Below are positions 1 to 64,000 of a stretch of 64,000 nt of DNA, piece by piece. The translations under genes were made by a program, and so were the position numbers. Where the stretch lies: assembly GCA_003249095.1 (NCBI GenBank), contig QBMS01000003.1, positions 15,875 through 79,874 on the forward strand, given 5' to 3'. A model generated the notes under the pieces. It saw only the letters and a list, made by a program, of their open reading frames with translations, made no database searches and was not told the origin of the DNA. How positions within the stretch are numbered: the stretch's first letter is position 1; the number at the start of each line of letters is the position of its first letter. Source of the stretch: Snowella sp. (lineage in GTDB: Bacteria; Cyanobacteriota; Cyanobacteriia; Cyanobacteriales; Microcystaceae).

Positions 1-17
1 TGCACACAATTTTAAGA

Positions 18-578
18 TTAATTGGTTTGAGGAGGTGGAATAACAGGAATAGGTTGGCTAGGATTATCATCACTGTGTTCAGTAGGGGGAGAATCATTCG
101 CACTGGCGGCAGAATCATCGTTGACCATTTGATTGCTTTCGTGGTCAGGGGAACTCAATTCAGGACTAGTGGAGTCAGGAGGCGTATTTTTTGGATTGGA
201 TGCCCCCGATTCCCCAGAAGGGGTAATGGATGTATCAGAATTTTCTGTGTCTGATTTTAAAATCTTGGTTGCTTGGCTGCCTGACTCGACTTCATTTGTT
301 TTTTGGTCTGGATTGGGGAAGTTGATGGGCGGGGAATTTGATTTTTCTAAGGAGCCTTGTTCTACCGATTCTGGTTTCTTATTCAAGACTTCTGAGAGAG
401 GTTTGGTAAAATTTGAATCATTAACAGGATTTTTGGGTGATTTTTTAAAGTTTTCCGCCGATGGTTGACAAGCTTCCTCAGAGAGACCCAATTTGCATCT
501 CAACTCCTCCCGTGCCAGGGAGACAAAAATACCTGTCATTGAAACCATCAAAGCGATAACAGTGACAAAATTTCTCAT
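18..578 (-). CDS. hypothetical secreted or membrane-anchored low-complexity (Pro/Ser/Asn/Asp-rich) protein
   Basis: 186-aa ORF with an ATG start. It has a hydrophobic N-terminal signal/anchor (FVTVIALMVSMTGIFVSLA) followed by a compositionally biased tail. No family recognised. Confidence 0.5.
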   Translation of the reverse strand: MRNFVTVIALMVSMTGIFVSLAREELRCKLGLSEEACQPSAENFKKSPKNPVNDSNFTKPLSEVLNKKPESVEQGSLEKSNSPPINFPNPDQKTNEVESGSQATKILKSDTENSDTSITPSGESGASNPKNTPPDSTSPELSSPDHESNQMVNDDSAASANDSPPTEHSDDNPSQPIPVIPPPQTN

Positions 579-865
579 ATCGAACCAATGATCTCCTCTG
601 AAGTATGCCAGATTTTATTCTAGAGTGGAGTTTATCCCAATGCCTACAGACTGATTTTGAAGCAAAATGTTTCTGTTTAGTGGCTAACATCCCCTAAGCT
701 TAATCCAGACTGTGAATCTAAATAATCGGATGATTCGCTCTCTCCTGATTAATTCTTTGTCAATTCTTTCTGAGAAAGGTTAACATAAGTTAACAAGCAC
801 TCATGGATTTCGCTTATCCTGTCAAATTTTTACAATAACGATCCTATTTTTATCAACCCTCGGAG

Positions 866-2725
866 ATGTACCGCGTGAACAAAAATAATAAAAAATGGCG
901 TAATGCTGGTCTTTATGCGCTCCTCTTAATTGTCGTTTTAGCCCTAGCGTCCGCTTTTTTAGATAGACAACCCCAGAGCCGAGAAGTTTTGACCTACAGT
1001 GATTTTATTCATCAAGTCGAAGGCAACAAAATTGATCGGGTTAATCTCAGTGCGGATCGTACCCAGGCCCAAGTTCCTAACCCATCAGGCGGACAGCCTT
1101 TTCTGGTCAATCTTCCCAATGATCCAGATCTAATTAATATTTTGACAAAAAATGGCGTGGATATCGCCGTTCAGCCCCAGACTGATGATAGTTTCTGGTT
1201 ACGGGTTGCCAGTAGCCTTTTCCTACCCATTCTCTTATTGGTTGGGTTATTTTTGTTATTACGTCGCGCTCAGAGTGGCCCAGGCTCCCAAGCAATGAAT
1301 TTTGGGAAATCCAAAGCCAGAGTGCAAATGGAACCCCAAACTCAAGTGACCTTTGGGGATGTGGCGGGTATTGAACAGGCCAAGTTAGAACTGACTGAAG
1401 TGGTGGACTTCCTGAAAAATGCAGACCGATTCACGGCGATCGGAGCCAAGATTCCTAAAGGGGTTTTGTTAGTCGGCCCTCCTGGAACAGGTAAAACCCT
1501 CTTAGCCAAAGCCGTTGCAGGTGAAGCGGGTGTTCCGTTCTTCAGTATTTCAGGTTCGGAATTTGTGGAAATGTTCGTTGGGGTCGGTGCATCCCGCGTT
1601 CGTGACCTGTTTGAACAAGCTAAAGCTAGTGCGCCTTGTATCGTCTTTATTGATGAGATTGATGCGGTTGGTCGTCAACGGGGTGCAGGTTTAGGGGGGG
1701 GTAATGATGAACGGGAACAAACTTTAAACCAACTCCTAACGGAAATGGATGGTTTTGAAGGAAATACGGGAATCATCATTATTGCGGCTACTAACCGTCC
1801 TGATGTTTTGGATTCTGCCTTGATGCGTCCAGGTCGTTTTGATCGTCAAGTCGTGGTCGATCGCCCTGATTATGCGGGACGTAAGGAAATTCTCAATGTC
1901 CATGCACGTGGCAAAACTTTATCTAAGGATGTGGATCTGGATAAGATTGCTCGTCGAACTCCTGGTTTTACGGGGGCAGATTTATCTAATCTCCTGAATG
2001 AGTCAGCTATTTTGGCAGCTCGTCGCAATTTGACCGAAATTTCAATGGATGAAGTGAATGATGCGATCGATCGCGTTCTTGCTGGGCCAGAGAAAAAGAA
2101 TCGGGTGATGAGCGAAAAACGCAAAACCTTGGTTGCTTACCATGAAGCGGGTCATGCTCTGGTGGGTGCGTTGATGCCCGATTATGATCCTGTGCAAAAA
2201 ATCAGTATTATTCCCCGTGGCCGTGCGGGTGGTTTGACTTGGTTTACGCCTAGTGAAGACCGTATGGAATCGGGTTTATATTCGCGTTCCTATCTACAAA
2301 ATCAAATGGCGGTTGCCCTTGGTGGTCGGATTGCGGAAGAGATTATCTTTGGTGAGGAAGAAGTCACCACTGGAGCGTCCAATGATCTTCAACAGGTTGC
2401 GCGGGTTGCTCGTCAGATGATTACTCGGTTTGGTATGAGCGATCGCCTGGGGCCTGTGGCGTTGGGTCGTCAAGGCGGTGGCGTTTTCATGGGACGAGAT
2501 ATTGCCTCTGACCGTGATTTTTCCGATGATACGGCGGCGACGATTGATGAAGAGGTTCGTCAGTTGGTGGATCAAGCTTATCAACGGGCAAAGGAAGTTC
2601 TACTTAACAACCGCATTATTCTGGATAAGTTAGCGGAAATGTTAGTGGAAAAAGAAACGGTTGATTCGGATGAGTTGCAGGAAATTCTTACCAGTAATGA
2701 GGTCAGAATGGCGGCTTTAGCTTAA
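866..2725 (+). CDS. ftsH: ATP-dependent zinc metalloprotease FtsH
   Basis: 619 aa. N-terminal TM helices, AAA+ Walker A GPPGTGKT, Walker B IVFIDEID, second region of homology, and zinc motif HEAGHA. Confidence 0.95.
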
Positions 2726-2749
2726 TTTGTTAGCTAATTAATATTTAAC

Positions 2750-2781
2750 GAGGGTGGTTTTTATAAGCCACTCTTTTTTTT
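2750..2781 (+). terminator. candidate intrinsic terminator downstream of ftsH
   Basis: Imperfect stem AGGGTGG / CCACTCT followed by a T8 run, about 25 nt after the ftsH stop. Confidence 0.5.
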
Positions 2782-3031
2782 GTGGATTTTTTTCGGGATG
2801 CGATCGCGTTATTGATTAACCTATTGCTTTCTCATCAATGATAAATTACAATGGCATAAAGTTTGGCGAAAAAAAATTATGCTCAAAATCATCGAAGATT
2901 TTTTTTAAGACGAAAAAATTTAACTTACTGAACTTCGGCAAAATATCAGCGATCACTTTTCCGTGTTGGTTAGTTTTCTGGATACTGCTGGGATCGCTCC
3001 TATCACAAAAGAATCATTGTAAGGTTATTTT

Positions 3032-3592
3032 ATGGGAATTATTCGAGGCCAAGGAAAACTAATAAAATGGCAAGATGATAAAGGTTATGGATTTATTCGG
3101 CCAAATGATGGAAATCAAGAAATTTTCTTGCATATCAGCTCGTTAAAAAATGCAAGTCGCCGCCCCAAAGTCGGAGATACGATTATATATGAGTTAGTTA
3201 CTGAGAAAAACGGAAAGTCACGTGCGGCTCAAGCATCAATTCAAGGTGTTAATCCTCGAACAGTTTCTTTTCAACAGAAATCAATAAAAAGTAAACCAAT
3301 TAAAACAATATTTAAAAATGTATTCGGCATTGTCGCCCTGATTGGATTGGCTGCAAGTGCCTTTTGGGGAAGCGAATGGAGTCGTAGTCGTTCTCGTTCT
3401 CTTATTCCATCTATCACAAAACCAAACTGTAATGTTAAAGGTAACATATCGCAGAATACAGGAAGGAAACTTTACCACATCCCAGGTATGGAAGATTATG
3501 AGTCAACAGTGATTGATCCACAAAGTGGAGAAAAATGGTTTTGTACAGAATCAGAAGCCATCAATAATGGTTGGCAGAAAGCACCAAACTAA
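3032..3592 (+). CDS. cold-shock-domain protein with a TM helix and a conserved Cys-flanked C-terminal module
   Basis: The N-terminus GKLIKWQDDKGYGFIRP...EIFLHISS is a typical CspA-like CSD. A hydrophobic helix follows (VFGIVALIGLAASAFWG). The C-terminal motif is CNVKGNIS..GRKLYHIPGMEDYESTVID...GEKWFCTESEAINNGWQKA. Confidence 0.75.
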   Translation: MGIIRGQGKLIKWQDDKGYGFIRPNDGNQEIFLHISSLKNASRRPKVGDTIIYELVTEKNGKSRAAQASIQGVNPRTVSFQQKSIKSKPIKTIFKNVFGIVALIGLAASAFWGSEWSRSRSRSLIPSITKPNCNVKGNISQNTGRKLYHIPGMEDYESTVIDPQSGEKWFCTESEAINNGWQKAPN

Positions 3593-4191
3593 TTAAAAAT
3601 GATATAAAATTTTGGAAAAAAATCGTGATAAAAAGTATTGAAGAGATTTATCAAGACGGACAACCTCAACCCACTGAATTTCCTCAAAGGGTGATTAATG
3701 CCTGGTCTTGGGGGGCGCAGGATCAACTCATTGCCAATGCAACGGTTATGGGCGATCACCTATTGGTTTTTAGTTGTGCGATGGAAAAATTAGAGATTGC
3801 TTTTTTTGATTTGCCTTGTTTAAAATTAATTCCCATTGAAGAGCGGAGTAATTTTACTATTTCTGAAGAAGGAAGTTATTTACATTGGCCTAAGCAGGAT
3901 ATTCATTTGGATTTGGATGCCTTACGTTATGCGATCGATCCCAATGTTAAGAATAAATTTGATGCCTATAAGCTGACCCATGATCAGTTATTTGGTAAAG
4001 CGATCGCGACTTTACGGAAACAATCTAAGCTGAAACAATCTGATATTATGGGTTTATCAGAAAGACAGGTGAGCCGTATTGAAAAAGGGGAAGGAACGAA
4101 GATAGAAAAGTTAAGTTTATTTGCTCAAGCTCATCAAATGGAGTTGAATGATTATCTGGAAGCTGTTGCTAATTTAATGGAAGTTGTTTGA
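3571..4191 (+). CDS. DUF2442-like N-domain fused to an XRE-family helix-turn-helix
   Basis: The C-terminal LKQSDIMGLSERQVSRIEKGEG is an XRE/Cro-type HTH. The ATG at 3571 overlaps the upstream gene by 22 nt; an in-frame GTG at 3625 is an alternative start. Confidence 0.6.
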   Translation: MAESTKLIKNDIKFWKKIVIKSIEEIYQDGQPQPTEFPQRVINAWSWGAQDQLIANATVMGDHLLVFSCAMEKLEIAFFDLPCLKLIPIEERSNFTISEEGSYLHWPKQDIHLDLDALRYAIDPNVKNKFDAYKLTHDQLFGKAIATLRKQSKLKQSDIMGLSERQVSRIEKGEGTKIEKLSLFAQAHQMELNDYLEAVANLMEVV

Positions 4192-4284
4192 TGTTTTAGA
4201 GACAATTTTTGCTTGTATTGTAAGCTTTAGGCTAATCGCGATCGCGTTTTTTAAAGAAAGAAGAAAAATAGCCGAAGTTTCTAT

Positions 4285-5553
4285 ATGATAGGAAAAACAA
4301 CCGTTCAAATTAAACAAGCAAAATCCATGCTGACTGTTAATCAAGCTGAATCTCTGATTTTAGATATTATTTCTCCTCTCGATCAAACGGAAACTTGTTC
4401 ATTAGAAAACGTTTTTAATCGGGTTTTAGCCGAATCGGTTAGCAGTCATTTAGATTTTCCCTATTGGGATAATTCAGCAATGGATGGTTATGCAGTGAAA
4501 TTTGAAGATGTACAGGGGGCAACCCCCAATCAACCCGTTGTTTTAACGGTTATTGAAGAAATTCCCGCAGGTCGTAAACCCCAATTAACCCTGCGATCGC
4601 AACAAGCGGCTCGAATTTTCACAGGGGCAATGTTGCCAACAGGAGCCGATACGGTTGTAATGCAGGAAAACACCACAAGCCAAGGCGATCGCGTTTCAAT
4701 TTTAATCGCTCCCTCCAAACCCCAGATGTTTGTCCGTAAAAAAGGAGAATATGCCGAAGCGGGAAAGATTCTACTCGCCAAGGGAACGATGATTAAAGAG
4801 CCTGAAATGGCTATTTTGGCCACTGCTCAAAAAAACGAGGTTACAGTTTATCGTCGTCCCCTGGTTGCCATTTTTTCGACGGGAGATGAATTGATTTCCC
4901 CCGATAAAACCCTAGAACCTGGGCAAATTATTGATTCTAATCAGTTTGCTTTAACGTCATTCCTCCAAGGACAAGGCGCGATTCCCCTTAATTTAGGGAT
5001 TGTGGCCGATGATCGCGATCGCCTACGGGAAACCATGAACCAGGCAATTAACAGAGCCGATTTGGTACTTTCAACGGGCGGAGTTTCCGTTGGTGATTAT
5101 GATTATGTTGAAGAATTATTGAAGGAATTGGGCGGAGAAATCCTGATTCAAAGTGTGGCAATTAAACCAGGTAAACCCTTGACAGTGGCAAGATTTGCTA
5201 ATGGATGTATTTATTTTGGCATTCCTGGGAATCCCGTTTCCGCATTAGTGAGTTGTTGGCGTTTTGTGCAACCTGCTTTGAAAAAATTATCGGGTTTAGC
5301 CAATCCCTGGCGACCTAATTTTATTAAAGCACGAACAAAAAATTCTCTAAAAACGGATAGCAAAAGAGAAACCTATTTATGGGGAAAAGTACACTGGGAT
5401 GACCAGGGAAATGCTCAATTTCAAGGGGCTTCTGGGAGTCATAGTTCGGGTAATTTAATCAACTTAGCTCAAACTAATTGCTTGGCTTGTTTACCCCAAG
5501 GCGAACAAATTATTGATATAGATCAAGATATTTTAGTGATGCTCATCGGATAA
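4285..5553 (+). CDS. moeA: molybdopterin molybdenumtransferase MoeA
   Basis: MoeA-like throughout (SAMDGYAV, TGAMLPTGADTVV, STGDEL, TGGVSVGDYD, KPGKP). The start may be the second Met at 4327. Confidence 0.9.
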   Translation: MIGKTTVQIKQAKSMLTVNQAESLILDIISPLDQTETCSLENVFNRVLAESVSSHLDFPYWDNSAMDGYAVKFEDVQGATPNQPVVLTVIEEIPAGRKPQLTLRSQQAARIFTGAMLPTGADTVVMQENTTSQGDRVSILIAPSKPQMFVRKKGEYAEAGKILLAKGTMIKEPEMAILATAQKNEVTVYRRPLVAIFSTGDELISPDKTLEPGQIIDSNQFALTSFLQGQGAIPLNLGIVADDRDRLRETMNQAINRADLVLSTGGVSVGDYDYVEELLKELGGEILIQSVAIKPGKPLTVARFANGCIYFGIPGNPVSALVSCWRFVQPALKKLSGLANPWRPNFIKARTKNSLKTDSKRETYLWGKVHWDDQGNAQFQGASGSHSSGNLINLAQTNCLACLPQGEQIIDIDQDILVMLIG

Positions 5554-5597
5554 TATTTTGGGTTCTCTTGGATCAATGGTGTCAGTTAAACTTGCTA

Positions 5598-5667
5598 CTT
5601 TTGGGCGCAAGGCTTGCGCCCCTACGATTCCCTAAAAACCTTATGTAGGGGCGAATTGCGTTCGCCC
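5598..5667. repeat. twin-hairpin GC-rich dispersed repeat, copy 1
   Basis: Two palindromic hairpins, GGGCGCAAGGCTTGCGCCC and GGGGCGAATTGCGTTCGCCC, about 20 nt apart, between convergent moeA and the ALDH gene. A near-identical inverted copy lies at 39478-39548. Confidence 0.6.
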
Positions 5668-5726
5668 TTGAACTATATAAGATAAATCTATCACCCTAAT
5701 TCCCAGAGAGGCATATTTTGATTTAT

Positions 5727-7091
5727 TTAACCAAGCAAACGTTTAATCCAATTAAGCTTATTACCATAGGGAGGATAACGAACATTCAACTCAAAACGAA
5801 AGGATTTTTTTAGGACACTTTTGTAGTGGGAAAAGGTATCAAAACTGGCTTTTCCGTGATAGGCTCCCATGCCACTAGCTCCCACACCGCCAAAGGGTAA
5901 GTCAATAACGCCGACCTGAAAAATAGTGTCATTAATACAAACGCCCCCTGAAGAAGTTGCTTCTAATACCCATTTTTGTTTTGATTCATTATTAGAAAAT
6001 AAATATAAGGCTAGGGGTTTAGGACGTTGGTTAATCAAGGCGATCGCGTCTTCTAAGTTAGAGTAATCTAAAATGGGTAAAATCGGCCCAAAAATTTCTT
6101 CTTGCATTAATTCCGATTCTAGGGAAACATTCGTCATTAGGGTCGGTGCGATATATTTTTCGGCGAGATCCGTTTGACCACCAGTGATAATATCACCATC
6201 TTTCAGTAAGGCTTGTAAACGATTAAACTGACGTTCATTCACAATCCGACAATAATCAGGACTGGTTTGGGGATTTTCTCCATAAAAATTGACGATACAC
6301 CCTTGAATTTTAGTTATCAAAGCTTCTTTAATCGATTTATCTACTAATAAATAATCGGGTGCAATACAGGTTTGTCCTGCATTGAAAAATTTACCCCAAG
6401 CGATCCGTTTAGCCGTTTCTTCTAGGTCAATTTCCGTATCCACAATACAGGGACTTTTTCCGCCCAATTCCAAGGTGACAGGAGTTAAATTTTTGGCCGC
6501 CGCTTCCATCACTAATTGACCAATTTTAGTACCGCCTGTGAAGAAAATATGATCAAATTTTTCTGTTAATAACTGTTGGCTAACGATGGCATCTCCTTCA
6601 ACTACGGCAATTTCCGTACTGGAAAAAGTTTGCTGAATCATGGTTGCAATCAGTCGGGAAACGGTGGGCGTGCTTTCTGAGGGTTTAATCACAGCACAAT
6701 TTCCTGCCGCGATCGCCCCGATGAGAGGAGAGACCGCCAACGCAAAAGGATAATTCCAAGGACTAATAATCAGTACCACTCCCAGGGGGTCGGGATAGAT
6801 TTGAGCGACGGACGGAAAGGCTTCTGGATTCGTTTTTACCCGTCGGGGTTTAGCCCATTTTTTGAGATGTTTGAGAGCGTAATCAATTTCTTGAATACTG
6901 ACTCGAATTTCCGTAATATAGCTATCTAATTCGGGCTTTCTGAGATCCTGATTCAGGGCCGTCACAATAGAACTTTCTTGGTCAAGAATAGCTTGTCTTA
7001 ATTTTTTTAATTGATCTACTCGGTAATCTAGGGATTTAGTTTTTCCTGTGGCAAAATGTTTTCTTTGTTCTTCAATTAGTGACTTAAACAT
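5727..7091 (-). CDS. aldehyde dehydrogenase family protein (class-3-like)
   Basis: 454 aa with the catalytic Glu motif LELGGKSP and catalytic Cys motif GQTCIAPDY. Length and architecture are typical of ALDH3-type enzymes. Confidence 0.9.
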   Translation of the reverse strand: MFKSLIEEQRKHFATGKTKSLDYRVDQLKKLRQAILDQESSIVTALNQDLRKPELDSYITEIRVSIQEIDYALKHLKKWAKPRRVKTNPEAFPSVAQIYPDPLGVVLIISPWNYPFALAVSPLIGAIAAGNCAVIKPSESTPTVSRLIATMIQQTFSSTEIAVVEGDAIVSQQLLTEKFDHIFFTGGTKIGQLVMEAAAKNLTPVTLELGGKSPCIVDTEIDLEETAKRIAWGKFFNAGQTCIAPDYLLVDKSIKEALITKIQGCIVNFYGENPQTSPDYCRIVNERQFNRLQALLKDGDIITGGQTDLAEKYIAPTLMTNVSLESELMQEEIFGPILPILDYSNLEDAIALINQRPKPLALYLFSNNESKQKWVLEATSSGGVCINDTIFQVGVIDLPFGGVGASGMGAYHGKASFDTFSHYKSVLKKSFRFELNVRYPPYGNKLNWIKRLLG

Positions 7092-7146
7092 GATTTTTGA
7101 TGGTTATTTTATAATAATGAAATCCTATGTTAATCAACCTAAACTA

Positions 7147-7812
7147 TCATCCCACTAAACCCGATCGCAGAGCATGAACCGCCGCCTGGGTACGATCTTC
7201 GGCACTCAGTTTAGTTAAAATGTTGCGGACATGGGTTTTCACGGTTCCGACGGTAATATAGAGCTTTTCGGCAATATCAGCATTACTATTGCCATTGACG
7301 ATTAATTGCAGAACTTCTAATTCCCGATCCGTTAAAGAACTGGAAACCTTTTCCGTTTGATGTTGGGAATCTGGTTTTTCCACTCGTTTGGCATAGGCTA
7401 AAACAATTCTCGCGATCGCAGGATCAATCCAAGCTTGTCCCGCCTGGGTTGCCCTAATCGCCTCTAGGAGTAAATCGGGTCGGATGTTTTTCATGCAATA
7501 GGAATTTGCCCCTGCCTGAAAAGCCTCTAAAACCGACGTTTCTTCATTTTGTAGGGTAAGAATAAGAATTTTAGTCCTTTGAAGGGTCGGTGAAGCTTTG
7601 ATGCGTTTGGTTAGCTCAATACCATCCACATCCGGCAAACCAATATCCATAATGGCCACATCAGGTTGGGTCGTCTCTAATAACTGAAAACCCTCCTCTC
7701 CCGTGTTAGCTTCCCCTAACCAATCAATATCGGGTAGGTTTTCTAGAGCATTTTTTAAACCAATACAGACCAAATCGTCATCCTCTATCAGGACAACGCG
7801 AATTTTTGTCAT
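7147..7812 (-). CDS. two-component response regulator, NarL/FixJ (LuxR-type HTH) family
   Basis: REC domain (VVLIEDDD, phospho-acceptor context AIMDIGLPD, conserved K) plus a C-terminal LuxR HTH (LTDRELEVLQLIVNGNSNADIAEKLYITVGTVKTHV). Confidence 0.9.
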   Translation of the reverse strand: MTKIRVVLIEDDDLVCIGLKNALENLPDIDWLGEANTGEEGFQLLETTQPDVAIMDIGLPDVDGIELTKRIKASPTLQRTKILILTLQNEETSVLEAFQAGANSYCMKNIRPDLLLEAIRATQAGQAWIDPAIARIVLAYAKRVEKPDSQHQTEKVSSSLTDRELEVLQLIVNGNSNADIAEKLYITVGTVKTHVRNILTKLSAEDRTQAAVHALRSGLVG

Positions 7813-8156
7813 GGTGTTTTCGCCTTCCCGCTTTTAAGAAAATAGTCAATTTTAGAAACAGATTTTAGATTCAAAAAGCTCTCTGGCCATCACCCGATTG
7901 GGTAATCCCCTAATTTTTGCTAGACAAAAAATCTTTCCATAGCTTTTTCGTTACCAGAACCATGAGATATCTCCAGAAATCAAGAGTGGATCGATTTAAA
8001 CCTCTGGTAGGGGCAATTCATGAATTGCTCAATTCTTGGAGATGTCTATTGCTATATGAGTTTTATTGTACCGATCTTACAGGAAAAAAGATTTTCTATG
8101 CAAACAAAATCTTCACTAGATTGCTATTTCAATCCTTTAATCGGTCTCTAGGCGAT

Positions 8157-8468
8157 TTACTCTAAAATCCATTCCGAAGCTCGCTCTCCTAAATCTAGGG
8201 GAATACTGACCGCCTTGCCGAGTCGGGGATGGTCACGGGTTTTTTCTAGATAATTTTTAACCTGGGACACGCCCCCCCAGGCCTGTAGATAATCGGCGAT
8301 CGCGTTGAGATGGGCCAGATATTCCGATTCAGAGAGGGGAAAAGAAGCCTGTTCCAGATATTTCCACATAACTTGAACAAATATTTGTCCTTTGATACGC
8401 CGTAACTGGATATCATAGGAGCGTCCCCACTTATCCAATAAAAGTTGTCGTAGTTCTTGTCCAGTCAT
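8157..8468 (-). CDS. conserved cyanobacterial/plastid-lineage small protein (DUF3067-like)
   Basis: 103-aa ORF with an ATG start. The pattern LRQLLLDKWGRSYDIQLRR...VMWKYLEQASFPL is recognised from DUF3067-type proteins, from memory only. Confidence 0.65.
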   Translation of the reverse strand: MTGQELRQLLLDKWGRSYDIQLRRIKGQIFVQVMWKYLEQASFPLSESEYLAHLNAIADYLQAWGGVSQVKNYLEKTRDHPRLGKAVSIPLDLGERASEWILE

Positions 8469-8842
8469 TGTCGGGCGATCCAGCGAGAGAAAAAAGCGTC
8501 AATTAAGAGTTGTTTTTTAATAATAGGCAATTTTTGGCGTTTACTTCTGGAGGAGCAGAGTTCATTGCCCTGATTTCTAGGAAAGCGATCGCATTTTTTT
8601 TATCAGGAGGAGGCGATCGCTAGTGTTTTTTTAGCGAAAAGTCATGAAAACAGGATTGAAATCCTCGGACTTTACATTAATTAATTAACTTTTAGGAAAA
8701 TTAGTCAGAATAACGGAGGCACAGAGTAAGCAAGTTTGGTAGAGTGAAATGTAGTTTGGTTCAGATACAGAGGTATTTGGACTGAATAGGATATTTATCA
8801 TCTTCCTAAGTCAGCTCCAAGGCTTGGTAAAAGGCAGCGGTC

Positions 8843-11800
8843 ATGGTTGAACAAAGTGTTGTTTCTGAAACGAGCAAGTTAAATAAGGATTCCCTTCCTC
8901 CGATTGACTGGCAGCAACTCTGTCGGACGATGTTGGAAAAATCCTTGCCCTTGGATTCGGTGAATACCCAACCAGGGGAAACTCTACCAACGAGCCAGAA
9001 CGCCCCTTTATTTCTCAAAATCTTTTCTACGCAACAGGAAAATTTTCGACTTTCAGGGCCTCATCCCCAATTTAAGGATCATCACAGTGACGAAGAATTA
9101 CGGACCTATTCGCCCGCAGAATTACTCTACAAATTATTAGAATTAGACCTCTGTAGTCATCAGGGAAAACGTTTAGCGATTATCGGAGAAGGAGGAACGG
9201 GGAAAACCTTATTTCTGCGGCAAATTGCCCATTTGTTAATAGAAGGAAATCCCCTGGAGTCGCCCCAACAGGAGTTAAACCACTCTGACGAATTTTCTGT
9301 CCCCAGTAAAACAGAATCTTCAGAGATGGAAGCAATGTCCCAGGGTTCTCTGGTTGATCTGCTGAATTTCGATGAAGAAACAGAGTATTTTCCCGTTTGG
9401 ATTTCTCCCTTCCAATTAAAAACGCTTTCTCTCAAGGATTATTTATTGGGCCCTTGGCTACAACAAGCCATTCAGGAAAAAGAACCTGATCTGGAAATTT
9501 ATCGTAAATCTTTTGAGCAACTACTTAATACGGGGAAGGTTTGGATCTTAGCTGATGGCATCGATACTTTAGCCATAGAGTCAGAAAGTCCTATTAAGGT
9601 TGGCTCCCTTTCTGCTTTTGGGCGATCGCTTCAGGATTTTACGGAACCGATTAATCTGGTGTTGACCTGTCGCACTGAAACCTGGCAACTTGATCCCAAG
9701 GGCTTATCGGGATTTGACCGCTATCAAACGAAAAAACTCTCCTATCCGACGGAAGTAGAGGCGACCATTAAGCACTGGTTTGCCACCAATCAAAGGAGCA
9801 TCGGCAACAATCACCACGCGCATGATTCTAAAGAGGACAATCCAGAGGATTTGGGCAAAGAACTCTGTGAACTGCTGGCTAAACCCGACCAAGAATCCGT
9901 GCGCCCCTGGTTAAGCAATCCCCTCGCGTTGGTGTTGTGTTGTCGTTTTTGGCAAGGACGGCCCGATTTTTTTCCGAAAAATAGTGCGGAATTATATGAA
10001 CAATTAGTAGCCCAATTTTATCAGTGGAAAGCGGAACAATTGCCAACTTCGAGCCAACAACAGCAAGAATTGAATCAACAGTTGGGTGAATTGGCGAAAA
10101 AGATTTTATTGAAAAATCAGGGTTATACTCAACCGATCGCCCACGACGAGATCCAAGCTTGCTGGGGAGAAGAGGCCACTTTTCTACGGTTGTTTTTGAG
10201 ATTGGGCTGGTTAATTCCGAGGGGTTTGCTCCTAGTGCAAGCAACTTCTCCGTCCGAACTACCCATCATGGTCAATAAGCACTATGGGTTTTGCGATCGC
10301 ATCTTTCGAGATTATTTTGCGGCCTTGGCGATCGCCGATTGGCAGTTTTTCCTAGATATCCCAGAGCGCAACTATCGTTTATTTGAACCCCAATGGCAAA
10401 ATGTTCTTTTCTTCTGGTTTGGTCGTCCTGATGTTCATTCATCCCAAAAAGATGCTTTTATTAAGGCATTAATGACCTTTGAAGACAATTTTAGTGAACA
10501 TAATTTCTATGGAAAACGAGCCTATCTTTTGGCCGTCCAACTCCTGACAGAATTTCAAGAATGTATTTATCGAGAGATTTTATTAAATCAATTGAAAGAT
10601 TGGGCCGAAGGGAAAGAAAATGCGACCGCGACCTTTAAACAAAGTGCTAGGGCAATCCTAAGCCAAACCTATCGCCCCTTTGTCGTAGATTTATATTTAC
10701 AGGAATTGAAGAAAGCGAGTACCCAAGCAGATTATCAGCGAGTTGGTACGGCTCTCCTGCAATTTGCCAAGGGGAATCTCATCGCCATTGCCAGCATCGA
10801 AAACCAATTAACCCATTTTCCCCATTCTCCTTGGCGGTATGCCCTCGCCGAAACCCTGGGTTTAATTGATCCTGGCAATCAGAGAGCGATCGCTACTTTT
10901 ATTGAAATTTTAGACGACCCCCAAAATTCAGAAAATTGTCAAATTGCGTTGGCGGCACTGAATAAGATTGCCGTAGGAGATGACCAAGCCATTGCGGCCG
11001 TCGTGGAATTTCTCTCCTCTGAACTGAGTTCGACTCAACAACGTCAGGCCCTAAGCTGTTTAGAAACCATTGGTCAGGGGCATTCCCTGGCGATCGCCTA
11101 CCTATTGCAACGATTTCGGGTTTATCGAGGAGGTTCGCTTCGTTGTCAGACCGCCGAAAGTTTAGAAAAAATTGATCCAGGAAATCCCACGGCCATTTCG
11201 GTATTACTCCATCTTCTGCAACCGAGCCAAATGACAGAAATCCGTAAGCAAGCGATTTATAGTTTAGGAGAAACCTCTGCTAGTTATCCCCAAGCTATTA
11301 CGGCTCTGATCGATCTCTTACAGAGCGATGATGATATTTTTATTCGCTGGTTAGCTATCAGTAGTTTGACCAAAATTGGCGAGGGAAATCCTACGGTCAT
11401 TAAAGCTTTTGAAAACCTGATTGAAGAATCTCAAGATAATCTACAGTTAAAAGAAACAGGCTGGTTAATCAAAGAGGTGATGGAAGCCTTGGCGAAAATT
11501 GATCCGACTAATCCTGTTTTATTAAATTTTTTAGTTGATTTAATTCAGTCTGATATCAACTCAGAGGGAAATCAGGAAATTGCCGAAAGTCTGGGGAAAC
11601 TTGACCCTGGGAATCCCACCGCGATCGCCATGCTAGGACAGTTACTCAAGCCAAAAGAAGATGAATTTACCCAACGCCAGGCCGCGGCCAGCTTAGGCAA
11701 AATCGACTCTGGCAACCTAGAAGCCTTGATGATGTTGATTCATCTCTTACAGCAAAGTCTCAATCCTGATATTCGTCGTTTATCTGCCCAAAGTTTGGGT

Positions 11801-12688
11801 GACATTACTCCCCACAATGCCGCCGCGATCGCGGCCCTCATTCGGACGGCCTTAATTACCCCTGACAAAGAAACCCGTCGAGCATCGATCAAGAGTTTAG
11901 GGAAAATTGGACTAGGCAATCGAGAAGTTTGTCAAACCTTGATTGATCTCTTGCGGGTGCAATCTCATCAAAATCTACACTCAGAAATTGCCGAAAATCT
12001 GATTAAAATTTTGTCCCGTCCCCTCATGCCCTTTGTCATTCATCCCCTCAAGGAATCTTTACTGAATACGGTTTATCAACAAGATCTTGCCCTCTATGAT
12101 ATTTTTTGGCATTGCGTCCAATCCCTCTCCTACGAAACGTTTTATCAGGCCTGGTACCAACTTCCCCTAGATGCAACCCCCGCACCATCCCAGGATTCTC
12201 TCGCTGCGATCACTCCGTCCCCCTCTACGGCCGAATCCGCAAAAGACAAATTGAATTTACGAGAGGATTTGTTTCGAGAAATCCAGAATCATTCTCCCTT
12301 AGCGTCTTTGATTCAAGTCATTTGGATTGATTGCAGTCAGTTTTTAGTGCCTGATGAGCCGCTCATTGATATTTATGATCAAATGCTGGCCCAAAATTGT
12401 CCCGAATTTGAAAATGGGGTTCCCGATAATCTGGCTAAATTGCGTCTCTATTGGCGATTAATCCAGCGAAATCGTTCTGATTGTGCCTATATTTGGTTAT
12501 TCGATCATTCTTCTCCGAATTGTTCTCCTTTTTCCTCGGAATTTTTAGAAAAACTCAAAACTTTTCAGGGAAATATTGCCCTCATTAGTGACCAACCCAA
12601 TAATCCCCTCGTCAATTTTTCTCCCCATTCTCCCGAATTAATTGCAACAATTATTGAATGGATCAAAGTTCAAATTAACAAATTCTAA
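8843..12688 (+). CDS. STAND (NACHT-like) P-loop NTPase with a C-terminal HEAT/PBS-lyase-like repeat array
   Basis: 1281 aa. Walker A is IIGEGGTGKT and Walker B-like is VWILADGID. About 11 repeats follow of the form (E/A)SLGKIDPGNPTAIxxLxxLL. The N-terminal ~100 aa and C-terminal ~200 aa are unassigned. Confidence 0.85.
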   Translation: MVEQSVVSETSKLNKDSLPPIDWQQLCRTMLEKSLPLDSVNTQPGETLPTSQNAPLFLKIFSTQQENFRLSGPHPQFKDHHSDEELRTYSPAELLYKLLELDLCSHQGKRLAIIGEGGTGKTLFLRQIAHLLIEGNPLESPQQELNHSDEFSVPSKTESSEMEAMSQGSLVDLLNFDEETEYFPVWISPFQLKTLSLKDYLLGPWLQQAIQEKEPDLEIYRKSFEQLLNTGKVWILADGIDTLAIESESPIKVGSLSAFGRSLQDFTEPINLVLTCRTETWQLDPKGLSGFDRYQTKKLSYPTEVEATIKHWFATNQRSIGNNHHAHDSKEDNPEDLGKELCELLAKPDQESVRPWLSNPLALVLCCRFWQGRPDFFPKNSAELYEQLVAQFYQWKAEQLPTSSQQQQELNQQLGELAKKILLKNQGYTQPIAHDEIQACWGEEATFLRLFLRLGWLIPRGLLLVQATSPSELPIMVNKHYGFCDRIFRDYFAALAIADWQFFLDIPERNYRLFEPQWQNVLFFWFGRPDVHSSQKDAFIKALMTFEDNFSEHNFYGKRAYLLAVQLLTEFQECIYREILLNQLKDWAEGKENATATFKQSARAILSQTYRPFVVDLYLQELKKASTQADYQRVGTALLQFAKGNLIAIASIENQLTHFPHSPWRYALAETLGLIDPGNQRAIATFIEILDDPQNSENCQIALAALNKIAVGDDQAIAAVVEFLSSELSSTQQRQALSCLETIGQGHSLAIAYLLQRFRVYRGGSLRCQTAESLEKIDPGNPTAISVLLHLLQPSQMTEIRKQAIYSLGETSASYPQAITALIDLLQSDDDIFIRWLAISSLTKIGEGNPTVIKAFENLIEESQDNLQLKETGWLIKEVMEALAKIDPTNPVLLNFLVDLIQSDINSEGNQEIAESLGKLDPGNPTAIAMLGQLLKPKEDEFTQRQAAASLGKIDSGNLEALMMLIHLLQQSLNPDIRRLSAQSLGDITPHNAAAIAALIRTALITPDKETRRASIKSLGKIGLGNREVCQTLIDLLRVQSHQNLHSEIAENLIKILSRPLMPFVIHPLKESLLNTVYQQDLALYDIFWHCVQSLSYETFYQAWYQLPLDATPAPSQDSLAAITPSPSTAESAKDKLNLREDLFREIQNHSPLASLIQVIWIDCSQFLVPDEPLIDIYDQMLAQNCPEFENGVPDNLAKLRLYWRLIQRNRSDCAYIWLFDHSSPNCSPFSSEFLEKLKTFQGNIALISDQPNNPLVNFSPHSPELIATIIEWIKVQINKF

Positions 12689-12700
12689 TATTTATTGCCC

Positions 12701-13192
12701 ATGCCGATTGTCCCTTCTCCCGCATTGACGAACGATCATTTTCATATCGGTTTTGCCCCCCTTTCCTTGGATGAGGTCTATCAACTCGCTGATGACCCCC
12801 GCAATGGAGCGATCGCCTTAATGAGTGGAACTGTTCGGCAACAAACCGATGGTAAAGCTGTGCGGTATTTAGAATATCAGGCCTATGAACCCATGGCCAT
12901 CCATATATTCCGCCAAATATCAGATCAAATTCGGCAACAATGGCCCGATACGAACCGCATCGTCATTCACCATCGAGTGGGTAGCCTAGAAATTGGAGAG
13001 ATTAGTGTATTGATTGCGGTTGGTTGTCCCCATCGCAGTGAAGCTTTTGCTGCCTGTCGCTATGCTATCGATACCCTTAAACATCAAGCCCCCATTTGGA
13101 AAAAAGAGCATTGGCTGGATGGTTCGAGTACCTGGGTGAGTATTGGAGCCTGTGAGGACAATCATGGGACAGAAATGCCGCTCAATCTTTAA
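12701..13192 (+). CDS. moaE: molybdopterin synthase catalytic subunit MoaE
   Basis: MoaE-like (GAIALMSGTVR, LEYQAYEPMA, IHHRVGSLEIGEISVLIAV, APIWKKE). The ATG at 12701 is preferred over the TTG at 12695. Confidence 0.85.
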   Translation: MPIVPSPALTNDHFHIGFAPLSLDEVYQLADDPRNGAIALMSGTVRQQTDGKAVRYLEYQAYEPMAIHIFRQISDQIRQQWPDTNRIVIHHRVGSLEIGEISVLIAVGCPHRSEAFAACRYAIDTLKHQAPIWKKEHWLDGSSTWVSIGACEDNHGTEMPLNL

Positions 13193-13229
13193 ATTCAAAA
13201 ATGCGATGGCGCAGACACACTAAAAAAAA

Positions 13230-13406
13230 TTAAATTAAATCTAGTTGATGACAAATAATCGCTGACAGAGTCGCGATCGCGGTGATACCTAGTGCAATAA
13301 TCGGATGCTGTCCCTGGGCAACGGCGAAGGTTGTGACGATACCTGCACCAATCCCTGCCGTTAGTGCCGCACTGAGATAATCCTTATCCTGATTGCTTTT
13401 ATACAT
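13230..13406 (-). CDS. possible 58-aa two-helix membrane peptide (below the ORF-track cutoff)
   Basis: Hand translation: MYKSNQDKDYLSAALTAGIGAGIVTTFAVAQGQHPIIALGITAIATLSAIICHQLDLI, ATG to TAA. It sits in an otherwise empty 300-bp gap and has Gly/Ala-rich hydrophobic segments. Confidence 0.35.
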   Translation of the reverse strand: MYKSNQDKDYLSAALTAGIGAGIVTTFAVAQGQHPIIALGITAIATLSAIICHQLDLI

Positions 13407-13499
13407 AGCTAAACCAAATTGGCCAAATATAAGAATGTTCTAAACGATAACATCTCTCTTGGGATTAGTTTAAAAATCGCAATCAAGCTTTAAATTTAG

Positions 13500-14405
13500 C
13501 TAACTTTCTTTACAATTCTCTACAGATTTTTCTCGTACCCAATCGCGGATCAATTGATTGACTTGTTCAGGAATTTCATCGTGGGGACAGTGACCTGCCT
13601 GTAGGTAATATTCCGTTAAGTTTTGATAATATTGCTTAAACTTCTCGCCTCTTTCTTTACATTTCATCCAGGGATCACCCTCTCCCCACAACATCAATAA
13701 AGGACAATTGACCGATGCTAATAATTTATCGACTGAATCACCCTGGGGCGTTTTAAAAACCGAGGCAAATACCTGGGGCGCACCCCGATCGCAGGAAGGA
13801 CGATAAATATCTTCCACTAACTGATCCGTGACTGCCGATTGATCAAGATAAACTTTTTCGAGGGTTTTACGAATATTTTGACGACGACGGACGTATTGGA
13901 ATAATAAATAACTCGCCCAGGATTGCAACAAGACCGTGCGGATCAATTTTTGAATCGGATTAGATTTACTCGCGGCCAACGCATCACTAAAAGGCCCTGC
14001 ACTATTAAGCAAAATCAGTCCTTTCGCTGAATCAGGATGATAAGACGCTAAACAAAGAGAAGAATATCCGCCCAGAGAATTACCCGCTAAAACGGCTGGT
14101 TGTTGAATCACTTCAGTAATAAAAGCCTGTAGTTGGTCTCGCCACAGATCGCCGCCATACTGTAAGACAGGTTTAGCAGAACGCCCAAAACCTAATAAGT
14201 CGATCGCCCAAACTTCAAATTCTTTCTGAAGTTCCGCAATATTTTTTCGCCAATGATCCGTTGAAGCCCCAAATCCATGTACCAAAAGTAAAGGAGGCAG
14301 ACCTTCTCGGCGATCGCCCGACTTCACATAATAAATATCGTGTCCCTGCCACTGCCAATAGTTTCCAATATCCGTACTATTATGATTTAAGGTAGTCGTT
14401 TGCAT
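13500..14405 (-). CDS. alpha/beta-fold hydrolase
   Basis: HGFGAS oxyanion motif, nucleophile elbow GNSLGG, and a C-terminal GHCPHDE His motif. Confidence 0.85.
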   Translation of the reverse strand: MQTTTLNHNSTDIGNYWQWQGHDIYYVKSGDRREGLPPLLLVHGFGASTDHWRKNIAELQKEFEVWAIDLLGFGRSAKPVLQYGGDLWRDQLQAFITEVIQQPAVLAGNSLGGYSSLCLASYHPDSAKGLILLNSAGPFSDALAASKSNPIQKLIRTVLLQSWASYLLFQYVRRRQNIRKTLEKVYLDQSAVTDQLVEDIYRPSCDRGAPQVFASVFKTPQGDSVDKLLASVNCPLLMLWGEGDPWMKCKERGEKFKQYYQNLTEYYLQAGHCPHDEIPEQVNQLIRDWVREKSVENCKES

Positions 14406-14504
14406 AAAGTTGATTTTTTAGCCGTAGGTTTCGATATCAGACTGTTATATTAAGTTACGTTAACAAAAATAATGCTGATAACGATAGAGGCGAACCATAA
14501 ATTC

Positions 14505-15122
14505 ATGAATTATCTCATCTTGGCTGGTTTATTATTGCTCTCCCCCATCCCGCAAATTTCCCCTTCTATTGCCCCATCGTCTCCCGTCACCCTCATGGCT
14601 CAATATAATCCGAATCAAATTAGTTTTGAAGACGCGATCGTCGAAACCCAAGCCTTACTGGAAAAAATGGCGAGCAAATCGATCCCCGATTCCGAAATTC
14701 AAATAACCATTACTAACTTAGTACAAACCCAAACTGGAGCTAGGGGATTTTTCGTAACCTATCTAACGGACGAAAGACCCTTTATCGATTCCCCATCCAA
14801 AGGCATTATCAATGCTCTGCAATCTTCCCCTGACATTGTTGGAGAGTTATTGGTAAAAAATTTAGTCATGTCCTCAGCGATGGTACTAACCCACCGCCGT
14901 AACAAGGATGAAGTAATGGCAAAAGGTTCCGAGCAAGTCCGCGATCGCACCTTATATTTAATCAAATCTGTTAAATTACCGATTGTTAATGAAAAACTCC
15001 AGGAAATGGAAAAATCTTTAACCACAGGGCAAGGAGAATATGAAGCTTTTTTGGAACGCTGGGGCTATGATGCCGAGCAGAAAAAAGTCATGAAGTCAGC
15101 CATTCTTCAAGTGAAGCATTGA
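14505..15122 (+). CDS. hypothetical exported protein
   Basis: The ORF has a signal-like N-terminus (MNYLILAGLLLLSPIP) from the ATG at 14505; the ORF track starts 33 nt earlier. No family recognised. Confidence 0.6.
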   Translation: MNYLILAGLLLLSPIPQISPSIAPSSPVTLMAQYNPNQISFEDAIVETQALLEKMASKSIPDSEIQITITNLVQTQTGARGFFVTYLTDERPFIDSPSKGIINALQSSPDIVGELLVKNLVMSSAMVLTHRRNKDEVMAKGSEQVRDRTLYLIKSVKLPIVNEKLQEMEKSLTTGQGEYEAFLERWGYDAEQKKVMKSAILQVKH

Positions 15123-15269
15123 ACTAAAAAGAATTTATTGCTTGTGAATCAACTTTTTCATCATGGATCGATAATAGTAGTTTTTACCATAAATATTTAG
15201 TGGAGGATTTAGTTCATAAATTGTAGTTTATAAAAAAATTTTCTAAAAACTTTAGAGGGTTTAGATTCT

Positions 15270-16283
15270 CTAGGAAATTTGGGTCTTTGTTAATTTAGGT
15301 CGTTTTAAATATAATTCAGCAGTAATGATTGCCAAAATAGTAATCATTAAACTCAAGATAGAACCTATTGCTCCAAACGAAAAAGTCAAAATTGCGATCA
15401 CAATCGTTAAACCTGAATAGGTCAAGGCGACTTGAGGATGACTCCACCCTGATTGTTGTAAACGCTGAAAAATATGAGTGCGATGTGCCTGAAAAATATT
15501 TTCACGACGACCTAAACGGATAAATAATGTGTAAATAGTATCTGCTGTGATCGGTAAAGTAATCGCTAAACTCGACCAGCCTACAGTAACATCATTGGTT
15601 TGAATTAAGGCGATCGCAATAGACGCACCTAAAACCGTACTACCCACATCTCCCATAAAAATTTTTGCAGGCGACCAATTCCACCACAAAAAGCCTAAAA
15701 GAGCGATGATTAGTAACCACCAAATCGGTTGATTCAGATACAGAGCAATAAAACTCAACTGGAGGGCGGTGACACTGGCAACAATACCGTCTAAGCCATC
15801 CATAAAGTTATAAAAATTAATAAGGGCAGTAAAACCAATAACGGTTAATAATCCCGCAAAGATAATACCAATCGTCCCAAAATTTGTTAACCAAGGCTGA
15901 GGAAAAATACCATAATGAAGAATTGCTAAAACTGCAACACCAAGCTGTACTCCATAGCGGACAAGAGACGGTAAATTGTAGCGATCATCTAAAAAACCAA
16001 TGGCGGCGAGAGGGAAGAGACTTAAGCCTAAAAAGGGATCAGCTTGAACAGGTAAATTTGGAAAAAAAGAGATAAAAATAAGTCCAATGGCAAAGGCGAG
16101 CAGAAATCCTAAACCGCCCCCCCTGGGCGTTGGTTGAACATGAGAACTGCGATCATTGGGAATATCCATCAAGCTTTTTTTAAGGGCATAACGACGAACC
16201 AAACCCGTGAGAGCTAGGGATGAAACAAATATTAGAGATAATAATAGACTGAAGTTTAGGGTCAGGGAAAAATTGCTCATCAC
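15270..16283 (-). CDS. polyprenyl-phosphate sugar-1-phosphate transferase (MraY/WecA/WbpL family, GT4 fold), likely initiating enzyme
   Basis: 337-aa polytopic membrane protein with the family motifs DDRYNL, NFYNFMDGLDG and GDVGS. Confidence 0.85.
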   Translation of the reverse strand: MMSNFSLTLNFSLLLSLIFVSSLALTGLVRRYALKKSLMDIPNDRSSHVQPTPRGGGLGFLLAFAIGLIFISFFPNLPVQADPFLGLSLFPLAAIGFLDDRYNLPSLVRYGVQLGVAVLAILHYGIFPQPWLTNFGTIGIIFAGLLTVIGFTALINFYNFMDGLDGIVASVTALQLSFIALYLNQPIWWLLIIALLGFLWWNWSPAKIFMGDVGSTVLGASIAIALIQTNDVTVGWSSLAITLPITADTIYTLFIRLGRRENIFQAHRTHIFQRLQQSGWSHPQVALTYSGLTIVIAILTFSFGAIGSILSLMITILAIITAELYLKRPKLTKTQIS

Positions 16284-16349
16284 TACTCATTTAATGTCTC
16301 AGATTCTTGCGGACATCAGATAACGTTTAAATAAATTGAATAATACTAG

Positions 16350-17297
16350 CTATCTACTTTTAAACCAATCTGCCGTTGCTTGTAAGCCCTGGTCAACGGT
16401 ATAGGGCGGTGTCCAATCTAACATCTGACGAATTTTACTACTATCAACTCGTAAAGAACCTAATAGGCGATCGCCGATATCAGCTTTACCTAGTAGCTTT
16501 GTGGTTAAACGTAGTAATTCAGGAGGAATGGGGAGAAGTAACGGTGACTTTCCCAAAGCTTTGCCCAGACGATGAATCAAATCAGTTGTAGAGAGATCAT
16601 CACCATCGCTAACAACGAAAGTTTGGTTTTTGGCGTTTGGATGATCGAGACAGGTAATAATTGCATCAACCAAATTACCAACAAAAAGTATGGATCTAGC
16701 GTTATTTATTGCACCAAAAGGAAGGGGAATACTTTTGTCAATAATTTTCAACAACTGTAAAAAATTAGCTTTAACATTAGGGCCATAAATAAGCGGAGGC
16801 CGAATAATAACAACTTCTAATCCAGTCTCTTGGGCTAATTTTAACAAACCTTGCTCTGCTTCCCATTTGCTTTGCCCATAGGGATCAATAGGATTGGGAG
16901 TATCTTTCTCTGAATAAGGATGGATTAGACCTTCACCATTAACCTTGATAGAACTGAGATAGATAAATCGTCTTACTCCATTTTCTGCGGCCTGCTTGGC
17001 TAAGGATATAGCTGCTTTTGTATTTATTTCTCGGTACGCATCTAAGGCATTGGGAGAATTATCGTTCATCTGATGAACTCTAGCAGCCAAGTAAATAACC
17101 ACTTCCGTATTAGCTAATTGCTCTGTCGGCAAGGCATTCCTTAGAGAATTAATTAGAATAGGTTTAATTTCAGCAGGCAGTTTTTCTTTATCCTCAACAC
17201 TGCGTATTGTTGCTGAGATTATGTTATTTTCACTTACTAGGCGATTACAAAGAGGTTGACCAACAAAACCTGTTGCACCTGTTATAAGAATATTCAT
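16350..17297 (-). CDS. NAD-dependent nucleotide-sugar epimerase/dehydratase (extended SDR)
   Basis: ILITGATGFVG Rossmann motif and catalytic YGQSK. The ATG at 17297 is preferred over the TTG at 17315. Confidence 0.85.
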   Translation of the reverse strand: MNILITGATGFVGQPLCNRLVSENNIISATIRSVEDKEKLPAEIKPILINSLRNALPTEQLANTEVVIYLAARVHQMNDNSPNALDAYREINTKAAISLAKQAAENGVRRFIYLSSIKVNGEGLIHPYSEKDTPNPIDPYGQSKWEAEQGLLKLAQETGLEVVIIRPPLIYGPNVKANFLQLLKIIDKSIPLPFGAINNARSILFVGNLVDAIITCLDHPNAKNQTFVVSDGDDLSTTDLIHRLGKALGKSPLLLPIPPELLRLTTKLLGKADIGDRLLGSLRVDSSKIRQMLDWTPPYTVDQGLQATADWFKSR

Positions 17298-17301
17298 TAG
17301 G

Positions 17302-18051
17302 TTACTTACGAACAAGTTGGAAAATCTTAGTAAAGTATTTTAGAAGAACTTTTGGCATATTGGTTTGTATTCCATTTTCTCGACAGGCTCTAACAATTTC
17401 TTTATTTAAAATCCAGTTGCTTTTAAAATTGGCACTACTCACGCCGCCAGTTCTCATTTTGACAAATACTTTAGGAATATAACTATAAGAAATATCGTAT
17501 TTAGCCATAAAACGAGTTAATATCTCATAGTCAGCCGCAATTTTATAATCGATTTTAAAATTGCCATACTTTTCATAAACTTCTCTTTTAAGAAAGCAAC
17601 TTGGATGAGCAGGCATCCACCCCCAAGCAAACTTGTTCGGATGAAAATTAGCGGAACTATAGTATCGAGTAATTTTATCTAAATTTTCAGGCTTTACAAA
17701 AACAATATCACCAAAAACTAAATCAGCTTGTGTTTTTTTAAATTCATTGACAACTTCAGAGATTATATTATTATTTGCATAAAAATCATCAGAGTTAAGA
17801 ATTCCAATAATGTCTCCAGTTGCTAGTTTTAATCCTTTATTCATTGCATCGTAAATTCCTTTGTCTGGCTCAGAGATAAATTTATCTATTTTGTCACCAT
17901 ATTTTTTAATTTCTTCAATAGTTCCATCTGTTGAGCCTCCATCAATGATAATATGTTCAATAGTTGGATAGTTTTGATTAACAATAGATTCTATTGCATA
18001 GTCAATAGTAAATTTATTGTTATAAACAACTGTAATAATAGAGATTTTCAT
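17302..18051 (-). CDS. family 2 glycosyltransferase
   Basis: ISIITVVYNN...IIDGGSTDGT...NSDD, a typical GT-A/GT2 N-terminal signature. Confidence 0.85.
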   Translation of the reverse strand: MKISIITVVYNNKFTIDYAIESIVNQNYPTIEHIIIDGGSTDGTIEEIKKYGDKIDKFISEPDKGIYDAMNKGLKLATGDIIGILNSDDFYANNNIISEVVNEFKKTQADLVFGDIVFVKPENLDKITRYYSSANFHPNKFAWGWMPAHPSCFLKREVYEKYGNFKIDYKIAADYEILTRFMAKYDISYSYIPKVFVKMRTGGVSSANFKSNWILNKEIVRACRENGIQTNMPKVLLKYFTKIFQLVRK

Positions 18052-18108
18052 TAATTTTTATTTTCAACACACATACACATCAGTTTTTATCAATAAAGAT
18101 CTACTAAG

Positions 18109-19089
18109 CTAAGTAATAATTTTTTCATTTTTTAACCAAATTACTAACTCTTTAACACCTTCTTCAATGCTAAACGGTAACTCTCCACAAATTTTCTCTG
18201 TTTCAGATAAATCAAAAGTGTATTCAGTTAAAATATTATTTAGTCTAAAAGTATTAAACGGAAATTTTTTTACTCCAATTGTTGACAAGATGTCTCCGAA
18301 TATTGCCAAAAAACGCATTAATCCTTCAGGGTAAGTTGGAACTGGTTTAGCTCCCATCTCTTCCTGTATTAAATCTATCCAATGATGTAAAGAAATAGGA
18401 CTATAATCAGCTAAGTAAAAAGTTTTTTTATTAATTAATTCTGACGGGGATTCCATTAGCATTTTATATTGATAAACAATATTACCGATATAGCTATAAG
18501 ACTTGTATAAAGATGAGTTTCCAATATGAAAATAACGTCCTTGATTAACCATTTTTAAAAAGCGTTGATAATGAGAACTCATTCCTGGTCCCCAAACAGT
18601 CGTAGGCCTGACAATGCACCATTCTACTCCTCCCCCATCATTTTCTCTAACAATTTTTTCAGTTAAAACTTTACTTTCACCGTAAAGATTATTAGGGTTA
18701 TATTCATTTTCATCTTTCGGAACATAGCCAACTTTACAAACAAGTTGTGAAGAAGTAAAAATACATCGTTTGACACTCGGAGTTTGACGAATAGCCGCTA
18801 TTAAATTTTCTACTCCATCAATGTTGCTTGCATATCCTCGGATATCTTTTGTTTCATTTAAGTCAGTACGAGCAGCAAGATGGAATATAAAATCAGGTTG
18901 AAACTGTTGAACCGTGGTAATAAGATTGCCTAATTCTAGGAGATCGGTTTGTTTAAAAAAGGGTAAATATTGATTGTCCTGAGGGGGGACAATATCAATG
19001 CCGAGAACATTTAGGTCTTGCTTTATAAGGAAGTGCAACAGATGATTTCCAATAAATCCAGAAGTTCCAGTAATTAAAATTTTGGTCAT
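18109..19089 (-). CDS. NAD-dependent nucleotide-sugar epimerase/dehydratase (extended SDR)
   Basis: ILITGTSGFIG Rossmann motif and YGESK catalytic motif. It overlaps the upstream gene by 4 nt (ATGA). Confidence 0.85.
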   Translation of the reverse strand: MTKILITGTSGFIGNHLLHFLIKQDLNVLGIDIVPPQDNQYLPFFKQTDLLELGNLITTVQQFQPDFIFHLAARTDLNETKDIRGYASNIDGVENLIAAIRQTPSVKRCIFTSSQLVCKVGYVPKDENEYNPNNLYGESKVLTEKIVRENDGGGVEWCIVRPTTVWGPGMSSHYQRFLKMVNQGRYFHIGNSSLYKSYSYIGNIVYQYKMLMESPSELINKKTFYLADYSPISLHHWIDLIQEEMGAKPVPTYPEGLMRFLAIFGDILSTIGVKKFPFNTFRLNNILTEYTFDLSETEKICGELPFSIEEGVKELVIWLKNEKIIT

Positions 19090-20213
19090 AGTTCTAAGAT
19101 ATTATTCAATGTTTCAGAAAATTTTCTGAATCCGAAATTATTAATGACAGTATTTTGGCATAAATAGCCCAACTTACTAATTTCTTCGCTTGTTAGATTG
19201 TTAAGAGACATCATAACCTCATCAATATCACTTGGGTTAGATATATCAAAAACTGTTTTTTTCTCTTCAAAATTAAAATAAGGGTAAATATCAACTCCTT
19301 TAGAAATATAAACTGGCAAGCCCAAAGAAGCCGCTTCTACGACAGTAAAACCAAAATTTTCTCTATGTGAGAGTAAAATATAAGCATCTGATCCAGCAAT
19401 GAATTTCCATCTATCTTTTCCGAAAACTGGTGAATGGAGAAAAATATTGTTATTACTTTTTTGAAGTGATTCAATTTCATTGTGTAAAGTCTTATCTTCA
19501 AAAGGTCCCATCACTAAAAACTTCCATCCTTTTGGTTGCACTTTGATAAAAGAACGCAGTGTTTCTAGGGGCCTTTTCATTTTTTCAATTCTGGAAAAAA
19601 AGAGTAGTATCTTATCCTCATCTGATAATCCTAGCTTTTTTCTCAGAAATTTTTTACAAGTATCTCTTTCAATAGATGGAGGATTTTCAAAGGCCCAATT
19701 ACAGATATAGCCTTTAATTCGAGACGTGGGTAGGATAGATTTATTTTGTTCAGCTACAGAAGAATAAATAATTTTAAATGCATGTTTTGCAACAATTTTG
19801 CCAATTAATTCTAGCCATATTTTCTTTTTCAATTTATTATATGAAAATGCATAGGGATCGCTAAATCCATGAGGTACCAAATATAGTGGAACATTCAAAT
19901 GACGCGATAATTGATAGCCATAAGAAAAGTGGGAAAGAAAACCTGAATGGACAATTATTCCCTTTGTGCCGCTTTTGACTGATTCTGGGATAAAAGAAAA
20001 AAAATTTAAGTCCGCAGATCTTAAGAATGAAATAAAGGGATTTATGGAACCAATTACTGTAAAGTCAGCTTCACTTCTGGTATCAAAACCAGGAATTTCA
20101 ATATCAATAAAATAACTGTTGATAGACTTACGAAATAATGATTGTGCCGTATAAGTTCCACCAATATCGGGATGTTGCCGAAGGCAAAAGTTAATGTACA
20201 GTGCGTCTGACAT
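19086..20213 (-). CDS. GT-B fold glycosyltransferase (GT4/group 1-like)
   Basis: 375 aa. The C-terminal half (SHRENFGFTVVEAASLGLPV) matches the EX7E-type motif region of GT4 enzymes. Confidence 0.75.
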   Translation of the reverse strand: MSDALYINFCLRQHPDIGGTYTAQSLFRKSINSYFIDIEIPGFDTRSEADFTVIGSINPFISFLRSADLNFFSFIPESVKSGTKGIIVHSGFLSHFSYGYQLSRHLNVPLYLVPHGFSDPYAFSYNKLKKKIWLELIGKIVAKHAFKIIYSSVAEQNKSILPTSRIKGYICNWAFENPPSIERDTCKKFLRKKLGLSDEDKILLFFSRIEKMKRPLETLRSFIKVQPKGWKFLVMGPFEDKTLHNEIESLQKSNNNIFLHSPVFGKDRWKFIAGSDAYILLSHRENFGFTVVEAASLGLPVYISKGVDIYPYFNFEEKKTVFDISNPSDIDEVMMSLNNLTSEEISKLGYLCQNTVINNFGFRKFSETLNNILEL

Positions 20214-20224
20214 AAAAAAATTGG

Positions 20225-20923
20225 TTATTGAGTTAAAACTATTAGTGAGTACCCTCCCATCAGCCTAACGGCTAGATCCTGATTCAACTTAAAGCCTAAG
20301 AATCGAGGTATTTTCGCGATAGTCGTTATCAGTGATTTTTGAGTTCGAGGCAATTCAATTGCTTGGGCTGTATAAAAGTAATCAATGATTTTGTATCCTG
20401 CATCTTCTAATGTTGCCAGTGCGGTTTCTTTTGTAAAGTAATGTAAGTGTCCTACGGTTTTTCTGCCATTAAGTATGGGACGAGATCTTAATACTGAAGA
20501 TATTGAAATATCTAGAGGAATATGAAAAATATGATTTTTTCCTTTCAGTTTTAGTTTTTTCAAAAAACCTAAATAGTCGTCCACATGTTCAAAAACATCT
20601 ATGCAAAGAACCATATCAACGTAAACTTCAGGGTTATCAACAAAATTATCTAGATAAAAATGAAGATTGTCTTTTTTTCTCCTATCAGTTAGGGCAAAGG
20701 CTTGAGGAGATATTTCATATCCGTAAAAAGCTACATTATGTAGTGATGACGATAGATTATATAAAATTTCCCCAGCACCGCAACCAATTTCAGCAATAGT
20801 ATTAGGCTGGAGAGAATTACGATGGATGATTTTTAGAATTTGCTCTGCCTTCCAAGGAGAATCTTCAACACCCCAGGTTGGGTTATTGTTTAAATATTGT
20901 CCATCAGTGTAAATATCAGACAT
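20225..20923 (-). CDS. class I SAM-dependent methyltransferase
   Basis: Motif I IAEIGCGAGE and post-I/II motifs (GYEIS, VLCIDVFEHV). Confidence 0.8.
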   Translation of the reverse strand: MSDIYTDGQYLNNNPTWGVEDSPWKAEQILKIIHRNSLQPNTIAEIGCGAGEILYNLSSSLHNVAFYGYEISPQAFALTDRRKKDNLHFYLDNFVDNPEVYVDMVLCIDVFEHVDDYLGFLKKLKLKGKNHIFHIPLDISISSVLRSRPILNGRKTVGHLHYFTKETALATLEDAGYKIIDYFYTAQAIELPRTQKSLITTIAKIPRFLGFKLNQDLAVRLMGGYSLIVLTQ

Positions 20924-20969
20924 TAAAAATACCTTCCTAGCTAATATAAATTAACAAGAGGCAAGAAAA

Positions 20970-21800
20970 TTACTTATAAAATATTCTTGCCCAATCATGA
21001 TTAAATTTGATTCCACTTTCACTCAAAGTAAGCCAAGGATGCAGACCTTGTTCAGGAGAATATTTTTGAACGTAAAAAGCAAATAGATTTTGCTGTTGAG
21101 GAAATATTAAAGAAAAAAGAGTATAGATAGGCTTAGCTATCATAATCATGAAAGATTTAATTGTACTATTTCGCTCTAATCCAGAAGTAGCGGGAACATC
21201 ATTAGAATACTTATAGCGAAATATGTGGTTTGAATAAGGTGAATACGAACTGATTGTTTTTTCTATTTCACGCTCAGTCCACCGATAAATATAGTTAGGA
21301 ATTTCAGTGTTATTTACACCTCCGTATTTTCCATCATTAAAATAAACCGCAGCATGTTCATAGGTTGGAGTAAAATTCAACTTCTCTAAAAGGCGCATCA
21401 ACAAACTATCACGAGATTCAAATGCAATAACTCCTTTTTTAGCAACTCGATACATCTCAAGTAAAGCCCTATGGGGAGATCGACAATGATGAAGGGCGGC
21501 GTGGACAACCACAAAGTCAAATTCAGAATCATCGTAGGTCAAGTCTTCTGCATCTTGGTAACTCCATTGATAAGGAGTGAATTCGTCACCCTTTACTCTA
21601 GAGTCAAGATTGGAAACGACCACATTTTGAAATCCCAGTTGCAACAATACAGCACTATCGTTCTCTCCTCCTCCAACGATTAGGATTCTACTTGTCACAT
21701 CTGGAATCCAATCACCGAGAACCTCTTTTGCGAAAGAATATCTACTATTTGTTATTGTAGATGTCGTGCTTTTCGGTGAAACTATATTTTGTGCTGACAT
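20970..21800 (-). CDS. class I SAM-dependent methyltransferase
   Basis: ILIVGGGENDS motif I-like, acidic residue after beta-2 (VVVSNLD), and FDFVVVHAALHH. Confidence 0.75.
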   Translation of the reverse strand: MSAQNIVSPKSTTSTITNSRYSFAKEVLGDWIPDVTSRILIVGGGENDSAVLLQLGFQNVVVSNLDSRVKGDEFTPYQWSYQDAEDLTYDDSEFDFVVVHAALHHCRSPHRALLEMYRVAKKGVIAFESRDSLLMRLLEKLNFTPTYEHAAVYFNDGKYGGVNNTEIPNYIYRWTEREIEKTISSYSPYSNHIFRYKYSNDVPATSGLERNSTIKSFMIMIAKPIYTLFSLIFPQQQNLFAFYVQKYSPEQGLHPWLTLSESGIKFNHDWARIFYK

Positions 21801-21864
21801 AAAACGTTTTTATGGTGAGATTTGGTAAATGGAATCTGAGTAGATAAAAATTCATTACAAATCA

Positions 21865-22701
21865 CTAAAATTTGGGGATTGCGTAGAGTGATTTACCTGC
21901 AAGAGATAGCGTCTTAAAAAAACGAATTAAGTAATTAAACTCTAATACTTGAAGCAATTGCCATACCAATCTCCATACTTTAGCGCGAAAAGATGAAATA
22001 TTCCATGAAGATTGCTGCAATATTACCATAATCTCTGGATAATACAATATAGATTGGGTTTTAATTACTTGTGAAGTCTTTGAGTTTTCTTGCCATCTGA
22101 AGGCTCCAAGAAACTTAGGGATGTGTTCAAATCTACAACCCATTTTCATTAGTTTTATCCACATATCTACATCCATAGCTATGTGAAACTTAGGATTAAG
22201 ATAATTATTTTGTCTAATAACACTAGTTTTATAAAAAACAGCAGGTTGATTCATAAACCATACACATCGCCTCGCGAAAAAATATGTTTGCTTTGAAACA
22301 ATAGACATTCCTATTACTTTACTGTCTTCATTAATGTAAATACAATTACTATTTATAACATCAGGTTGGTTGTTAGCTAAATAAAACTCAGCAATCTCCC
22401 GCAAACAATTCGGCAACAATACATCATCGCTATTAACCCATGCACAAAGCTCTCCCGTTGAACGACGAAATCCTTTATTGATTGCATCAGATTGGCCATC
22501 ATCTTTTTCACTAATCCACCATGTAATCTTATCTTCATATTCTCGTATTATATCAACTGAGCCATCTGTACTACCTCCGTCAGCTACAAAATATTCAAAA
22601 TTAGGGTAGTCTTGATTTATGACAGATTCGATTGTTTCTCTAATAAAGCTGGCTTGATTAAAAGAAGGAGTTACTATTGTTATTTTAGGTAATGTTGACA
22701 T
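21865..22701 (-). CDS. family 2 glycosyltransferase
   Basis: KITIVTPSFNQ...FVADGGSTDGS...NSDD. The ATG at 22701 (MSTLPKITIV) is preferred over the upstream ORF-track start at 22740. Confidence 0.85.
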   Translation of the reverse strand: MSTLPKITIVTPSFNQASFIRETIESVINQDYPNFEYFVADGGSTDGSVDIIREYEDKITWWISEKDDGQSDAINKGFRRSTGELCAWVNSDDVLLPNCLREIAEFYLANNQPDVINSNCIYINEDSKVIGMSIVSKQTYFFARRCVWFMNQPAVFYKTSVIRQNNYLNPKFHIAMDVDMWIKLMKMGCRFEHIPKFLGAFRWQENSKTSQVIKTQSILYYPEIMVILQQSSWNISSFRAKVWRLVWQLLQVLEFNYLIRFFKTLSLAGKSLYAIPKF

Positions 22702-22768
22702 TTGTTTTTTAATTGATTGTTGGAATAATAAAACTATCAAGATTAAGGTACAGTATTATAATCATACA

Positions 22769-22900
22769 TTTTAATCAGCGTTGTCAAATTTAAAGATGAT
22801 CTAAATCAGCGCAGATGTGGAAACGCTTTGATGGCAAGCATTTCGTTGTGTTGCAGTGCATCTTTCATGTTCCGATCTGACAACGCCTTTTAATCTGCTA
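22769..22900. repeat. imperfect palindromic (MITE-like) intergenic element
   Basis: GCGTTGTCA (22778-22786) pairs with TGACAACGC (22878-22886). By eye, the interior resembles the ~92-bp insertion at 26707-26798. Boundaries are approximate. Confidence 0.3.
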
Positions 22901-22927
22901 GATTTGGCTTTAAGATCACCTCATTTT

Positions 22928-23707
22928 TTAGCCGTGTAAGAACTCTTCTAAAGCAATTCTAGGAAAAATTTCAAGTTTACCGCCATCAGTGGCATTGAAG
23001 ACTTTCCTTTTATTTTCAGTAAAAATAGTATTTGCCAAGATATAATAACATTCACTTGCCGCGATATCTGGTAATTGCCACCTTACTCCACCAGCGAAGT
23101 AATTGGGATCAAAATGATTTTCATCTTTTTCTTCGGAAAGAACAATTGCGTTAGATATACCTTTAGTAACAAAATTATGATCGCACCCGACAAGAGCTAC
23201 TTCCGAGAATCCCATATGAAAAGCCAACTCCAGCGCGGTAAAAGTAACTGTCGGGCCAGTATTTATGCTAATCGAACAATCTTGAGCAAATTTATATTGC
23301 GCGCAATGATGAAGAAAAGTAACATTAGGACGAAATTTGATTAATGATCTACCAATTGAATTAATGAATATAGGTATATCAGTATGGTTATAGTATTCAG
23401 CATTTTGTTCTATCACAAATTCATTTACAGCTACTACGCAAGATGGTCTAAAATTATTTTTATCAAAAAGGAGATTAATTTTATTTAATCCAAACGTAAA
23501 GACACCTTCCAATAAAGAAAAATCCGTTTTTAGTAGACTTGGACCATTACACAAAATCACTGCTTTTTGTTCTGGGTATTTATCTTTTAAGCTTCTAAGT
23601 TTTTTTCGGGAAAGCCATGATTCGATTTTCATATCCCATAAGAGTCTATTCATGATCTGATAGACACCATAATAATAGGGATTAATTGATTTTTTTGTCG
23701 TTAACAT
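22928..23707 (-). CDS. DUF115 / MptE-like (Maf-type) protein, putative transferase
   Basis: AVILCNGPSLL...FGLNKI...VALVGCDHNF resembles the GNGPSL...G(C/V)D signature of DUF115 proteins found in nonulosonic-acid glycosylation loci. Recognition is from memory. Confidence 0.5.
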   Translation of the reverse strand: MLTTKKSINPYYYGVYQIMNRLLWDMKIESWLSRKKLRSLKDKYPEQKAVILCNGPSLLKTDFSLLEGVFTFGLNKINLLFDKNNFRPSCVVAVNEFVIEQNAEYYNHTDIPIFINSIGRSLIKFRPNVTFLHHCAQYKFAQDCSISINTGPTVTFTALELAFHMGFSEVALVGCDHNFVTKGISNAIVLSEEKDENHFDPNYFAGGVRWQLPDIAASECYYILANTIFTENKRKVFNATDGGKLEIFPRIALEEFLHG

Positions 23708-23789
23708 AATAATTGTTAAATATTAAATTTCCTTCGCTTTTCTATAGAGTAAAAGCAAAAAATATGATGAGTGTAAGTGGATTATTAAA

Positions 23790-25115
23790 TTATAATACGA
23801 TTTTTTTTCTTGTAGGTCGCTTTCGTCCTCTAATAGATTTTGAGTAAACAAATTTTATCAAAAAGAAAAAAAGAGTTAAGAAAAAGGAAATTTGAAAATT
23901 ACGATAAATAAAAAAGCTATAGAAAACAGACCATATTAACCACGAAATAGAAAGAACATAAAGGATATAAGCTTCCAACGAAAAAAAACAATATTTCTCA
24001 ATGAAAGCAATGATATTACCAGTTAAAAAACAAAAAATTGGTGTTAGTAAAATACCAAAATCCATAATAAATTCGCGAACAAAAGTTCCCCATACATTCC
24101 AAAATCTACCATAGGCTATGTAAGTAGATTCAAGTTCTTCTTTCCATTTAAACCATTCGATAACAGATTGACTTCCTGTAAACAAACTTGAAATATAATT
24201 AAACTGATATTGTCCAAATAATGGATGGGGAGAGTAGGATAAATAAACAGGTTCAAAATTAAATATTCCATTGCTAAAACTATATAGAACAGAATGAAGA
24301 ATATATGATATTGTAAGATCAAAATCTATGTTATTAGTTAAAAGATTAGATGTTTTGAGAGAGCTATAAATTGTTGCAATTTCTTTTCCGTCTTGGACAG
24401 TGTCAATAAATGAAGAAGACCGATACATAGTCCATAGGCCAGCAAATGTAGATGCTGCAATAAATAATATTACCAATATTAAAGTAGAAAAAATTTTATT
24501 TTTAATAAAAAGGTTTTTGTATCTAATTGCGATGCTAACAAAGAGAGGTAAATATCCAGCAAATATATTTATTCTTCCACCTGTTGCTAATCCAGTCAAT
24601 AAATATCCTATCAGATATAGTATCAAGACTACTATTTTTTTAACTATAGAATAATTTTTTCCATCTTTGATCCATGGAAGGCAAATCCCGCCAATTATGC
24701 CGATAGAAATGGAGTATTGAGTCAAATACGAAGTTAGAGAAGACGTTTTGTTTGAGCTTAGGTACGAGTCTCTCTGATTTTCTAGAGAAGACAAATCACT
24801 GATATTGAAAGAAGATCCAGAACTAGAATAAAAAAGAATCCCACCTAAAAAACCCAAAACACAGCAAAAATAGACCAGAAAAGCTATCTTTGAATTTGGT
24901 TGTATAAACATTTCAGATTTTGCGAATTTTAATCGTCCATACTGTTTTTTGCCTAAAACAATACCAGATAATAAAGCAAAAAAACAAACAAAAAGGTAAT
25001 AAAAGGCTTCAAGATCATCAGATTCAGGTGAATAAATTCCTAGTATAACAAGAGACAGATAAGAAAAAAGAGCAGTTAACCATGCATATAAAAAGGCATA
25101 AATTGATATATTCAT
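23790..25115 (-). CDS. wzy: polytopic membrane protein, O-antigen/EPS polymerase (Wzy)-like
   Basis: 441 aa, more than 10 predicted TM segments, very AT-rich and poorly conserved-looking, positioned next to the flippase. The call rests on context and topology only. Confidence 0.55.
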   Translation of the reverse strand: MNISIYAFLYAWLTALFSYLSLVILGIYSPESDDLEAFYYLFVCFFALLSGIVLGKKQYGRLKFAKSEMFIQPNSKIAFLVYFCCVLGFLGGILFYSSSGSSFNISDLSSLENQRDSYLSSNKTSSLTSYLTQYSISIGIIGGICLPWIKDGKNYSIVKKIVVLILYLIGYLLTGLATGGRINIFAGYLPLFVSIAIRYKNLFIKNKIFSTLILVILFIAASTFAGLWTMYRSSSFIDTVQDGKEIATIYSSLKTSNLLTNNIDFDLTISYILHSVLYSFSNGIFNFEPVYLSYSPHPLFGQYQFNYISSLFTGSQSVIEWFKWKEELESTYIAYGRFWNVWGTFVREFIMDFGILLTPIFCFLTGNIIAFIEKYCFFSLEAYILYVLSISWLIWSVFYSFFIYRNFQISFFLTLFFFLIKFVYSKSIRGRKRPTRKKIVL

Positions 25116-25151
25116 ATTTTATAAAATTTGTTTTTAATTAGCAGCATCTTT

Positions 25152-25931
25152 CTAGTTCCGAAAAAGTTTGTGTTTATCGAAAAAGAGAGGATGGCGACCA
25201 TTAAGAGAAGAAGCAATCAAACAATTACGAAGCCAATTGTCATGATAGCGAAAACCATTAAGAACTTCAAAAGGAGAAAGAACCCCTTGCTTCAGAGAAC
25301 GAGCTTTACGACAAAAAGGATGGAAATTCCATAGAATCGCCATAGAACGGACAGTAAGTTGAGTAGAAGACAAAGAACCGTGAAAATACTGCATAGAATA
25401 GAGTATGCGGTCAAAATAATTTATCGGACGGTCAACTTGGTTGCTGGTACGATAAGCATCAGGAAAGTCGAAAGCCGCTTGATAAAGACGAGATTTTGTC
25501 CGAATACGGCGTAACTTCTGGACAATAAAGTCGGCTACCTGAGATTGTTTAACCCATGCGAGAAAACGTCTCAAGCGTTGGGCAAATTCTCTTTTATTAG
25601 AGGCATGATAAATGAACCAAAGTTTTTGCGTTAGAGTATGACATAAACTGGCTTTAGAGCGACGGATATTCCTGATTTTGAGAACTTCATGTAAAAAACA
25701 AAGGATGAGGGTAATACCAGAAAAGAGGGATTTCCACGCACTACAGGTGGCTTCCCAAGCATCAGTCGTTACGGTTAAGGGTTGATAATTAGGATTTAGT
25801 TGTCGAGCCTCTGTTTTAAACTGACCATAGGCTTTTTCTAAACTCGTTTTATCAGCATTTTCGCTGACACTTGCCCCCAATACACACCCATTCGCTGCCG
25901 TCATTGCTATGAAGACTTTTTTCCTTTGCAC
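25152..25931 (-). CDS. IS transposase orfB (C-terminal part, -1 frame relative to orfA)
   Basis: 259-aa ORF in the -1 frame overlapping orfA by 25 nt, with candidate catalytic residues TTDAW and LHEVLK. It is probably expressed as an orfAB fusion. Confidence 0.75.
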   Translation of the reverse strand: MQRKKVFIAMTAANGCVLGASVSENADKTSLEKAYGQFKTEARQLNPNYQPLTVTTDAWEATCSAWKSLFSGITLILCFLHEVLKIRNIRRSKASLCHTLTQKLWFIYHASNKREFAQRLRRFLAWVKQSQVADFIVQKLRRIRTKSRLYQAAFDFPDAYRTSNQVDRPINYFDRILYSMQYFHGSLSSTQLTVRSMAILWNFHPFCRKARSLKQGVLSPFEVLNGFRYHDNWLRNCLIASSLNGRHPLFFDKHKLFRN

Positions 25932-26425
25932 TCACTATGCTTTTCATCCGCCACTAGATGAAGGGGCAATTTTTCGACTCTCTTTACCGTACTCCCAACT
26001 AACGATACTCTTCCAAGACTTTGGCATAATCTGTACCAATGCTTTTCCGATTTTCCTAACACGAAAGCTATTCCCTCATAAGGTAGCCCTTTTTCTTTTA
26101 AATATAAGGCTTTTTCTGCTATTTCTATCCTTTCACTCATATACGGCATGACAAAATCTGGGCGGATTTGATAGGCTTCTTTATTTTCTTTGAGTCTTAT
26201 TCTCCTCATTTTTAGCTTTTGGCGGCTTGATTCTACAAATCCATGCAATTTATATCCTTTTTCTATTTCTTCTGGGAATATTTCTGGGTGCTTTTCTATC
26301 ATTTGATTTAGATAGTTTCGATACTCTTGCTGGTTTTTGACCAGGTTTTCGTACTCTATTCCCTCTTCTATTGGCAGACAGATGGTTTTATCTCCTGCTA
26401 TTCCTCTCGCTTTTTTCGGTGACAT
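25907..26425 (-). CDS. IS transposase orfA (N-terminal part)
   Basis: 172 aa. It ends inside the slippery A_AAA_AAG site and contains a candidate first catalytic Asp context, LHLVADEKH. Confidence 0.75.
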   Translation of the reverse strand: MSPKKARGIAGDKTICLPIEEGIEYENLVKNQQEYRNYLNQMIEKHPEIFPEEIEKGYKLHGFVESSRQKLKMRRIRLKENKEAYQIRPDFVMPYMSERIEIAEKALYLKEKGLPYEGIAFVLGKSEKHWYRLCQSLGRVSLVGSTVKRVEKLPLHLVADEKHSECKGKKSS

Positions 26426-26601
26426 GGTTTTTGCCTCCTACGCTCTTCCTCTATTTTACAATAGACACAAACTTGTTCGGAACTAGGCATCTTTATCATC
26501 GGTTAATCAGAAGGTGATACCAAAAGTTTAAGACACTTGTTATAGAACTTATTTGGTATCTTTTTTTATACTGGAGAAAATAAAATAGAGAGGAAACGGA
26601 A

Positions 26602-27529
26602 ATGTACTCAAGTAGCCTAACGGATGAAGAGTGGTTAATCATAGAACCGCTATTGCCCAAGAAAAAGCTGACTTGTCCACTTACATGGACTAAACGAGAA
26701 ATGTTATAGCAGTTCCTGATCAGATGCAGTACAGCAGAAGCCTTGATAAATAAGCATTACAGCCGTCTCAGTGTACCTCATGTCAGCGAAAACCGCCATA
26801 GACGGTATTTTCTATCAGCTTAAAAACGGATGTAATTGGGGCGATTTCCCCAAACATTTTCCTCCCTATTCAACCGTATACTGGTATTACAAACAATGGC
26901 GAAGTCAAGGGATTATCCAAGAAATCATGGAGACATTGCATAAAAGATTGCGGCACCAAGAAGAAAGAAACTTGTGGACGACTCTCATCATGATTGACTC
27001 TCAAGCTGTTAAAAATACCTGCAACGCCAGTGTAGAGACAAAGGGATTTTGTTTTTACAAGTGTACCAACGGTATTAAGCGTCATCTTGCGGTTGATAGT
27101 CTCGGCTTTCCTTTGTTTGCGAATTGCACTCCAGCTAATGTTTCGGATGACCAAGGGCTGATTGAATTATTAACCCTCAATATCGATTATTTTAAATCAA
27201 AACCCTCTGAATTCCCCAAAACAACGATTCTTTTAGATAACGGTTATCATCTTGACACTATCGCAAAAGCTTTAGTCAAAGTTTATCCAGCGATAATGAG
27301 TAAAATCCAGTTTGAACTCTCTCCTAAACCCTCTAAGGCTGAAAAAGCGGAGAAAGGCTTATCGGGATTTGTGCCTGTTAAAACAAGGTGGGTGGTTGAA
27401 AGAAGTAATGCTTGGATGGAGCGATGCAAGTCTTTAGTGAAAAATTTTGAACGCACTTTGGCTCATGCCACCACCAAAATCCATCTTTGCTTTCTCCGAC
27501 TTTTATTACGAAGGTTAGCTGTTTCTTGA
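26602..27529 (+). pseudogene. IS5-family transposase gene interrupted by a ~92-bp insertion
   Basis: The 35-codon N-terminal piece (MYSSSLTDEEWLIIEPLLPKKKLTCPLTWTKREML, stop at 26707) and the remainder (from about AIDGIFYQLKNGCNW, 26795 onward) lie in different frames, separated by unrelated sequence. Confidence 0.7.
26707..26798. repeat. small insertion (MITE-like) inside the IS5-family transposase gene
   Basis: About 92 bp flanked by TA (26705-26706 and 26799-26800); removing it joins ...REML to DGIFYQL in frame. It has weak terminal inverted similarity and, by eye, resembles 22769-22900. Confidence 0.4.
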
Positions 27530-27735
27530 GATACCAAATGGGTTCTATATCAAATTAAATAAAGAAAAGAGTACATAAAAAATATGTAAGAATTTTATTT
27601 TCTAGTAAATACAATTTTTTTATTATCAATAAGAAATAGTAGTAAATGCATAGGATAAATAAAAACCTTACGTAATTACCTCAACAAAGTTCTTGAACAT
27701 TTCGGGGTTTGGTATGTACCTAATTTTGCATATAT

Positions 27736-29175
27736 TTAGTTTATTATAAAAATAAAAAAACAGAAAAAAATCATTAAAATTAGGGGAAAAAAAGATGTAT
27801 TTTTTTCAAAATCTAAAAATTTCAGACCAAAAGCTTTATAAGAATATACTGCAGAATACCAACAATAAAAACCTAAATAACCTGCTAAAGTCCCTACAGG
27901 AAAAGCATATACTCCAATTCGATTGAATAACGTTAGAGCAACAAAAAAATAGATTAGTCCAGCAACACCATTCGCCGTATGCCAAATAATATGATTGGTT
28001 ATACTATATAATTGTATATGCATTGCACCATAACGTTCGGCAAACATACTCAGACCCATAACTCCCCATAATAAAGGACTTACAAATTCAGCATTACTAC
28101 CAACTAACTTTAGCAATGGTTTTGCTAATACTCCAATCACAACAAATCCAGCGACATAAGTCCAATAAGCTAACCTTATTCCCCGTTTTGCTACTTGTAT
28201 TTGCTTTTCTAAATTTCCTTCTGAACGAAGTTTTGCCAGTAAAGGAAGTTTACTATAAAAAGGAGCTTGAGAAAATTGACTAACCATTTGTATAAGCCGC
28301 AAAGCAAGTAAATATGAAGCTACCCCCGACGCTGTACCGAATTGAGCATAAATAATACCACTGAGTTGAACTAATCCATAGCCCATGAAAACACCTAAGC
28401 CACTACGCCAAGCACTCGGCCATATGGCTTCAAACACTACAATGTCAATTTTTTGACTAGTAAATTTTTGAAAACGACCGCCTTCGACTTTTGAACATAA
28501 CCAATAGTTACGCCAAATATTGAGTATTAACCAGCCTTGATTAGCGACTACTAATCCCAGCAAACCACCGCCAGCTAATAAAACGATAATACTCGTTCCT
28601 ATTGCGCCTAATGATGTTAATATTTCCCAGCGACGTAAAAGAGCAATTTGATTCAGACCTTGAAGATAAGAGCTATAAGAATTTCCTAAAAGGGTAAAAC
28701 CAGAAGTAAGTAAAATTACTCCCCAAGCTATCCAGCCAAATCTTATGTCAGACGTCTTAGAAATGGGACTAAACATTGCCCAAGTACCAATCGTCGCTAA
28801 CAAAAAAAATGATATAACAGTCAAGCGTAAATATATTGCTCGCATGGTGGAGCAGATTTTTTCAATTGTTTGCCAATTAGCGTCTGTTAGTTTAGCCGAT
28901 TTGTTCGAATTACGAAGATCTTTTATCTCAAAACTACTTAAACCTCCCATTCCATAAGCAATAACTCTCGAAAAAGTCGGACTGAAACCTACATCAGTTA
29001 ATAACTGCAAACTAATAACTGTGCTGAAAAGATACCATAAAGCAATTTCTGTTGTGCTTAGGCGATTAAGGACTAACGGCAAAACTAAAATTAGGGAAAG
29101 CGAACGTGTTGCAAAACTTCCCCACGTCATTAATGTAGGAGAATTCCAAAAACGTTCTATGTATTTATTGTTCAA
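27736..29175 (-). CDS. wzx: oligosaccharide/polysaccharide flippase (Wzx, MOP superfamily)-like
   Basis: 479 aa with about 12-14 TM segments and the length and topology typical of Wzx. The ORF-track start is a TTG; the first ATG is 45 nt downstream. Confidence 0.7.
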   Translation of the reverse strand: MNNKYIERFWNSPTLMTWGSFATRSLSLILVLPLVLNRLSTTEIALWYLFSTVISLQLLTDVGFSPTFSRVIAYGMGGLSSFEIKDLRNSNKSAKLTDANWQTIEKICSTMRAIYLRLTVISFFLLATIGTWAMFSPISKTSDIRFGWIAWGVILLTSGFTLLGNSYSSYLQGLNQIALLRRWEILTSLGAIGTSIIVLLAGGGLLGLVVANQGWLILNIWRNYWLCSKVEGGRFQKFTSQKIDIVVFEAIWPSAWRSGLGVFMGYGLVQLSGIIYAQFGTASGVASYLLALRLIQMVSQFSQAPFYSKLPLLAKLRSEGNLEKQIQVAKRGIRLAYWTYVAGFVVIGVLAKPLLKLVGSNAEFVSPLLWGVMGLSMFAERYGAMHIQLYSITNHIIWHTANGVAGLIYFFVALTLFNRIGVYAFPVGTLAGYLGFYCWYSAVYSYKAFGLKFLDFEKNTSFFPLILMIFFCFFIFIIN

Positions 29176-29212
29176 TTTTTATTAATTTTTATTAATAATC
29201 TTTCATGATAAT

Positions 29213-30136
29213 CTAATTACTTAATCCGACAGGAATATATTTTGGCTCCCAAATGCCCCAAGGCATTCCATATTTGCCAGACTTTTTATAAAAATCAGCT
29301 AAATTTTCTTTCAAGTAGTAGCATTCACTATATTTTTTCAATATTAAAGATGGATCTTGATTCTCTATAGGTTTAGCACCAAAACGCTTTTCAAAATCAA
29401 AAGAAGAAAAACAGTAACCATTGGAAGGTTCATGAAACCATGTGGTTGGCTTATCTGTTCCCGAAGTTGTAACTGCCCACAATCCATTAGGCTTAAGTAT
29501 TCGATTAATCTCTTGTAAAGCTCCATCAAGAATATCTGTTGGTATATGCTCTAAAGACGAAAGAGAGACAACCGCATCAAAAAAGTCCGATGAAATTTCG
29601 GGTAATTCAGACAAATTACCAATCTTCCAATTAATCGACCCAACAGGAACGTTCAATAAACCAACTGAATCTCGCCACTTCTCACTATTCGTACTTAAGT
29701 CTGAATATTTGAAAAAATTATACCACTTATACATTGGTAAAGACTTTATCCATTTTTTAAATTGAAATTCTGGGTTAGAGTTAAACGAAGAAAGAAGTTC
29801 GCTATAACTTGTTGGGCTAAAGCTTGGCAAGCTCTCTAGCTCAGTATGGTAACGTTGTTTATAGGCGTTTAGCGGTTCAGATAAAGATAAATCAATGTTA
29901 ATAACATGAAAGCCCATTTCAGCTAATAAAAATTGGGTAGGGCCAAATCCGCCTCCAGCATCTAATACCTTTAATCCTTTTGGCCATTGTTTTACCTTGG
30001 AATATATCCAATGTAGATCAGTTATGTAGTGCCATCCTAATTGAGTGCGTCTTGTCAATTTTAGAAAAGACTCAACATCTTTGAAATCTTCGGAACCGAT
30101 TTGTTTTTCTGGGTCTATAAATTCGTAACGTAACAT
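29213..30136 (-). CDS. class I SAM-dependent methyltransferase
   Basis: Motif I VLDAGGGFGP, acidic loop VINIDL, and FDAVVSLSSLEH. Confidence 0.7.
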   Translation of the reverse strand: MLRYEFIDPEKQIGSEDFKDVESFLKLTRRTQLGWHYITDLHWIYSKVKQWPKGLKVLDAGGGFGPTQFLLAEMGFHVINIDLSLSEPLNAYKQRYHTELESLPSFSPTSYSELLSSFNSNPEFQFKKWIKSLPMYKWYNFFKYSDLSTNSEKWRDSVGLLNVPVGSINWKIGNLSELPEISSDFFDAVVSLSSLEHIPTDILDGALQEINRILKPNGLWAVTTSGTDKPTTWFHEPSNGYCFSSFDFEKRFGAKPIENQDPSLILKKYSECYYLKENLADFYKKSGKYGMPWGIWEPKYIPVGLSN

Positions 30137-30152
30137 AAATTTTAGAGTTTAA

Positions 30153-30944
30153 TTAACTAGGATTTTTTATCAGAGATTTAATCTTGCTAAGAAAACGCGA
30201 AAAGAAAGACATTTGTTTAATCAGATTTTCAGAACCACGAGGACTGTAAACTGATTTAATCAATTCAATTATCTTAATCTCTTCTTCAGATCGAGGATTC
30301 TGACGTAAGAAGAGATAATCAGCTTGGGAAGCAAAAGAATTTTTATAACCAGTCCATCCAGCAACATAAAAACCCAAATCGGCTAAATAACTTTTAACTT
30401 TATCCTCAGTAACTAAGTTTTGATAGAGTGGATAACGAAATAACTCTAATTCTAGTCCAAGACAGTCATTTTTAAGATAATTTTTAGCACCCTCCAAAAC
30501 AAAAAACTCTCCACTCTGAGTATCACTTTTGAGAAAGTGAAAAGGAATATGATTACCTAGTGATTGCTCAAGTTCTTCTAAAATAGTATCTAGTTTTTTG
30601 ACAGGACATAGAAACTCTTTTGTAATTTGTGATCTATCTATCCAAGTATCATTTAATTTTTGATTTCCTTCCAGACGAAGACTTTTAAAATTTTCTTGAA
30701 CCCAATCAAAGTTTTGTTTTAAAAGTGAAGATCCCGTTCCTTCAGAGCCAGATACATAAAAAGGAGCTTGACCATCAAAATTCCAAACAGCAGAATCATA
30801 TTTTAAATTTTTCCCACTCAAAACAGGAGTCTCATTCGGCTCAAAACTTAGGCTCCAATCAATATAATTTGCATGATTTTTCCAAGGAAAATCAAATCCA
30901 CCAACAGAGCCAACATCAATAATATTAATTTTAGGATTAGTCAT
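30153..30944 (-). CDS. FkbM-like methyltransferase (tentative)
   Basis: N-terminal IIDVGSVGG resembles the FkbM-family IDVGAN(I/V)G motif. Size and context also fit. Confidence 0.45.
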   Translation of the reverse strand: MTNPKINIIDVGSVGGFDFPWKNHANYIDWSLSFEPNETPVLSGKNLKYDSAVWNFDGQAPFYVSGSEGTGSSLLKQNFDWVQENFKSLRLEGNQKLNDTWIDRSQITKEFLCPVKKLDTILEELEQSLGNHIPFHFLKSDTQSGEFFVLEGAKNYLKNDCLGLELELFRYPLYQNLVTEDKVKSYLADLGFYVAGWTGYKNSFASQADYLFLRQNPRSEEEIKIIELIKSVYSPRGSENLIKQMSFFSRFLSKIKSLIKNPS

Positions 30945-30947
30945 AAT

Positions 30948-31694
30948 TTAAACAGGGTCATGTAAACGGGAACCAATACCACCATCTAACTCCAAAGAAG
31001 CTCCATTGATGAATTGGGCATCTTTTGATGCTAAAAATAAAGCTAACTTTGCTACCTCTGACGGTTCTGCAATTCTACCAACAGGGTGCATAGAAGATAA
31101 AATTTCATAAGCTTCGCCTTGATCATCAAAGCCAGCTAAAAGCATAGGCGTAGAGACAGCCGCAGGGCAAATAGCATTTATTCTTACTTTTGAACCTAGT
31201 TCAACCGCCATACTCTTAGTTAATCCTACCAAAGCCGCTTTACTAGTAGCGTAACAGCTAAACTCTGGCTTCGTTAACTTAGCATGAATGCTACTAATGT
31301 TAATGACAGATCCTCCCGCTTTTTCCAAAAATAAAAATAACTTCTGTGTCAATAAGAAAGGAGAGATTAAATTGACATTAAGGGTTTGGTTCCAATCGGC
31401 AACAGTAATTTTTGCTATTGGCCTAATAGCTTGAATTGCGGCGTTATTGATTAATACATCAAGTCCATGTGAACTTCTTAAGAGAGATTCTATGTGACAA
31501 ATAATTTCTAAACAATAATCATTATCACTACAAATCTTGTCTAAATCTGCTTTTATAAAAAAATCAGCATCTACTAATTTTTCTGCTCGATCTAGAGCAA
31601 TAACTTTATAACCATCATTCCTAAAAACAGAACAGAGGGATTCTCCGATTCCCCCAGATGCTCCTGTAATCAGTGCAGTCTTTTTATCTGTCAA
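30948..31694 (-). CDS. short-chain dehydrogenase/reductase (classical SDR)
   Basis: TGASGGIG cofactor motif, NNAA, and catalytic YATSKAA. The apparent start codon is TTG. Confidence 0.85.
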   Translation of the reverse strand: MTDKKTALITGASGGIGESLCSVFRNDGYKVIALDRAEKLVDADFFIKADLDKICSDNDYCLEIICHIESLLRSSHGLDVLINNAAIQAIRPIAKITVADWNQTLNVNLISPFLLTQKLFLFLEKAGGSVINISSIHAKLTKPEFSCYATSKAALVGLTKSMAVELGSKVRINAICPAAVSTPMLLAGFDDQGEAYEILSSMHPVGRIAEPSEVAKLALFLASKDAQFINGASLELDGGIGSRLHDPV

Positions 31695-31700
31695 ATAACT

Positions 31701-32636
31701 TTACACTCCCAAAAAGCTAAATAGTAATTGAATCGCCTGATGACTAGCACGATGAACCGCATCAACAGTATTCGAGCCATTATGAGAGCCAAAAATACAT
31801 TGTTCAAAACTACGAAGCGGAGAATCTAAAGGAAGCGGCTCAATTTCAAAAACATCTAAAGCTGCGGAATGAACCTTACCCGATGATAAAGCGTCAATTA
31901 AGGCCAACTCATCAATCAAAGGGCCACGGGCGACATTGACAATTTTTACTGCTGGTTTAACTTTTGCAAAAATATCAGCATTCAGTAGATGATAATTATC
32001 GGGAGTTAAGGCACAGGTTAACACAACGAAATCTGCTTCTTCTAATCTATTTGGCCAAACAGATGATTGTACTTGGTTTAAATCATCTTGGGCTTGAAAA
32101 TAAGGATCATAAGCAATGACTTTTAGATCAAAAGCCAGCAAACGTTTGGCCGTATTTCTACCGATGTCTCCAAATCCAACCAAAGCAACAGTTTTACCCG
32201 CTAAAGAAATTCCCGAAGGTTTAATCCAATGTCCTTTTCTAACTTCTCGATCTATCTGAAAAGTTTGTCTTGCTAAACCAATCACATAACCAACTGCGAC
32301 ATCAGCAACTTCACCTCCGAACATTCGGGGCGTATTAGTTATTGGAATACCTAGTTCCTTAGCTGCTTTAAAATCAACATTATCAACACCAACTCCCCAC
32401 TTAACTGCCGCCTTCAATTTTCCTTGATGGCCTGCCTTAAATACTTCAGCGTTTGCAGGATCATCTCCAATGATCCAACCATCGAATTGGGGTAATAATT
32501 CTTTAAGTTCTTCTACTGATAACGTTTGTTTAACAGGAGGGCAATAAATATCTATTGCTTTTTCGGAAAAAAGATGTCTAAATTCATCAATTAATCCCAG
32601 CATTGGGGGGCAGGTAACTAAAACCCTATAGCTCAT
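31701..32636 (-). CDS. D-isomer-specific 2-hydroxyacid dehydrogenase (phosphoglycerate dehydrogenase-like)
   Basis: NAD motif VGFGDIGRNTAKRL, NVARGPLIDE, and catalytic His context GSHNGS. It overlaps the upstream gene by 4 nt. Confidence 0.85.
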   Translation of the reverse strand: MSYRVLVTCPPMLGLIDEFRHLFSEKAIDIYCPPVKQTLSVEELKELLPQFDGWIIGDDPANAEVFKAGHQGKLKAAVKWGVGVDNVDFKAAKELGIPITNTPRMFGGEVADVAVGYVIGLARQTFQIDREVRKGHWIKPSGISLAGKTVALVGFGDIGRNTAKRLLAFDLKVIAYDPYFQAQDDLNQVQSSVWPNRLEEADFVVLTCALTPDNYHLLNADIFAKVKPAVKIVNVARGPLIDELALIDALSSGKVHSAALDVFEIEPLPLDSPLRSFEQCIFGSHNGSNTVDAVHRASHQAIQLLFSFLGV

Positions 32637-33310
32637 AATTTCTTTTCTCGATTGAGGTATAAAAATTCAGCAACACGGAAATCAATTTCTTCATCGATAT
32701 CCCAAGCTTCATCTCGATCCATTTCAAATAAAAGTGGATTATATCCAATACGATTATTTTTTTCTCGCAAGACCTTTTCGCTAAAAATATAGAGGTTAGA
32801 ATTTTCTTCAAAAACTGGGGGTAAATCCTGCGTTCTTAATAAAATACTCGGATCATGATTTATCGCTTTACCATCAGCATCATAAAACCGAGTCTGTAAC
32901 CTAGTTACAGTAAATAAACTATCATGGTCAGGACTATTAAGGAATAAATCAATTGCTTTAGAAATAGTTTCTGGACGAAGTAAAGGATTCGTACTATGAG
33001 TTTGAATATAAAAATCAGACGAGACTTGACTAACCGAATTTAAAAGAACGTCATTCATTGGAATTGAGCCGTCTCTCAAATGCTCTGGACGAACTAAAAC
33101 TTTAACCGTTGGAAAAATTTTACTAACTTCTTCAATTATTACTGGACTGTCAGTATCAATACAAACTTGAGTTATTTGAGGGCAGTGTAACAAACTTTCG
33201 ACAATATAATGATAGAGGGGCTTGCTAGCGAAAATTCGATAGTTTTTACCACGTACACGTTCACTAGAGTGACGCATCGGAACAAAAGCAACAATTTTTG
33301 GAAAGCTCAT
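32633..33310 (-). CDS. acylneuraminate (CMP-sugar acid) cytidylyltransferase family protein
   Basis: The N-terminus VAFVPMRHSSERVRGKNYR matches the P-loop-like PxRxxSxRxxxKN signature of CMP-NeuAc/CMP-Kdo-type synthetases. 225 aa. Confidence 0.7.
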   Translation of the reverse strand: MSFPKIVAFVPMRHSSERVRGKNYRIFASKPLYHYIVESLLHCPQITQVCIDTDSPVIIEEVSKIFPTVKVLVRPEHLRDGSIPMNDVLLNSVSQVSSDFYIQTHSTNPLLRPETISKAIDLFLNSPDHDSLFTVTRLQTRFYDADGKAINHDPSILLRTQDLPPVFEENSNLYIFSEKVLREKNNRIGYNPLLFEMDRDEAWDIDEEIDFRVAEFLYLNREKKL

Positions 33311-33326
33311 CAGCTTAGGATAAAGT

Positions 33327-33974
33327 TTATGTAATAGATAAAGGACACAAAATTGCTCTAGAGGGTGCTCCTTCGAGACCTTTAAGTTTAATCGGTAAAC
33401 AAATTAATTCGTAATTACCAGCAGGGACATCCGTTAGATTTAACCCTTCAATAATTACAATATCTGACTGAAGAAGAACGATATGAGTTTCAGGCCCATC
33501 GTAAAAACGCTGTATTGATAGATAGTCAATACCAACAAGAATAACTCCTTGATTAACAAGCCATTCTGCTGCATCAAAACTTAAAGCAACAAAATTAGCT
33601 TCAAATGTACTTGAATTAATTGAATTCCACAACCTAGAATTTTTTGTCTTGAAGAGTATTCGCTTAAGATTATTCGGTAACTTCAAACTCTCTAAAAAAT
33701 CTGCTGTTATAACTTCTATCTCTCCTACATCAATAACTGTAGCAATACCAATTAAAGTTTCCAAGGGTAACTCATCGACGCTTCTACCAGAAGAAATAAA
33801 GTGTAGTGAAGCATCTACATGAGTTCCTGTATGAACACTCATATAGATTGTCGTATCGTTAGCGATATCACCTTGATCTAAGTCTAAGGTTCGTTGAAAT
33901 TCAATTGGCTGGGTATCTGGCCAAACGGGAAGTTGAGGAGAAATTGGGACTGAAATATCATAATATTTTTTCAA
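33327..33974 (-). CDS. cyclase-family protein (kynurenine formamidase-like fold)
   Basis: HTGTHVDASLHF matches the HxGTHxDxPxH metal motif of the putative cyclase family. TTG start; it overlaps the upstream GT2 gene by 17 nt. Confidence 0.7.
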   Translation of the reverse strand: MKKYYDISVPISPQLPVWPDTQPIEFQRTLDLDQGDIANDTTIYMSVHTGTHVDASLHFISSGRSVDELPLETLIGIATVIDVGEIEVITADFLESLKLPNNLKRILFKTKNSRLWNSINSSTFEANFVALSFDAAEWLVNQGVILVGIDYLSIQRFYDGPETHIVLLQSDIVIIEGLNLTDVPAGNYELICLPIKLKGLEGAPSRAILCPLSIT

Positions 33975-34926
33975 AATATTCCTCTTTTGTTAGCTTGTAG
34001 TCAATTATTCTATCTTCATAAGATTTTTGTGATTCTTTTTGTTTCTCCATTTTTCGAGGATAATAAAATGTCTGTTTTACCTCACTCGTAATAATACCAT
34101 GTTCAAGAAATCCTTTATAAGTCCCCCAAAACTGCATAAATCGAAAGATAGGGATAGAAAACAGGTTTCTGAAAAAAATGTTGTCATGCCAAGCATGGTA
34201 GTAATCGGTAACAGTATTAGTAATTGTAAATTTTACGAACTCTCTAAACCTAAATATTTCGCTAGGAAAAATTTGCTTAAAAGCTAAAGCTTCTCTATAA
34301 TATCTACTATAAATTTTCCTAAAGGTTTCATTATGAACATGAACAATCTCCGCATCAGAAACGTAGGCTATTTTGTAGCCCAAAGATAGAATTTTTTTTG
34401 ACCAGTCCAAGTCTTCCAAGCCAGTCAAATTTTCATCATATGGAATTTTATTCCAAAGTTCTCTACGGATTGCCGCGTTAGCATTATTGCAGAAAGGGTG
34501 TTTTTGATTGAGATTAGACTTTTCGGAGAACCATTTGGCAAAAATTTGATGTTCAGTATATTTTGTCGTTTCGTTTCCTCTCTGCTTTCCATAAACTAAT
34601 CCAACCTCATGATCAACGAAAGGTTCTAAAATTTTTTCCAGCCAGTCCTTGTAAATTGGATAAACATGAGCACTCGCAATGACGATAAAATCGCCCATAG
34701 CTTTCTCACAGCCAATATTTAATGAGCGGCCAAAAGAAAATTCTTCCGGTTTAATAGAAACAATTCTTACTGGGAATCTTGAGGCAATTTTTAATGTCGC
34801 ATCAGCAGATCCCGAATCCACGATAATTATTTCAATATCTCGTAGAGTTTGCTCCATTATTCCAGTTAAAAGGCGACCAATGTGCTCTTCTTCGTTGTAG
34901 CAACGGACAATAATTGAACATTTCAT
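33958..34926 (-). CDS. family 2 glycosyltransferase (first gene of the AT-rich block)
   Basis: CSIIVRCYNEE...IIVDSGSADAT, with a DXD-like EDLD. Confidence 0.85.
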   Translation of the reverse strand: MKCSIIVRCYNEEEHIGRLLTGIMEQTLRDIEIIIVDSGSADATLKIASRFPVRIVSIKPEEFSFGRSLNIGCEKAMGDFIVIASAHVYPIYKDWLEKILEPFVDHEVGLVYGKQRGNETTKYTEHQIFAKWFSEKSNLNQKHPFCNNANAAIRRELWNKIPYDENLTGLEDLDWSKKILSLGYKIAYVSDAEIVHVHNETFRKIYSRYYREALAFKQIFPSEIFRFREFVKFTITNTVTDYYHAWHDNIFFRNLFSIPIFRFMQFWGTYKGFLEHGIITSEVKQTFYYPRKMEKQKESQKSYEDRIIDYKLTKEEYFEKIL

Positions 34927-35492
34927 TAGAAGTAAATAACTTGAATTTTTAATGAAACTAAAATGAAACTAAATAAATAATTTGATTAAATAATTTGGTA
35001 GATAAATAATTGATTAAATAAGCAAAAGACACAATAACTCCCACTAGCTTAAACCTTGGAGTGCACTCAAATGGTGTCTTCTCTTGGGGTTTACAGCAAA
35101 AATTCGCTGCGGTTGTATGGATTGACTTATTTTTAAGTGGACTATCGAAATTTTTTATTTATTTCAAGTACGGGACTATCCTACACTTCATTTTTAAAAT
35201 AGGCAAGTGTTTTCTAGAAAATTATAAAAGATTAGTTTTTTTGACTTATTCTTTGGTAATTTTTTTAGACTGTACCACAAATAAGCAAGGTTTAATTCAA
35301 AAAATTTTTTTCTAAGATATTTTTTAAATTCTAAAATTTATCTTGGATTTTTGAATACCAAATTAATTCGTAAAAGCGATCGCAAAGCAAGTTCACAAAA
35401 GCTTCATAAAACACTGGATGTGATTATGCACTAAAAAACCTCCCTAGTCAAGAGGAAGGTGAAAATTAATAATCAATGAGCAAATTACTGCT

Positions 35493-35612
35493 TTAGAGAT
35501 CGCCGCCTCGGAGGGCCAACAGGAAGATGACGACGGGGCCTGCGATCAAAATAAGACCAACAAAGGTTAACTGAAAAATAGGTTCTAGATTAAGGGATGC
35601 TATTAAATCCAT
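35493..35612 (-). CDS. psb30: photosystem II protein Psb30 (Ycf12)
   Basis: The 39-aa product [39 protein letters not shown] has the conserved Ycf12 C-terminus LLALRGG(D/N)L. It is the 3' end of a 96-aa ORF-track entry whose upstream part looks spurious. Confidence 0.8.
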
Positions 35613-35776
35613 ATGTTCTCCTAAAAATCGTCTATGGTATGAATGGGATAGGACAAAACGCCACGAAAGCCATTGTCTATGATACCTTGGGATGGTTTCC
35701 CTGTTTTTGAAAAATGACATAAATATACATAAAGTTCTACAATGACTGTTTTTGAGCAAGCGGGGGATTTTTGGGG

Positions 35777-36124
35777 ATGGCAACTTGGCAATGTATTAAA
35801 GGATGCGGGGCTTGCTGTAATCTTGACCCCAGCGATCGCCCTGATTTGGCGGAGTATTTATCGCCAGAGGAGTTGACCCATTATCTAAGTTTGGTGGGGG
35901 AAGGGGGTTGGTGTATTAATTTTGATGCCGAAAATCGGGAATGTCGGATTTATGATGAGCGTCCTCGTTTTTGTCGGGTTTTGCCTGAGACCTTTGAGCA
36001 AATGTTTGGGGTCAGCCCAGAAGAGTTTAACGATTTTGCCATTGACTGCTGTGAACAACAGATCGCTGGAGTTTATGGGGAAGATAGTCCAGAGCTAGAG
36101 CGTTATGATCAGGCGATCGCGTAA
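35777..36124 (+). CDS. YkgJ-family (CxxCxxCC) cysteine-cluster protein
   Basis: The CIKGCGACC motif near the N-terminus plus a later [12 protein letters not shown] pair. The ATG at 35777 is preferred over the TTG at 35771. Confidence 0.7.
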
Positions 36125-36137
36125 TTAATTTTTCAAG

Positions 36138-36914
36138 ATGACTTTGGTTGAAAATTGTTTTTGGGTGATCGGGGGGACGAGCGAAAGTGTGGTGCTTGCC
36201 CAGGCGATCGCGGAGAAAAATTTCTCTTGTATGGTGACGGTGACGACGGCGGATGCGGTGAAACTTTATCCTGTGCTGCCCAATTTACGGATTCGAGTCG
36301 GTCAGCTAAAGGAATTTCAAATTTATGAGTTTATTCAACAGGAAAAAATCATCGCCATTATTGATGCTTCCCATCCCTACGCGATCGCGATTTCCGAGAC
36401 GGTGATTCAAATTGCTCAGGCTCTTCAAATTCCCTATTTACGCTATGAACGAGCCGCATTATCACTGAATAAAAACATTACAGAGTTAGAAAATTTTGAA
36501 ATGCTTTTAGCGGGACATTATTTAACGAATCAACGAGTTTTATTAACGGTTGGCTATAAAGTTTTACCCAGGTTTAAAAGATGGCAATCTCAAGCGGTTT
36601 TATTTGCGAGAATTTTACCGAGTCTTGAATCGCTTAAGGTTGCACTAGACTCAGGATTTACCAGCGATCGCTTAATTGCTATTCGTCCGCCGATCAGTCT
36701 TGATTTGGAAAAAACTCTCTGGCAGCAATGGACTATTTCTTTAGTGGTGAGTAAAGCCTCTGGACAAGCGGGAGGCGAAGAGATTAAACAAACGGTTTCT
36801 CAATTATTAGGAATCCCTTTAATTGTTATTGCTCGCCCCAATGTTGATTATCCCCAGCAAACAAATAATCTGAATGAAGTTTTAAGATTTTGTTATCAGT
36901 ATTATTTAAATTAA
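36138..36914 (+). CDS. cobK: precorrin-6A / cobalt-precorrin-6A reductase
   Basis: 258 aa; overall CobK/CbiJ-like pattern (VIGGTSES, IDASHPYA, YLRYER, SKASG..GG). Recognition is from memory. Confidence 0.7.
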   Translation: MTLVENCFWVIGGTSESVVLAQAIAEKNFSCMVTVTTADAVKLYPVLPNLRIRVGQLKEFQIYEFIQQEKIIAIIDASHPYAIAISETVIQIAQALQIPYLRYERAALSLNKNITELENFEMLLAGHYLTNQRVLLTVGYKVLPRFKRWQSQAVLFARILPSLESLKVALDSGFTSDRLIAIRPPISLDLEKTLWQQWTISLVVSKASGQAGGEEIKQTVSQLLGIPLIVIARPNVDYPQQTNNLNEVLRFCYQYYLN

Positions 36915-36915
36915 T

Positions 36916-37479
36916 TTATTCTAGCAGCCAATTAAAAATATCTCCCACTGTTAACTGTAAATTATTCGCAAAATCTGGAACAGGAAGCAATTGTTCTGGT
37001 TGATCTAGCCAATCCAAAGATTGATTCGGGTAAAAAATCAATATTGCTTTTTCTTTGGGATCAATTAACCAACCTAATTGGGTTCCATGTTTGAGACTAT
37101 GAAGAATTTTAGCAATAACTTTAGTAGAGCGTTGTTCAGGAGAAAGTATTTCAATCATCCAGTCAGGCGCGATCGCGAAAAGATTAGCGATACTACCATC
37201 TTCATTACGGGGAATCCTATTCCAACTGAAAATAGAAACATCTGGCACAATGGCTCTATTGGCAAAAACACACGGTAATTCTGGAAAAGCTCTCGCAATT
37301 TTTTGCGGTTTAGTAATTGCATTAATCGCTATAATTAATTCACCTTGGATGGTGCTATGTTCACCTTGGGGCATGAATTTTTGGATGATTGTACCATCAA
37401 TATATTCGCTGGCTGGTTTGGTTTCAGATTCAGCCAGAAATGCTTCTAGGGTCAATTCTTTCGATGGGGCTTGTACCAT
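36916..37479 (-). CDS. Uma2-family (DUF820) putative endonuclease
   Basis: Pattern typical of the abundant cyanobacterial Uma2 proteins (EYIDG..I.KFMPQGEHS, PDVSIF, APDWMIEILSP). The ATG at 37479 is preferred over the TTG at 37494. Confidence 0.75.
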   Translation of the reverse strand: MVQAPSKELTLEAFLAESETKPASEYIDGTIIQKFMPQGEHSTIQGELIIAINAITKPQKIARAFPELPCVFANRAIVPDVSIFSWNRIPRNEDGSIANLFAIAPDWMIEILSPEQRSTKVIAKILHSLKHGTQLGWLIDPKEKAILIFYPNQSLDWLDQPEQLLPVPDFANNLQLTVGDIFNWLLE

Positions 37480-37521
37480 TAGAGCTTTAAGCAATATAAC
37501 AATAAAGATAATTATAATAAA

Positions 37522-39438
37522 TTATGTAGGATTTTGCCCAATTCGTTGCTGATTGAGCATTTCTATTTCCTGTTTAGATTTCAGACATTCCTGATAATAA
37601 TATTGGGAACGTTCAAGATCATTGATTGTTAAAAACTCTTGCCATTTCACTAAACAATATTGGGAGTATTGCTCGACAGCAATTTTTTCGATAGCCGCGA
37701 TCGCGCTGGGAATGCTCATAGAAGCTCGAAAAATATCTTCGGTATCATTTTCGGATAAATGAAATAATAATTGTACTTGTTTCATTTGTTCAGGATATTC
37801 TAGATACACATCCTGCAATAGGGAAAATAAACGATTATTTGAATCCCGTCCTAAATCTATAGAATCTTGAATTTCTAGAATTTTTTGCCAGAGAAAACGG
37901 TGATGGGAATAGCTAAACATCAAATCTTTTTCTTCTAATTTTTGAATAACTTCCGCTCTGCATTCAGGACAATGAAGATATATTTGAAGCAATAAAATTT
38001 CTGCTTCTTGTAACAATCCATGAGTATTGGATGTGGGGAATTTTTGACTGCTTCTTTTTTGATTTGGACTCCCTGCCGACAAGCCATTTTTAAGTTGGCT
38101 CAATAAATTATCGACTTGAATCGGTAATAGTCGAGTATCGCCTTGACTTAATATTTCAGCACAATATTGTAGATAATAAGCCCGTTGATTACTATCTTCT
38201 AATTGCTTTAATAACTGAATCATTCCTTTTCCGACTTGTTCAAAATGATCGGCTTGCTTAAGATTTTTATTGACTAAGAGTTGTTGAATTTGCCAATCAA
38301 ACCAAAGGGGAGCTTGGGTAATTAATGCTTGATATTGTTGAATACTTTCAGAACTAGATTTTAAAAATTCATCGGCATCTTTTCCTTCGGGTAAATTCAA
38401 GACTCGCAAATTTACTTGACCGCTATAAATTAAAGGTTCAATTTCTCCGATCGCGCGTTGAGTGGCTTTGGTTCCTGCTTTATCGGCATCGAAGTTAAAA
38501 ATCACCTGTTTTGAGTCGGTATATCGCAATAATAATTTCAATTGATCCTTACTAAAAGCTGTTCCTAAAGCCGCGATCGCGTGGGTAAAACCTGCGGCAT
38601 GGAGGGCAATCACATCAAAATAACCTTCAACAACAATAGCTTGATCCTGTTTTTGGATACTATTTTTTGCCTTATCTAATCCAAACAGAGTTTTACCTTT
38701 CTCGAATAAGGGCGTTTCAGGGGAGTTTAAATATTTGGGTTCATCTGTGCCTAAAGTCCGACTGCCAAAGCCAATCACTCTTCCTTGAATATCCTGAATG
38801 GGGATCATGAGGCGATCGCGGAATTGGTCATAATAGCCGTTATTCGTTTTACGGGGTTTAATCAGACCAGCCTGTTCAACTAAGGCCAGAGGATAATGTT
38901 TTTGTTCGACTAAATAACGATAGAGCGTTTCCCAACCTTCAGGCGAGTAACCTAATTCAAATTGTTGAATAATTTCTGGTTTTAATCCTCTTTTTTCTTT
39001 GAGATAATTAAGGGCTTTTTCTCCTTGGGGTTGATACAGAACGTGTTGATAAAATGCGGTAGTAACGGCTAAAATTTCGTAGAGTTGTTCCCGTTGAGAA
39101 AGTTGGCGTTGGAGTTCTTTTTTTTGTTCAGGTTCTAGGGTTTTTATGGGAACTTGATATCGATTAGCTAATTCTAAAACCACATCTCCAAAGGATCTTT
39201 TTCCTAATTCCATCAGAAATTTAAAGGTATTGCCACCCTGTCCGCAACCAAAGCAATAATAAACTTGTTTTGTCGGACTTACGCTAAAACTTGGTGATTT
39301 TTCATCATGGAAGGGACATAATCCAGAGTAATCTTTTCCCTTTTTTTTGAGTACAACATATTCGGAGATGACATCAACGATATCAACCCGTTCTTTGATT
39401 GCTTCGATGGTATCAGGATGAAGACGCGGAATTTCCAT
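37522..39438 (-). CDS. dnaG: DNA primase DnaG
   Basis: Zinc-ribbon CPFHDEKSPSFSV...YYCFGCGQGGN, and a TOPRIM domain (VVEGYFDVI, FDADKAG). The ATG at 39438 (MEIPRLHP) is preferred over the TTG at 39459. Confidence 0.9.
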   Translation of the reverse strand: MEIPRLHPDTIEAIKERVDIVDVISEYVVLKKKGKDYSGLCPFHDEKSPSFSVSPTKQVYYCFGCGQGGNTFKFLMELGKRSFGDVVLELANRYQVPIKTLEPEQKKELQRQLSQREQLYEILAVTTAFYQHVLYQPQGEKALNYLKEKRGLKPEIIQQFELGYSPEGWETLYRYLVEQKHYPLALVEQAGLIKPRKTNNGYYDQFRDRLMIPIQDIQGRVIGFGSRTLGTDEPKYLNSPETPLFEKGKTLFGLDKAKNSIQKQDQAIVVEGYFDVIALHAAGFTHAIAALGTAFSKDQLKLLLRYTDSKQVIFNFDADKAGTKATQRAIGEIEPLIYSGQVNLRVLNLPEGKDADEFLKSSSESIQQYQALITQAPLWFDWQIQQLLVNKNLKQADHFEQVGKGMIQLLKQLEDSNQRAYYLQYCAEILSQGDTRLLPIQVDNLLSQLKNGLSAGSPNQKRSSQKFPTSNTHGLLQEAEILLLQIYLHCPECRAEVIQKLEEKDLMFSYSHHRFLWQKILEIQDSIDLGRDSNNRLFSLLQDVYLEYPEQMKQVQLLFHLSENDTEDIFRASMSIPSAIAAIEKIAVEQYSQYCLVKWQEFLTINDLERSQYYYQECLKSKQEIEMLNQQRIGQNPT

Positions 39439-39477
39439 TTCAATTTTGTTAAAAGTCAAACAAATGTTAAAAGTTAA

Positions 39478-39548
39478 AGGGCGAACACAATTCGCCCCTA
39501 CTCAGTTTTTTACGTTTTTTGTAGGGGCGCAAGGCTTGCGCCCAAAAG
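39478..39548. repeat. twin-hairpin GC-rich dispersed repeat, copy 2 (inverted relative to copy 1)
   Basis: GGGCGAACACAATTCGCCCC and GGGGCGCAAGGCTTGCGCCC hairpins about 25 nt apart. The reverse complement aligns with 5598-5667, with single substitutions in the loops. Confidence 0.6.
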
Positions 39549-39597
39549 TAACAATTTTAACGATTAACACCATTTATCTAAAAGAAAAAAATAACTT

Positions 39598-39876
39598 TTA
39601 TGATTTATTTGGTAAGGCAATCAAAACGAATACAGCGATCGCGCCTAAAAGAATCGTTGAGATAATCCCCACCAAAGTCCAAACTAAGATCCAAATTAAT
39701 CTCCAGATTTGTGTGTATTGAAGACCCTTAATTTCTCTAATATCTTCTTGTAATTGATCAATTTTAGTCGTGAGCGTTGCCACACTAACCTGAATATTAT
39801 TGAGACCATCTAATTTTTGGTCTATGCTATTTAAAATATCTTTAATATCTTTCTCAACCGTTAACGGTGTTTCCAT
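39598..39876 (-). CDS. hypothetical tail-anchored membrane protein with a coiled-coil N-terminus
   Basis: 92 aa. The N-terminal part has a heptad-like pattern (LDGLNNIQVSVATLTTKIDQLQEDIREI) and the C-terminal part a long hydrophobic segment. Confidence 0.55.
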   Translation of the reverse strand: METPLTVEKDIKDILNSIDQKLDGLNNIQVSVATLTTKIDQLQEDIREIKGLQYTQIWRLIWILVWTLVGIISTILLGAIAVFVLIALPNKS

Positions 39877-39894
39877 AAAGTTTTCACCCTAAAC

Positions 39895-40176
39895 TTAACT
39901 TTCTTCCATATTAACGGATGCTTCAGCAGACTCCATCGACTCAGCCGTTAAGACCCTCGGCTGAGGTTCAATAATCACCGCCGTTTGCATCAAATTTTCA
40001 TTAGAAGGAGCCTGATTAAACAATAAACCCATACCCCGATCATAATTAGACGCGATCGCCAAAAAAGCCCCTGCTAAAACATAGATCGGCAACGGCAACA
40101 TCACCCCCTTGAGCCATTGAAATAATTCCACCGCGCCAAATAATAAGAAAATCGTCAAAATCAAAAATTGAAACAT
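39895..40176 (-). CDS. hypothetical small membrane protein
   Basis: 93 aa with two N-terminal hydrophobic helices and an acidic tail. Confidence 0.5.
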   Translation of the reverse strand: MFQFLILTIFLLFGAVELFQWLKGVMLPLPIYVLAGAFLAIASNYDRGMGLLFNQAPSNENLMQTAVIIEPQPRVLTAESMESAEASVNMEES

Positions 40177-40255
40177 TGCCTACCTCCTCAAATAAACAAA
40201 AAACCGTGAGAGCCAATACTCCCACGATTCAAGACGATCAATCATTCATTTTGGT

Positions 40256-41254
40256 TTACGCGATCGCAGGAACTTTTGCATTAACAGTCAACTGTTCATA
40301 AACTTCCCGCATTTTCAGACCGACTAAAACCTGAAATAAACCCGTACCATTATCCGATCCAGGATATTCCTTATGTTTAATCAGTAAATGGGTCATTTCG
40401 CCATAATACTTAGTTCCCGTCTTGCTTAGATGACTTTCCACATAGATCATCTCTTCCAGATTATCAAACTTACCATCTACCTCTAGGATCGAAACTTCGT
40501 TCCCCATAAAGTTATCAGGCCCGTAGTACATCTTCAATCCAGGATAACTACAGGTCAACTTACGACCACAGGGCCGCCAATCAATAGTAGAACCCTCATC
40601 AAAGAGATAGGCAGGTTCAAAGAACTTAACCGAATCTTTTTGAATTAGGCGAACCCGTAGCAACTTGCTCTCCTTATCATCGATTAGTTGGGTCGGCAAC
40701 ACCTGAATAACCACATCTGCGTATTGCTTTTGAACTTCGATATAGGCCGTAAAATCAGGTTTTCTCGCATTAATAGAGGCAATCACATCAGCGTAGGTGT
40801 GACCCCTTTCTTCCATATCCCGTTGAATCTTCCAATTAACCTTAACTTCGTCGCTGATATCGAGGTAAACACTAAAATCAATCAGTTTTCTGACTCTTTC
40901 ATCATATAAAGGGTGTAGCCCCTCAATCACAATCACCTTATTCGGCTCAATTTTTTCGGGGGGATCAATTAATCCTGTTTCGTGGTTATAGATAGGTTTC
41001 ATGATGGAGCGACCCTCTTTGAGCGATTTAATTTGCTCATACATCAGGTCAAAATTATTCGCCTTGGGATCAAGGGCAGTAACTCCCGCCGCTTTTCTAC
41101 CATTGCGATCCAAGCTATGATAATCATCCAAACAGATGACTGTCATAAATTCTTCGCCAAATAAATCGGTCAAACGGCGTAAAAAGGTTGATTTACCGCA
41201 ACCCGAATCACCAGCAACCCCAATAAGAACCACGCTGTCAGTTTGAGTGGTCAT
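40256..41254 (-). CDS. prk: phosphoribulokinase
   Basis: 332 aa with P-loop GVAGDSGCGKST and plant/cyanobacterial-type PRK sequence throughout. Confidence 0.95.
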   Translation of the reverse strand: MTTQTDSVVLIGVAGDSGCGKSTFLRRLTDLFGEEFMTVICLDDYHSLDRNGRKAAGVTALDPKANNFDLMYEQIKSLKEGRSIMKPIYNHETGLIDPPEKIEPNKVIVIEGLHPLYDERVRKLIDFSVYLDISDEVKVNWKIQRDMEERGHTYADVIASINARKPDFTAYIEVQKQYADVVIQVLPTQLIDDKESKLLRVRLIQKDSVKFFEPAYLFDEGSTIDWRPCGRKLTCSYPGLKMYYGPDNFMGNEVSILEVDGKFDNLEEMIYVESHLSKTGTKYYGEMTHLLIKHKEYPGSDNGTGLFQVLVGLKMREVYEQLTVNAKVPAIA

Positions 41255-41676
41255 AACTTTCCTCTAAATGCAAAACTGATTGTTAACCTGGTTTTAACTG
41301 TAAACAAGCATTCTCTCACACAAAGAGAGACAGCCCAAAAATGATGAATTTAGGAATCTTTCGTTAAGTTTGCCACAAACTTTAAGGTTTTTCCCTAAAA
41401 GCGATCGCGGCGATGACCATCCGCAAGACCCAAAAATAAAATTCAGCTAAATTCTAGATATTAACCACCCATTCTACCAGAACGGTATTCCCTTCTACAA
41501 GACCTATCCAGCATCATAGGAAGATGGGGGACAAGACAATAAATCACAAAATGATGCCAGTTTAGCAGTTTCGCAAAGGAGAACCTGATATCTTTTAATC
41601 AAAATCCTTGGGGTATCTGCTCTCGCGACTTCCTACCAAATCAAGAGCCTTCCGATGGTAGGCTAAATAATACTAG

Positions 41677-42972
<1,296 letters not shown>

Positions 42973-42997
42973 GTTTACTGTTAATAGAAAAACTTTT

Positions 42998-43035
42998 TCC
43001 TCCCTGAATTTCCTTTATTTTGGGAGGATTTTTTG
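42998..43035 (+). terminator. candidate intrinsic terminator downstream of petH
   Basis: Stem TCCTCCC / GGGAGGA with a 17-nt loop, followed by TTTTTTG. Confidence 0.55.
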
Positions 43036-43153
43036 TATTTTGTAACAGCAGAGTTAAAAATCTCAATAACGGCGATCGCCTTCACAAAAATCATTAGAAA
43101 AGTTAAGAAATCTGACAAAAAAATTGTCTAGTTTCAATCCGAATTAATTCGTT

Positions 43154-43411
43154 TTAATCTCCATAATGAGACTTGGCACGAATAATTAAAATTGTTTTTT
43201 CCGACTCAAAAACTTCATACAAAATTCTATCTTTCAAATTTAAACGATATGACCTCAAACCAGTCAAATTACCCTTTAATGATTTGCCTAAATAGGGATT
43301 TTTAGATAAAACCTCAGTCAAGATTTCTTGAAGTTTAGTTTTTTGTCTGGACGTAAGTTCTGCAATATCCTTTTGGGCTTGCTTAGAAAACTGAAACTGA
43401 TAACTTTCCAT
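43154..43411 (-). CDS. type II toxin, RelE/ParE superfamily
   Basis: 85 aa. The pattern F.F.KQAQKDI..L....K.KL.E.L..L..NP..GK.LKG.L.G..SYR....RI.Y is typical of RelE/ParE toxins. It lies 9 nt downstream of the partner gene. Confidence 0.75.
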   Translation of the reverse strand: MESYQFQFSKQAQKDIAELTSRQKTKLQEILTEVLSKNPYLGKSLKGNLTGLRSYRLNLKDRILYEVFESEKTILIIRAKSHYGD

Positions 43412-43420
43412 TCTGCCAAC

Positions 43421-43795
43421 CTAAGACCCAAAGACTTGATCCATTGTTAAGGTTTCATTGTTAGCATATTCGCTACGAGCAGATTCAACATCGCTGATAA
43501 TATTAGGAAATTGTAACCATTTAGTCGTTTCTACTAAGGACTCCCAATCCGCTTGAGATAATAAAATATAGTTAGGATTATAAGATAAGTCCTCTAATTT
43601 ACTATCTAGACAACCCATAAATTCTTTTGCTGCTTCCGCAAAGGAAATCTCTTTTTCATTCTCAGCAATTTGTTCTTGGGTATTTTTCTTTTGACTTAAC
43701 TTGAATTCTAGAAATTCAACAAATTTAATGACTTCGTTACGTTGTTCGGCGGGAAGTTGCTTGATTTTGTCAATCGCTGTTTCTAGAGTAATCAT
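43421..43795 (-). CDS. putative antitoxin, composite (DUF2281-like N-part plus Phd/YefM-like C-part)
   Basis: The N-terminus IDKIKQLPAEQRNEVIKFVEFLEFK resembles DUF2281 antitoxin-type peptides. The C-terminus ILLSQADWESLVETTKWL resembles Phd/YefM. Position upstream of the toxin supports the role. Confidence 0.55.
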   Translation of the reverse strand: MITLETAIDKIKQLPAEQRNEVIKFVEFLEFKLSQKKNTQEQIAENEKEISFAEAAKEFMGCLDSKLEDLSYNPNYILLSQADWESLVETTKWLQFPNIISDVESARSEYANNETLTMDQVFGS

Positions 43796-43908
43796 TGTTA
43801 TCCTTTGGTTTTGTTGCTTCAGTTATTCTTAATTTTAGCAAAATTCAACAGTAATCATGGTCAATTTCACGCTTAAATAAGGAAAGCATTTAATCTCGAT
43901 CAATCTCT

Positions 43909-44976
43909 TCAGGGAGACTTAACCGCCTGACGGACTAAATCGGCTAATTTCTCCGCACTGTCAATAATCGCTAAAGAACTCGCCGCTTCGGCCATGACAG
44001 TTAATTTTTCGGGCGATCGCAGTAAATCCAAAACGACATTTTCTAAGATTTCTGGAGTCAACTGTTTTTGAGCATAAACCTGGGCTGCACCCGCTTCTTC
44101 AAAAACCTTGGCATTATAACTTTGATGATCTTCGGCAGCAAAGGGATAGGGAATGAGAATAGATGGCGTTTTTGTCACCGCTAATTCGGTTAAAGTTCCT
44201 GCGCCTGAGCGACTAATGGCTAAATTAGCCCGTTGTAAGAGTCCCGCCATGTTGTCATAAAACGGTAGAGCAAGATAATTCGGATGGCTAAAGGTCTCGG
44301 CATCAGGATCATTGTTTCCCGTCAAATGAACGATATAAGCCCCCGCTTCTACCCAAGCCGCCACACAGGGACGAATTTGTTGATTCACCGAAACTGCTCC
44401 CTGGGAACCCCCTGCTACCACAATTAAGAGCATATTTTCAGGAATCGGTAAATCCAACGGTTGAGGCTCTCGAAACAGCGATCGCACGGGCGTACTCACC
44501 CAAACGGTTTTAACTTTCGGCAAAAACTGAGCCGTTCCTGCAAATCCCAGGGCGATCGTTTGAAAAGAAGAAGCAAATAATTTCGTTACTTTGCCTGGAA
44601 TAAAATTCGCTTCGTGTAAAATAACAGGAATCCCCAGCGATCGCGCCGCCACCACCGTTGGCCCTGCAATATAGCCCCCCGTTGTACAAATCACATCAAT
44701 TTTGTGGGATTTTAATAATTTACGAACCTTAAAAACAGAGATAATTAAACCCCAGGCAACCTTCAGGGTTTTTAAACTCAACCCCCCTTGAAATCCTTCC
44801 ACAGGGATCGTAAACAAGGGATATTCCTTCGGCACTAGGGTTTGTTCTAGACGATTAGGAACCCCTAACCATTCAATGTCATAATCAGGCAACTGTTGGG
44901 CCAGGGCCAACGCAGGGAAGAGGTGTCCCCCCGTGCCACTAGCTGCAATAAGTAAACGAATCGGTTGAGCCATCAT
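43909..44976 (-). CDS. murG: UDP-N-acetylglucosamine--N-acetylmuramyl-(pentapeptide) pyrophosphoryl-undecaprenol GlcNAc transferase MurG
   Basis: ASGTGGHLFPALA N-terminal motif and a C-terminal GAGT..E motif. The start is one of two adjacent ATGs (44976 or 44973). Confidence 0.9.
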   Translation of the reverse strand: MMAQPIRLLIAASGTGGHLFPALALAQQLPDYDIEWLGVPNRLEQTLVPKEYPLFTIPVEGFQGGLSLKTLKVAWGLIISVFKVRKLLKSHKIDVICTTGGYIAGPTVVAARSLGIPVILHEANFIPGKVTKLFASSFQTIALGFAGTAQFLPKVKTVWVSTPVRSLFREPQPLDLPIPENMLLIVVAGGSQGAVSVNQQIRPCVAAWVEAGAYIVHLTGNNDPDAETFSHPNYLALPFYDNMAGLLQRANLAISRSGAGTLTELAVTKTPSILIPYPFAAEDHQSYNAKVFEEAGAAQVYAQKQLTPEILENVVLDLLRSPEKLTVMAEAASSLAIIDSAEKLADLVRQAVKSP

Positions 44977-45090
44977 CAAGCAATAATTACGATTTGTCAG
45001 TTTTCAACGGTAAAGACATAATATAACTTGTGGGGGTTTTCTACCATGAGGACTCCCAATCGGCTATTCTTTTCCTAGTTATCAAAAAAT

Positions 45091-45906
45091 ATGATACGTG
45101 CCACTTTGTTTTCTCGCTTATTTTTTCCTACTTTTTTAAAACCAGTGAATTGGTCAATGGCTTTTCTACTCAGCTTGGGTATGATGCTTCATTTCGCCAG
45201 TAACCTTAGAGCGGAAGACCCCAATACCGCCCCGCCCCAACTTAAAGCTCTGATTGGTCAAATGGACGCGGCAGGCAATCAGAAAAATTTTGAGCAAATC
45301 AAAACTTTTTATAGTCCTAAGTTCACCAACAGCGACGGTCTGAACTACGCCGATCTTGAACAATCTCTTAAATCTCTTTGGAAAAGATACCCTGACCTCA
45401 AATACACAACGCAATTAATTTCCTGGGAAAAGCAAGGGGATAATTTAGTCGCCCAGACCGAAACCAAAATAGAAGGAACGGGTAAGTTACAAGCAAATTC
45501 CGCTAAACTTCAGGGAACTATTCAATCTCGCCAGGTTTTTCAGGGACATAAACTCGTGAGTCAGGAAATTTTAAATGAAAAAATTACTCTTACCTCTGGA
45601 ACAAAGCCGCCCAGTATTGACGTAAAGTTACCCGAAAGCGTCCGCCCAGGTCAGGAATTCGATTTTGATGTGATCCTCAAAGATCCCATTGGGAATAATC
45701 TTTTTGCAGGAGCGGCCATGAATCAGGCGGTGGATGCCGATAGTTATTTAAATCCATCTCCTTTGGATCTAGAACTTTTGCAAGCGGGCGGCCTATTTAA
45801 ACGCTCTAAGGCTCCTACTAAGCCAGAAAATCGCTGGTTATCGGGAGTATTAATTGGAGCAGACGGCATTACCTGGGTGACTCAACGGCTACGAGTCGAA
45901 AAGTAA
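45091..45906 (+). CDS. hypothetical exported protein
   Basis: 271 aa with a hydrophobic N-terminal region. No confident family. Confidence 0.6.
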   Translation: MIRATLFSRLFFPTFLKPVNWSMAFLLSLGMMLHFASNLRAEDPNTAPPQLKALIGQMDAAGNQKNFEQIKTFYSPKFTNSDGLNYADLEQSLKSLWKRYPDLKYTTQLISWEKQGDNLVAQTETKIEGTGKLQANSAKLQGTIQSRQVFQGHKLVSQEILNEKITLTSGTKPPSIDVKLPESVRPGQEFDFDVILKDPIGNNLFAGAAMNQAVDADSYLNPSPLDLELLQAGGLFKRSKAPTKPENRWLSGVLIGADGITWVTQRLRVEK

Positions 45907-45976
45907 TTTAAAGCTGATTTGTGTCACAATGCTACCGTTAATCTAAAAATTGTTCCCACCTTCATTTTTGAGACCC

Positions 45977-46381
45977 ATGAAAAATTCTAACCTTGATGGC
46001 CAGGCTCTTTCTCCGAAAGGACAACATTTACCCCTTTGGCCCTTTTTATTACTGGCGGGGATTGCGATCGCTTCGGTTGCAAGTGGCTTCTTGGGTTTCA
46101 AATTAGGGGATGAAGCATTGAAGGGCGTGTCCCAGCCAGAGGTTAATCCAACCCAAAAGGTTTTAGACAAACCCAGCAAGCCGCAAGAGAAAGCAAATCA
46201 AGGCATGGTCGTGTTTAAGCCCGTCGATGAAAGTAAAGTCATTAAACAGGTCAAAAGCTATATCGTCAGTAAGGGCGGAAAAAACGCAGTGGATAATAGT
46301 TCTAAGCCAAAAAATAAAAAATCTTCCGTGAAGTCAACCCAAAAATCAACGGAAAGTAAACCTGAAACTAAAAAAAATTAA
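45977..46381 (+). CDS. hypothetical membrane-anchored Lys/Ser-rich protein
   Basis: One TM helix (LWPFLLLAGIAIASVASGFLGF) followed by a basic low-complexity tail. The ATG at 45977 is preferred over the TTG at 45950. Confidence 0.5.
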   Translation: MKNSNLDGQALSPKGQHLPLWPFLLLAGIAIASVASGFLGFKLGDEALKGVSQPEVNPTQKVLDKPSKPQEKANQGMVVFKPVDESKVIKQVKSYIVSKGGKNAVDNSSKPKNKKSSVKSTQKSTESKPETKKN

Positions 46382-46479
46382 GTTGAGGCGATCGCGGTTA
46401 GAAACAACGAGTTTTATCCGATTTTATTCCCATTTACAAGCAATCGTTTAATCAGAGAATATCAGCACTCTAAAGATAT

Positions 46480-47253
46480 TTACATTTCTGATTCTTCCGT
46501 CGTTGTGCCTCTTAATAAATTTAAAATTGTGTCGGTGTAATGATAAAAGTCAGGTTCACGCTTGATTTTATAGGTGCGATTTTCGGGTAATTCAATGGTT
46601 AATTCCTGTTGAATTGTTCCTGGTCTCGCGCTCAATACATAAATGCGTTGGGACAAAAAAACTGCCTCTTCTACATCATGGGTAATCATCAAAATACTGC
46701 ATTTAATCCGTTGCCAAATTTCAATCAGATATTCCTGCATTCTTTCTTTGGTTTGAACATCTAATGCACCAAAGGGTTCATCCATTAATAACACCTTTGG
46801 ATGACAGGCTAGGGAACGGGCGATCGCGACCCGTTGTTTCATGCCGCCCGAAAGTTCCTTGGGGAAGGAATCGGCAAATTGAGTTAAACCTACAATATCA
46901 AGGTAATAACAGGCGAGTTCCCAGCGTTCTTTTTGGGGTAAGCCCTGAAGTTTTAAGCCAAATTCTACATTTTTTTGCACCGTCATCCAAGGATAAAGAG
47001 TATAACTTTGGAAAACTAAGCCGCGATCGGCTCCAGGCCCTTTTACCTCCGTTCCATCAACAGTAATTTTGCCAGAAGTCGGTGTTTCTAACCCTGCAAT
47101 CATCCGCAAAAGAGTCGATTTTCCTGAACCAGAAGCCCCCACCGCACAGACAAATTCGGAAGTGTCGACGTGCATATTAATATCTTTTAGGACAATAATA
47201 GAACCTCGTTTAGTTGAAAAAGATTTATTGAGATTAGTGATTTCTAAGTGCAT
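46480..47253 (-). CDS. ABC transporter ATP-binding protein (NitT/TauT family), last gene of the riboswitch-led operon
   Basis: Walker A GASGSGKST, signature LSGGMKQR, and Walker B LLMDEPFGALD. The ATG at 47253 is preferred. Confidence 0.9.
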   Translation of the reverse strand: MHLEITNLNKSFSTKRGSIIVLKDINMHVDTSEFVCAVGASGSGKSTLLRMIAGLETPTSGKITVDGTEVKGPGADRGLVFQSYTLYPWMTVQKNVEFGLKLQGLPQKERWELACYYLDIVGLTQFADSFPKELSGGMKQRVAIARSLACHPKVLLMDEPFGALDVQTKERMQEYLIEIWQRIKCSILMITHDVEEAVFLSQRIYVLSARPGTIQQELTIELPENRTYKIKREPDFYHYTDTILNLLRGTTTEESEM

Positions 47254-47349
47254 ATCGTTTCCTGTTTGAATCAAACATTAAAGTATTTTTTTGTGAATAG
47301 GAAATCTATTTTTTATTTCTAAAAGCTTATAAAAAATAAGTGTATTTAT

Positions 47350-48165
47350 TTAACGATTAACTGACCATTTACACGTCCAACGTAGTAACAAACGAAAGCT
47401 TAAATCTAAAGCAAAACCAATTACGCCTAAAACAATTAAACAAGCAAAAATTTCATCGGTTCTAAGGAATTTTTGAGCTAACACAATACGCTTTCCTAAT
47501 CCATTATCGGCGGCTAATAATTCCGCGACGACGACCAAATTCCAAGCGGCGGCCATATTAATCCGAAAAGCATCCAAAATATTGGGAATCACATAGGGCG
47601 TAATAACCTGCAATAAAATTTGTTTACGTAAGCCACCTAATGTATAAGTCACCTCAATTAGTTCCTTGGGAATAAATTTAACGGCATCCATAATCATCAG
47701 AGTATTAAAAAAAATTGTCCCAATGAAAATGAGCATTACTTTTGAGGTTTCGCCAATGCCTAAATAAATCACTAAAAGGGGAATAAAAGCAGGGGCAGGC
47801 ATATAACGAACAACCCCAATAATTGGCTCCGTCAAACTACGAATACTCGGAAAAGCTCCCATTAAAATACCCAAGGGAATCGCAAAAAATCCTCCTAAAA
47901 AAAATCCACCAACAACTCTTAAGAAACTTGTAACTGTATCTTGAATTAAAAAACCTTGTTGCCAAAGATTGACTAATGCCTGAATAACCGCTAAGGGTGA
48001 AGGAAGAAAAACGGATTCAATAGGGGCAAAACTAGATACTAATAGCCAGATTACCAAGGGAATTACAATCGAAAGAGTCATTAAGACCCACTTCAATGAT
48101 TCAGAAATTTCTTCAGAAAGTTGCCAAAAAATAGTCGGTTTCAGAAGTTTAGGAGTCGTCGTCAT
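47350..48165 (-). CDS. ABC transporter permease (NitT/TauT family)
   Basis: 271 aa with about 6 TM segments and an EAA-like loop region, as in binding-protein-dependent permeases. Confidence 0.9.
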   Translation of the reverse strand: MTTTPKLLKPTIFWQLSEEISESLKWVLMTLSIVIPLVIWLLVSSFAPIESVFLPSPLAVIQALVNLWQQGFLIQDTVTSFLRVVGGFFLGGFFAIPLGILMGAFPSIRSLTEPIIGVVRYMPAPAFIPLLVIYLGIGETSKVMLIFIGTIFFNTLMIMDAVKFIPKELIEVTYTLGGLRKQILLQVITPYVIPNILDAFRINMAAAWNLVVVAELLAADNGLGKRIVLAQKFLRTDEIFACLIVLGVIGFALDLSFRLLLRWTCKWSVNR

Positions 48166-48351
48166 TTTGTCTTCTCTTATGAATAGAATAAAGATTGAGA
48201 CGGTTAATATTATCGAGAAATTAGAACATTATTTTTGATTGATACAGCACTTTGTGGTTAAGCCCTATACAGGATAAGAACATAATATATTATGTCCCTA
48301 CAAATATTTTGTCAGCGATCACAATGCAATTGGCTGTAATTTAGGTATTAC

Positions 48352-49386
48352 TTAAGCTTTATCTGGATTGAGTGTTTTAACAAACTGAGAATCTAAAATT
48401 TTCGTTAAATCAGGAACTTTCTTAATAAAACCAACATTTTTCATAAAATCTGCCATTTTTGTCGCCGCATAGGGCATACTTTTCATTGTATTACCAGGAC
48501 TAAAGGCTTCAATATTCTCTGCGATCGTAAAAAATCGAGTCCCTTCTTTATAGAGTTTTAATTCTTCTGGACTAATTCCTGCTCGCTTCGCCATGATTTG
48601 ATCGGATTTTTCAGGATTTTTTTCCATGAAATCCCGAACTTCAAACCAGGTTTTAACTAAGGCTTGAACTTGTTCAGGTTTTTCTTTTATTAATTTTTCA
48701 GTCACTACTAAAAGATCAGGGATAGCTCCAGGAAAATCCTTAGAGCTAGCAATCTCCTTCGATCCTTTTCGTTTTAAAGCTGTTAACCAAAAAGGAGGAA
48801 AGGCTCCTACTCCATCAACTTTTCCCGATGCAAATGCTGCGGCGGCGGCCCCTGTTTCAAGGGGGACAATCTGCACATCTTTGCGAGACATTCCTGCTTT
48901 TTCTAAGACTAAGCTCAGTAAAAAATCATCAACAACTCCTTCTTCAACGGCAATTTTTTTACCTTTTAAATCTTTAACGCTATTAATTTCTTCCGCGACA
49001 ATAATTTTGTCATTACCTGCCGAGTTGTCATTGACTAAAACGGCAACTTCTCCATTAATTGCTTCTCCTGCAAAGGCGATCGTATCGTTTAGGGTTTGAC
49101 TATTTCCGTCTAATTGTCCTGCGGCCAAAGCTTGTAAGGATTCGAGATAACCATCAAACCATTTCATTTGCACATTAATATTATTTTTAGTGAATAAACC
49201 CTCTTCTTCCGCGATCGCCCAGGGCCACCAGCCCGCCCAATTACTATAACCGATGACGATAGGAGGTGTATTGGTTACAGGATTATTGGCAGTGGGAATT
49301 TCTTTAGGAGCCTGATTACAGCTAACCGTTAATAGCAAGGTGCTAAAAAATACCAACAGTAAAGAAAAGAAATTACGTCGTTTCAT
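48352..49386 (-). CDS. ABC transporter periplasmic substrate-binding protein (NMT1/THI5-like)
   Basis: Lipoprotein-like signal (MKRRNFFSLLLVFFSTLLLTVSC) and an NMT1-type binding-protein body. The ATG at 49386 is preferred. Confidence 0.85.
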   Translation of the reverse strand: MKRRNFFSLLLVFFSTLLLTVSCNQAPKEIPTANNPVTNTPPIVIGYSNWAGWWPWAIAEEEGLFTKNNINVQMKWFDGYLESLQALAAGQLDGNSQTLNDTIAFAGEAINGEVAVLVNDNSAGNDKIIVAEEINSVKDLKGKKIAVEEGVVDDFLLSLVLEKAGMSRKDVQIVPLETGAAAAAFASGKVDGVGAFPPFWLTALKRKGSKEIASSKDFPGAIPDLLVVTEKLIKEKPEQVQALVKTWFEVRDFMEKNPEKSDQIMAKRAGISPEELKLYKEGTRFFTIAENIEAFSPGNTMKSMPYAATKMADFMKNVGFIKKVPDLTKILDSQFVKTLNPDKA

Positions 49387-49459
49387 GATTGATATAGTGA
49401 TATATGACAAGACTTAATAAATAGTAAATAACAAATTTTTATTTATAACCGTTACCGAT

Positions 49460-50149
49460 TTAACCGTTCAAACAAACAGGCATCTTAATTTGGCTTTTCA
49501 CCCAGCCAAACCAGTCATTTAAACCTTCCCCTGTTTTAGCAGAAAGGAAAATAATTTTTACACTTGGATTCATGGAGCGAACATTATTTTCTAATTTTTT
49601 TAAATCAATTTCTAAATAGGGAGCGAGATCTAATTTAGTGACTAATAAACAATCCGCTTCTTGAAACATGATCGGGTATTTAAGGGGTTTATCTTCCCCT
49701 TCCGTAATGCTTAATAATGCCACCTTAGCGTGTTCTCCCACTTCAAATTCCGCAGGACACACTAAGTTACCAACATTTTCTACAAATACTAAATCAAATT
49801 GTTTAGGATCATAATTTTCTTTTAATTGATGAATTCCTCCTGCTACCATCCGTGAATCTAAATGACAGGAACGCCCCGTATTAATCGCAATTACAGGAAC
49901 TCCATATTGTCGTAGGTGATCGGCATCTAATTCGGTAGTCATGTCGCCTTCAATTACTGCCATTTTGATTTGATGTTGCAGAGCTTCGAGGGTTTTTTCT
50001 AGTAACACAGTTTTGCCTGCTCCAGGACTACTCATGAGGTTTAAACAAGTAATTCCCCATTCATCAAAATGTTCGCGATTGTGATCGGCTCCTGTTTGAT
50101 TGGCGTGAAGAAGATTCATTTCTAGGGCTGCGTCAAAGGTTTGGTGCAT
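49460..50149 (-). CDS. ghaB: HypB-like Ni-binding GTPase, predicted accessory protein for the adjacent hydrolase
   Basis: G1 motif [10 protein letters not shown] motif [16 protein letters not shown], and TKLD (NKxD-like). The ATG at 50149 lies one nt after the hypA-like stop. The symbol follows my recollection of Synechocystis sll1079. Confidence 0.8.
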
Positions 50150-50150
50150 T

Positions 50151-50507
50151 TTAATTAATAAGGGAATATTCAATGTGATCAATTTTTAATTCTCTGCCTG
50201 AGCGAATATCATCCATCGGCGATCGGCAGATTGGACAGGAGTATTGCAAACCGATTTCAGGTTGATATTCTTTTTGACAAACATGACAATAGGCTATTAA
50301 GGGAATATCTTTAATGACTAATTCCACACCATCTAAAAAAGTATTCTGAGTCTGTACTTCAAAGGCAAACTGCAAACTAACGGGTTCAACGCAGGTAAAT
50401 TTACCCACAATTAAATGAATTTTTTCGATTTTAAGCTTTTCAGGTTGGCTATCATACCAATCTTGAACAGTTATCATCAAAGCCTTTGTCATGTCGGTTT
50501 CGTGCAT
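50151..50507 (-). CDS. ghaA: HypA-like Ni metallochaperone, predicted accessory protein for the adjacent hydrolase
   Basis: N-terminal MHE Ni-binding motif and a zinc site, CHVCQ...CPICRS. 118 aa. The symbol follows my recollection of Synechocystis sll1078. Confidence 0.8.
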
Positions 50508-50524
50508 CGTGGTTAGCTTAGTAT

Positions 50525-50884
50525 TTAGGAATTACTCTTTGTTTTTTCTAATCGCATTTTTTGAGCGACTTCGGTAGTTAAATCTCCTTTGCTATCAGCT
50601 TTTAAAACACAAATTAAAATGGTTAATTCATCTAAATTACCATCAGTCATCCAATCGACTAAAAATCCTAGATAATCTTGAACACTTTTTTCTGCTTGCC
50701 TCGGATTTTTCCAGACACGCGCCATTGACAAATTGTTCGTAATACCAGCAGAAGATTCATCTGCTTTTTCCTTGTCAAGAGGGGGCAAGGCATTTTCAGC
50801 GGCCGCATAGATGTTGAATTCAGAAACTAGGTTTAAGACATAACCCACCTTTTTATTAATAGGAGTTCCAAATCCTTTCGCCAT
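50525..50884 (-). CDS. hypothetical protein embedded in the hydrolase/Ni-chaperone operon
   Basis: 119-aa ORF with an ATG start, 17 nt upstream of the hypA-like gene and 55 nt downstream of the hydrolase gene. No TM segment and no recognisable family. Confidence 0.55.
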   Translation of the reverse strand: MAKGFGTPINKKVGYVLNLVSEFNIYAAAENALPPLDKEKADESSAGITNNLSMARVWKNPRQAEKSVQDYLGFLVDWMTDGNLDELTILICVLKADSKGDLTTEVAQKMRLEKTKSNS

Positions 50885-50939
50885 AATTTTCTCTTCATAA
50901 ATAAGTTATTTGTGTCTCTAATTATCCATTTTTTTTACC

Positions 50940-52118
50940 TTAGAGCCAAGGTTCATCTACGGCCATATTCGCTTCAGAATGAATGTAATAGGGCTTTTCT
51001 TTGCGGGGTAATTGACCCGATAAAACCAAATGGGCGATCGCATCACAAATGACACGAGTTGCCATCAAAGAAGTCATATCACTAATGTCGTAGGGGGGGG
51101 AAACTTCCACGACTTCCATGCCACAAATAGGAGCTTTTTGGATGATTTTTCCTAATAAAGCCAAGGCTTCACGGGGTAATAATCCCCCAGGTTCGGGCCA
51201 ACCTGTACCAGGGACAAAACCTGCATCAATGCAATCAATATCAAAACTAATCCAAACGCAATCTGTTCCATCTAAAGCGCGTTCGAGGGCAAATTCGGCG
51301 GCGGCATCAATACCTTGTTCCACAATATCGGTGACGGTGAGAATGTTTGTTGCTCGTTCCCGACAAACTTTTACGCCTTGACGGGGAACTTGCCAACCGC
51401 CGATGCCTAATTGTACTAGGTTTTTTGCAGGGGCATTTTTCATGTTGGTCGCGTGGAACCAGGGACAGGTGTGCATCCGTTCATCTAGATCTGTTTCTTG
51501 GGTATCTACATGGCGATCGAAGTGAATAATACCGACTTTTTTATCGCCTAAGTGCCGACAAATGCCGCGAACGGTCGGAAAACCGATGGAATGATCGCCC
51601 CCTAAAATAATGGGAAAGGCTCCCGAACTAAACACATGGGCAACGCCTTTCGAGATTTGATCAAAGGATTTTTCATTGTTAGCAGGAATAGTAAAAACAT
51701 CACCCACATCACAGAGAGTAATTTGTTCCCGCAGATCAACCCCCATTTCAAAGTTATAGGGCGTGTACAGAGCTGAAATACGACGGATTCCCTGGGGGCC
51801 AAAACGAGTTCCAGGTCGGTAGGTCGTGCCTGAATCGTGGGGAACGCCCATAATAGCCACATCATACTCTCCGACTTTCCGCACATCCTCTAAATAAGGG
51901 GCTTTCATGAAGGTATTAATGCCCGCATAGTGGGGTAATTCTCCCCTGGAAAAGGTGGGAATGGTGCGATCGCGGATACTATCTGCCGCCTCTAGCCCGT
52001 AGGTTAAGCCTTGGGAAACTTCCTGTTGCCAACCTGTGAGTGGTAACTGACTCTCTTTTTCCAGAGCGCGCTGGGCTTCGGAGGAATCGGGGGGTCGAAA
52101 AGATGGTTGCTCGGACAT
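50940..52118 (-). CDS. gdmH: arginase/agmatinase-fold ureohydrolase, predicted Ni-dependent guanidine hydrolase
   Basis: Ureohydrolase metal motifs GGDHSI, HFDRHVD and SFDIDCID. The ATG at 52118 is preceded by GAGGTGAG. Function is inferred from the guanidine-I riboswitch and the HypA/HypB-like partners. Confidence 0.8.
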   Translation of the reverse strand: MSEQPSFRPPDSSEAQRALEKESQLPLTGWQQEVSQGLTYGLEAADSIRDRTIPTFSRGELPHYAGINTFMKAPYLEDVRKVGEYDVAIMGVPHDSGTTYRPGTRFGPQGIRRISALYTPYNFEMGVDLREQITLCDVGDVFTIPANNEKSFDQISKGVAHVFSSGAFPIILGGDHSIGFPTVRGICRHLGDKKVGIIHFDRHVDTQETDLDERMHTCPWFHATNMKNAPAKNLVQLGIGGWQVPRQGVKVCRERATNILTVTDIVEQGIDAAAEFALERALDGTDCVWISFDIDCIDAGFVPGTGWPEPGGLLPREALALLGKIIQKAPICGMEVVEVSPPYDISDMTSLMATRVICDAIAHLVLSGQLPRKEKPYYIHSEANMAVDEPWL

Positions 52119-52185
52119 AAATCTCACCTCAAAAAACAACTACCCAGGACACTTCAACAAAACTGATTTTTTCAGTTCTCGTTAA

Positions 52186-52310
52186 AGTCTCCCGGGCTTT
52201 TATCCCGCCGTGTAGCTAACTTGGATATTTAAATTGGGTTACAAGTTCAGCCTGCTTCTCTCGGACCTGACACTTAAGATATTTTTCCTTAAATCGGAAC
52301 CCTAGAAACA
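52186..52310 (-). promoter_or_regulatory. guanidine-I riboswitch (ykkC-yxkD motif) aptamer
   Basis: The minus strand reads CTAGGGTTCCG (52305-52295), then GGTCCGAGAG (52267-52258), then ACACGGCGGGATAAAAGCCCGGGAGA (52213-52188). These are the three most conserved blocks of the ykkC consensus, in the right order and spacing, about 70 nt upstream of the hydrolase start. Confidence 0.85.
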
Positions 52311-53123
52311 ACTTTGTTCAAAGTTTAAAAGATTCAAATTCAAAAAACAGTATCAATCGTCACAATCGTAGAATTTTCTTTCATGGTAAGTAGAGAAAAA
52401 AAATTTTCCCATCTCTAATATTTAGAACAGTTTTAATTTTTTTAGATGAGTTCTCGGATCATAAAATTATTTCTAAAAAAAGAAGATTACTACTTTTTTC
52501 GCCATATTCATTATCGTTTACCACAATGATAAGTCCTTTAAATCTCGCTTTCAATCCTAAAATTTTTTAGTGTTTAAATGTTTTTCGCAGTTTCAAACAC
52601 TTAATTATTGTCTGTTTTTGAGGAATGTAGATGTTGATTATTGTAAAAAATCTTTCCACCTAATTCTTACCTAATTCTTAATCAATCAACTTAGTCAATT
52701 ATCATGGAAAGATAAAAGTTTAAATTTTACCAAGCAAATTTTTAGATTTTTTTTAGTTAAAATTCTAATTTTTGGTATTTCTTCAGAAGATAAATATTTA
52801 AGATTCACATTTATTAGCTTTTTTGAATAAGCCTCTAGAAATTGATAGTTCTATATAACAAATTTTACTCTAGCAAGAGGCTGGACCCCCTTTTAAATAC
52901 CTAGCTATAGACGACTTCTCTCTTTTAGGGCTTTTTGAAAATTATTTCTCTATATTTTCTAAAGAGAATGGCGTTAATTGATATTATTATATTTTAAACA
53001 TCCTAAGATCCTTATTTTAATCAAGCTTTATTAAAGACCCATCGTTCCAATTCCTGCTTTTTCTCATGTTTTGCCTTTAATTCAAAAAAATTACTGTTTT
53101 TCCTTACTTTCCCCGTCGAATTC

Positions 53124-54656
53124 ATGCCTGATTCAAATACTTCCTTTGCCAGCTATTATCACGAACAAACCAAGTATCATCCAGAAACGATCGCGTCAAA
53201 AAACAAAGTTTTGGACTGGGGAAGTCAGCCCTCAGTTTTTAAGGAGTATAAAATCGGGACAATCTACGATTTACAGCCGTTTTTGACCGCTTCTTTGACT
53301 GAAGATCCTGATACAAGAGCTTGGGAAAGATTATCTCGCCTTTTAGCCTGTAGCTATGGTCTGACCGCAAAAATTCCCAGCATGGGAAAGCCCATTTATT
53401 TGAGAACGGCTCCCTCGGCTGGGGGACTGTATCCCGCAGAGGTCTATTTGATTTCCAGAGGAACAAAGCTTTTACCCTCTGGTTTGTATAGCTATCAACC
53501 CCTGACCCATTCCTTGATCCATTTTTGGGCTAGTGAAGTTTGGACAAAGTTGAAAGAAGCTTGTTTTAATCATTTAGCCCTGAAAAATACGAGTTTAGTG
53601 CTGGTGACAACGGCAATTTTTAATCGTTCCGCCTGGCGTTACGAAGACCGAGCCTATCGACGAATTTTTCTGGATACGGGTCATCTTTTGGGAAATATTG
53701 AGTTGGCTGGCGCGCTCTATGGATATCATCCCCACTTAATCGGCGGTTTTCGAGATCAGGCGATGAATGATCTGCTTTATCTTGATGCCGATCAAGAAAG
53801 TGTGATGACCGTGATTCCTTTGACCGATTTACAAACGGCTAACTCCGCGATCGTGGAATCTCCCCTCACGGCCTTGCCTTCTCCCATTGGTCGCGATTTT
53901 CCCTCAGTCAGGGCAGGAGAATTACTCAAGGCTTTTCACCACGCAACGGAAATTCAGGAGCCACTATCGAAGGATTTATTGCGATCTCAAGTCACTCATC
54001 AGGGAGCGGAAGATAAATATAATTTTCCCTTTTGTCTAAAAATCTCTACTCAGACATCTCCGATCAATTGGGGAAATAATCTCGCTGAACTAGAAAAAAC
54101 CATTCTCCGTCGCCGCTCAACCAGGGCCTATACGGGAGAATTTTTAACCCTAGATGAATTGAAGGCATTGCTAAGTTTTACCTATCAGTCTCAAGATTAT
54201 GAAACACAAAATCTCGACTCCAGCCCTGATTATTTTGATTTAAGTTTAATTCAAACCTTTATTGCCGTTTCAGGGGTAACGGGTCTGGAAGAAGGCTGTT
54301 ATTATTACGCGCCCCAAGCCCAGGAGTTACGCCAAATTCGGTTTAAAAACTTTCGTTCTGAATTACACTATCTCTGTTTGGGTCAGGATTTAGGACGGGA
54401 TGCGGGGGCTGTGATCTTCCATACGGCGGATCTCCAACAGGCTGTCCAAAAATACGGCGATCGCGCCTACCGATATCTCCATCTAGATGCGGGACACCTG
54501 GGACAACGCCTAAACCTAGCCGCTATGCAATTGGGTTTAGGGGTGAGTGGCATTGGAGGGTTCTTTGACGATCAGGTCAATGAGGTGCTAGGTATTCCCG
54601 AAGATGAAGCGGCACTATATATTACAACCCTTGGCCGTCCACGGTTTTTGTTCTAG
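53124..54656 (+). CDS. SagB/ThcOx-family dehydrogenase (tandem nitroreductase-like domains)
   Basis: 510 aa. Two halves each carry nitroreductase-fold signatures (PSAGGLYP, RAYRRIFLDTGH in the first; RRRSTRAY, RAYRYLHLDAGH in the second). N-terminal YHEQTKY is typical of SagB-type domains. Confidence 0.7.
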   Translation: MPDSNTSFASYYHEQTKYHPETIASKNKVLDWGSQPSVFKEYKIGTIYDLQPFLTASLTEDPDTRAWERLSRLLACSYGLTAKIPSMGKPIYLRTAPSAGGLYPAEVYLISRGTKLLPSGLYSYQPLTHSLIHFWASEVWTKLKEACFNHLALKNTSLVLVTTAIFNRSAWRYEDRAYRRIFLDTGHLLGNIELAGALYGYHPHLIGGFRDQAMNDLLYLDADQESVMTVIPLTDLQTANSAIVESPLTALPSPIGRDFPSVRAGELLKAFHHATEIQEPLSKDLLRSQVTHQGAEDKYNFPFCLKISTQTSPINWGNNLAELEKTILRRRSTRAYTGEFLTLDELKALLSFTYQSQDYETQNLDSSPDYFDLSLIQTFIAVSGVTGLEEGCYYYAPQAQELRQIRFKNFRSELHYLCLGQDLGRDAGAVIFHTADLQQAVQKYGDRAYRYLHLDAGHLGQRLNLAAMQLGLGVSGIGGFFDDQVNEVLGIPEDEAALYITTLGRPRFLF

Positions 54657-55023
54657 AGTATTGATAATATCCACAATTAATTATTCCCGATTCCAGAAAT
54701 TGGAGCAAAAATCGGTTATTATTCATCTCAACCTAGAAGGCGATAAACTTTCACTTATATATAACCAATAAACCTTCCTATGGGAATCTTTAATATAGAA
54801 CAAAAAAAATAAAAATCATGAATCCTTTAGGGAGAGCAATGGGGCAAACAAAACATTCTCTCTCAACTTGACTGCAAATAAGCCAAAAATTTCTTGATTA
54901 ACCTAATTAATTCGTAACTATTCACTCTAGGCAAAAACGGCCAACAAGTGCTATACCATCTATAGTGCTATGGACAACTAGACCCCCTTGACCCAACCCT
55001 CGTCTTTTTTCATTGATAGAACC

Positions 55024-57345
55024 ATGTCAAACCCCCAATCCAATGGTATTAATCTTAGTGAGTATCCTCTAATTCAAAACTCCTTCTCCCAAAACTCTGT
55101 AAATCCAGCTCCAGAGGTATTCGAAGATGACGATGAAGAATTAGATCTCAGGCAAATTTCTAAAGTCATTCGTCGCCGAGGATGGTTAATGCTAGGGGTA
55201 GGGTTGGCCGTGACTTTTTTGGTGGGAAGTAGACTTATGAGCCGCCCCCCCATGTATCAAGAAAAATTTCAACTACTAGTTCAACCCCCAGGGACTGATA
55301 TGTCTAACCCTCTTGCAGGGATTCAAAGTCTCACGGCTGGCTTGAACCTGGGGAAGGATGTTTCTTACTATGACACGCAAATACAAATTCTTCTGAGTAA
55401 CAAACTCCTACTACCGATCGTCGATCAAGTTAACCAAGAATTTCTTCAAGACAAGACTAATCGAGAATATTTCCAGGGAGATGATCCACTCAAAATTTTT
55501 GATCTTGACTTTTTGCTTCGCAACTTGAAAGTAGGACAATCTAAAGATACTCAAATTTTGGAAGTTAGCTTTCAAGATAAGGATCCAAAGTTAGTTGAAT
55601 TCGTTTTACGAGCTTTGTCAAATGCCTATTTAGCCTATACCCTAGAAGATCAAAATATCAAGTCTGCTCAGCAGTTATCCTTTGTTGACAAACAAATTCC
55701 GGCCGTTAAAAAACAATTGGCCGACTTACAAAAACAACTCCAAGAGTTTCGCCTTAAAACTAACTTTATTGATCCCCAGTCTCAAGGAAGTGTGATCTCC
55801 AATAGCCTGGTCGCATTAAATCAAGGAAAACAAGAAAATGAAGCTCAATTAAATCAATCCATAGCCCTATATAACAATTTGCGCCAACAGCTAGGAATTG
55901 GTGAACAGGAAGCGATCGCCCTGAGTGCCTTGACCGAATCTCCCCGCTACATGGGACTCTTAAATCAGTTAAGAGAAATCGACAGTAAATTGGCGGCAGC
56001 GTCAGCTCGTTATACCGATGACAATGTTATTATTCAGCAACTCCAAGCAGAAAGAGAAAATCTACTGCCGCTCCTTTCCCAGGAAACCCAAATTGCATTA
56101 AAAGGTCTTCCCATTGATTCAACCCAGTTCCAGAGTAAATTTGTTTCTCCCAATAGTATTCGACTTAATCTTACCCAGCAAATCCTCGTAGCCGCAAACC
56201 AAGTCAAAGAAGCCAAGGCACGCCAAAAATCTTTGGCAGCTACTGAGCAACAAATGCGTCAATATATCAAAGATTTTGCCAACGCTTCAGGACGCTATGC
56301 AGAACTGACAGGAGAAATTGAAATTGGCACTAGAAGTTTAACCTCTCTACTATCTGCTAAACAATTGCTAGAGGTAGAATCGGCTAAACAATTTATTCCT
56401 TGGCGGCTAGTTTCGGAAATTCGCACTCCCCAAAGACCTTACAGTCAGTTATTCCGAAATTTATTGTTGTCTTTAGTAGCGGGAATCGTTGCTGGGGCGG
56501 CGGTCGGGCTACTGGCAGAAAGTTTAGACCGCAGTTTTCATACTCCCGAAGAAATCACGGAAGAAACAGGGGTTAGTGTGTTGGGGACGATTCCATACCA
56601 GCCTGGAATGACCGATTTTAAAACAAAAGCCTTTAAGATTTTTGATCAAAAAAAATCGGATTGGACTGGCTTCATGGAAGCTTTTTCTTTTTTATATACC
56701 AATCTCTTCTTTCTTCGAGAACGCCGCTCCTGCCGTTCTTTTGTGATTACCTCTGCCATTCCTGGGGAAGGCAAGTCCACTAACGCATTTTTCCTCGCTG
56801 AATCAGCAGCTAAAATTGGGCAAAAAGTCTTACTAGTGGACGGAGACCGTTATTTTCCCCAACAACAACGCTGGTCATTGCTTGCCAGGGTTCATGGGCA
56901 AGAGCCAGAGGTTCCCTTTGAAGAACTGCCCGATGACTCAGATAATCAGCTCGTTCCATCGCTCATGAGTCAGAATCTCTACGTGATCAAGGCCGCAGGG
57001 AAATGGTTTAATCCGACTGAATTAGTCAGTTCTAAAAGTTTAGCGATGTTTATTAAGCAGTGGGAAGAAGAGTTTGATCTAATTTTGGTCGATTCCCCCC
57101 CTCTTCTAGGAATCGCTGATACGAAATTATTGGCTAATCAGACTGATGGTGTGTTACTCGTCGTGCGTTTGGATAAAACCAGTCGTGATCTCACCAAGGA
57201 AGTTTTATTAGAGTTAAAAATGTCCAATATTCCTATCTGGGGAATTGTTGCCAATGGAGCGAAAAACTCTAATCGCAGGGATTATTATTACTATAATTAT
57301 TACCGTAAGGCGAAAGCAACCAATGCTCAACTCGCTCGTTTTTAG
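55024..57345 (+). CDS. wzc: polysaccharide co-polymerase / tyrosine autokinase (Wzc/GumC-type)
   Basis: Wzz-like N-domain with two TM helices and a long coiled coil. The C-terminal BY-kinase has Walker A PGEGKST and Walker A'/B (VLLVDGD, ILVDSPP), plus a terminal tyrosine cluster RRDYYYYNYY. The ATG at 55024 is preferred over the TTG at 54988. Confidence 0.85.
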   Translation: MSNPQSNGINLSEYPLIQNSFSQNSVNPAPEVFEDDDEELDLRQISKVIRRRGWLMLGVGLAVTFLVGSRLMSRPPMYQEKFQLLVQPPGTDMSNPLAGIQSLTAGLNLGKDVSYYDTQIQILLSNKLLLPIVDQVNQEFLQDKTNREYFQGDDPLKIFDLDFLLRNLKVGQSKDTQILEVSFQDKDPKLVEFVLRALSNAYLAYTLEDQNIKSAQQLSFVDKQIPAVKKQLADLQKQLQEFRLKTNFIDPQSQGSVISNSLVALNQGKQENEAQLNQSIALYNNLRQQLGIGEQEAIALSALTESPRYMGLLNQLREIDSKLAAASARYTDDNVIIQQLQAERENLLPLLSQETQIALKGLPIDSTQFQSKFVSPNSIRLNLTQQILVAANQVKEAKARQKSLAATEQQMRQYIKDFANASGRYAELTGEIEIGTRSLTSLLSAKQLLEVESAKQFIPWRLVSEIRTPQRPYSQLFRNLLLSLVAGIVAGAAVGLLAESLDRSFHTPEEITEETGVSVLGTIPYQPGMTDFKTKAFKIFDQKKSDWTGFMEAFSFLYTNLFFLRERRSCRSFVITSAIPGEGKSTNAFFLAESAAKIGQKVLLVDGDRYFPQQQRWSLLARVHGQEPEVPFEELPDDSDNQLVPSLMSQNLYVIKAAGKWFNPTELVSSKSLAMFIKQWEEEFDLILVDSPPLLGIADTKLLANQTDGVLLVVRLDKTSRDLTKEVLLELKMSNIPIWGIVANGAKNSNRRDYYYYNYYRKAKATNAQLARF

Positions 57346-57394
57346 TTTTTTTATGTGTGTATATTCTGAGTCTCCTGATAGAAAATCCGAAAGA

Positions 57395-58648
57395 TTATAG
57401 GGACCGAAAAACGGCAAAAACAGATGTGTAGCCATGGAGAAAGGTTCTTTTCCCAACAGGGCCGATTTCACCATTGCAAAAGAATCCTGCTAGGGGAATA
57501 TCGGGAACGTGATCTCGGAATAATTCGGAATCAAAGTTAGGAACTTGATAAAGAGAGTTGCCTCTTCCTAAACAGGAAAATAAGAGAGTCGCTTGAGGCA
57601 CCTTAGTTTTTGAGTTGGTTTGATATTTTTTTAATAGAAAATCTAGGTCTTCTGCTGAAGTTTGAGCATCCCTTAGATGGAACTGAATTCTTTGACCGGG
57701 ACGGACACGATCGCCGATGGCAATTGCCCCATAACGAGGATCAACTCCCAGTAAGTTACGGATCAAAAAATCGCCTGACTGTAGGGCTAATTTAAATTCA
57801 TCCCCGACGAGACCGACAAAAAGGGAATTTTGGGCTAATTCTTGATCTTTTTTACTTAAGGTTTGGATTAAATTTCTTAACGCTTCTAACGGTGCAATAG
57901 GATGTAACTCGCCACTTTGATCATCGGGGACTAAAATTTCTGTAATAATATTTCGCTCCCCTTGACTGACTTGGTAGGGTTGGCCAATGGGACGACAGCC
58001 CTGGGCGACAATCGTATCAATCTGAATATTTCCACTGAGAGCAACACCGATCGTTCCCTGCCCATAGAGAGGTGAAGACGGTTGATTTTTATCATAAAAA
58101 AATAAATTTCCCTGATTCATCATCCCGCCGCCACTAGCCAAACCGCCAATTTTGACCGATTGGGGATAGGCAAAATCTAACCCTTCGAGCAGATCATTAA
58201 TGCCTGTTGCCATCGGATCGGATAAAAGAAGGAAATGGGGATTTTTTTCGGGGGCAACTTTGATAAGTTCCGTCCATTTTTGGGGAGGACTATCGGAATC
58301 AGGTAGGCGATCGCTGTCAATCCGAAACGCTTGGATTTCCACGTCTGGTAAACGAGCGACCATTAAACTCAGGGCAGGAGTTCCTTCTACTTCTAAAACC
58401 TGATCGGGTTCTTTCATCCCAATAATGCCACCGCCGCCACAACCAATGAGTAGAGGCAAAGATATTTTTTCCAATAACAGAGGTACAAGACGAGAATAAT
58501 CACTGGCAAAGGCTGCTGAAAGAAACACAATCCCTAAATCAGGGTTATCTGTAAAGGATTCCTTGATACCAGCGACAACTTCAGACACCGCAGCCTCCAA
58601 TGAAGGACGAGTGGATAGCGCATTGGCCCATTGCATTGGCTTGGTCAT
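57395..58648 (-). CDS. FIST N/C domain sensory protein
   Basis: FIST-like pattern (LLIGCGGGGIIG in the N-part; FFCNGEIGP in the C-part). The ATG at 58648 (MTKPMQW) is preferred over the upstream ORF-track start. Confidence 0.7.
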   Translation of the reverse strand: MTKPMQWANALSTRPSLEAAVSEVVAGIKESFTDNPDLGIVFLSAAFASDYSRLVPLLLEKISLPLLIGCGGGGIIGMKEPDQVLEVEGTPALSLMVARLPDVEIQAFRIDSDRLPDSDSPPQKWTELIKVAPEKNPHFLLLSDPMATGINDLLEGLDFAYPQSVKIGGLASGGGMMNQGNLFFYDKNQPSSPLYGQGTIGVALSGNIQIDTIVAQGCRPIGQPYQVSQGERNIITEILVPDDQSGELHPIAPLEALRNLIQTLSKKDQELAQNSLFVGLVGDEFKLALQSGDFLIRNLLGVDPRYGAIAIGDRVRPGQRIQFHLRDAQTSAEDLDFLLKKYQTNSKTKVPQATLLFSCLGRGNSLYQVPNFDSELFRDHVPDIPLAGFFCNGEIGPVGKRTFLHGYTSVFAVFRSL

Positions 58649-58872
58649 GAAATTTGCCCCCAGGCTTTTAAAAATCACAAAAACGATGGATCCGTCATGA
58701 AAAATTGAAGATCCTAGTTTCATTGTCCCCCAGGACGCGATCGCCAAATAGCATCTTCTAGCATCTGTTATATTATAAGGAAGATATCTACAGGGGCGTA
58801 AGCACTGCGGATCAGATTCGTTAGGACAAACTTGTTTTTTACCGTTTAGAAATTTTAGACATTCAAATACCT

Positions 58873-59097
58873 ATGAGCAATATCCAAGAAAAAATTGAGC
58901 AAGAATTAGCCCACGCCAGAGAAGTCTGTAGCGTAGATGGAGCTAGTCCTGGTGAATGCGCCGCCGCCTGGGATGCGGTAGAAGAATTGCAAGCTGAGGC
59001 CGCCCACCAACGCGAAGGAACTCCCGCTCCTAACTCTCTTCAGCAATATTGTGATGAAAATCCAGATGCCGCCGAATGCCGTATCTACGACGACTAG
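58873..59097 (+). CDS. cp12: CP12 (Calvin-cycle PRK/GAPDH regulator)
   Basis: 74 aa with an N-terminal Cys pair (C..DGASPGEC), AWDAVEEL core motif, and C-terminal Cys pair ending CRIYDD. Confidence 0.85.
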   Translation: MSNIQEKIEQELAHAREVCSVDGASPGECAAAWDAVEELQAEAAHQREGTPAPNSLQQYCDENPDAAECRIYDD

Positions 59098-59147
59098 GCT
59101 AAAGCCTTAATCCCTTCATTTCCTTAAGACCCAAACTCCTTTTTGCG

Positions 59148-59184
59148 AACAGTGAGATTCTTTTTGAAGATTTTCACTGTTTTT
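59148..59184 (+). terminator. candidate intrinsic terminator downstream of cp12
   Basis: Stem AACAGTGA / TCACTGTT (8 bp) around an AT-rich loop, followed by TTTT. Confidence 0.55.
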
Positions 59185-59242
59185 AATGACTTTTTATTTC
59201 CCTATAGCCTGCTAAAATAATTCTTTCAATACATTTAATACA

Positions 59243-59836
59243 ATGGAACAAGTCTGGTTTCGTCCCTTGGTCTGGCTCGATTATCGGTTAGCGGTGATTT
59301 TTGCCCTAATTTTGCCCCTAACTTTGTTGGTTTGGTCGCTCTTACAACGCTCGGATGCCATTCAACAATTACTAATTATCTATTGGCGTGTAGCAAGCTT
59401 GTTGATGATTACGATCTACCTGATGATTCCTAGTTGGCCCATTGCCTATGTAACGGGTATCGTTGCACGAATCCTCATTCCCCTATCCCTCTGGTTTTGG
59501 GTTGATTTAAATGATGAAATCAAGGATTCCCGTCCGACCCTTTTAAAATTAGTAACAACCTCCTGGCGTTGGGCAATCACCATCTATTGCAGTTTAGGAG
59601 TCATGGCTTTTATTCCCTTTCTTTCCTGTGCTTTTGCTCCTGGATCTGTAGAAACGCCCTTCTGTCAGGTGTGGTTACAAGCTCCCTGGCGTTATAAGGA
59701 AATTATTCATCCGAATGCAACGCCTGGCTTTTTAGGATTTTTAGGCATCATCGGACTCGTCAGCTACGTTCTTTATTTTATCTATTTTATTTTTATCCGT
59801 CTTGCGAAACAGGGACGCTCTGCCTTAGAACAGTGA
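59243..59836 (+). CDS. conserved integral membrane protein (possibly DUF3177-like)
   Basis: 197 aa with 5-6 hydrophobic helices. The family name is from memory only. Confidence 0.6.
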   Translation: MEQVWFRPLVWLDYRLAVIFALILPLTLLVWSLLQRSDAIQQLLIIYWRVASLLMITIYLMIPSWPIAYVTGIVARILIPLSLWFWVDLNDEIKDSRPTLLKLVTTSWRWAITIYCSLGVMAFIPFLSCAFAPGSVETPFCQVWLQAPWRYKEIIHPNATPGFLGFLGIIGLVSYVLYFIYFIFIRLAKQGRSALEQ

Positions 59837-60138
59837 AGCCATTTATTTTACCCATCCATCGGTTAGAACAGTACAGTTTGCGTTTTCCCCAGGAAGTTTT
59901 ATTTCTCACGGTAGAGGATAGGGGAGAACGGGATGAAATTTTAGTCTTCAAAGGATTTTCCAGTTCTTTGATCAATTTCACGGATTCCGATCCCGATATT
60001 CCGATTTTGCCTGAAACGGCTGTTATTTTAAGCATCGATCGCCTTTTTAGCCCCTACAATCCAAACTCTCCGAACTATTTGGAAAAAGGATTAACTTGGG
60101 AGCGGATGCTTGAACGTTTGAACGACTTCAATTTATAA
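59833..60138 (+). CDS. hypothetical protein, translationally coupled to the upstream membrane protein
   Basis: The GTG start overlaps the upstream TGA (GTGA). 101 aa, soluble-looking, no family recognised. Confidence 0.5.
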   Translation: MKPFILPIHRLEQYSLRFPQEVLFLTVEDRGERDEILVFKGFSSSLINFTDSDPDIPILPETAVILSIDRLFSPYNPNSPNYLEKGLTWERMLERLNDFNL

Positions 60139-60241
60139 TTCGTCAGGCACTAAACTTATTGAAAAAATGTCTCTCTAAATTGAGTCTAAATTGTCTATAA
60201 AGATATATCCTTGTAGTGTGATGCGTGAGGACGTGTGATTT

Positions 60242-61684
60242 ATGGTTGCTTCTATGGTTTCTGGTATTAATAGTCGATTATTGTCTGAATCTTCTATTTC
60301 GGCTCAAGAGTTAAATTTATCGAAAGCCCCTCTCTTTGGGACTGATGGTATTCGTGGCAAGGTGGGCGATTTACTGACGGCTCCCTTTGCGTTGCAATTA
60401 GGTTTTTGGGCGGGTCAAATTTTAAGAGAAAATTCCCCCGTTGCTGGCCCTGTATTTATCGGTCAAGATTCCCGCAATTCTAGTGATATGTTAGCGATGG
60501 CGATCGCGGCGGGATTAACCTCGGCGGGATTAGAAGTTTGGCAATTGGGTTTATGTCCCACGCCCTGTGTCGCTCACTTAGCAGGGGTAATGAATGCGAT
60601 CGGCGGCATTATGATTTCAGCGAGCCACAATCCTCCTGAAGACAATGGCATTAAATTTTTTAGTGCAGAAGGATTGAAATTAGGGAAAACCCAGACCCAA
60701 CGGATTGAAGCAGGACTACGGGGCCAAATTCCCTCTTCGGTAGAAAATTCCTCTCCCTACGGCAAAGCTTTTCATGACCCTAATATGGTCAATTACTATG
60801 GACAGTTTTTATTAAACGGATTACCTAAAGATATTGATTTTAGCGGAATGCGTATCGTTTTGGATTTAGCCTGGGGAGCCTCCGTCCTCATTGCTCCTGA
60901 AATGTTCAGAGTCTTGGGGGCGGAAGTCATTTGTCTCCATGACCAGGCGAACGGCGATCGCATTAATGTGAATTGTGGTTCTACTAATTTAACCGCATTA
61001 AAACAAGCCGTTAAGGAACATCAGGCCGATCTTGGCTTTGCCTTTGATGGGGATGCTGATCGTGTGATGGCGGTTGATAACAAGGGAAAAAGTATTGATG
61101 GAGACTATATTCTTTATTTCTGGGGAAAAACCCTAAAAGAACGTCAAGAATTGCCCAATAACTTGATTATTAGTACGGTAATGGCAAATTTAGGCTTTGA
61201 AAGAGCTTGGCAAAAATTGGGTGGAAATCTCGTTCGTACCGCCGTCGGCGATCAATATGTCCAAGCCCATATGTGGGAAACAGGCGCGATGTTAGGCGGT
61301 GAACAATCGGGTCACATTATCTGTCATCACCACAGTTTTTCGGGAGATGGAATCCAAGCCGCGCTACATTTAACGTCTTTGGTGAAACAATCGGGACTTT
61401 CTTTGAGTGAGCTTTTAGATGAAAGTTTCCAGCCCTATCCCCAAATTTTACGCAATGTTCGCGTGGAAGACCGTGATCGCCGACTGAATTGGCAAGAGTG
61501 TGATGTGCTACAAAACGCGATCGCCCGGGCCGAATCCGCAATGGGAGAGGATGGACGGATTTTGGTCAGAGCATCAGGAACCGAACCCGTTATTCGGGTC
61601 ATGGTAGAATCTGCCAGTGCTGACGATGCCGAACACTGGACAAGTGAACTGATTAAAGTCGTTCAAACCCAATTTGCGTCTTAA
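60242..61684 (+). CDS. glmM: phosphoglucosamine mutase
   Basis: [10 protein letters not shown]-terminal motif, active-site [15 protein letters not shown], metal loop FDGDADR, and GEQSGH. Confidence 0.9.
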
Positions 61685-61778
61685 AGTCTAATTTTGTTGT
61701 GAACTCCTCGCTTAAGATTCTTGTTAGTATAAGCTTGGGAGATTTAGGAATCATTAGAAAACTTTTGAGAGTAGGCCC

Positions 61779-62144
61779 ATGACGTATAAACTTTTGAAAA
61801 TCCTATCTGAGAGCGGTAATCATTCAGACTTAGAAAGTGGAGAATATACTGCTGAAAAAATACAGGCAGAATTTACTGACCTTGCCTCTCAATGGATTCA
61901 ATCCGTAGAAGGTATGTCATCGACAGTGGAAATGACTAAACATCCTGCCTATCAGAAAATTGTGAGTATGGGAAAAGCAGTAGTTCCTTGCTTATTAGAA
62001 GATTTACGCAACAATCCGCTCTATTGGTTACCTGCTTTACGCCAAATCACCCAACAAAATCCTGTACAACCTGAACAAAGGGGAAAAATCAAACAAATGG
62101 CTGAAGCTTGGTTAAATTGGGGAAAACAAGAAGGTTATATCTAA
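61779..62144 (+). CDS. hypothetical protein (first of a two-gene cassette)
   Basis: 121-aa ORF with an ATG start. The helical-looking HPAYQKIVSMGKAVVPCLLEDL...WLPALRQIT segment resembles a HEAT-like hairpin. Confidence 0.55.
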   Translation: MTYKLLKILSESGNHSDLESGEYTAEKIQAEFTDLASQWIQSVEGMSSTVEMTKHPAYQKIVSMGKAVVPCLLEDLRNNPLYWLPALRQITQQNPVQPEQRGKIKQMAEAWLNWGKQEGYI

Positions 62145-62151
62145 ATCACTG

Positions 62152-62601
62152 ATGGAAAAAGCCATACATTTAGAGTTACGTTACCCCAACTTAGCAATCA
62201 CCGAGTACACCGTAACCAGCCCCAAATCTCAAGAATATAATTGCTTTGCTTGGGTCGCAGGAGATCAAGAACGTTGGTGGCAACCGACACCAGAAGATGA
62301 ATTTTACTGGGTTCCAGGTGTGCCAATGGAAGAAAGTTTATCCGCTTACATACAGGCCTATCAAACATTAGGTTATGTGACCTGTGATAATGCAATATTG
62401 GAGATAGGATACGAAAAAATTGCTTTGTATGTTAACGACGAAGGGGTTCCAACTCATGCGGCCAAGCAACTATTAACGGGAAAATGGTCAAGTAAGCTTG
62501 GTTGGTTAGAAGATATTGAACATGAGTTAGAGGGATTAACAGGTGAAAAATATGGCAAAATTGGACAAATTTTAAAGAGAATTAATTCAATTCAACGATA
62601 A
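62152..62601 (+). CDS. hypothetical protein (second of a two-gene cassette), possible Cys-dependent hydrolase fold
   Basis: 149 aa, starting 7 nt after the upstream stop. The YNCFAWVAG motif and a later His (THAAK) are reminiscent of papain-like/NlpC-type Cys-His enzymes. Speculative. Confidence 0.5.
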   Translation: MEKAIHLELRYPNLAITEYTVTSPKSQEYNCFAWVAGDQERWWQPTPEDEFYWVPGVPMEESLSAYIQAYQTLGYVTCDNAILEIGYEKIALYVNDEGVPTHAAKQLLTGKWSSKLGWLEDIEHELEGLTGEKYGKIGQILKRINSIQR

Positions 62602-62655
62602 ACAGAGAAACTATCGCTTAAAAATCATGATCAGGGGTTTGTTTTTGCTACAAAC

Positions 62656-64000
62656 TCAAGAAAGCAATTGTTGACAAGTTGGAATTAAATATTGAGATAA
62701 CGTCCAGGCATCAACGCCTAATTCTGTACGTTCTTTCACCGCTAAAATTCCTGCTTGAGCGTGCCACCATGCCGCGATCGCAACCAGTTTTTCTAAAGAA
62801 TCCTGGGGATTTTGGGCGAGAATTCCCCCCATTAATCCTGTTAAAACGTCTCCACTTCCTCCCCTAGCTAATGCAGGTGTGCTTTCAGGAATGACCCAGG
62901 TTTGACCATCAGGATTCGCAATCACAGTTCTGGCTCCTTTGAATAAAATAATGGCCTGACTGCATTTTGCCGCTTCTTGTACGGCTTGAAGGCGATCGCG
63001 ATTGGGGTGAGAAATTTCAGGAAATAAACGTTTAAATTCCCCTAAATGAGGCGTTAAAATGGTCGAAAAAGTTCTTTTTGCTAAACTAGAGACTGTGCCG
63101 AGTTGAGCTAAACAATTCAATCCATCCGCATCTAAAATCAGGGGAACGGGAGCCGTTAACACTTTTTCAATAATGGGTAAAGCTTCTAAGGTTAAACCTG
63201 GCCCCGCCGCAATAACAGTATATTTTTCAAAATCTTGAGCTAAATCAGGTAATTCCGCGATCGCGCCTGTTTCAGTTTCGGGACAGTCAATAATTAAAGC
63301 TTCGGGTAAATGGCTGACTAAAAGTGGTTTTAAGGATTGGGGAACCGCGATCGACAGCATTCCCACTCCACTGGCTCTAGCTCCTAATCCTGTTAAAATC
63401 GCGCCGCCTGCATAACGTCGTGAGCCACAAATCAGCAATAAATGACCCTGTTGATATTTATGAGTTAACAAAGAACGAGATAAAGGTAGCGATCGCTGAG
63501 CTAGATTAGGAGTTACTATTTTCACAGAAGAAGCATCAGAAATGACCTTTTTAACAACCGCTTCAGGAATCCCAAAATCCAATTTTTCTACTTTTCCCAA
63601 ATACTCCAAAGCTTGATCTTGAAAAAATGCCAATTTCCATAAACCCAGACATAAACTACGGGTCGCTTTAATGGCAATACCTAAAACTTCCCCCGTATCT
63701 GTATGAAGACCCGACGGTAAATCAATACTGACAATCGGTTGCGACCATTGATTTATCTGTTCGATCGCTTCTCCAATCCATCCTACCAAAGGACGATTTA
63801 AGCCAAAACCAAACAAGCCATCTATGAGAACATCACAATTTTGGAGTGATTGAAGATCTTGGGTAAAAGGAATCCCCAGAAATTGGGCATATTGGGCGTG
63901 GCAAGCCGTTAATTCCTTAACTTTTTCAAAAGGATAATAAACTAAAACTTGATAGTTTTTTAGCCATAATTCCCGTGCAATCACCAAGGCATCTCCGCCG
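62656..64000 (-). CDS. nnr: bifunctional NAD(P)H-hydrate repair enzyme Nnr (epimerase plus ADP-dependent dehydratase), 5' end beyond the window
   Basis: The YjeF_N part (GGDALVIAREL at the window edge, DGLFGFGLNRP) and the carbohydrate-kinase-like C part (GPGL, GGSGDVLTG). The reading frame stays open to position 64000. Confidence 0.85.
   Translation of the reverse strand, partial: GGDALVIARELWLKNYQVLVYYPFEKVKELTACHAQYAQFLGIPFTQDLQSLQNCDVLIDGLFGFGLNRPLVGWIGEAIEQINQWSQPIVSIDLPSGLHTDTGEVLGIAIKATRSLCLGLWKLAFFQDQALEYLGKVEKLDFGIPEAVVKKVISDASSVKIVTPNLAQRSLPLSRSLLTHKYQQGHLLLICGSRRYAGGAILTGLGARASGVGMLSIAVPQSLKPLLVSHLPEALIIDCPETETGAIAELPDLAQDFEKYTVIAAGPGLTLEALPIIEKVLTAPVPLILDADGLNCLAQLGTVSSLAKRTFSTILTPHLGEFKRLFPEISHPNRDRLQAVQEAAKCSQAIILFKGARTVIANPDGQTWVIPESTPALARGGSGDVLTGLMGGILAQNPQDSLEKLVAIAAWWHAQAGILAVKERTELGVDAWTLSQYLIPTCQQLLS

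Follow-up and report, generated by a model that had tools for sequence, protein, structure and literature searches.

A guanidine-I riboswitch locus in a Snowella-like cyanobacterium matches the Synechocystis guanidine-assimilation module and carries an additional small gene

A cluster of seven genes preceded by a guanidine-I riboswitch lies within a 64-kb stretch of Snowella sp. DNA (the window). The cluster very probably represents the module by which cyanobacteria assimilate guanidine, originally described from Synechocystis PCC 6803, with all biochemical activities of its products assigned here by homology. In Synechocystis, the genes sll1077-sll1082 carry the published names GdmH, GhaA, GhaB and GimABC and are accompanied by a validated guanidine-I riboswitch (PMC12704784, PMC12186494). 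Reference works on that system are those of Wang et al. 2021 (PMC8390497), Itzenhauser et al. 2025 (PMC12704784) and, as cited in PMC11399263 and PMC12186494, Funck et al. 2022 (Nature 603:515). An initial annotation of the window had likened the gene order to sll1077-sll1082, with a nickel-dependent guanidine hydrolase and its accessory proteins GhaA and GhaB; the literature and the 88.5% identity of the hydrolase show that the comparison was accurate. Its proposal that the genes form a module for sensing, importing and hydrolysing guanidine is also supported, as a prediction, by a match to RF00442, by orthology of the hydrolase to Sll1077 and by the contact residues of the putative binding protein GimA.

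The seven same-direction ORFs occupy positions 46480-52310 of the minus strand, where the initial annotation had placed them, and follow the riboswitch in the order gdmH, a 119-aa ORF, ghaA, ghaB, gimA, gimB and gimC (Table 1). The Pfam and NCBIfam matches of the ORFs agree with the families that the initial annotation had assigned. Spacers had been described as short or zero throughout, whereas the ghaB-gimA, gimA-gimB and gimB-gimC junctions measure 73, 186 and 75 nt, respectively. Translation of gdmH most likely begins at the ATG at 52118 (MSEQ...), rather than the TTG at 52139, because a GAGG Shine-Dalgarno sequence lies upstream and the resulting N-terminus agrees with that of the PDB chain. 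The ghaB gene starts with the ATG at 50149, 1 nt past the ghaA stop codon, and the resulting 229 aa agree with the gene calls for three related loci (L081-L083). Translation of gimA from the ATG at 49386 yields a lipoprotein-like signal peptide, MKRRNFFSLLLVFFSTLLLTVSC. For gimC, the start is the TTG at 47274, with the ATG at 47253 as an alternative. The order gdmH-ghaA-ghaB-gimA-gimB-gimC, without the small ORF, is common to dozens of cyanobacterial genomes and recurs in the majority of 80 loci retrieved from cyanobacterial genomes.

Table 1. Features of the guanidine locus, in window coordinates and in the predicted direction of transcription.
Feature	Position	Strand	Basis
Putative NtcA box GTGACGATTGATAC (GTG-N8-TAC)	52350..52363	-	alignment with relatives
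Putative -10 element TAAACT (TAN3T)	52322..52327	-	read from sequence
Guanidine-I riboswitch aptamer (RF00442, ykkC subtype 1)	52187..52316	-	cmscan, 77.2 bits
Predicted expression platform	52131..52197	-	RNAfold hairpin, conserved stem, U-tract
gdmH, Ni-dependent guanidine hydrolase ortholog, 392 aa	50940..52118	-	PF00491; 88.5% identity to Sll1077
orf119 ("orfX"), uncharacterised small protein	50525..50884	-	family recurrent in gdmH-ghaA slot
ghaA, HypA-type Ni metallochaperone, 118 aa	50151..50507	-	PF01155; TIGR00100
ghaB, HypB-type GTPase, 229 aa	49460..50149	-	TIGR00073; PF02492
Candidate internal NtcA-type promoter block GTTAAATCGGTAAC (GTT-N8-AAC)	49451..49464	-	conserved intergenic block
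gimA, predicted guanidine-binding lipoprotein of ABC importer, 344 aa	48352..49386	-	NMT1_2, NMT1, SsuA_fam
gimB, ABC permease, 271 aa	47350..48165	-	PF00528 (BPD_transp_1), E 2e-24; synteny in relatives
gimC, ABC ATPase, 264 aa	46480..47274	-	PF00005 (ABC_tran), E 2e-32; synteny in relatives

The gdmH product has the arginase fold (PF00491, E 8e-77 with Pfam). Its alignment with the crystallised Synechocystis Sll1077 (PDB 7ESR/7OI1; E 1.6e-245, 817.7 bits) spans 389 residues at 88.5% identity. The metal-ligand blocks GGDHSI, HFDRHVD and SFDIDCID, which the initial annotation had quoted along with the chaperone motifs given below, are all present and identical to those of 7ESR in the alignment. 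By comparison, the best PDB chain that is not a GdmH, proclavaminate amidinohydrolase, scores 171 bits, and the next ureohydrolases outside GdmH match at only ~1e-49. The gene has a dN/dS of 0.04 relative to Microcystis. Its product is an ortholog of Sll1077, and the 88.5% identity suggests that it hydrolyses guanidine with nickel. Sll1077 itself acts on guanidine and not on agmatine (PMC12186494), and Synechocystis GdmH is Ni-dependent and permits growth on guanidine (PMC12704784, PMC12186494, PMC11399263).

The ghaA product matches HypA (PF01155, E 3e-29; TIGR00100, 121.9 bits versus a cut-off of 88.1) and has the MHE N-terminus and a CxxC..CxxC motif. Similarly, the ghaB product matches TIGR00073 (309.9 bits versus a cut-off of 121.2) and the CobW/HypB family PF02492, and it contains a GAGKT P-loop and the CH motif. 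TIGR00100 and TIGR00073 do not distinguish GhaA and GhaB from genuine HypA and HypB factors of hydrogenase maturation. The context of the two genes in the window is the gdmH operon, not a hydrogenase or urease cluster. As had been stated previously, hydrogenase and urease structural genes are absent: when the remaining 50 ORFs of the 64-kb window that reach 110 aa were scanned with Pfam, neither these nor other maturation genes were detected. ghaA adjoins gdmH in nearly all related loci, and ghaA and ghaB follow gdmH in the same strand direction, a coupling seen in most of the 80. The earlier suggestion that the Ni chaperones serve the ureohydrolase-fold enzyme is backed, by homology, through Sll1077 orthology and the published GhaA/GhaB system.

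The gimA product belongs to the NMT1/SsuA type of binding proteins (NMT1_2, NMT1 and SsuA_fam matches). In Synechocystis, GimA binds guanidine with a Kd of 97 nM and contacts guanidinium through W59, W62, D135, F205 and D233 (PMC12704784). The protein encoded in the window has W50, W53, D126, F196 and D224, so that all five contact residues appear to be retained; the correspondence is drawn from their constant offset of 9 rather than from a direct alignment with Sll1080.

A search with the Rfam model RF00442, proposed earlier as a check on the riboswitch, detects the leader at 77.2 bits, above the gathering score of 63 (E 5.3e-12), and the match covers the full model (1-107 of 107). It is the sole Rfam match in the window, and the aptamer core is unchanged across eight aligned relatives. 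Downstream, a hairpin at 52197-52142 (-34.6 kcal/mol) belongs to the MFE fold predicted by RNAfold for the whole leader. In this hairpin, the 3' strand of aptamer helix P3, CCCGGGAG, pairs with the downstream sequence UCCUGGG (52149-52143), and a U-tract (52141-52131) follows directly. Among the eight relatives, 88.5% of cells in the stem are paired, versus 32-54% in slid controls, and three pairs are changed on both sides. The hairpin was unflagged by a simple terminator scanner because its loop and stem are larger than the limits of that program. The platform is predicted to be an intrinsic terminator that competes with P3, and the riboswitch is therefore expected to be an ON switch. Its ortholog in Synechocystis binds guanidine with a Kd of about 58 uM and raises expression 4-5-fold (PMC12704784).

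Upstream of the aptamer, the putative NtcA box departs from the consensus at one position (GTG for GTA). The element lines up with an exact GTA-N8-TAC at four Microcystis loci, and its TGT..ATAC columns are invariant in eight relatives. The putative -10 element resides 22 nt downstream of the box, and its TAN3T pattern is kept in the alignment. This spacing is that of the NtcA-activated promoter class. Transcription is predicted to start at about 52316-52314, which corresponds to the 5' end of the aptamer. Binding of NtcA upstream of gdmH has been demonstrated in Synechocystis (PMC12704784).

A second conserved block precedes gimA. It overlaps the ghaB stop codon, is followed by a conserved TACTAT and is shared by Snowella and Microcystis relatives. 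Its GT-N10-AC pattern is a partial match to GTA-N8-TAC, and assignment of this box is uncertain because its register is off by 1 nt in Microcystis. In Synechocystis, the module comprises two transcription units, and a reporter fusion and a point mutant established that gimABC is under its own NtcA-dependent promoter (PMC12704784). Comparison with that strain suggests that the block before gimA may likewise be a second promoter.

The small gene between gdmH and ghaA encodes a genuine small protein that is outside the published guanidine system and is predicted to be co-transcribed with its neighbors. Its dN/dS of 0.20 indicates a real gene under purifying selection. The orf119 product has no Pfam, NCBIfam or PHROG match, and profile searches define a small cyanobacterial family of 28 representative clusters. 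None of the 28 members matches Pfam or NCBIfam, a profile search of the PDB gave 0 matches at E<=1, and the best Foldseek match for the fold has an E of 0.18 and a TM of 0.25. Members are about 105-127 aa long, share the signature MAKGFG...LGYVL.L.P...YAA...F.G.TN.L..A.VW and have a predicted beta-beta-alpha-beta-beta fold. The lineages in which a member fills the gdmH-ghaA slot include Snowella, Microcystis, Synechocystis salina, Synechococcus PCC 6312 and several metagenomic lineages. In one related locus (L003), an unrelated GST-like gene occupies this slot.

Default database labels would yield a different reading of the locus, in which the hydrolase is an agmatinase of polyamine metabolism (SpeB2), the HypA and HypB proteins mature a hydrogenase or urease, and the ABC transporter takes up aliphatic sulfonates or taurine. 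In NCBIfam release 20.0, TIGR00100 (hypA), TIGR00073 (hypB) and TIGR01728 (SsuA_fam) all exceed their cut-offs, the last labeling the gimA product an SsuA-family sulfonate binding protein, and agmatinase models top the matches of the hydrolase. However, these agmatinase models fall below their cut-offs, one of them narrowly (TIGR01230, 169.8 versus 174.3; NF002564, 206.9 versus 302), and the hydrolase is orthologous to an enzyme that does not use agmatine. The riboswitch at the head of the cluster, the lack of hydrogenase or urease genes in the window, and the guanidine affinity of the Synechocystis GimA ortholog, whose five contacts are kept, also argue against these labels. Such a reading is scarcely credible, and orthology effectively refutes it. 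The remark that such loci are still annotated as agmatinase plus hydrogenase factors holds for this release. Because NCBIfam 20.0 mislabels every protein of the module, dedicated GdmH, GhaA, GhaB and GimA models are needed. As to regulation, the seven genes might be carried on one transcript that depends wholly on the riboswitch, with the transporter genes lacking a promoter of their own. All genes are co-directional, and no minus-strand terminator-like site is predicted between ghaB and gimA, which makes read-through from the gdmH promoter plausible. Nevertheless, a single transcript is unlikely, given that gimABC forms a separate unit with a verified NtcA-dependent promoter in Synechocystis (PMC12704784), and that the 73-nt ghaB-gimA spacer holds the block with its GT-N10-AC box and TACTAT, conserved across genera. 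Moreover, an importer that required intracellular guanidine for its own synthesis would presumably be poorly designed for scavenging. Thus, the riboswitch and the seven co-directional genes of the initially proposed operon stand, but its description as a single unit is probably too simple.

For orf119, the chances are about even that the gene is a neutral passenger, that is, a fast-evolving small gene in a permissive intergenic slot with no role in guanidine metabolism. About 95% of the gdmH loci examined lack it, including those of sister Snowella and Microcystis genomes, and the PCC 6803 system works although no homolog is detectable in that strain, from which the gene is apparently absent. 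Other family members occur in unrelated gene contexts, no His/Cys signature for metal binding is conserved in the family, and the slot can accept the unrelated GST-like gene. Against a passenger, members that are only 30-45% identical hold the same position, directly behind gdmH and ahead of ghaA, in eight lineages that fall into three branches of a rough family tree. At least four of these eight loci have a guanidine-I riboswitch upstream, the gene is under purifying selection, and such recurrence is far above random expectation among roughly 4000-6000 genes. These observations leave room for a more tentative proposal, in which the orf119 family is an unrecognised optional component of the guanidine regulon, overlooked owing to its absence from the model strain PCC 6803. 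Such a component could act as a third accessory factor that helps GdmH mature or stay stable, or it could be a small protein that handles guanidine or serves in regulation. A GST subfamily found in the same slot (L003 and L219) may be a second accessory of this kind.

By homology and RNA folding, the following mechanism can be proposed. Under nitrogen limitation, NtcA would activate a promoter whose transcript begins at the 5' end of the guanidine-I aptamer. When guanidine is absent, the 3' strand of P3 would pair with UCCUGGG to form the terminator, and transcription would stop before gdmH. Bound guanidine would lock P3 and block the terminator, permitting transcription of gdmH-orf119-ghaA-ghaB. 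GhaA and the GTPase GhaB would then supply Ni2+ to the binuclear site of GdmH, which would convert free guanidine to urea and ammonium. GimABC presumably provides high-affinity guanidine import and is probably expressed also from an NtcA-type promoter of its own between ghaB and gimA.

The main finding is not conceptually new, as it adds another ortholog to a system that experiments of 2021-2025 have fully established, from the enzyme, its chaperones and the importer to the riboswitch and control by NtcA. The only unusual feature of the locus is the uncharacterised small gene between the hydrolase and chaperone genes, which recurs in several lineages. Membership in riboswitch regulons has repeatedly signalled a function related to the ligand. 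The orf119 family is therefore a candidate for a role in guanidine or nickel-enzyme biology that can be tested at low cost.

Among known systems, guanidine carboxylase operons (PMC12186494, PMC12508155) share with this locus the guanidine-I riboswitch, an NMT1/SsuA-type importer and assimilation of guanidine nitrogen, but they use ATP/biotin-dependent carboxylation followed by deamination, without Ni hydrolysis or HypA/HypB-like chaperones. MefH/DmgH (PMC11399263, PMC11271267, PMC10927577) resembles GdmH in its Ni2+-dependent ureohydrolase fold and in needing co-expressed HypA/HypB-type proteins for activity, and in the PDB search its chains were matched by the hydrolase of the window at E values of about 1e-39 to 1e-40. 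However, MefH/DmgH is proteobacterial and heteromeric, with two ureohydrolase subunits that act on metformin or dimethylguanidine; its chaperone genes are upstream, and the guanidine-I riboswitch is absent. The closest characterised counterpart, the module of Synechocystis PCC 6803, shares gene order, domain families, an aptamer directly upstream of gdmH, an NtcA-type box before the leader, a promoter-like block before gimA and the GimA contacts. It differs in apparently lacking the 119-aa gene and in its host; the present copy belongs to a Snowella-like cyanobacterium (Merismopediaceae). The same operon with an orf119-family member in the gdmH-ghaA slot is present in Synechocystis salina LEGE 06155 (L097), where GdmH is 97.7% identical to Sll1077 and the riboswitch is retained, and in Microcystis aeruginosa (L006, L007, L173). 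The corresponding orfX products, which carry no annotation beyond "hypothetical protein," share 38% (S. salina) and 74% (Microcystis) identity with the orf119 product of the window.

The seven genes that the initial annotation had placed on the minus strand are all present as co-directional ORFs, and its family assignments (arginase fold, HypA, HypB, NMT1, permease and ATPase) agree with Pfam and NCBIfam. They correspond to gdmH (Ni-dependent guanidine hydrolase), ghaA and ghaB (HypA- and HypB-type Ni chaperones) and gimABC (guanidine ABC importer), with a 119-aa ORF, orf119, between gdmH and ghaA. Pfam scans of the remaining 50 window ORFs of at least 110 aa gave no hydrogenase or urease genes, as had been claimed. 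These ORFs include PRK, a CpcD-domain FNR, FtsH, MurG, DnaG and a large glycosyltransferase cluster; the window is an ordinary segment of a cyanobacterial chromosome. The ORF listing, the protein families, the lack of hydrogenase and urease genes and the RF00442 match described below thus confirm what had been observed from the sequence alone.

Positions of the features discussed, in the window or in the comparison locus named
Feature	Sequence	Position	Strand	Content
Seven-gene cluster	window	46480-52139	-	gdmH to gimC
Guanidine-I aptamer (RF00442)	window	52316..52187	-	
gdmH	window	start most likely ATG at 52118	-	arginase fold (PF00491, E 8e-77; Pfam)
orf119	window	50525..50884	-	119 aa, no match (Pfam, NCBIfam)
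ghaA	window		-	HypA (PF01155; TIGR00100, 121.9 bits)
ghaB	window	start placed at ATG 50149	-	HypB (PF02492; TIGR00073, 309.9 bits)
gimA	window	start placed at ATG 49386	-	NMT1/SsuA-type binding protein (Pfam, NCBIfam)
gimB	window		-	BPD_transp_1 permease (Pfam, NCBIfam)
gimC	window		-	ABC ATPase (Pfam, NCBIfam)
Intergenic region	window	52317-53123		~800 nt, 26% GC
Divergent gene	window	53124-54656	+	510-aa protein, two nitroreductase-family stretches (PF00881)
Uma2-family gene	window	36916-37494	-	putative endonuclease
NLR-like gene	window	8843-12688	+	1281-aa NACHT-family STAND NTPase, HEAT repeats, NCC-H/NCAB1 C-terminal modules
Sugar-enzyme cluster	window	15270-34926	-	~20 kb; glycosyltransferases, methyltransferases, epimerases, cytidylyltransferase, several ORFs without Pfam match
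Transposase gene	window	26771-27529	+	IS4/IS5 family
GST-like gene	L003 (Snowella MAG)	4170-4790		
GST-like gene	L219 (GCA_011087655.1)	3417-4022		
Symporter gene	L219	4915-6003		SSF-family sodium:solute symporter
Spacer insertion	L005 (Microcystis novacekii)	~4270-4430		about 100 nt, G/C-rich palindrome ccccccttatcaaggggggc

The starts of gdmH, ghaB and gimA were placed from the sequence and by comparison with relatives, and the gimA start exposes a lipoprotein-type signal peptide. The intergenic spacers had been described as short or zero, but three, of 73, 186 and 75 nt, are longer. The 186-nt spacer, between gimA and gimB, folds no better than shuffled sequence (z = -0.78).

The guanidine-I riboswitch named in the initial annotation was matched with the full RF00442 model at 77.2 bits, above the gathering score of 63, and is the single Rfam 15 match in the whole window. 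The minimum free energy fold of the leader contains, downstream of the aptamer, a hairpin of -34.6 kcal/mol in which the 3' strand of aptamer P3 (CCCGGGAG) pairs with a conserved UCCUGGG; a U-tract and a Shine-Dalgarno sequence follow on the 3' side. This stem is kept in all eight sequences compared, with 88.5% of cells paired versus 32-54% when the partner strand is slid, and double changes occur at three pairs. The aptamer and hairpin are therefore predicted to form a standard transcriptional ON-switch architecture. A promoter and terminator scanner returned matches no more numerous than in shuffles, and the long loop and stem of the hairpin caused it to overlook the leader terminator.

An alignment of the gdmH upstream region from the window and seven relatives contains an invariant TGT...ATAC box, which reads GTG-N8-TAC in the window and a perfect GTA-N8-TAC in Microcystis. 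A putative TAN3T -10 element lies 22 nt downstream, so that transcription is predicted to start at the first aptamer nucleotides. The ghaB-gimA spacer carries a block conserved across genera, in which a GT-N10-AC box over the ghaB stop codon is followed by TACTAT. In Synechocystis, two transcription units arise from a pair of NtcA-controlled promoters, upstream of the leader and of gimA respectively (PMC12704784). The conserved block is a candidate for an internal NtcA promoter that fits the Synechocystis one. Thus, of the proposed riboswitch-led seven-gene operon, the riboswitch and the seven genes stand, and a single transcription unit is probably too simple.

In Microcystis novacekii, an insertion that resembles a miniature repeat element lies in the ghaB-gimA spacer and parts gimA from the promoter-like block. 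The region between the divergent nitroreductase-like gene and the gdmH promoter contains neither an Rfam match nor any ORF of 60 aa or more; promoter regions are not usually this long, and the genes around it have 35-47% GC.

The component that lies outside the published guanidine system is orf119. Its dN/dS relative to the Microcystis copy is 0.20 (neighbouring genes, 0.04-0.10), and its spacers to adjacent genes are 55 and 17 nt, with no terminator predicted in either by the scanner, whose matches did not exceed those in shuffles. On these grounds orf119 is a real gene. A word-based search found six close clusters only; a HMMER profile run against 1.84 billion representatives yielded 28, all 105-127 aa long and all carrying the N-terminal motif MAKGFG and a Trp that does not vary. 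A degenerate DNA pattern encoding MAKGFG..GY was used to seek metagenomic members, and its 120 hits, mostly chance, were then filtered with the family HMM. Every database name in the family is "hypothetical protein." No family member matches Pfam or NCBIfam, orf119 has no match in PHROGs, and the family profile has none among PDB sequences. An AlphaFold model from seven close sequences was unusable (pLDDT 59); one from the 28-sequence alignment was confident (pLDDT 82) and predicts a beta-beta-alpha-beta-beta fold, for which Foldseek found no neighbor in the PDB. No His/Cys signature suggestive of metal binding is conserved in the family, and therefore no chaperone role is assigned to it.

Genomic context is the informative part of the evidence on orf119. 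Members of its family (orfX) directly follow gdmH, upstream of ghaA, in eight lineages: the Snowella-like clade of the window (L001, L081-84, L127), Microcystis (L006, L007, L120, L173), Synechococcus PCC 6312 (L086), Synechocystis salina LEGE 06155 (L097), and those of loci L085, L185, L218 and L219. The gene sits exactly between gdmH and ghaA in all of these except L219, where a GST gene separates orfX from ghaA. A guanidine-I riboswitch was verified in four orfX-carrying gdmH operons. The orfX proteins of this slot share just 30-45% identity with orf119, and those after gdmH fall into three branches on a rough neighbor-joining tree. In L185, GdmH is 95% identical and the operon is as near to the window as that of Microcystis; its orfX is only 39% identical.

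It is possible, though less likely than not, that the family is functionally linked to guanidine or to Ni-enzyme biology. The main alternative is that the slot is permissive and orf119 a passenger tolerated in it. A required role is counted against by several observations: orfX is present in only 3 of the best 80 genomic gdmH loci (among at least 582 relatives), family members elsewhere have unrelated contexts (DUF561/CtpA, Uma2/SpoU, BCCP-like, a transglutaminase-like cluster and a plasmid-like TrwC/ParA region), and the slot itself is variable, holding a GST-like gene instead in the Snowella locus L003. Sister Microcystis and Snowella genomes have gdmH loci without orfX. A required role is further opposed by Synechocystis PCC 6803: none of its entries came up when the S. 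salina protein was used as the query of a homology search, although GdmH of S. salina and Sll1077 are 97.7% identical; no "ssl" ORF between sll1077 and sll1078 was found in the literature. Thus, orfX is apparently absent from PCC 6803. A check for a mobile-element origin gave no notable repeats, direct or inverted, on either side of orf119. The lead to keep is the orf119 small-protein family, and possibly GST; each is seen repeatedly within the gdmH-ghaA unit under riboswitch control.

The GST-like gene stands alone in the slot in L003 and beside orfX in L219; the two proteins are 68% identical, and as a "cargo" of the guanidine operon GST is the second to recur. L219 also carries its symporter gene after ghaB, in place of gimABC, which suggests an alternative uptake route for guanidine (or urea) in some cyanobacteria. 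Synechococcus sp. PCC 6312 (CP003558) has the gdmH-orfX-ghaA trio beside glutamate synthase, but ghaB and gimABC are not adjacent and the 12 kb analyzed contain no above-threshold match to RF00442; it is a reduced, apparently riboswitch-less variant.

Uma2-family genes are scattered in the window and in many related loci, and they adjoin several stand-alone orfX members (L088, L091); this adjacency probably reflects just the high Uma2 copy number in cyanobacteria. Elsewhere in the window, the NACHT-family protein is NLR-like, a kind of protein implicated in bacterial immunity. The sugar-enzyme cluster, interrupted by a transposase gene on the opposite strand, is probably a surface-polysaccharide locus.

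The window hydrolase matches PDB entries 7ESR/7OI1, the Ni2+-dependent guanidine hydrolase GdmH (Sll1077) of Synechocystis, with E 1.6e-245 and 88.5% identity over 389 residues, and none of the metal-ligand blocks differs. The next PDB families, proclavaminate amidinohydrolase, guanidinobutyrase and metformin hydrolase subunits, score about 1e-40 to 1e-49. In Synechocystis, sll1080-1082 encode the importer GimABC, whose GimA binds guanidine with a Kd of 97 nM, and the RF00442 leader binds guanidine with a Kd of about 58 μM, with expression induced 4-5-fold (PMC12704784). The window GimA has all five reported guanidinium-contact residues, each shifted in numbering by the same amount. When one genome per species was scanned, at least 582 GdmH relatives were returned; the best 80 loci as a rule have the order gdmH-ghaA-ghaB-gimA-gimB-gimC, and Merismopediaceae and Snowella MAGs come nearest (GdmH identity 97-98%), with Microcystis next. 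The hydrolase identity, gene order and GimA contact residues thus support the proposed guanidine-hydrolase module matching that of Synechocystis, and the statement that such a system was recently described is correct, the cluster having been characterized in the Synechocystis literature. Judged by these sequence comparisons, the guanidine cluster is a known, recently characterized system, correctly identified in a new host.

Follow-up and report, generated by a model that had tools for sequence, protein, structure and literature searches.

The gdmH (sll1077) gene of Synechocystis sp. PCC 6803 carries a guanidine-I riboswitch in its 5′ UTR (Itzenhauser et al., PNAS 2025, PMC12704784). Guanidine is bound by this RNA with a Kd of about 58 µM, a GFP reporter is induced 4–5-fold, and the response is lost in the G16C mutant (PMC12704784). 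For the Synechocystis cluster, GdmH activity, nickel dependence, binding of guanidine by GimA, regulation by NtcA and riboswitch function have all been shown (PMC12704784; PMC12186494). The role of ghaA has been described, NtcA control of the gdmH promoter has been reported, and gimABC has a promoter of its own, the second NtcA-dependent one (PMC12704784). Termination was assumed for the Synechocystis riboswitch by analogy with other guanidine-I riboswitches (PMC12704784). The locus described here, located in a 64-kb stretch of DNA that was analysed as a whole (the window), has a leader of the same Rfam family directly upstream of gdmH and shares the gdmH-ghaA-ghaB-gimABC set with the sll1077–sll1082 cluster. 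An NtcA-type promoter, predicted in the case of the window, lies upstream in both, the two GdmH proteins are 88% identical with the specificity residues kept, and both riboswitches are expected to be ON switches. The window differs from Synechocystis in an extra 119-aa ORF between gdmH and ghaA and in a host of 39% GC.

Further characterised guanidine-I riboswitches are those of Nitrosomonas europaea, Desulfotomaculum ruminis, Sulfobacillus acidophilus (5T83), Dickeya dadantii (5U3G) and Burkholderia sp. TJI49. With the window RNA they share the P1/P1a/P1b-P2-P3 architecture, the CUAGGGUUCCG, GGUCCGAGAG and ACGGCGGGAUAAAAGCCCGGGAGA blocks, the purine pocket bulge and a terminator competing with P3. 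Their P2 is shorter, and most of them control a guanidine carboxylase or efflux (Gdx), whereas the window riboswitch is placed before a hydrolase pathway with an importer. In the guanidinase operon of Nitrospira inopinata (PMC11410670), a guanidine-I riboswitch precedes a GdmH-clade guanidinase with the Thr/Trp residues, as here, but the operon has an APC permease instead of the ABC importer and is without HypA/HypB-like chaperones. The RNAs of ykkC subtypes 2a and 2b, which sense ppGpp and PRPP, have the overall fold and most conserved nucleotides in common with the window RNA; what sets them apart is that the marker position is a pyrimidine, that their conserved tails form an additional helix, P0, and that their gene context is another; neither this marker nor this context was found at the present locus.

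The window was searched with cmscan against all 4227 Rfam families, and a single match was obtained, to RF00442 (Guanidine-I), at 52316-52187 on the minus strand. The score was 77.2 bits (gathering score 63, E=5.3e-12) and the match spanned model positions 1-107 of 107, i.e. the full model, which is far beyond chance. In a permissive Rfam scan of the leader alone (E<=10), no competing riboswitch family was found. The original prediction had identified a guanidine-I (ykkC) aptamer in the minus-strand leader and proposed the covariance-model score as its check; the identification is borne out by the RF00442 match, the score lying above the gathering threshold, and it also agrees with the subtype-1 marker, with the genes downstream and with conservation among orthologues. 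The 124-nt sequence quoted in that prediction was located exactly at 52310-52187 (-), and its low end, given as 52186, was one base too far. The three invariant core blocks that it named were present as exact matches, CTAGGGTTCCG at 52305-52295, GGTCCGAGAG at 52267-52258 and ACGGCGGGATAAAAGCCCGGGAGA at 52211-52188 (all on the minus strand). Exact matches were likewise obtained for the conserved nucleotides of the pocket and of the tertiary contacts (CUAGGGUUCCG, GGUCCGAGAG and ACGG-GGGA-AAAA-CCCGGGAGA), including the P3 loop with its four adenines; the functions of the conserved nucleotides in guanidine-I RNAs have been described (PMC8457001).

The aptamer (guanidine-I, ykkC subtype 1; 52187..52316, minus strand) was assigned its helices from the Rfam alignment and minimum free energy (MFE) folds, which concur on an architecture of three hairpins (P1/P1a/P1b, P2 and P3). 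P1 is formed by 52310-52305 / 52258-52253, P1a by 52301-52300 / 52264-52263, P1b by 52297-52287 / 52279-52266 and P2 by 52252-52242 / 52223-52214. P3 comprises the pair C52212-G52192 and 52206-52204 / 52196-52194, and closes an AUAAAAG loop. The P2 loop is enlarged by 25 nt relative to the consensus; in the Rfam consensus, 8 nt stand where P2 of the window (52214-52252) has 25.

For comparison, the 80 most similar cyanobacterial gdmH loci (86-98% protein identity) were collected by searching with the downstream enzyme. The closest GdmH relatives were found in Merismopediaceae/Snowella MAGs (97-98% identity), followed by Microcystis. In 65 of the 80 loci, gdmH was preceded by all three aptamer cores at a distance of less than 500 nt, and the Rfam gathering score was passed by seven of eight sampled loci. 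When 48 distinct orthologous leaders were aligned, compensatory double changes were seen at 12 of 23 consensus pairs, in P1, P1b and P2; P1a and P3 were invariant across the alignment and thus uninformative for covariation. Aptamer length among the related leaders ranged from 89 to 240 nt, mostly by insertions in P1b and P2.

The riboswitch is common in this guanidine operon, not universal. When the DNA at each of the 15 loci negative in the pattern search was scanned with Rfam, an RF00442 match was absent from 13 (L010, L019, L021, L035, L041, L046, L047, L061, L062, L067, L068, L071 and L075). At L048 the core blocks were present with a score below the gathering threshold. In a marine cyanobacterial MAG (L070:524-659, minus strand), an aptamer of 82.5 bits lies on the strand opposite to gdmH, beside a divergent gimA homologue; the importer, and not the hydrolase, appears to be the target of the riboswitch in this lineage. 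At some of the loci without riboswitch (e.g. L010 and L019), gdmH follows ghaAB-gimABC and does not come first. Two contigs in the sample were assigned to a 'Sphingobacterium thalpophilum' MAG (L010) and a 'Candidatus Gracilibacteria' MAG (L040); their gdmH genes are 92% and 89% identical, respectively, and stand in cyanobacterial synteny, and the contigs are most likely mis-binned cyanobacterial DNA.

The ligand of the RNA was assessed from the P1 bulge, in which the G and the A of the guanidine pocket are placed (PMC6031431; PMC8457001). The marker adenosine is A46 in S. acidophilus and A55 in Burkholderia, all subtype-2 (ppGpp/PRPP) RNAs reported have a pyrimidine there, and this position alone divides guanidine gene contexts from others (PMC6031431; PMC8457001). 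In the window, the bulge is GAGA at 52259..52262 (-), unpaired in the Rfam alignment; by the most probable residue mapping, the G and the A of the pocket come from it. No pyrimidine occurs among its four bases in the window or in any of the 48 aligned leaders, so the subtype-2 signature is absent under any exact mapping. The subtype-1 marker, the gene context and the orthologous leaders agree in supporting guanidine as the ligand, and the window RNA would be expected to bind it. In roughly a dozen of the related leaders (e.g. L011, L012, L015, L016, L024, L039, L049, L055, L064, L069, L072 and L078), the pocket block is GGUCCAAGAG in place of GGUCCGAGAG, and A has replaced G at the first position of the bulge, beside the marker adenosine; the window has G at this position.

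Downstream of the aptamer, an intrinsic terminator hairpin of about 25 bp (-34.3 kcal/mol) was predicted at 52141..52197 (-), with the U-rich tract GUUGUUUUUU (52131..52140) directly after its stem; U accounts for seven of the first nine bases past the stem. The 5′ arm of the hairpin (GCCCGGGAGAC..., 52197-52187) contains the P3 3′ strand and the 3′ tail of the aptamer, and P3 and the terminator are therefore mutually exclusive. In the unconstrained MFE fold of the leader (-61.7 kcal/mol; z-score -3.67), P1, P1a, P1b and P2 were formed and the terminator took the place of P3; with P3 enforced, the energy was -47.7 kcal/mol, i.e. a cost of 14 kcal/mol. The original prediction had described a weak terminator-like hairpin with a loop of six adenines followed by TTGTTG. 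A small hairpin of this kind is indeed present (AACTGA-AAAAA-TCAGTT at 52177-52161, then TTGTTG at 52160-52155), with five adenines in the loop; as a terminator it is superseded, being merely the apical tip of the strong hairpin of 52197-52141. The terminator stem contains one G-G mismatch and one bulge, and the U-tract is interrupted by a G. A generic promoter and terminator scan left the riboswitch terminator unflagged and returned only two sigma-70-like sites, 200-300 nt upstream; the terminator was probably missed because its stem, long and interrupted and with a U-run broken by a G, exceeds a simple hairpin model.

The arrangement was then compared across 66 aptamer-bearing leaders (the 65 orthologous loci and the window). 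A hairpin overlapping P3 and followed by a U-run was found in every one (66/66; median ΔG -30.6 kcal/mol), with at least five U in the next 9 nt after the hairpin in 62. The partner of the P3 3′ strand is a YCYCCYGGGY-like segment further downstream in all 66 leaders, and the inner-stem sequences of the terminators are unrelated between lineages. The distance from aptamer to start codon varied from 66 to 298 nt among the orthologous leaders. At L031 (L031:7844-8000), about four tandem copies of a unit of about 19 nt (TTTTCACCCTCTGGTGATT) separate the terminator from the gdmH start codon and extend the leader to 158 nt past the aptamer.

Whether the platform acts on transcription or on translation had been left undecided in the original prediction, and control through sequestration of the Shine-Dalgarno sequence was weighed against termination. 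The Shine-Dalgarno sequence GAGGTGAG (52130-52123) does precede the gdmH ATG (52118-52116), as had been claimed, and directly follows the U-tract; in the full-leader MFE fold, the U-tract and Shine-Dalgarno region can pair with the P3 5′ half (52212-52200 / 52139-52125), and a 3-bp hairpin spans the Shine-Dalgarno sequence to the ATG. These pairings of the Shine-Dalgarno region are weak and rich in G-U, and the characterised guanidine-I riboswitches act through a terminator (PMC12704784; PMC11410670). A transcriptional mode is preferred because the strong P3-strand hairpin with its U-run is invariant in the 66 leaders while the distance from aptamer to ATG is not. A translational platform is accordingly considered improbable, with some translational contribution possible, and the question is best answered by a transcriptional ON switch, in which we infer termination to be the regulated step.

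Two further readings, which concern the aptamer itself, were given hardly any weight. That the RNA is a ykkC subtype-2 variant sensing ppGpp, PRPP or a nucleoside diphosphate was entertained since the fold and most conserved nucleotides are common to guanidine-I and subtype 2, and the two have historically been confused (PMC5912903). At the marker position, however, the P1 bulge (GAGA) has a purine where subtype 2 has a pyrimidine, and the 3′ tail, which in subtype 2 forms P0 with the 5′ tail, here belongs to the predicted terminator; moreover, the genes downstream encode a guanidine hydrolase and an importer rather than amino-acid or purine biosynthesis, and the orthologous Synechocystis RNA binds guanidine (PMC12704784). 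A subtype-2 identity, ruled out by the marker position and with no competing family in the permissive scan, was rejected as exceedingly improbable. Similarly remote is the view of the aptamer as a non-functional relic in decay, with NtcA alone controlling the operon. The 13 of 80 related gdmH loci without an RF00442 match indicate that the riboswitch is dispensable in some lineages, and the P2 insertion of 25 nt is a departure from the consensus, but P2 length varies across the functional family, as the range of aptamer lengths indicates, all invariant cores are intact with a score well above the gathering threshold, and aptamer and terminator are kept in the closest relatives, with compensatory changes. 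The intact guanidine-I riboswitch stands as the preferred reading.

NtcA-activated cyanobacterial promoters contain GTA-N8-TAC and, about 22 nt further downstream, a TAN3T -10 element. By pattern search, an NtcA-type activator box of the form GTG-N8-TAC (GTGACGATTGATAC) was found at 52350..52363 (-), with the -10 element TAAACT 22 nt downstream of it (52322..52327, minus strand). The geometry of the box is right and one half-site deviates from the consensus (GTG...TAC versus GTA...TAC); it is a putative NtcA-binding site. From the spacing, a transcription start is predicted near 52315, on the 5′ boundary of the aptamer, which would place the centre of the box at about -41.5. The GT-N10-AC / 22 nt / TAN3T geometry is kept in the eight closest relatives (L001-L008), with GTA-N8-TAC in Microcystis, and was found in 20 of 66 leaders compared with 1.7% of shuffles. 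An NtcA-type promoter at this position would imply dual control of the operon, by nitrogen status and by guanidine. Upstream of gimA, a weak match (GTT-N8-AAC / 24 nt / TACTAT; GTTAAATCGGTAAC) was seen at window positions 49421-49464 (-), across the end of ghaB, in the place that the second NtcA-dependent promoter occupies in Synechocystis, and may be due to chance.

The genes downstream were all located on the minus strand. The first, gdmH (50940..52118), encodes a Ni2+-dependent guanidine hydrolase of the arginase family (Pfam Arginase, 259 bits), the N-terminus of which aligns from residue 1 with Sll1077 and orthologues. Compared with the Synechocystis GdmH structures (Sll1077; PDB 7ESR/7OI1), the product scored 817 bits with 88% identity over 391 aligned positions. 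Thr97 and Trp305, which together are the guanidine-specificity criterion for the GdmH clade (PMC11410670), are conserved in the window protein as T99 and W307. HypA-/HypB-like nickel-delivery genes and an NMT1/SsuA-type ABC importer all lie downstream of gdmH. The HypA-like nickel metallochaperone GhaA is encoded at 50151..50507 (PF01155, 101.7 bits; TIGR00100, 121.9 bits) and the HypB-like nickel GTPase GhaB at 49460..50182 (TIGR00073, 309.9 bits); translation of ghaB probably begins at the ATG at 50149, for a protein of 229 aa, in line with the gene calls at loci L081 and L082. The periplasmic substrate-binding protein of the guanidine ABC importer, GimA, is encoded at 48352..49410 (NMT1_2/NMT1; SsuA_fam, 306.7 bits), with a likely ATG start at 49386 (344 aa), and a search of the PDB for GimA returned only distant SsuA/TauA-type relatives. 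The permease gene gimB (47350..48165; PF00528, 86.8 bits) and the ATPase gene gimC (46480..47274; PF00005, 113.3 bits) are syntenic. Among the 80 related loci, ghaA was syntenic in 73, ghaB in 69, gimA in 55 and gimABC in 49-55, and the operon order, orf119 aside, is common to most of them. The divergent neighbour upstream (window 53124-54656, plus strand) encodes a SagB-type peptide dehydrogenase of 510 aa (TIGR03605, 219.8 bits) that contains two nitroreductase domains; it hints at a nearby maturation locus of the RiPP/thiazole-oxazole type and has no relation to the riboswitch.

The additional ORF between gdmH and ghaA, orf119 (50525..50884, minus strand; 119 aa), had no family match in Pfam, NCBIfam, PHROGs or PADLOC, and only six close homologue clusters were found in a database of 5.8 billion proteins. 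Its hosts are Merismopediaceae/Snowella-like and some Microcystis genomes, and it was present in three of the 80 related loci (L001, L006 and L007; one Merismopediaceae MAG and two Microcystis). Wherever a contig is long enough for both neighbours to be seen, orf119 occupies the slot between gdmH and ghaA (arginase-family/hypA-like). An AlphaFold2 model built from a shallow alignment of seven sequences was of low confidence (pLDDT 59). A lineage-specific, guanidine-induced component of the GdmH system, e.g. a nickel-handling or regulatory accessory, is a speculative and rather doubtful assignment for its product.

Taken together, the leader at 52316-52131 (-) is read, with high confidence, as a complete guanidine-I riboswitch and as the transcriptional ON switch of a guanidine-assimilation operon. 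Family membership, the subtype marker, helix covariation, the exclusive terminator with its conservation, and the identity of the genes were computed directly and form the basis of this reading. Transcription would start near 52315 from the NtcA-type promoter and would probably be favoured under nitrogen limitation. Without guanidine, the P3 3′ strand GCCCGGGAGAC would pair with the downstream segment GUGUCCUGGGU to give the hairpin of about 25 bp. Next comes GUUGUUUUUU, and RNA polymerase would terminate ahead of the Shine-Dalgarno sequence and the ATG. Guanidinium bound at the interface of the P1 bulge and P3 would stabilise P3 and its A-minor docking into P1a; the terminator would then be unable to nucleate, and the operon would be transcribed. 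The genes controlled in this manner would be gdmH, orf119, ghaA and ghaB, and possibly gimABC by read-through. By this scheme the hydrolase, the nickel-loading chaperones and the high-affinity importer would be made only under nitrogen scarcity and in the presence of guanidine.

Both the riboswitch and the operon are already known, and the present locus is an ordinary intact example, the counterpart of the experimentally validated Synechocystis system; its significance beyond correct annotation is little. What is added is small, namely the delimitation of the terminator, comparative support from 66 leaders for the transcriptional mechanism, and an NtcA-type promoter abutting the aptamer. The P3-overlapping terminators in 66 of 66 leaders support the ON-switch mechanism that the Synechocystis study assumed by analogy, a result relevant to groups using such leaders as inducible expression tools. 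For the organism, the locus indicates a cyanobacterium, Merismopediaceae/Snowella-like by its nearest relatives, that can probably import guanidine and exploit it as a nitrogen source, under the control of nitrogen status and of guanidine itself.
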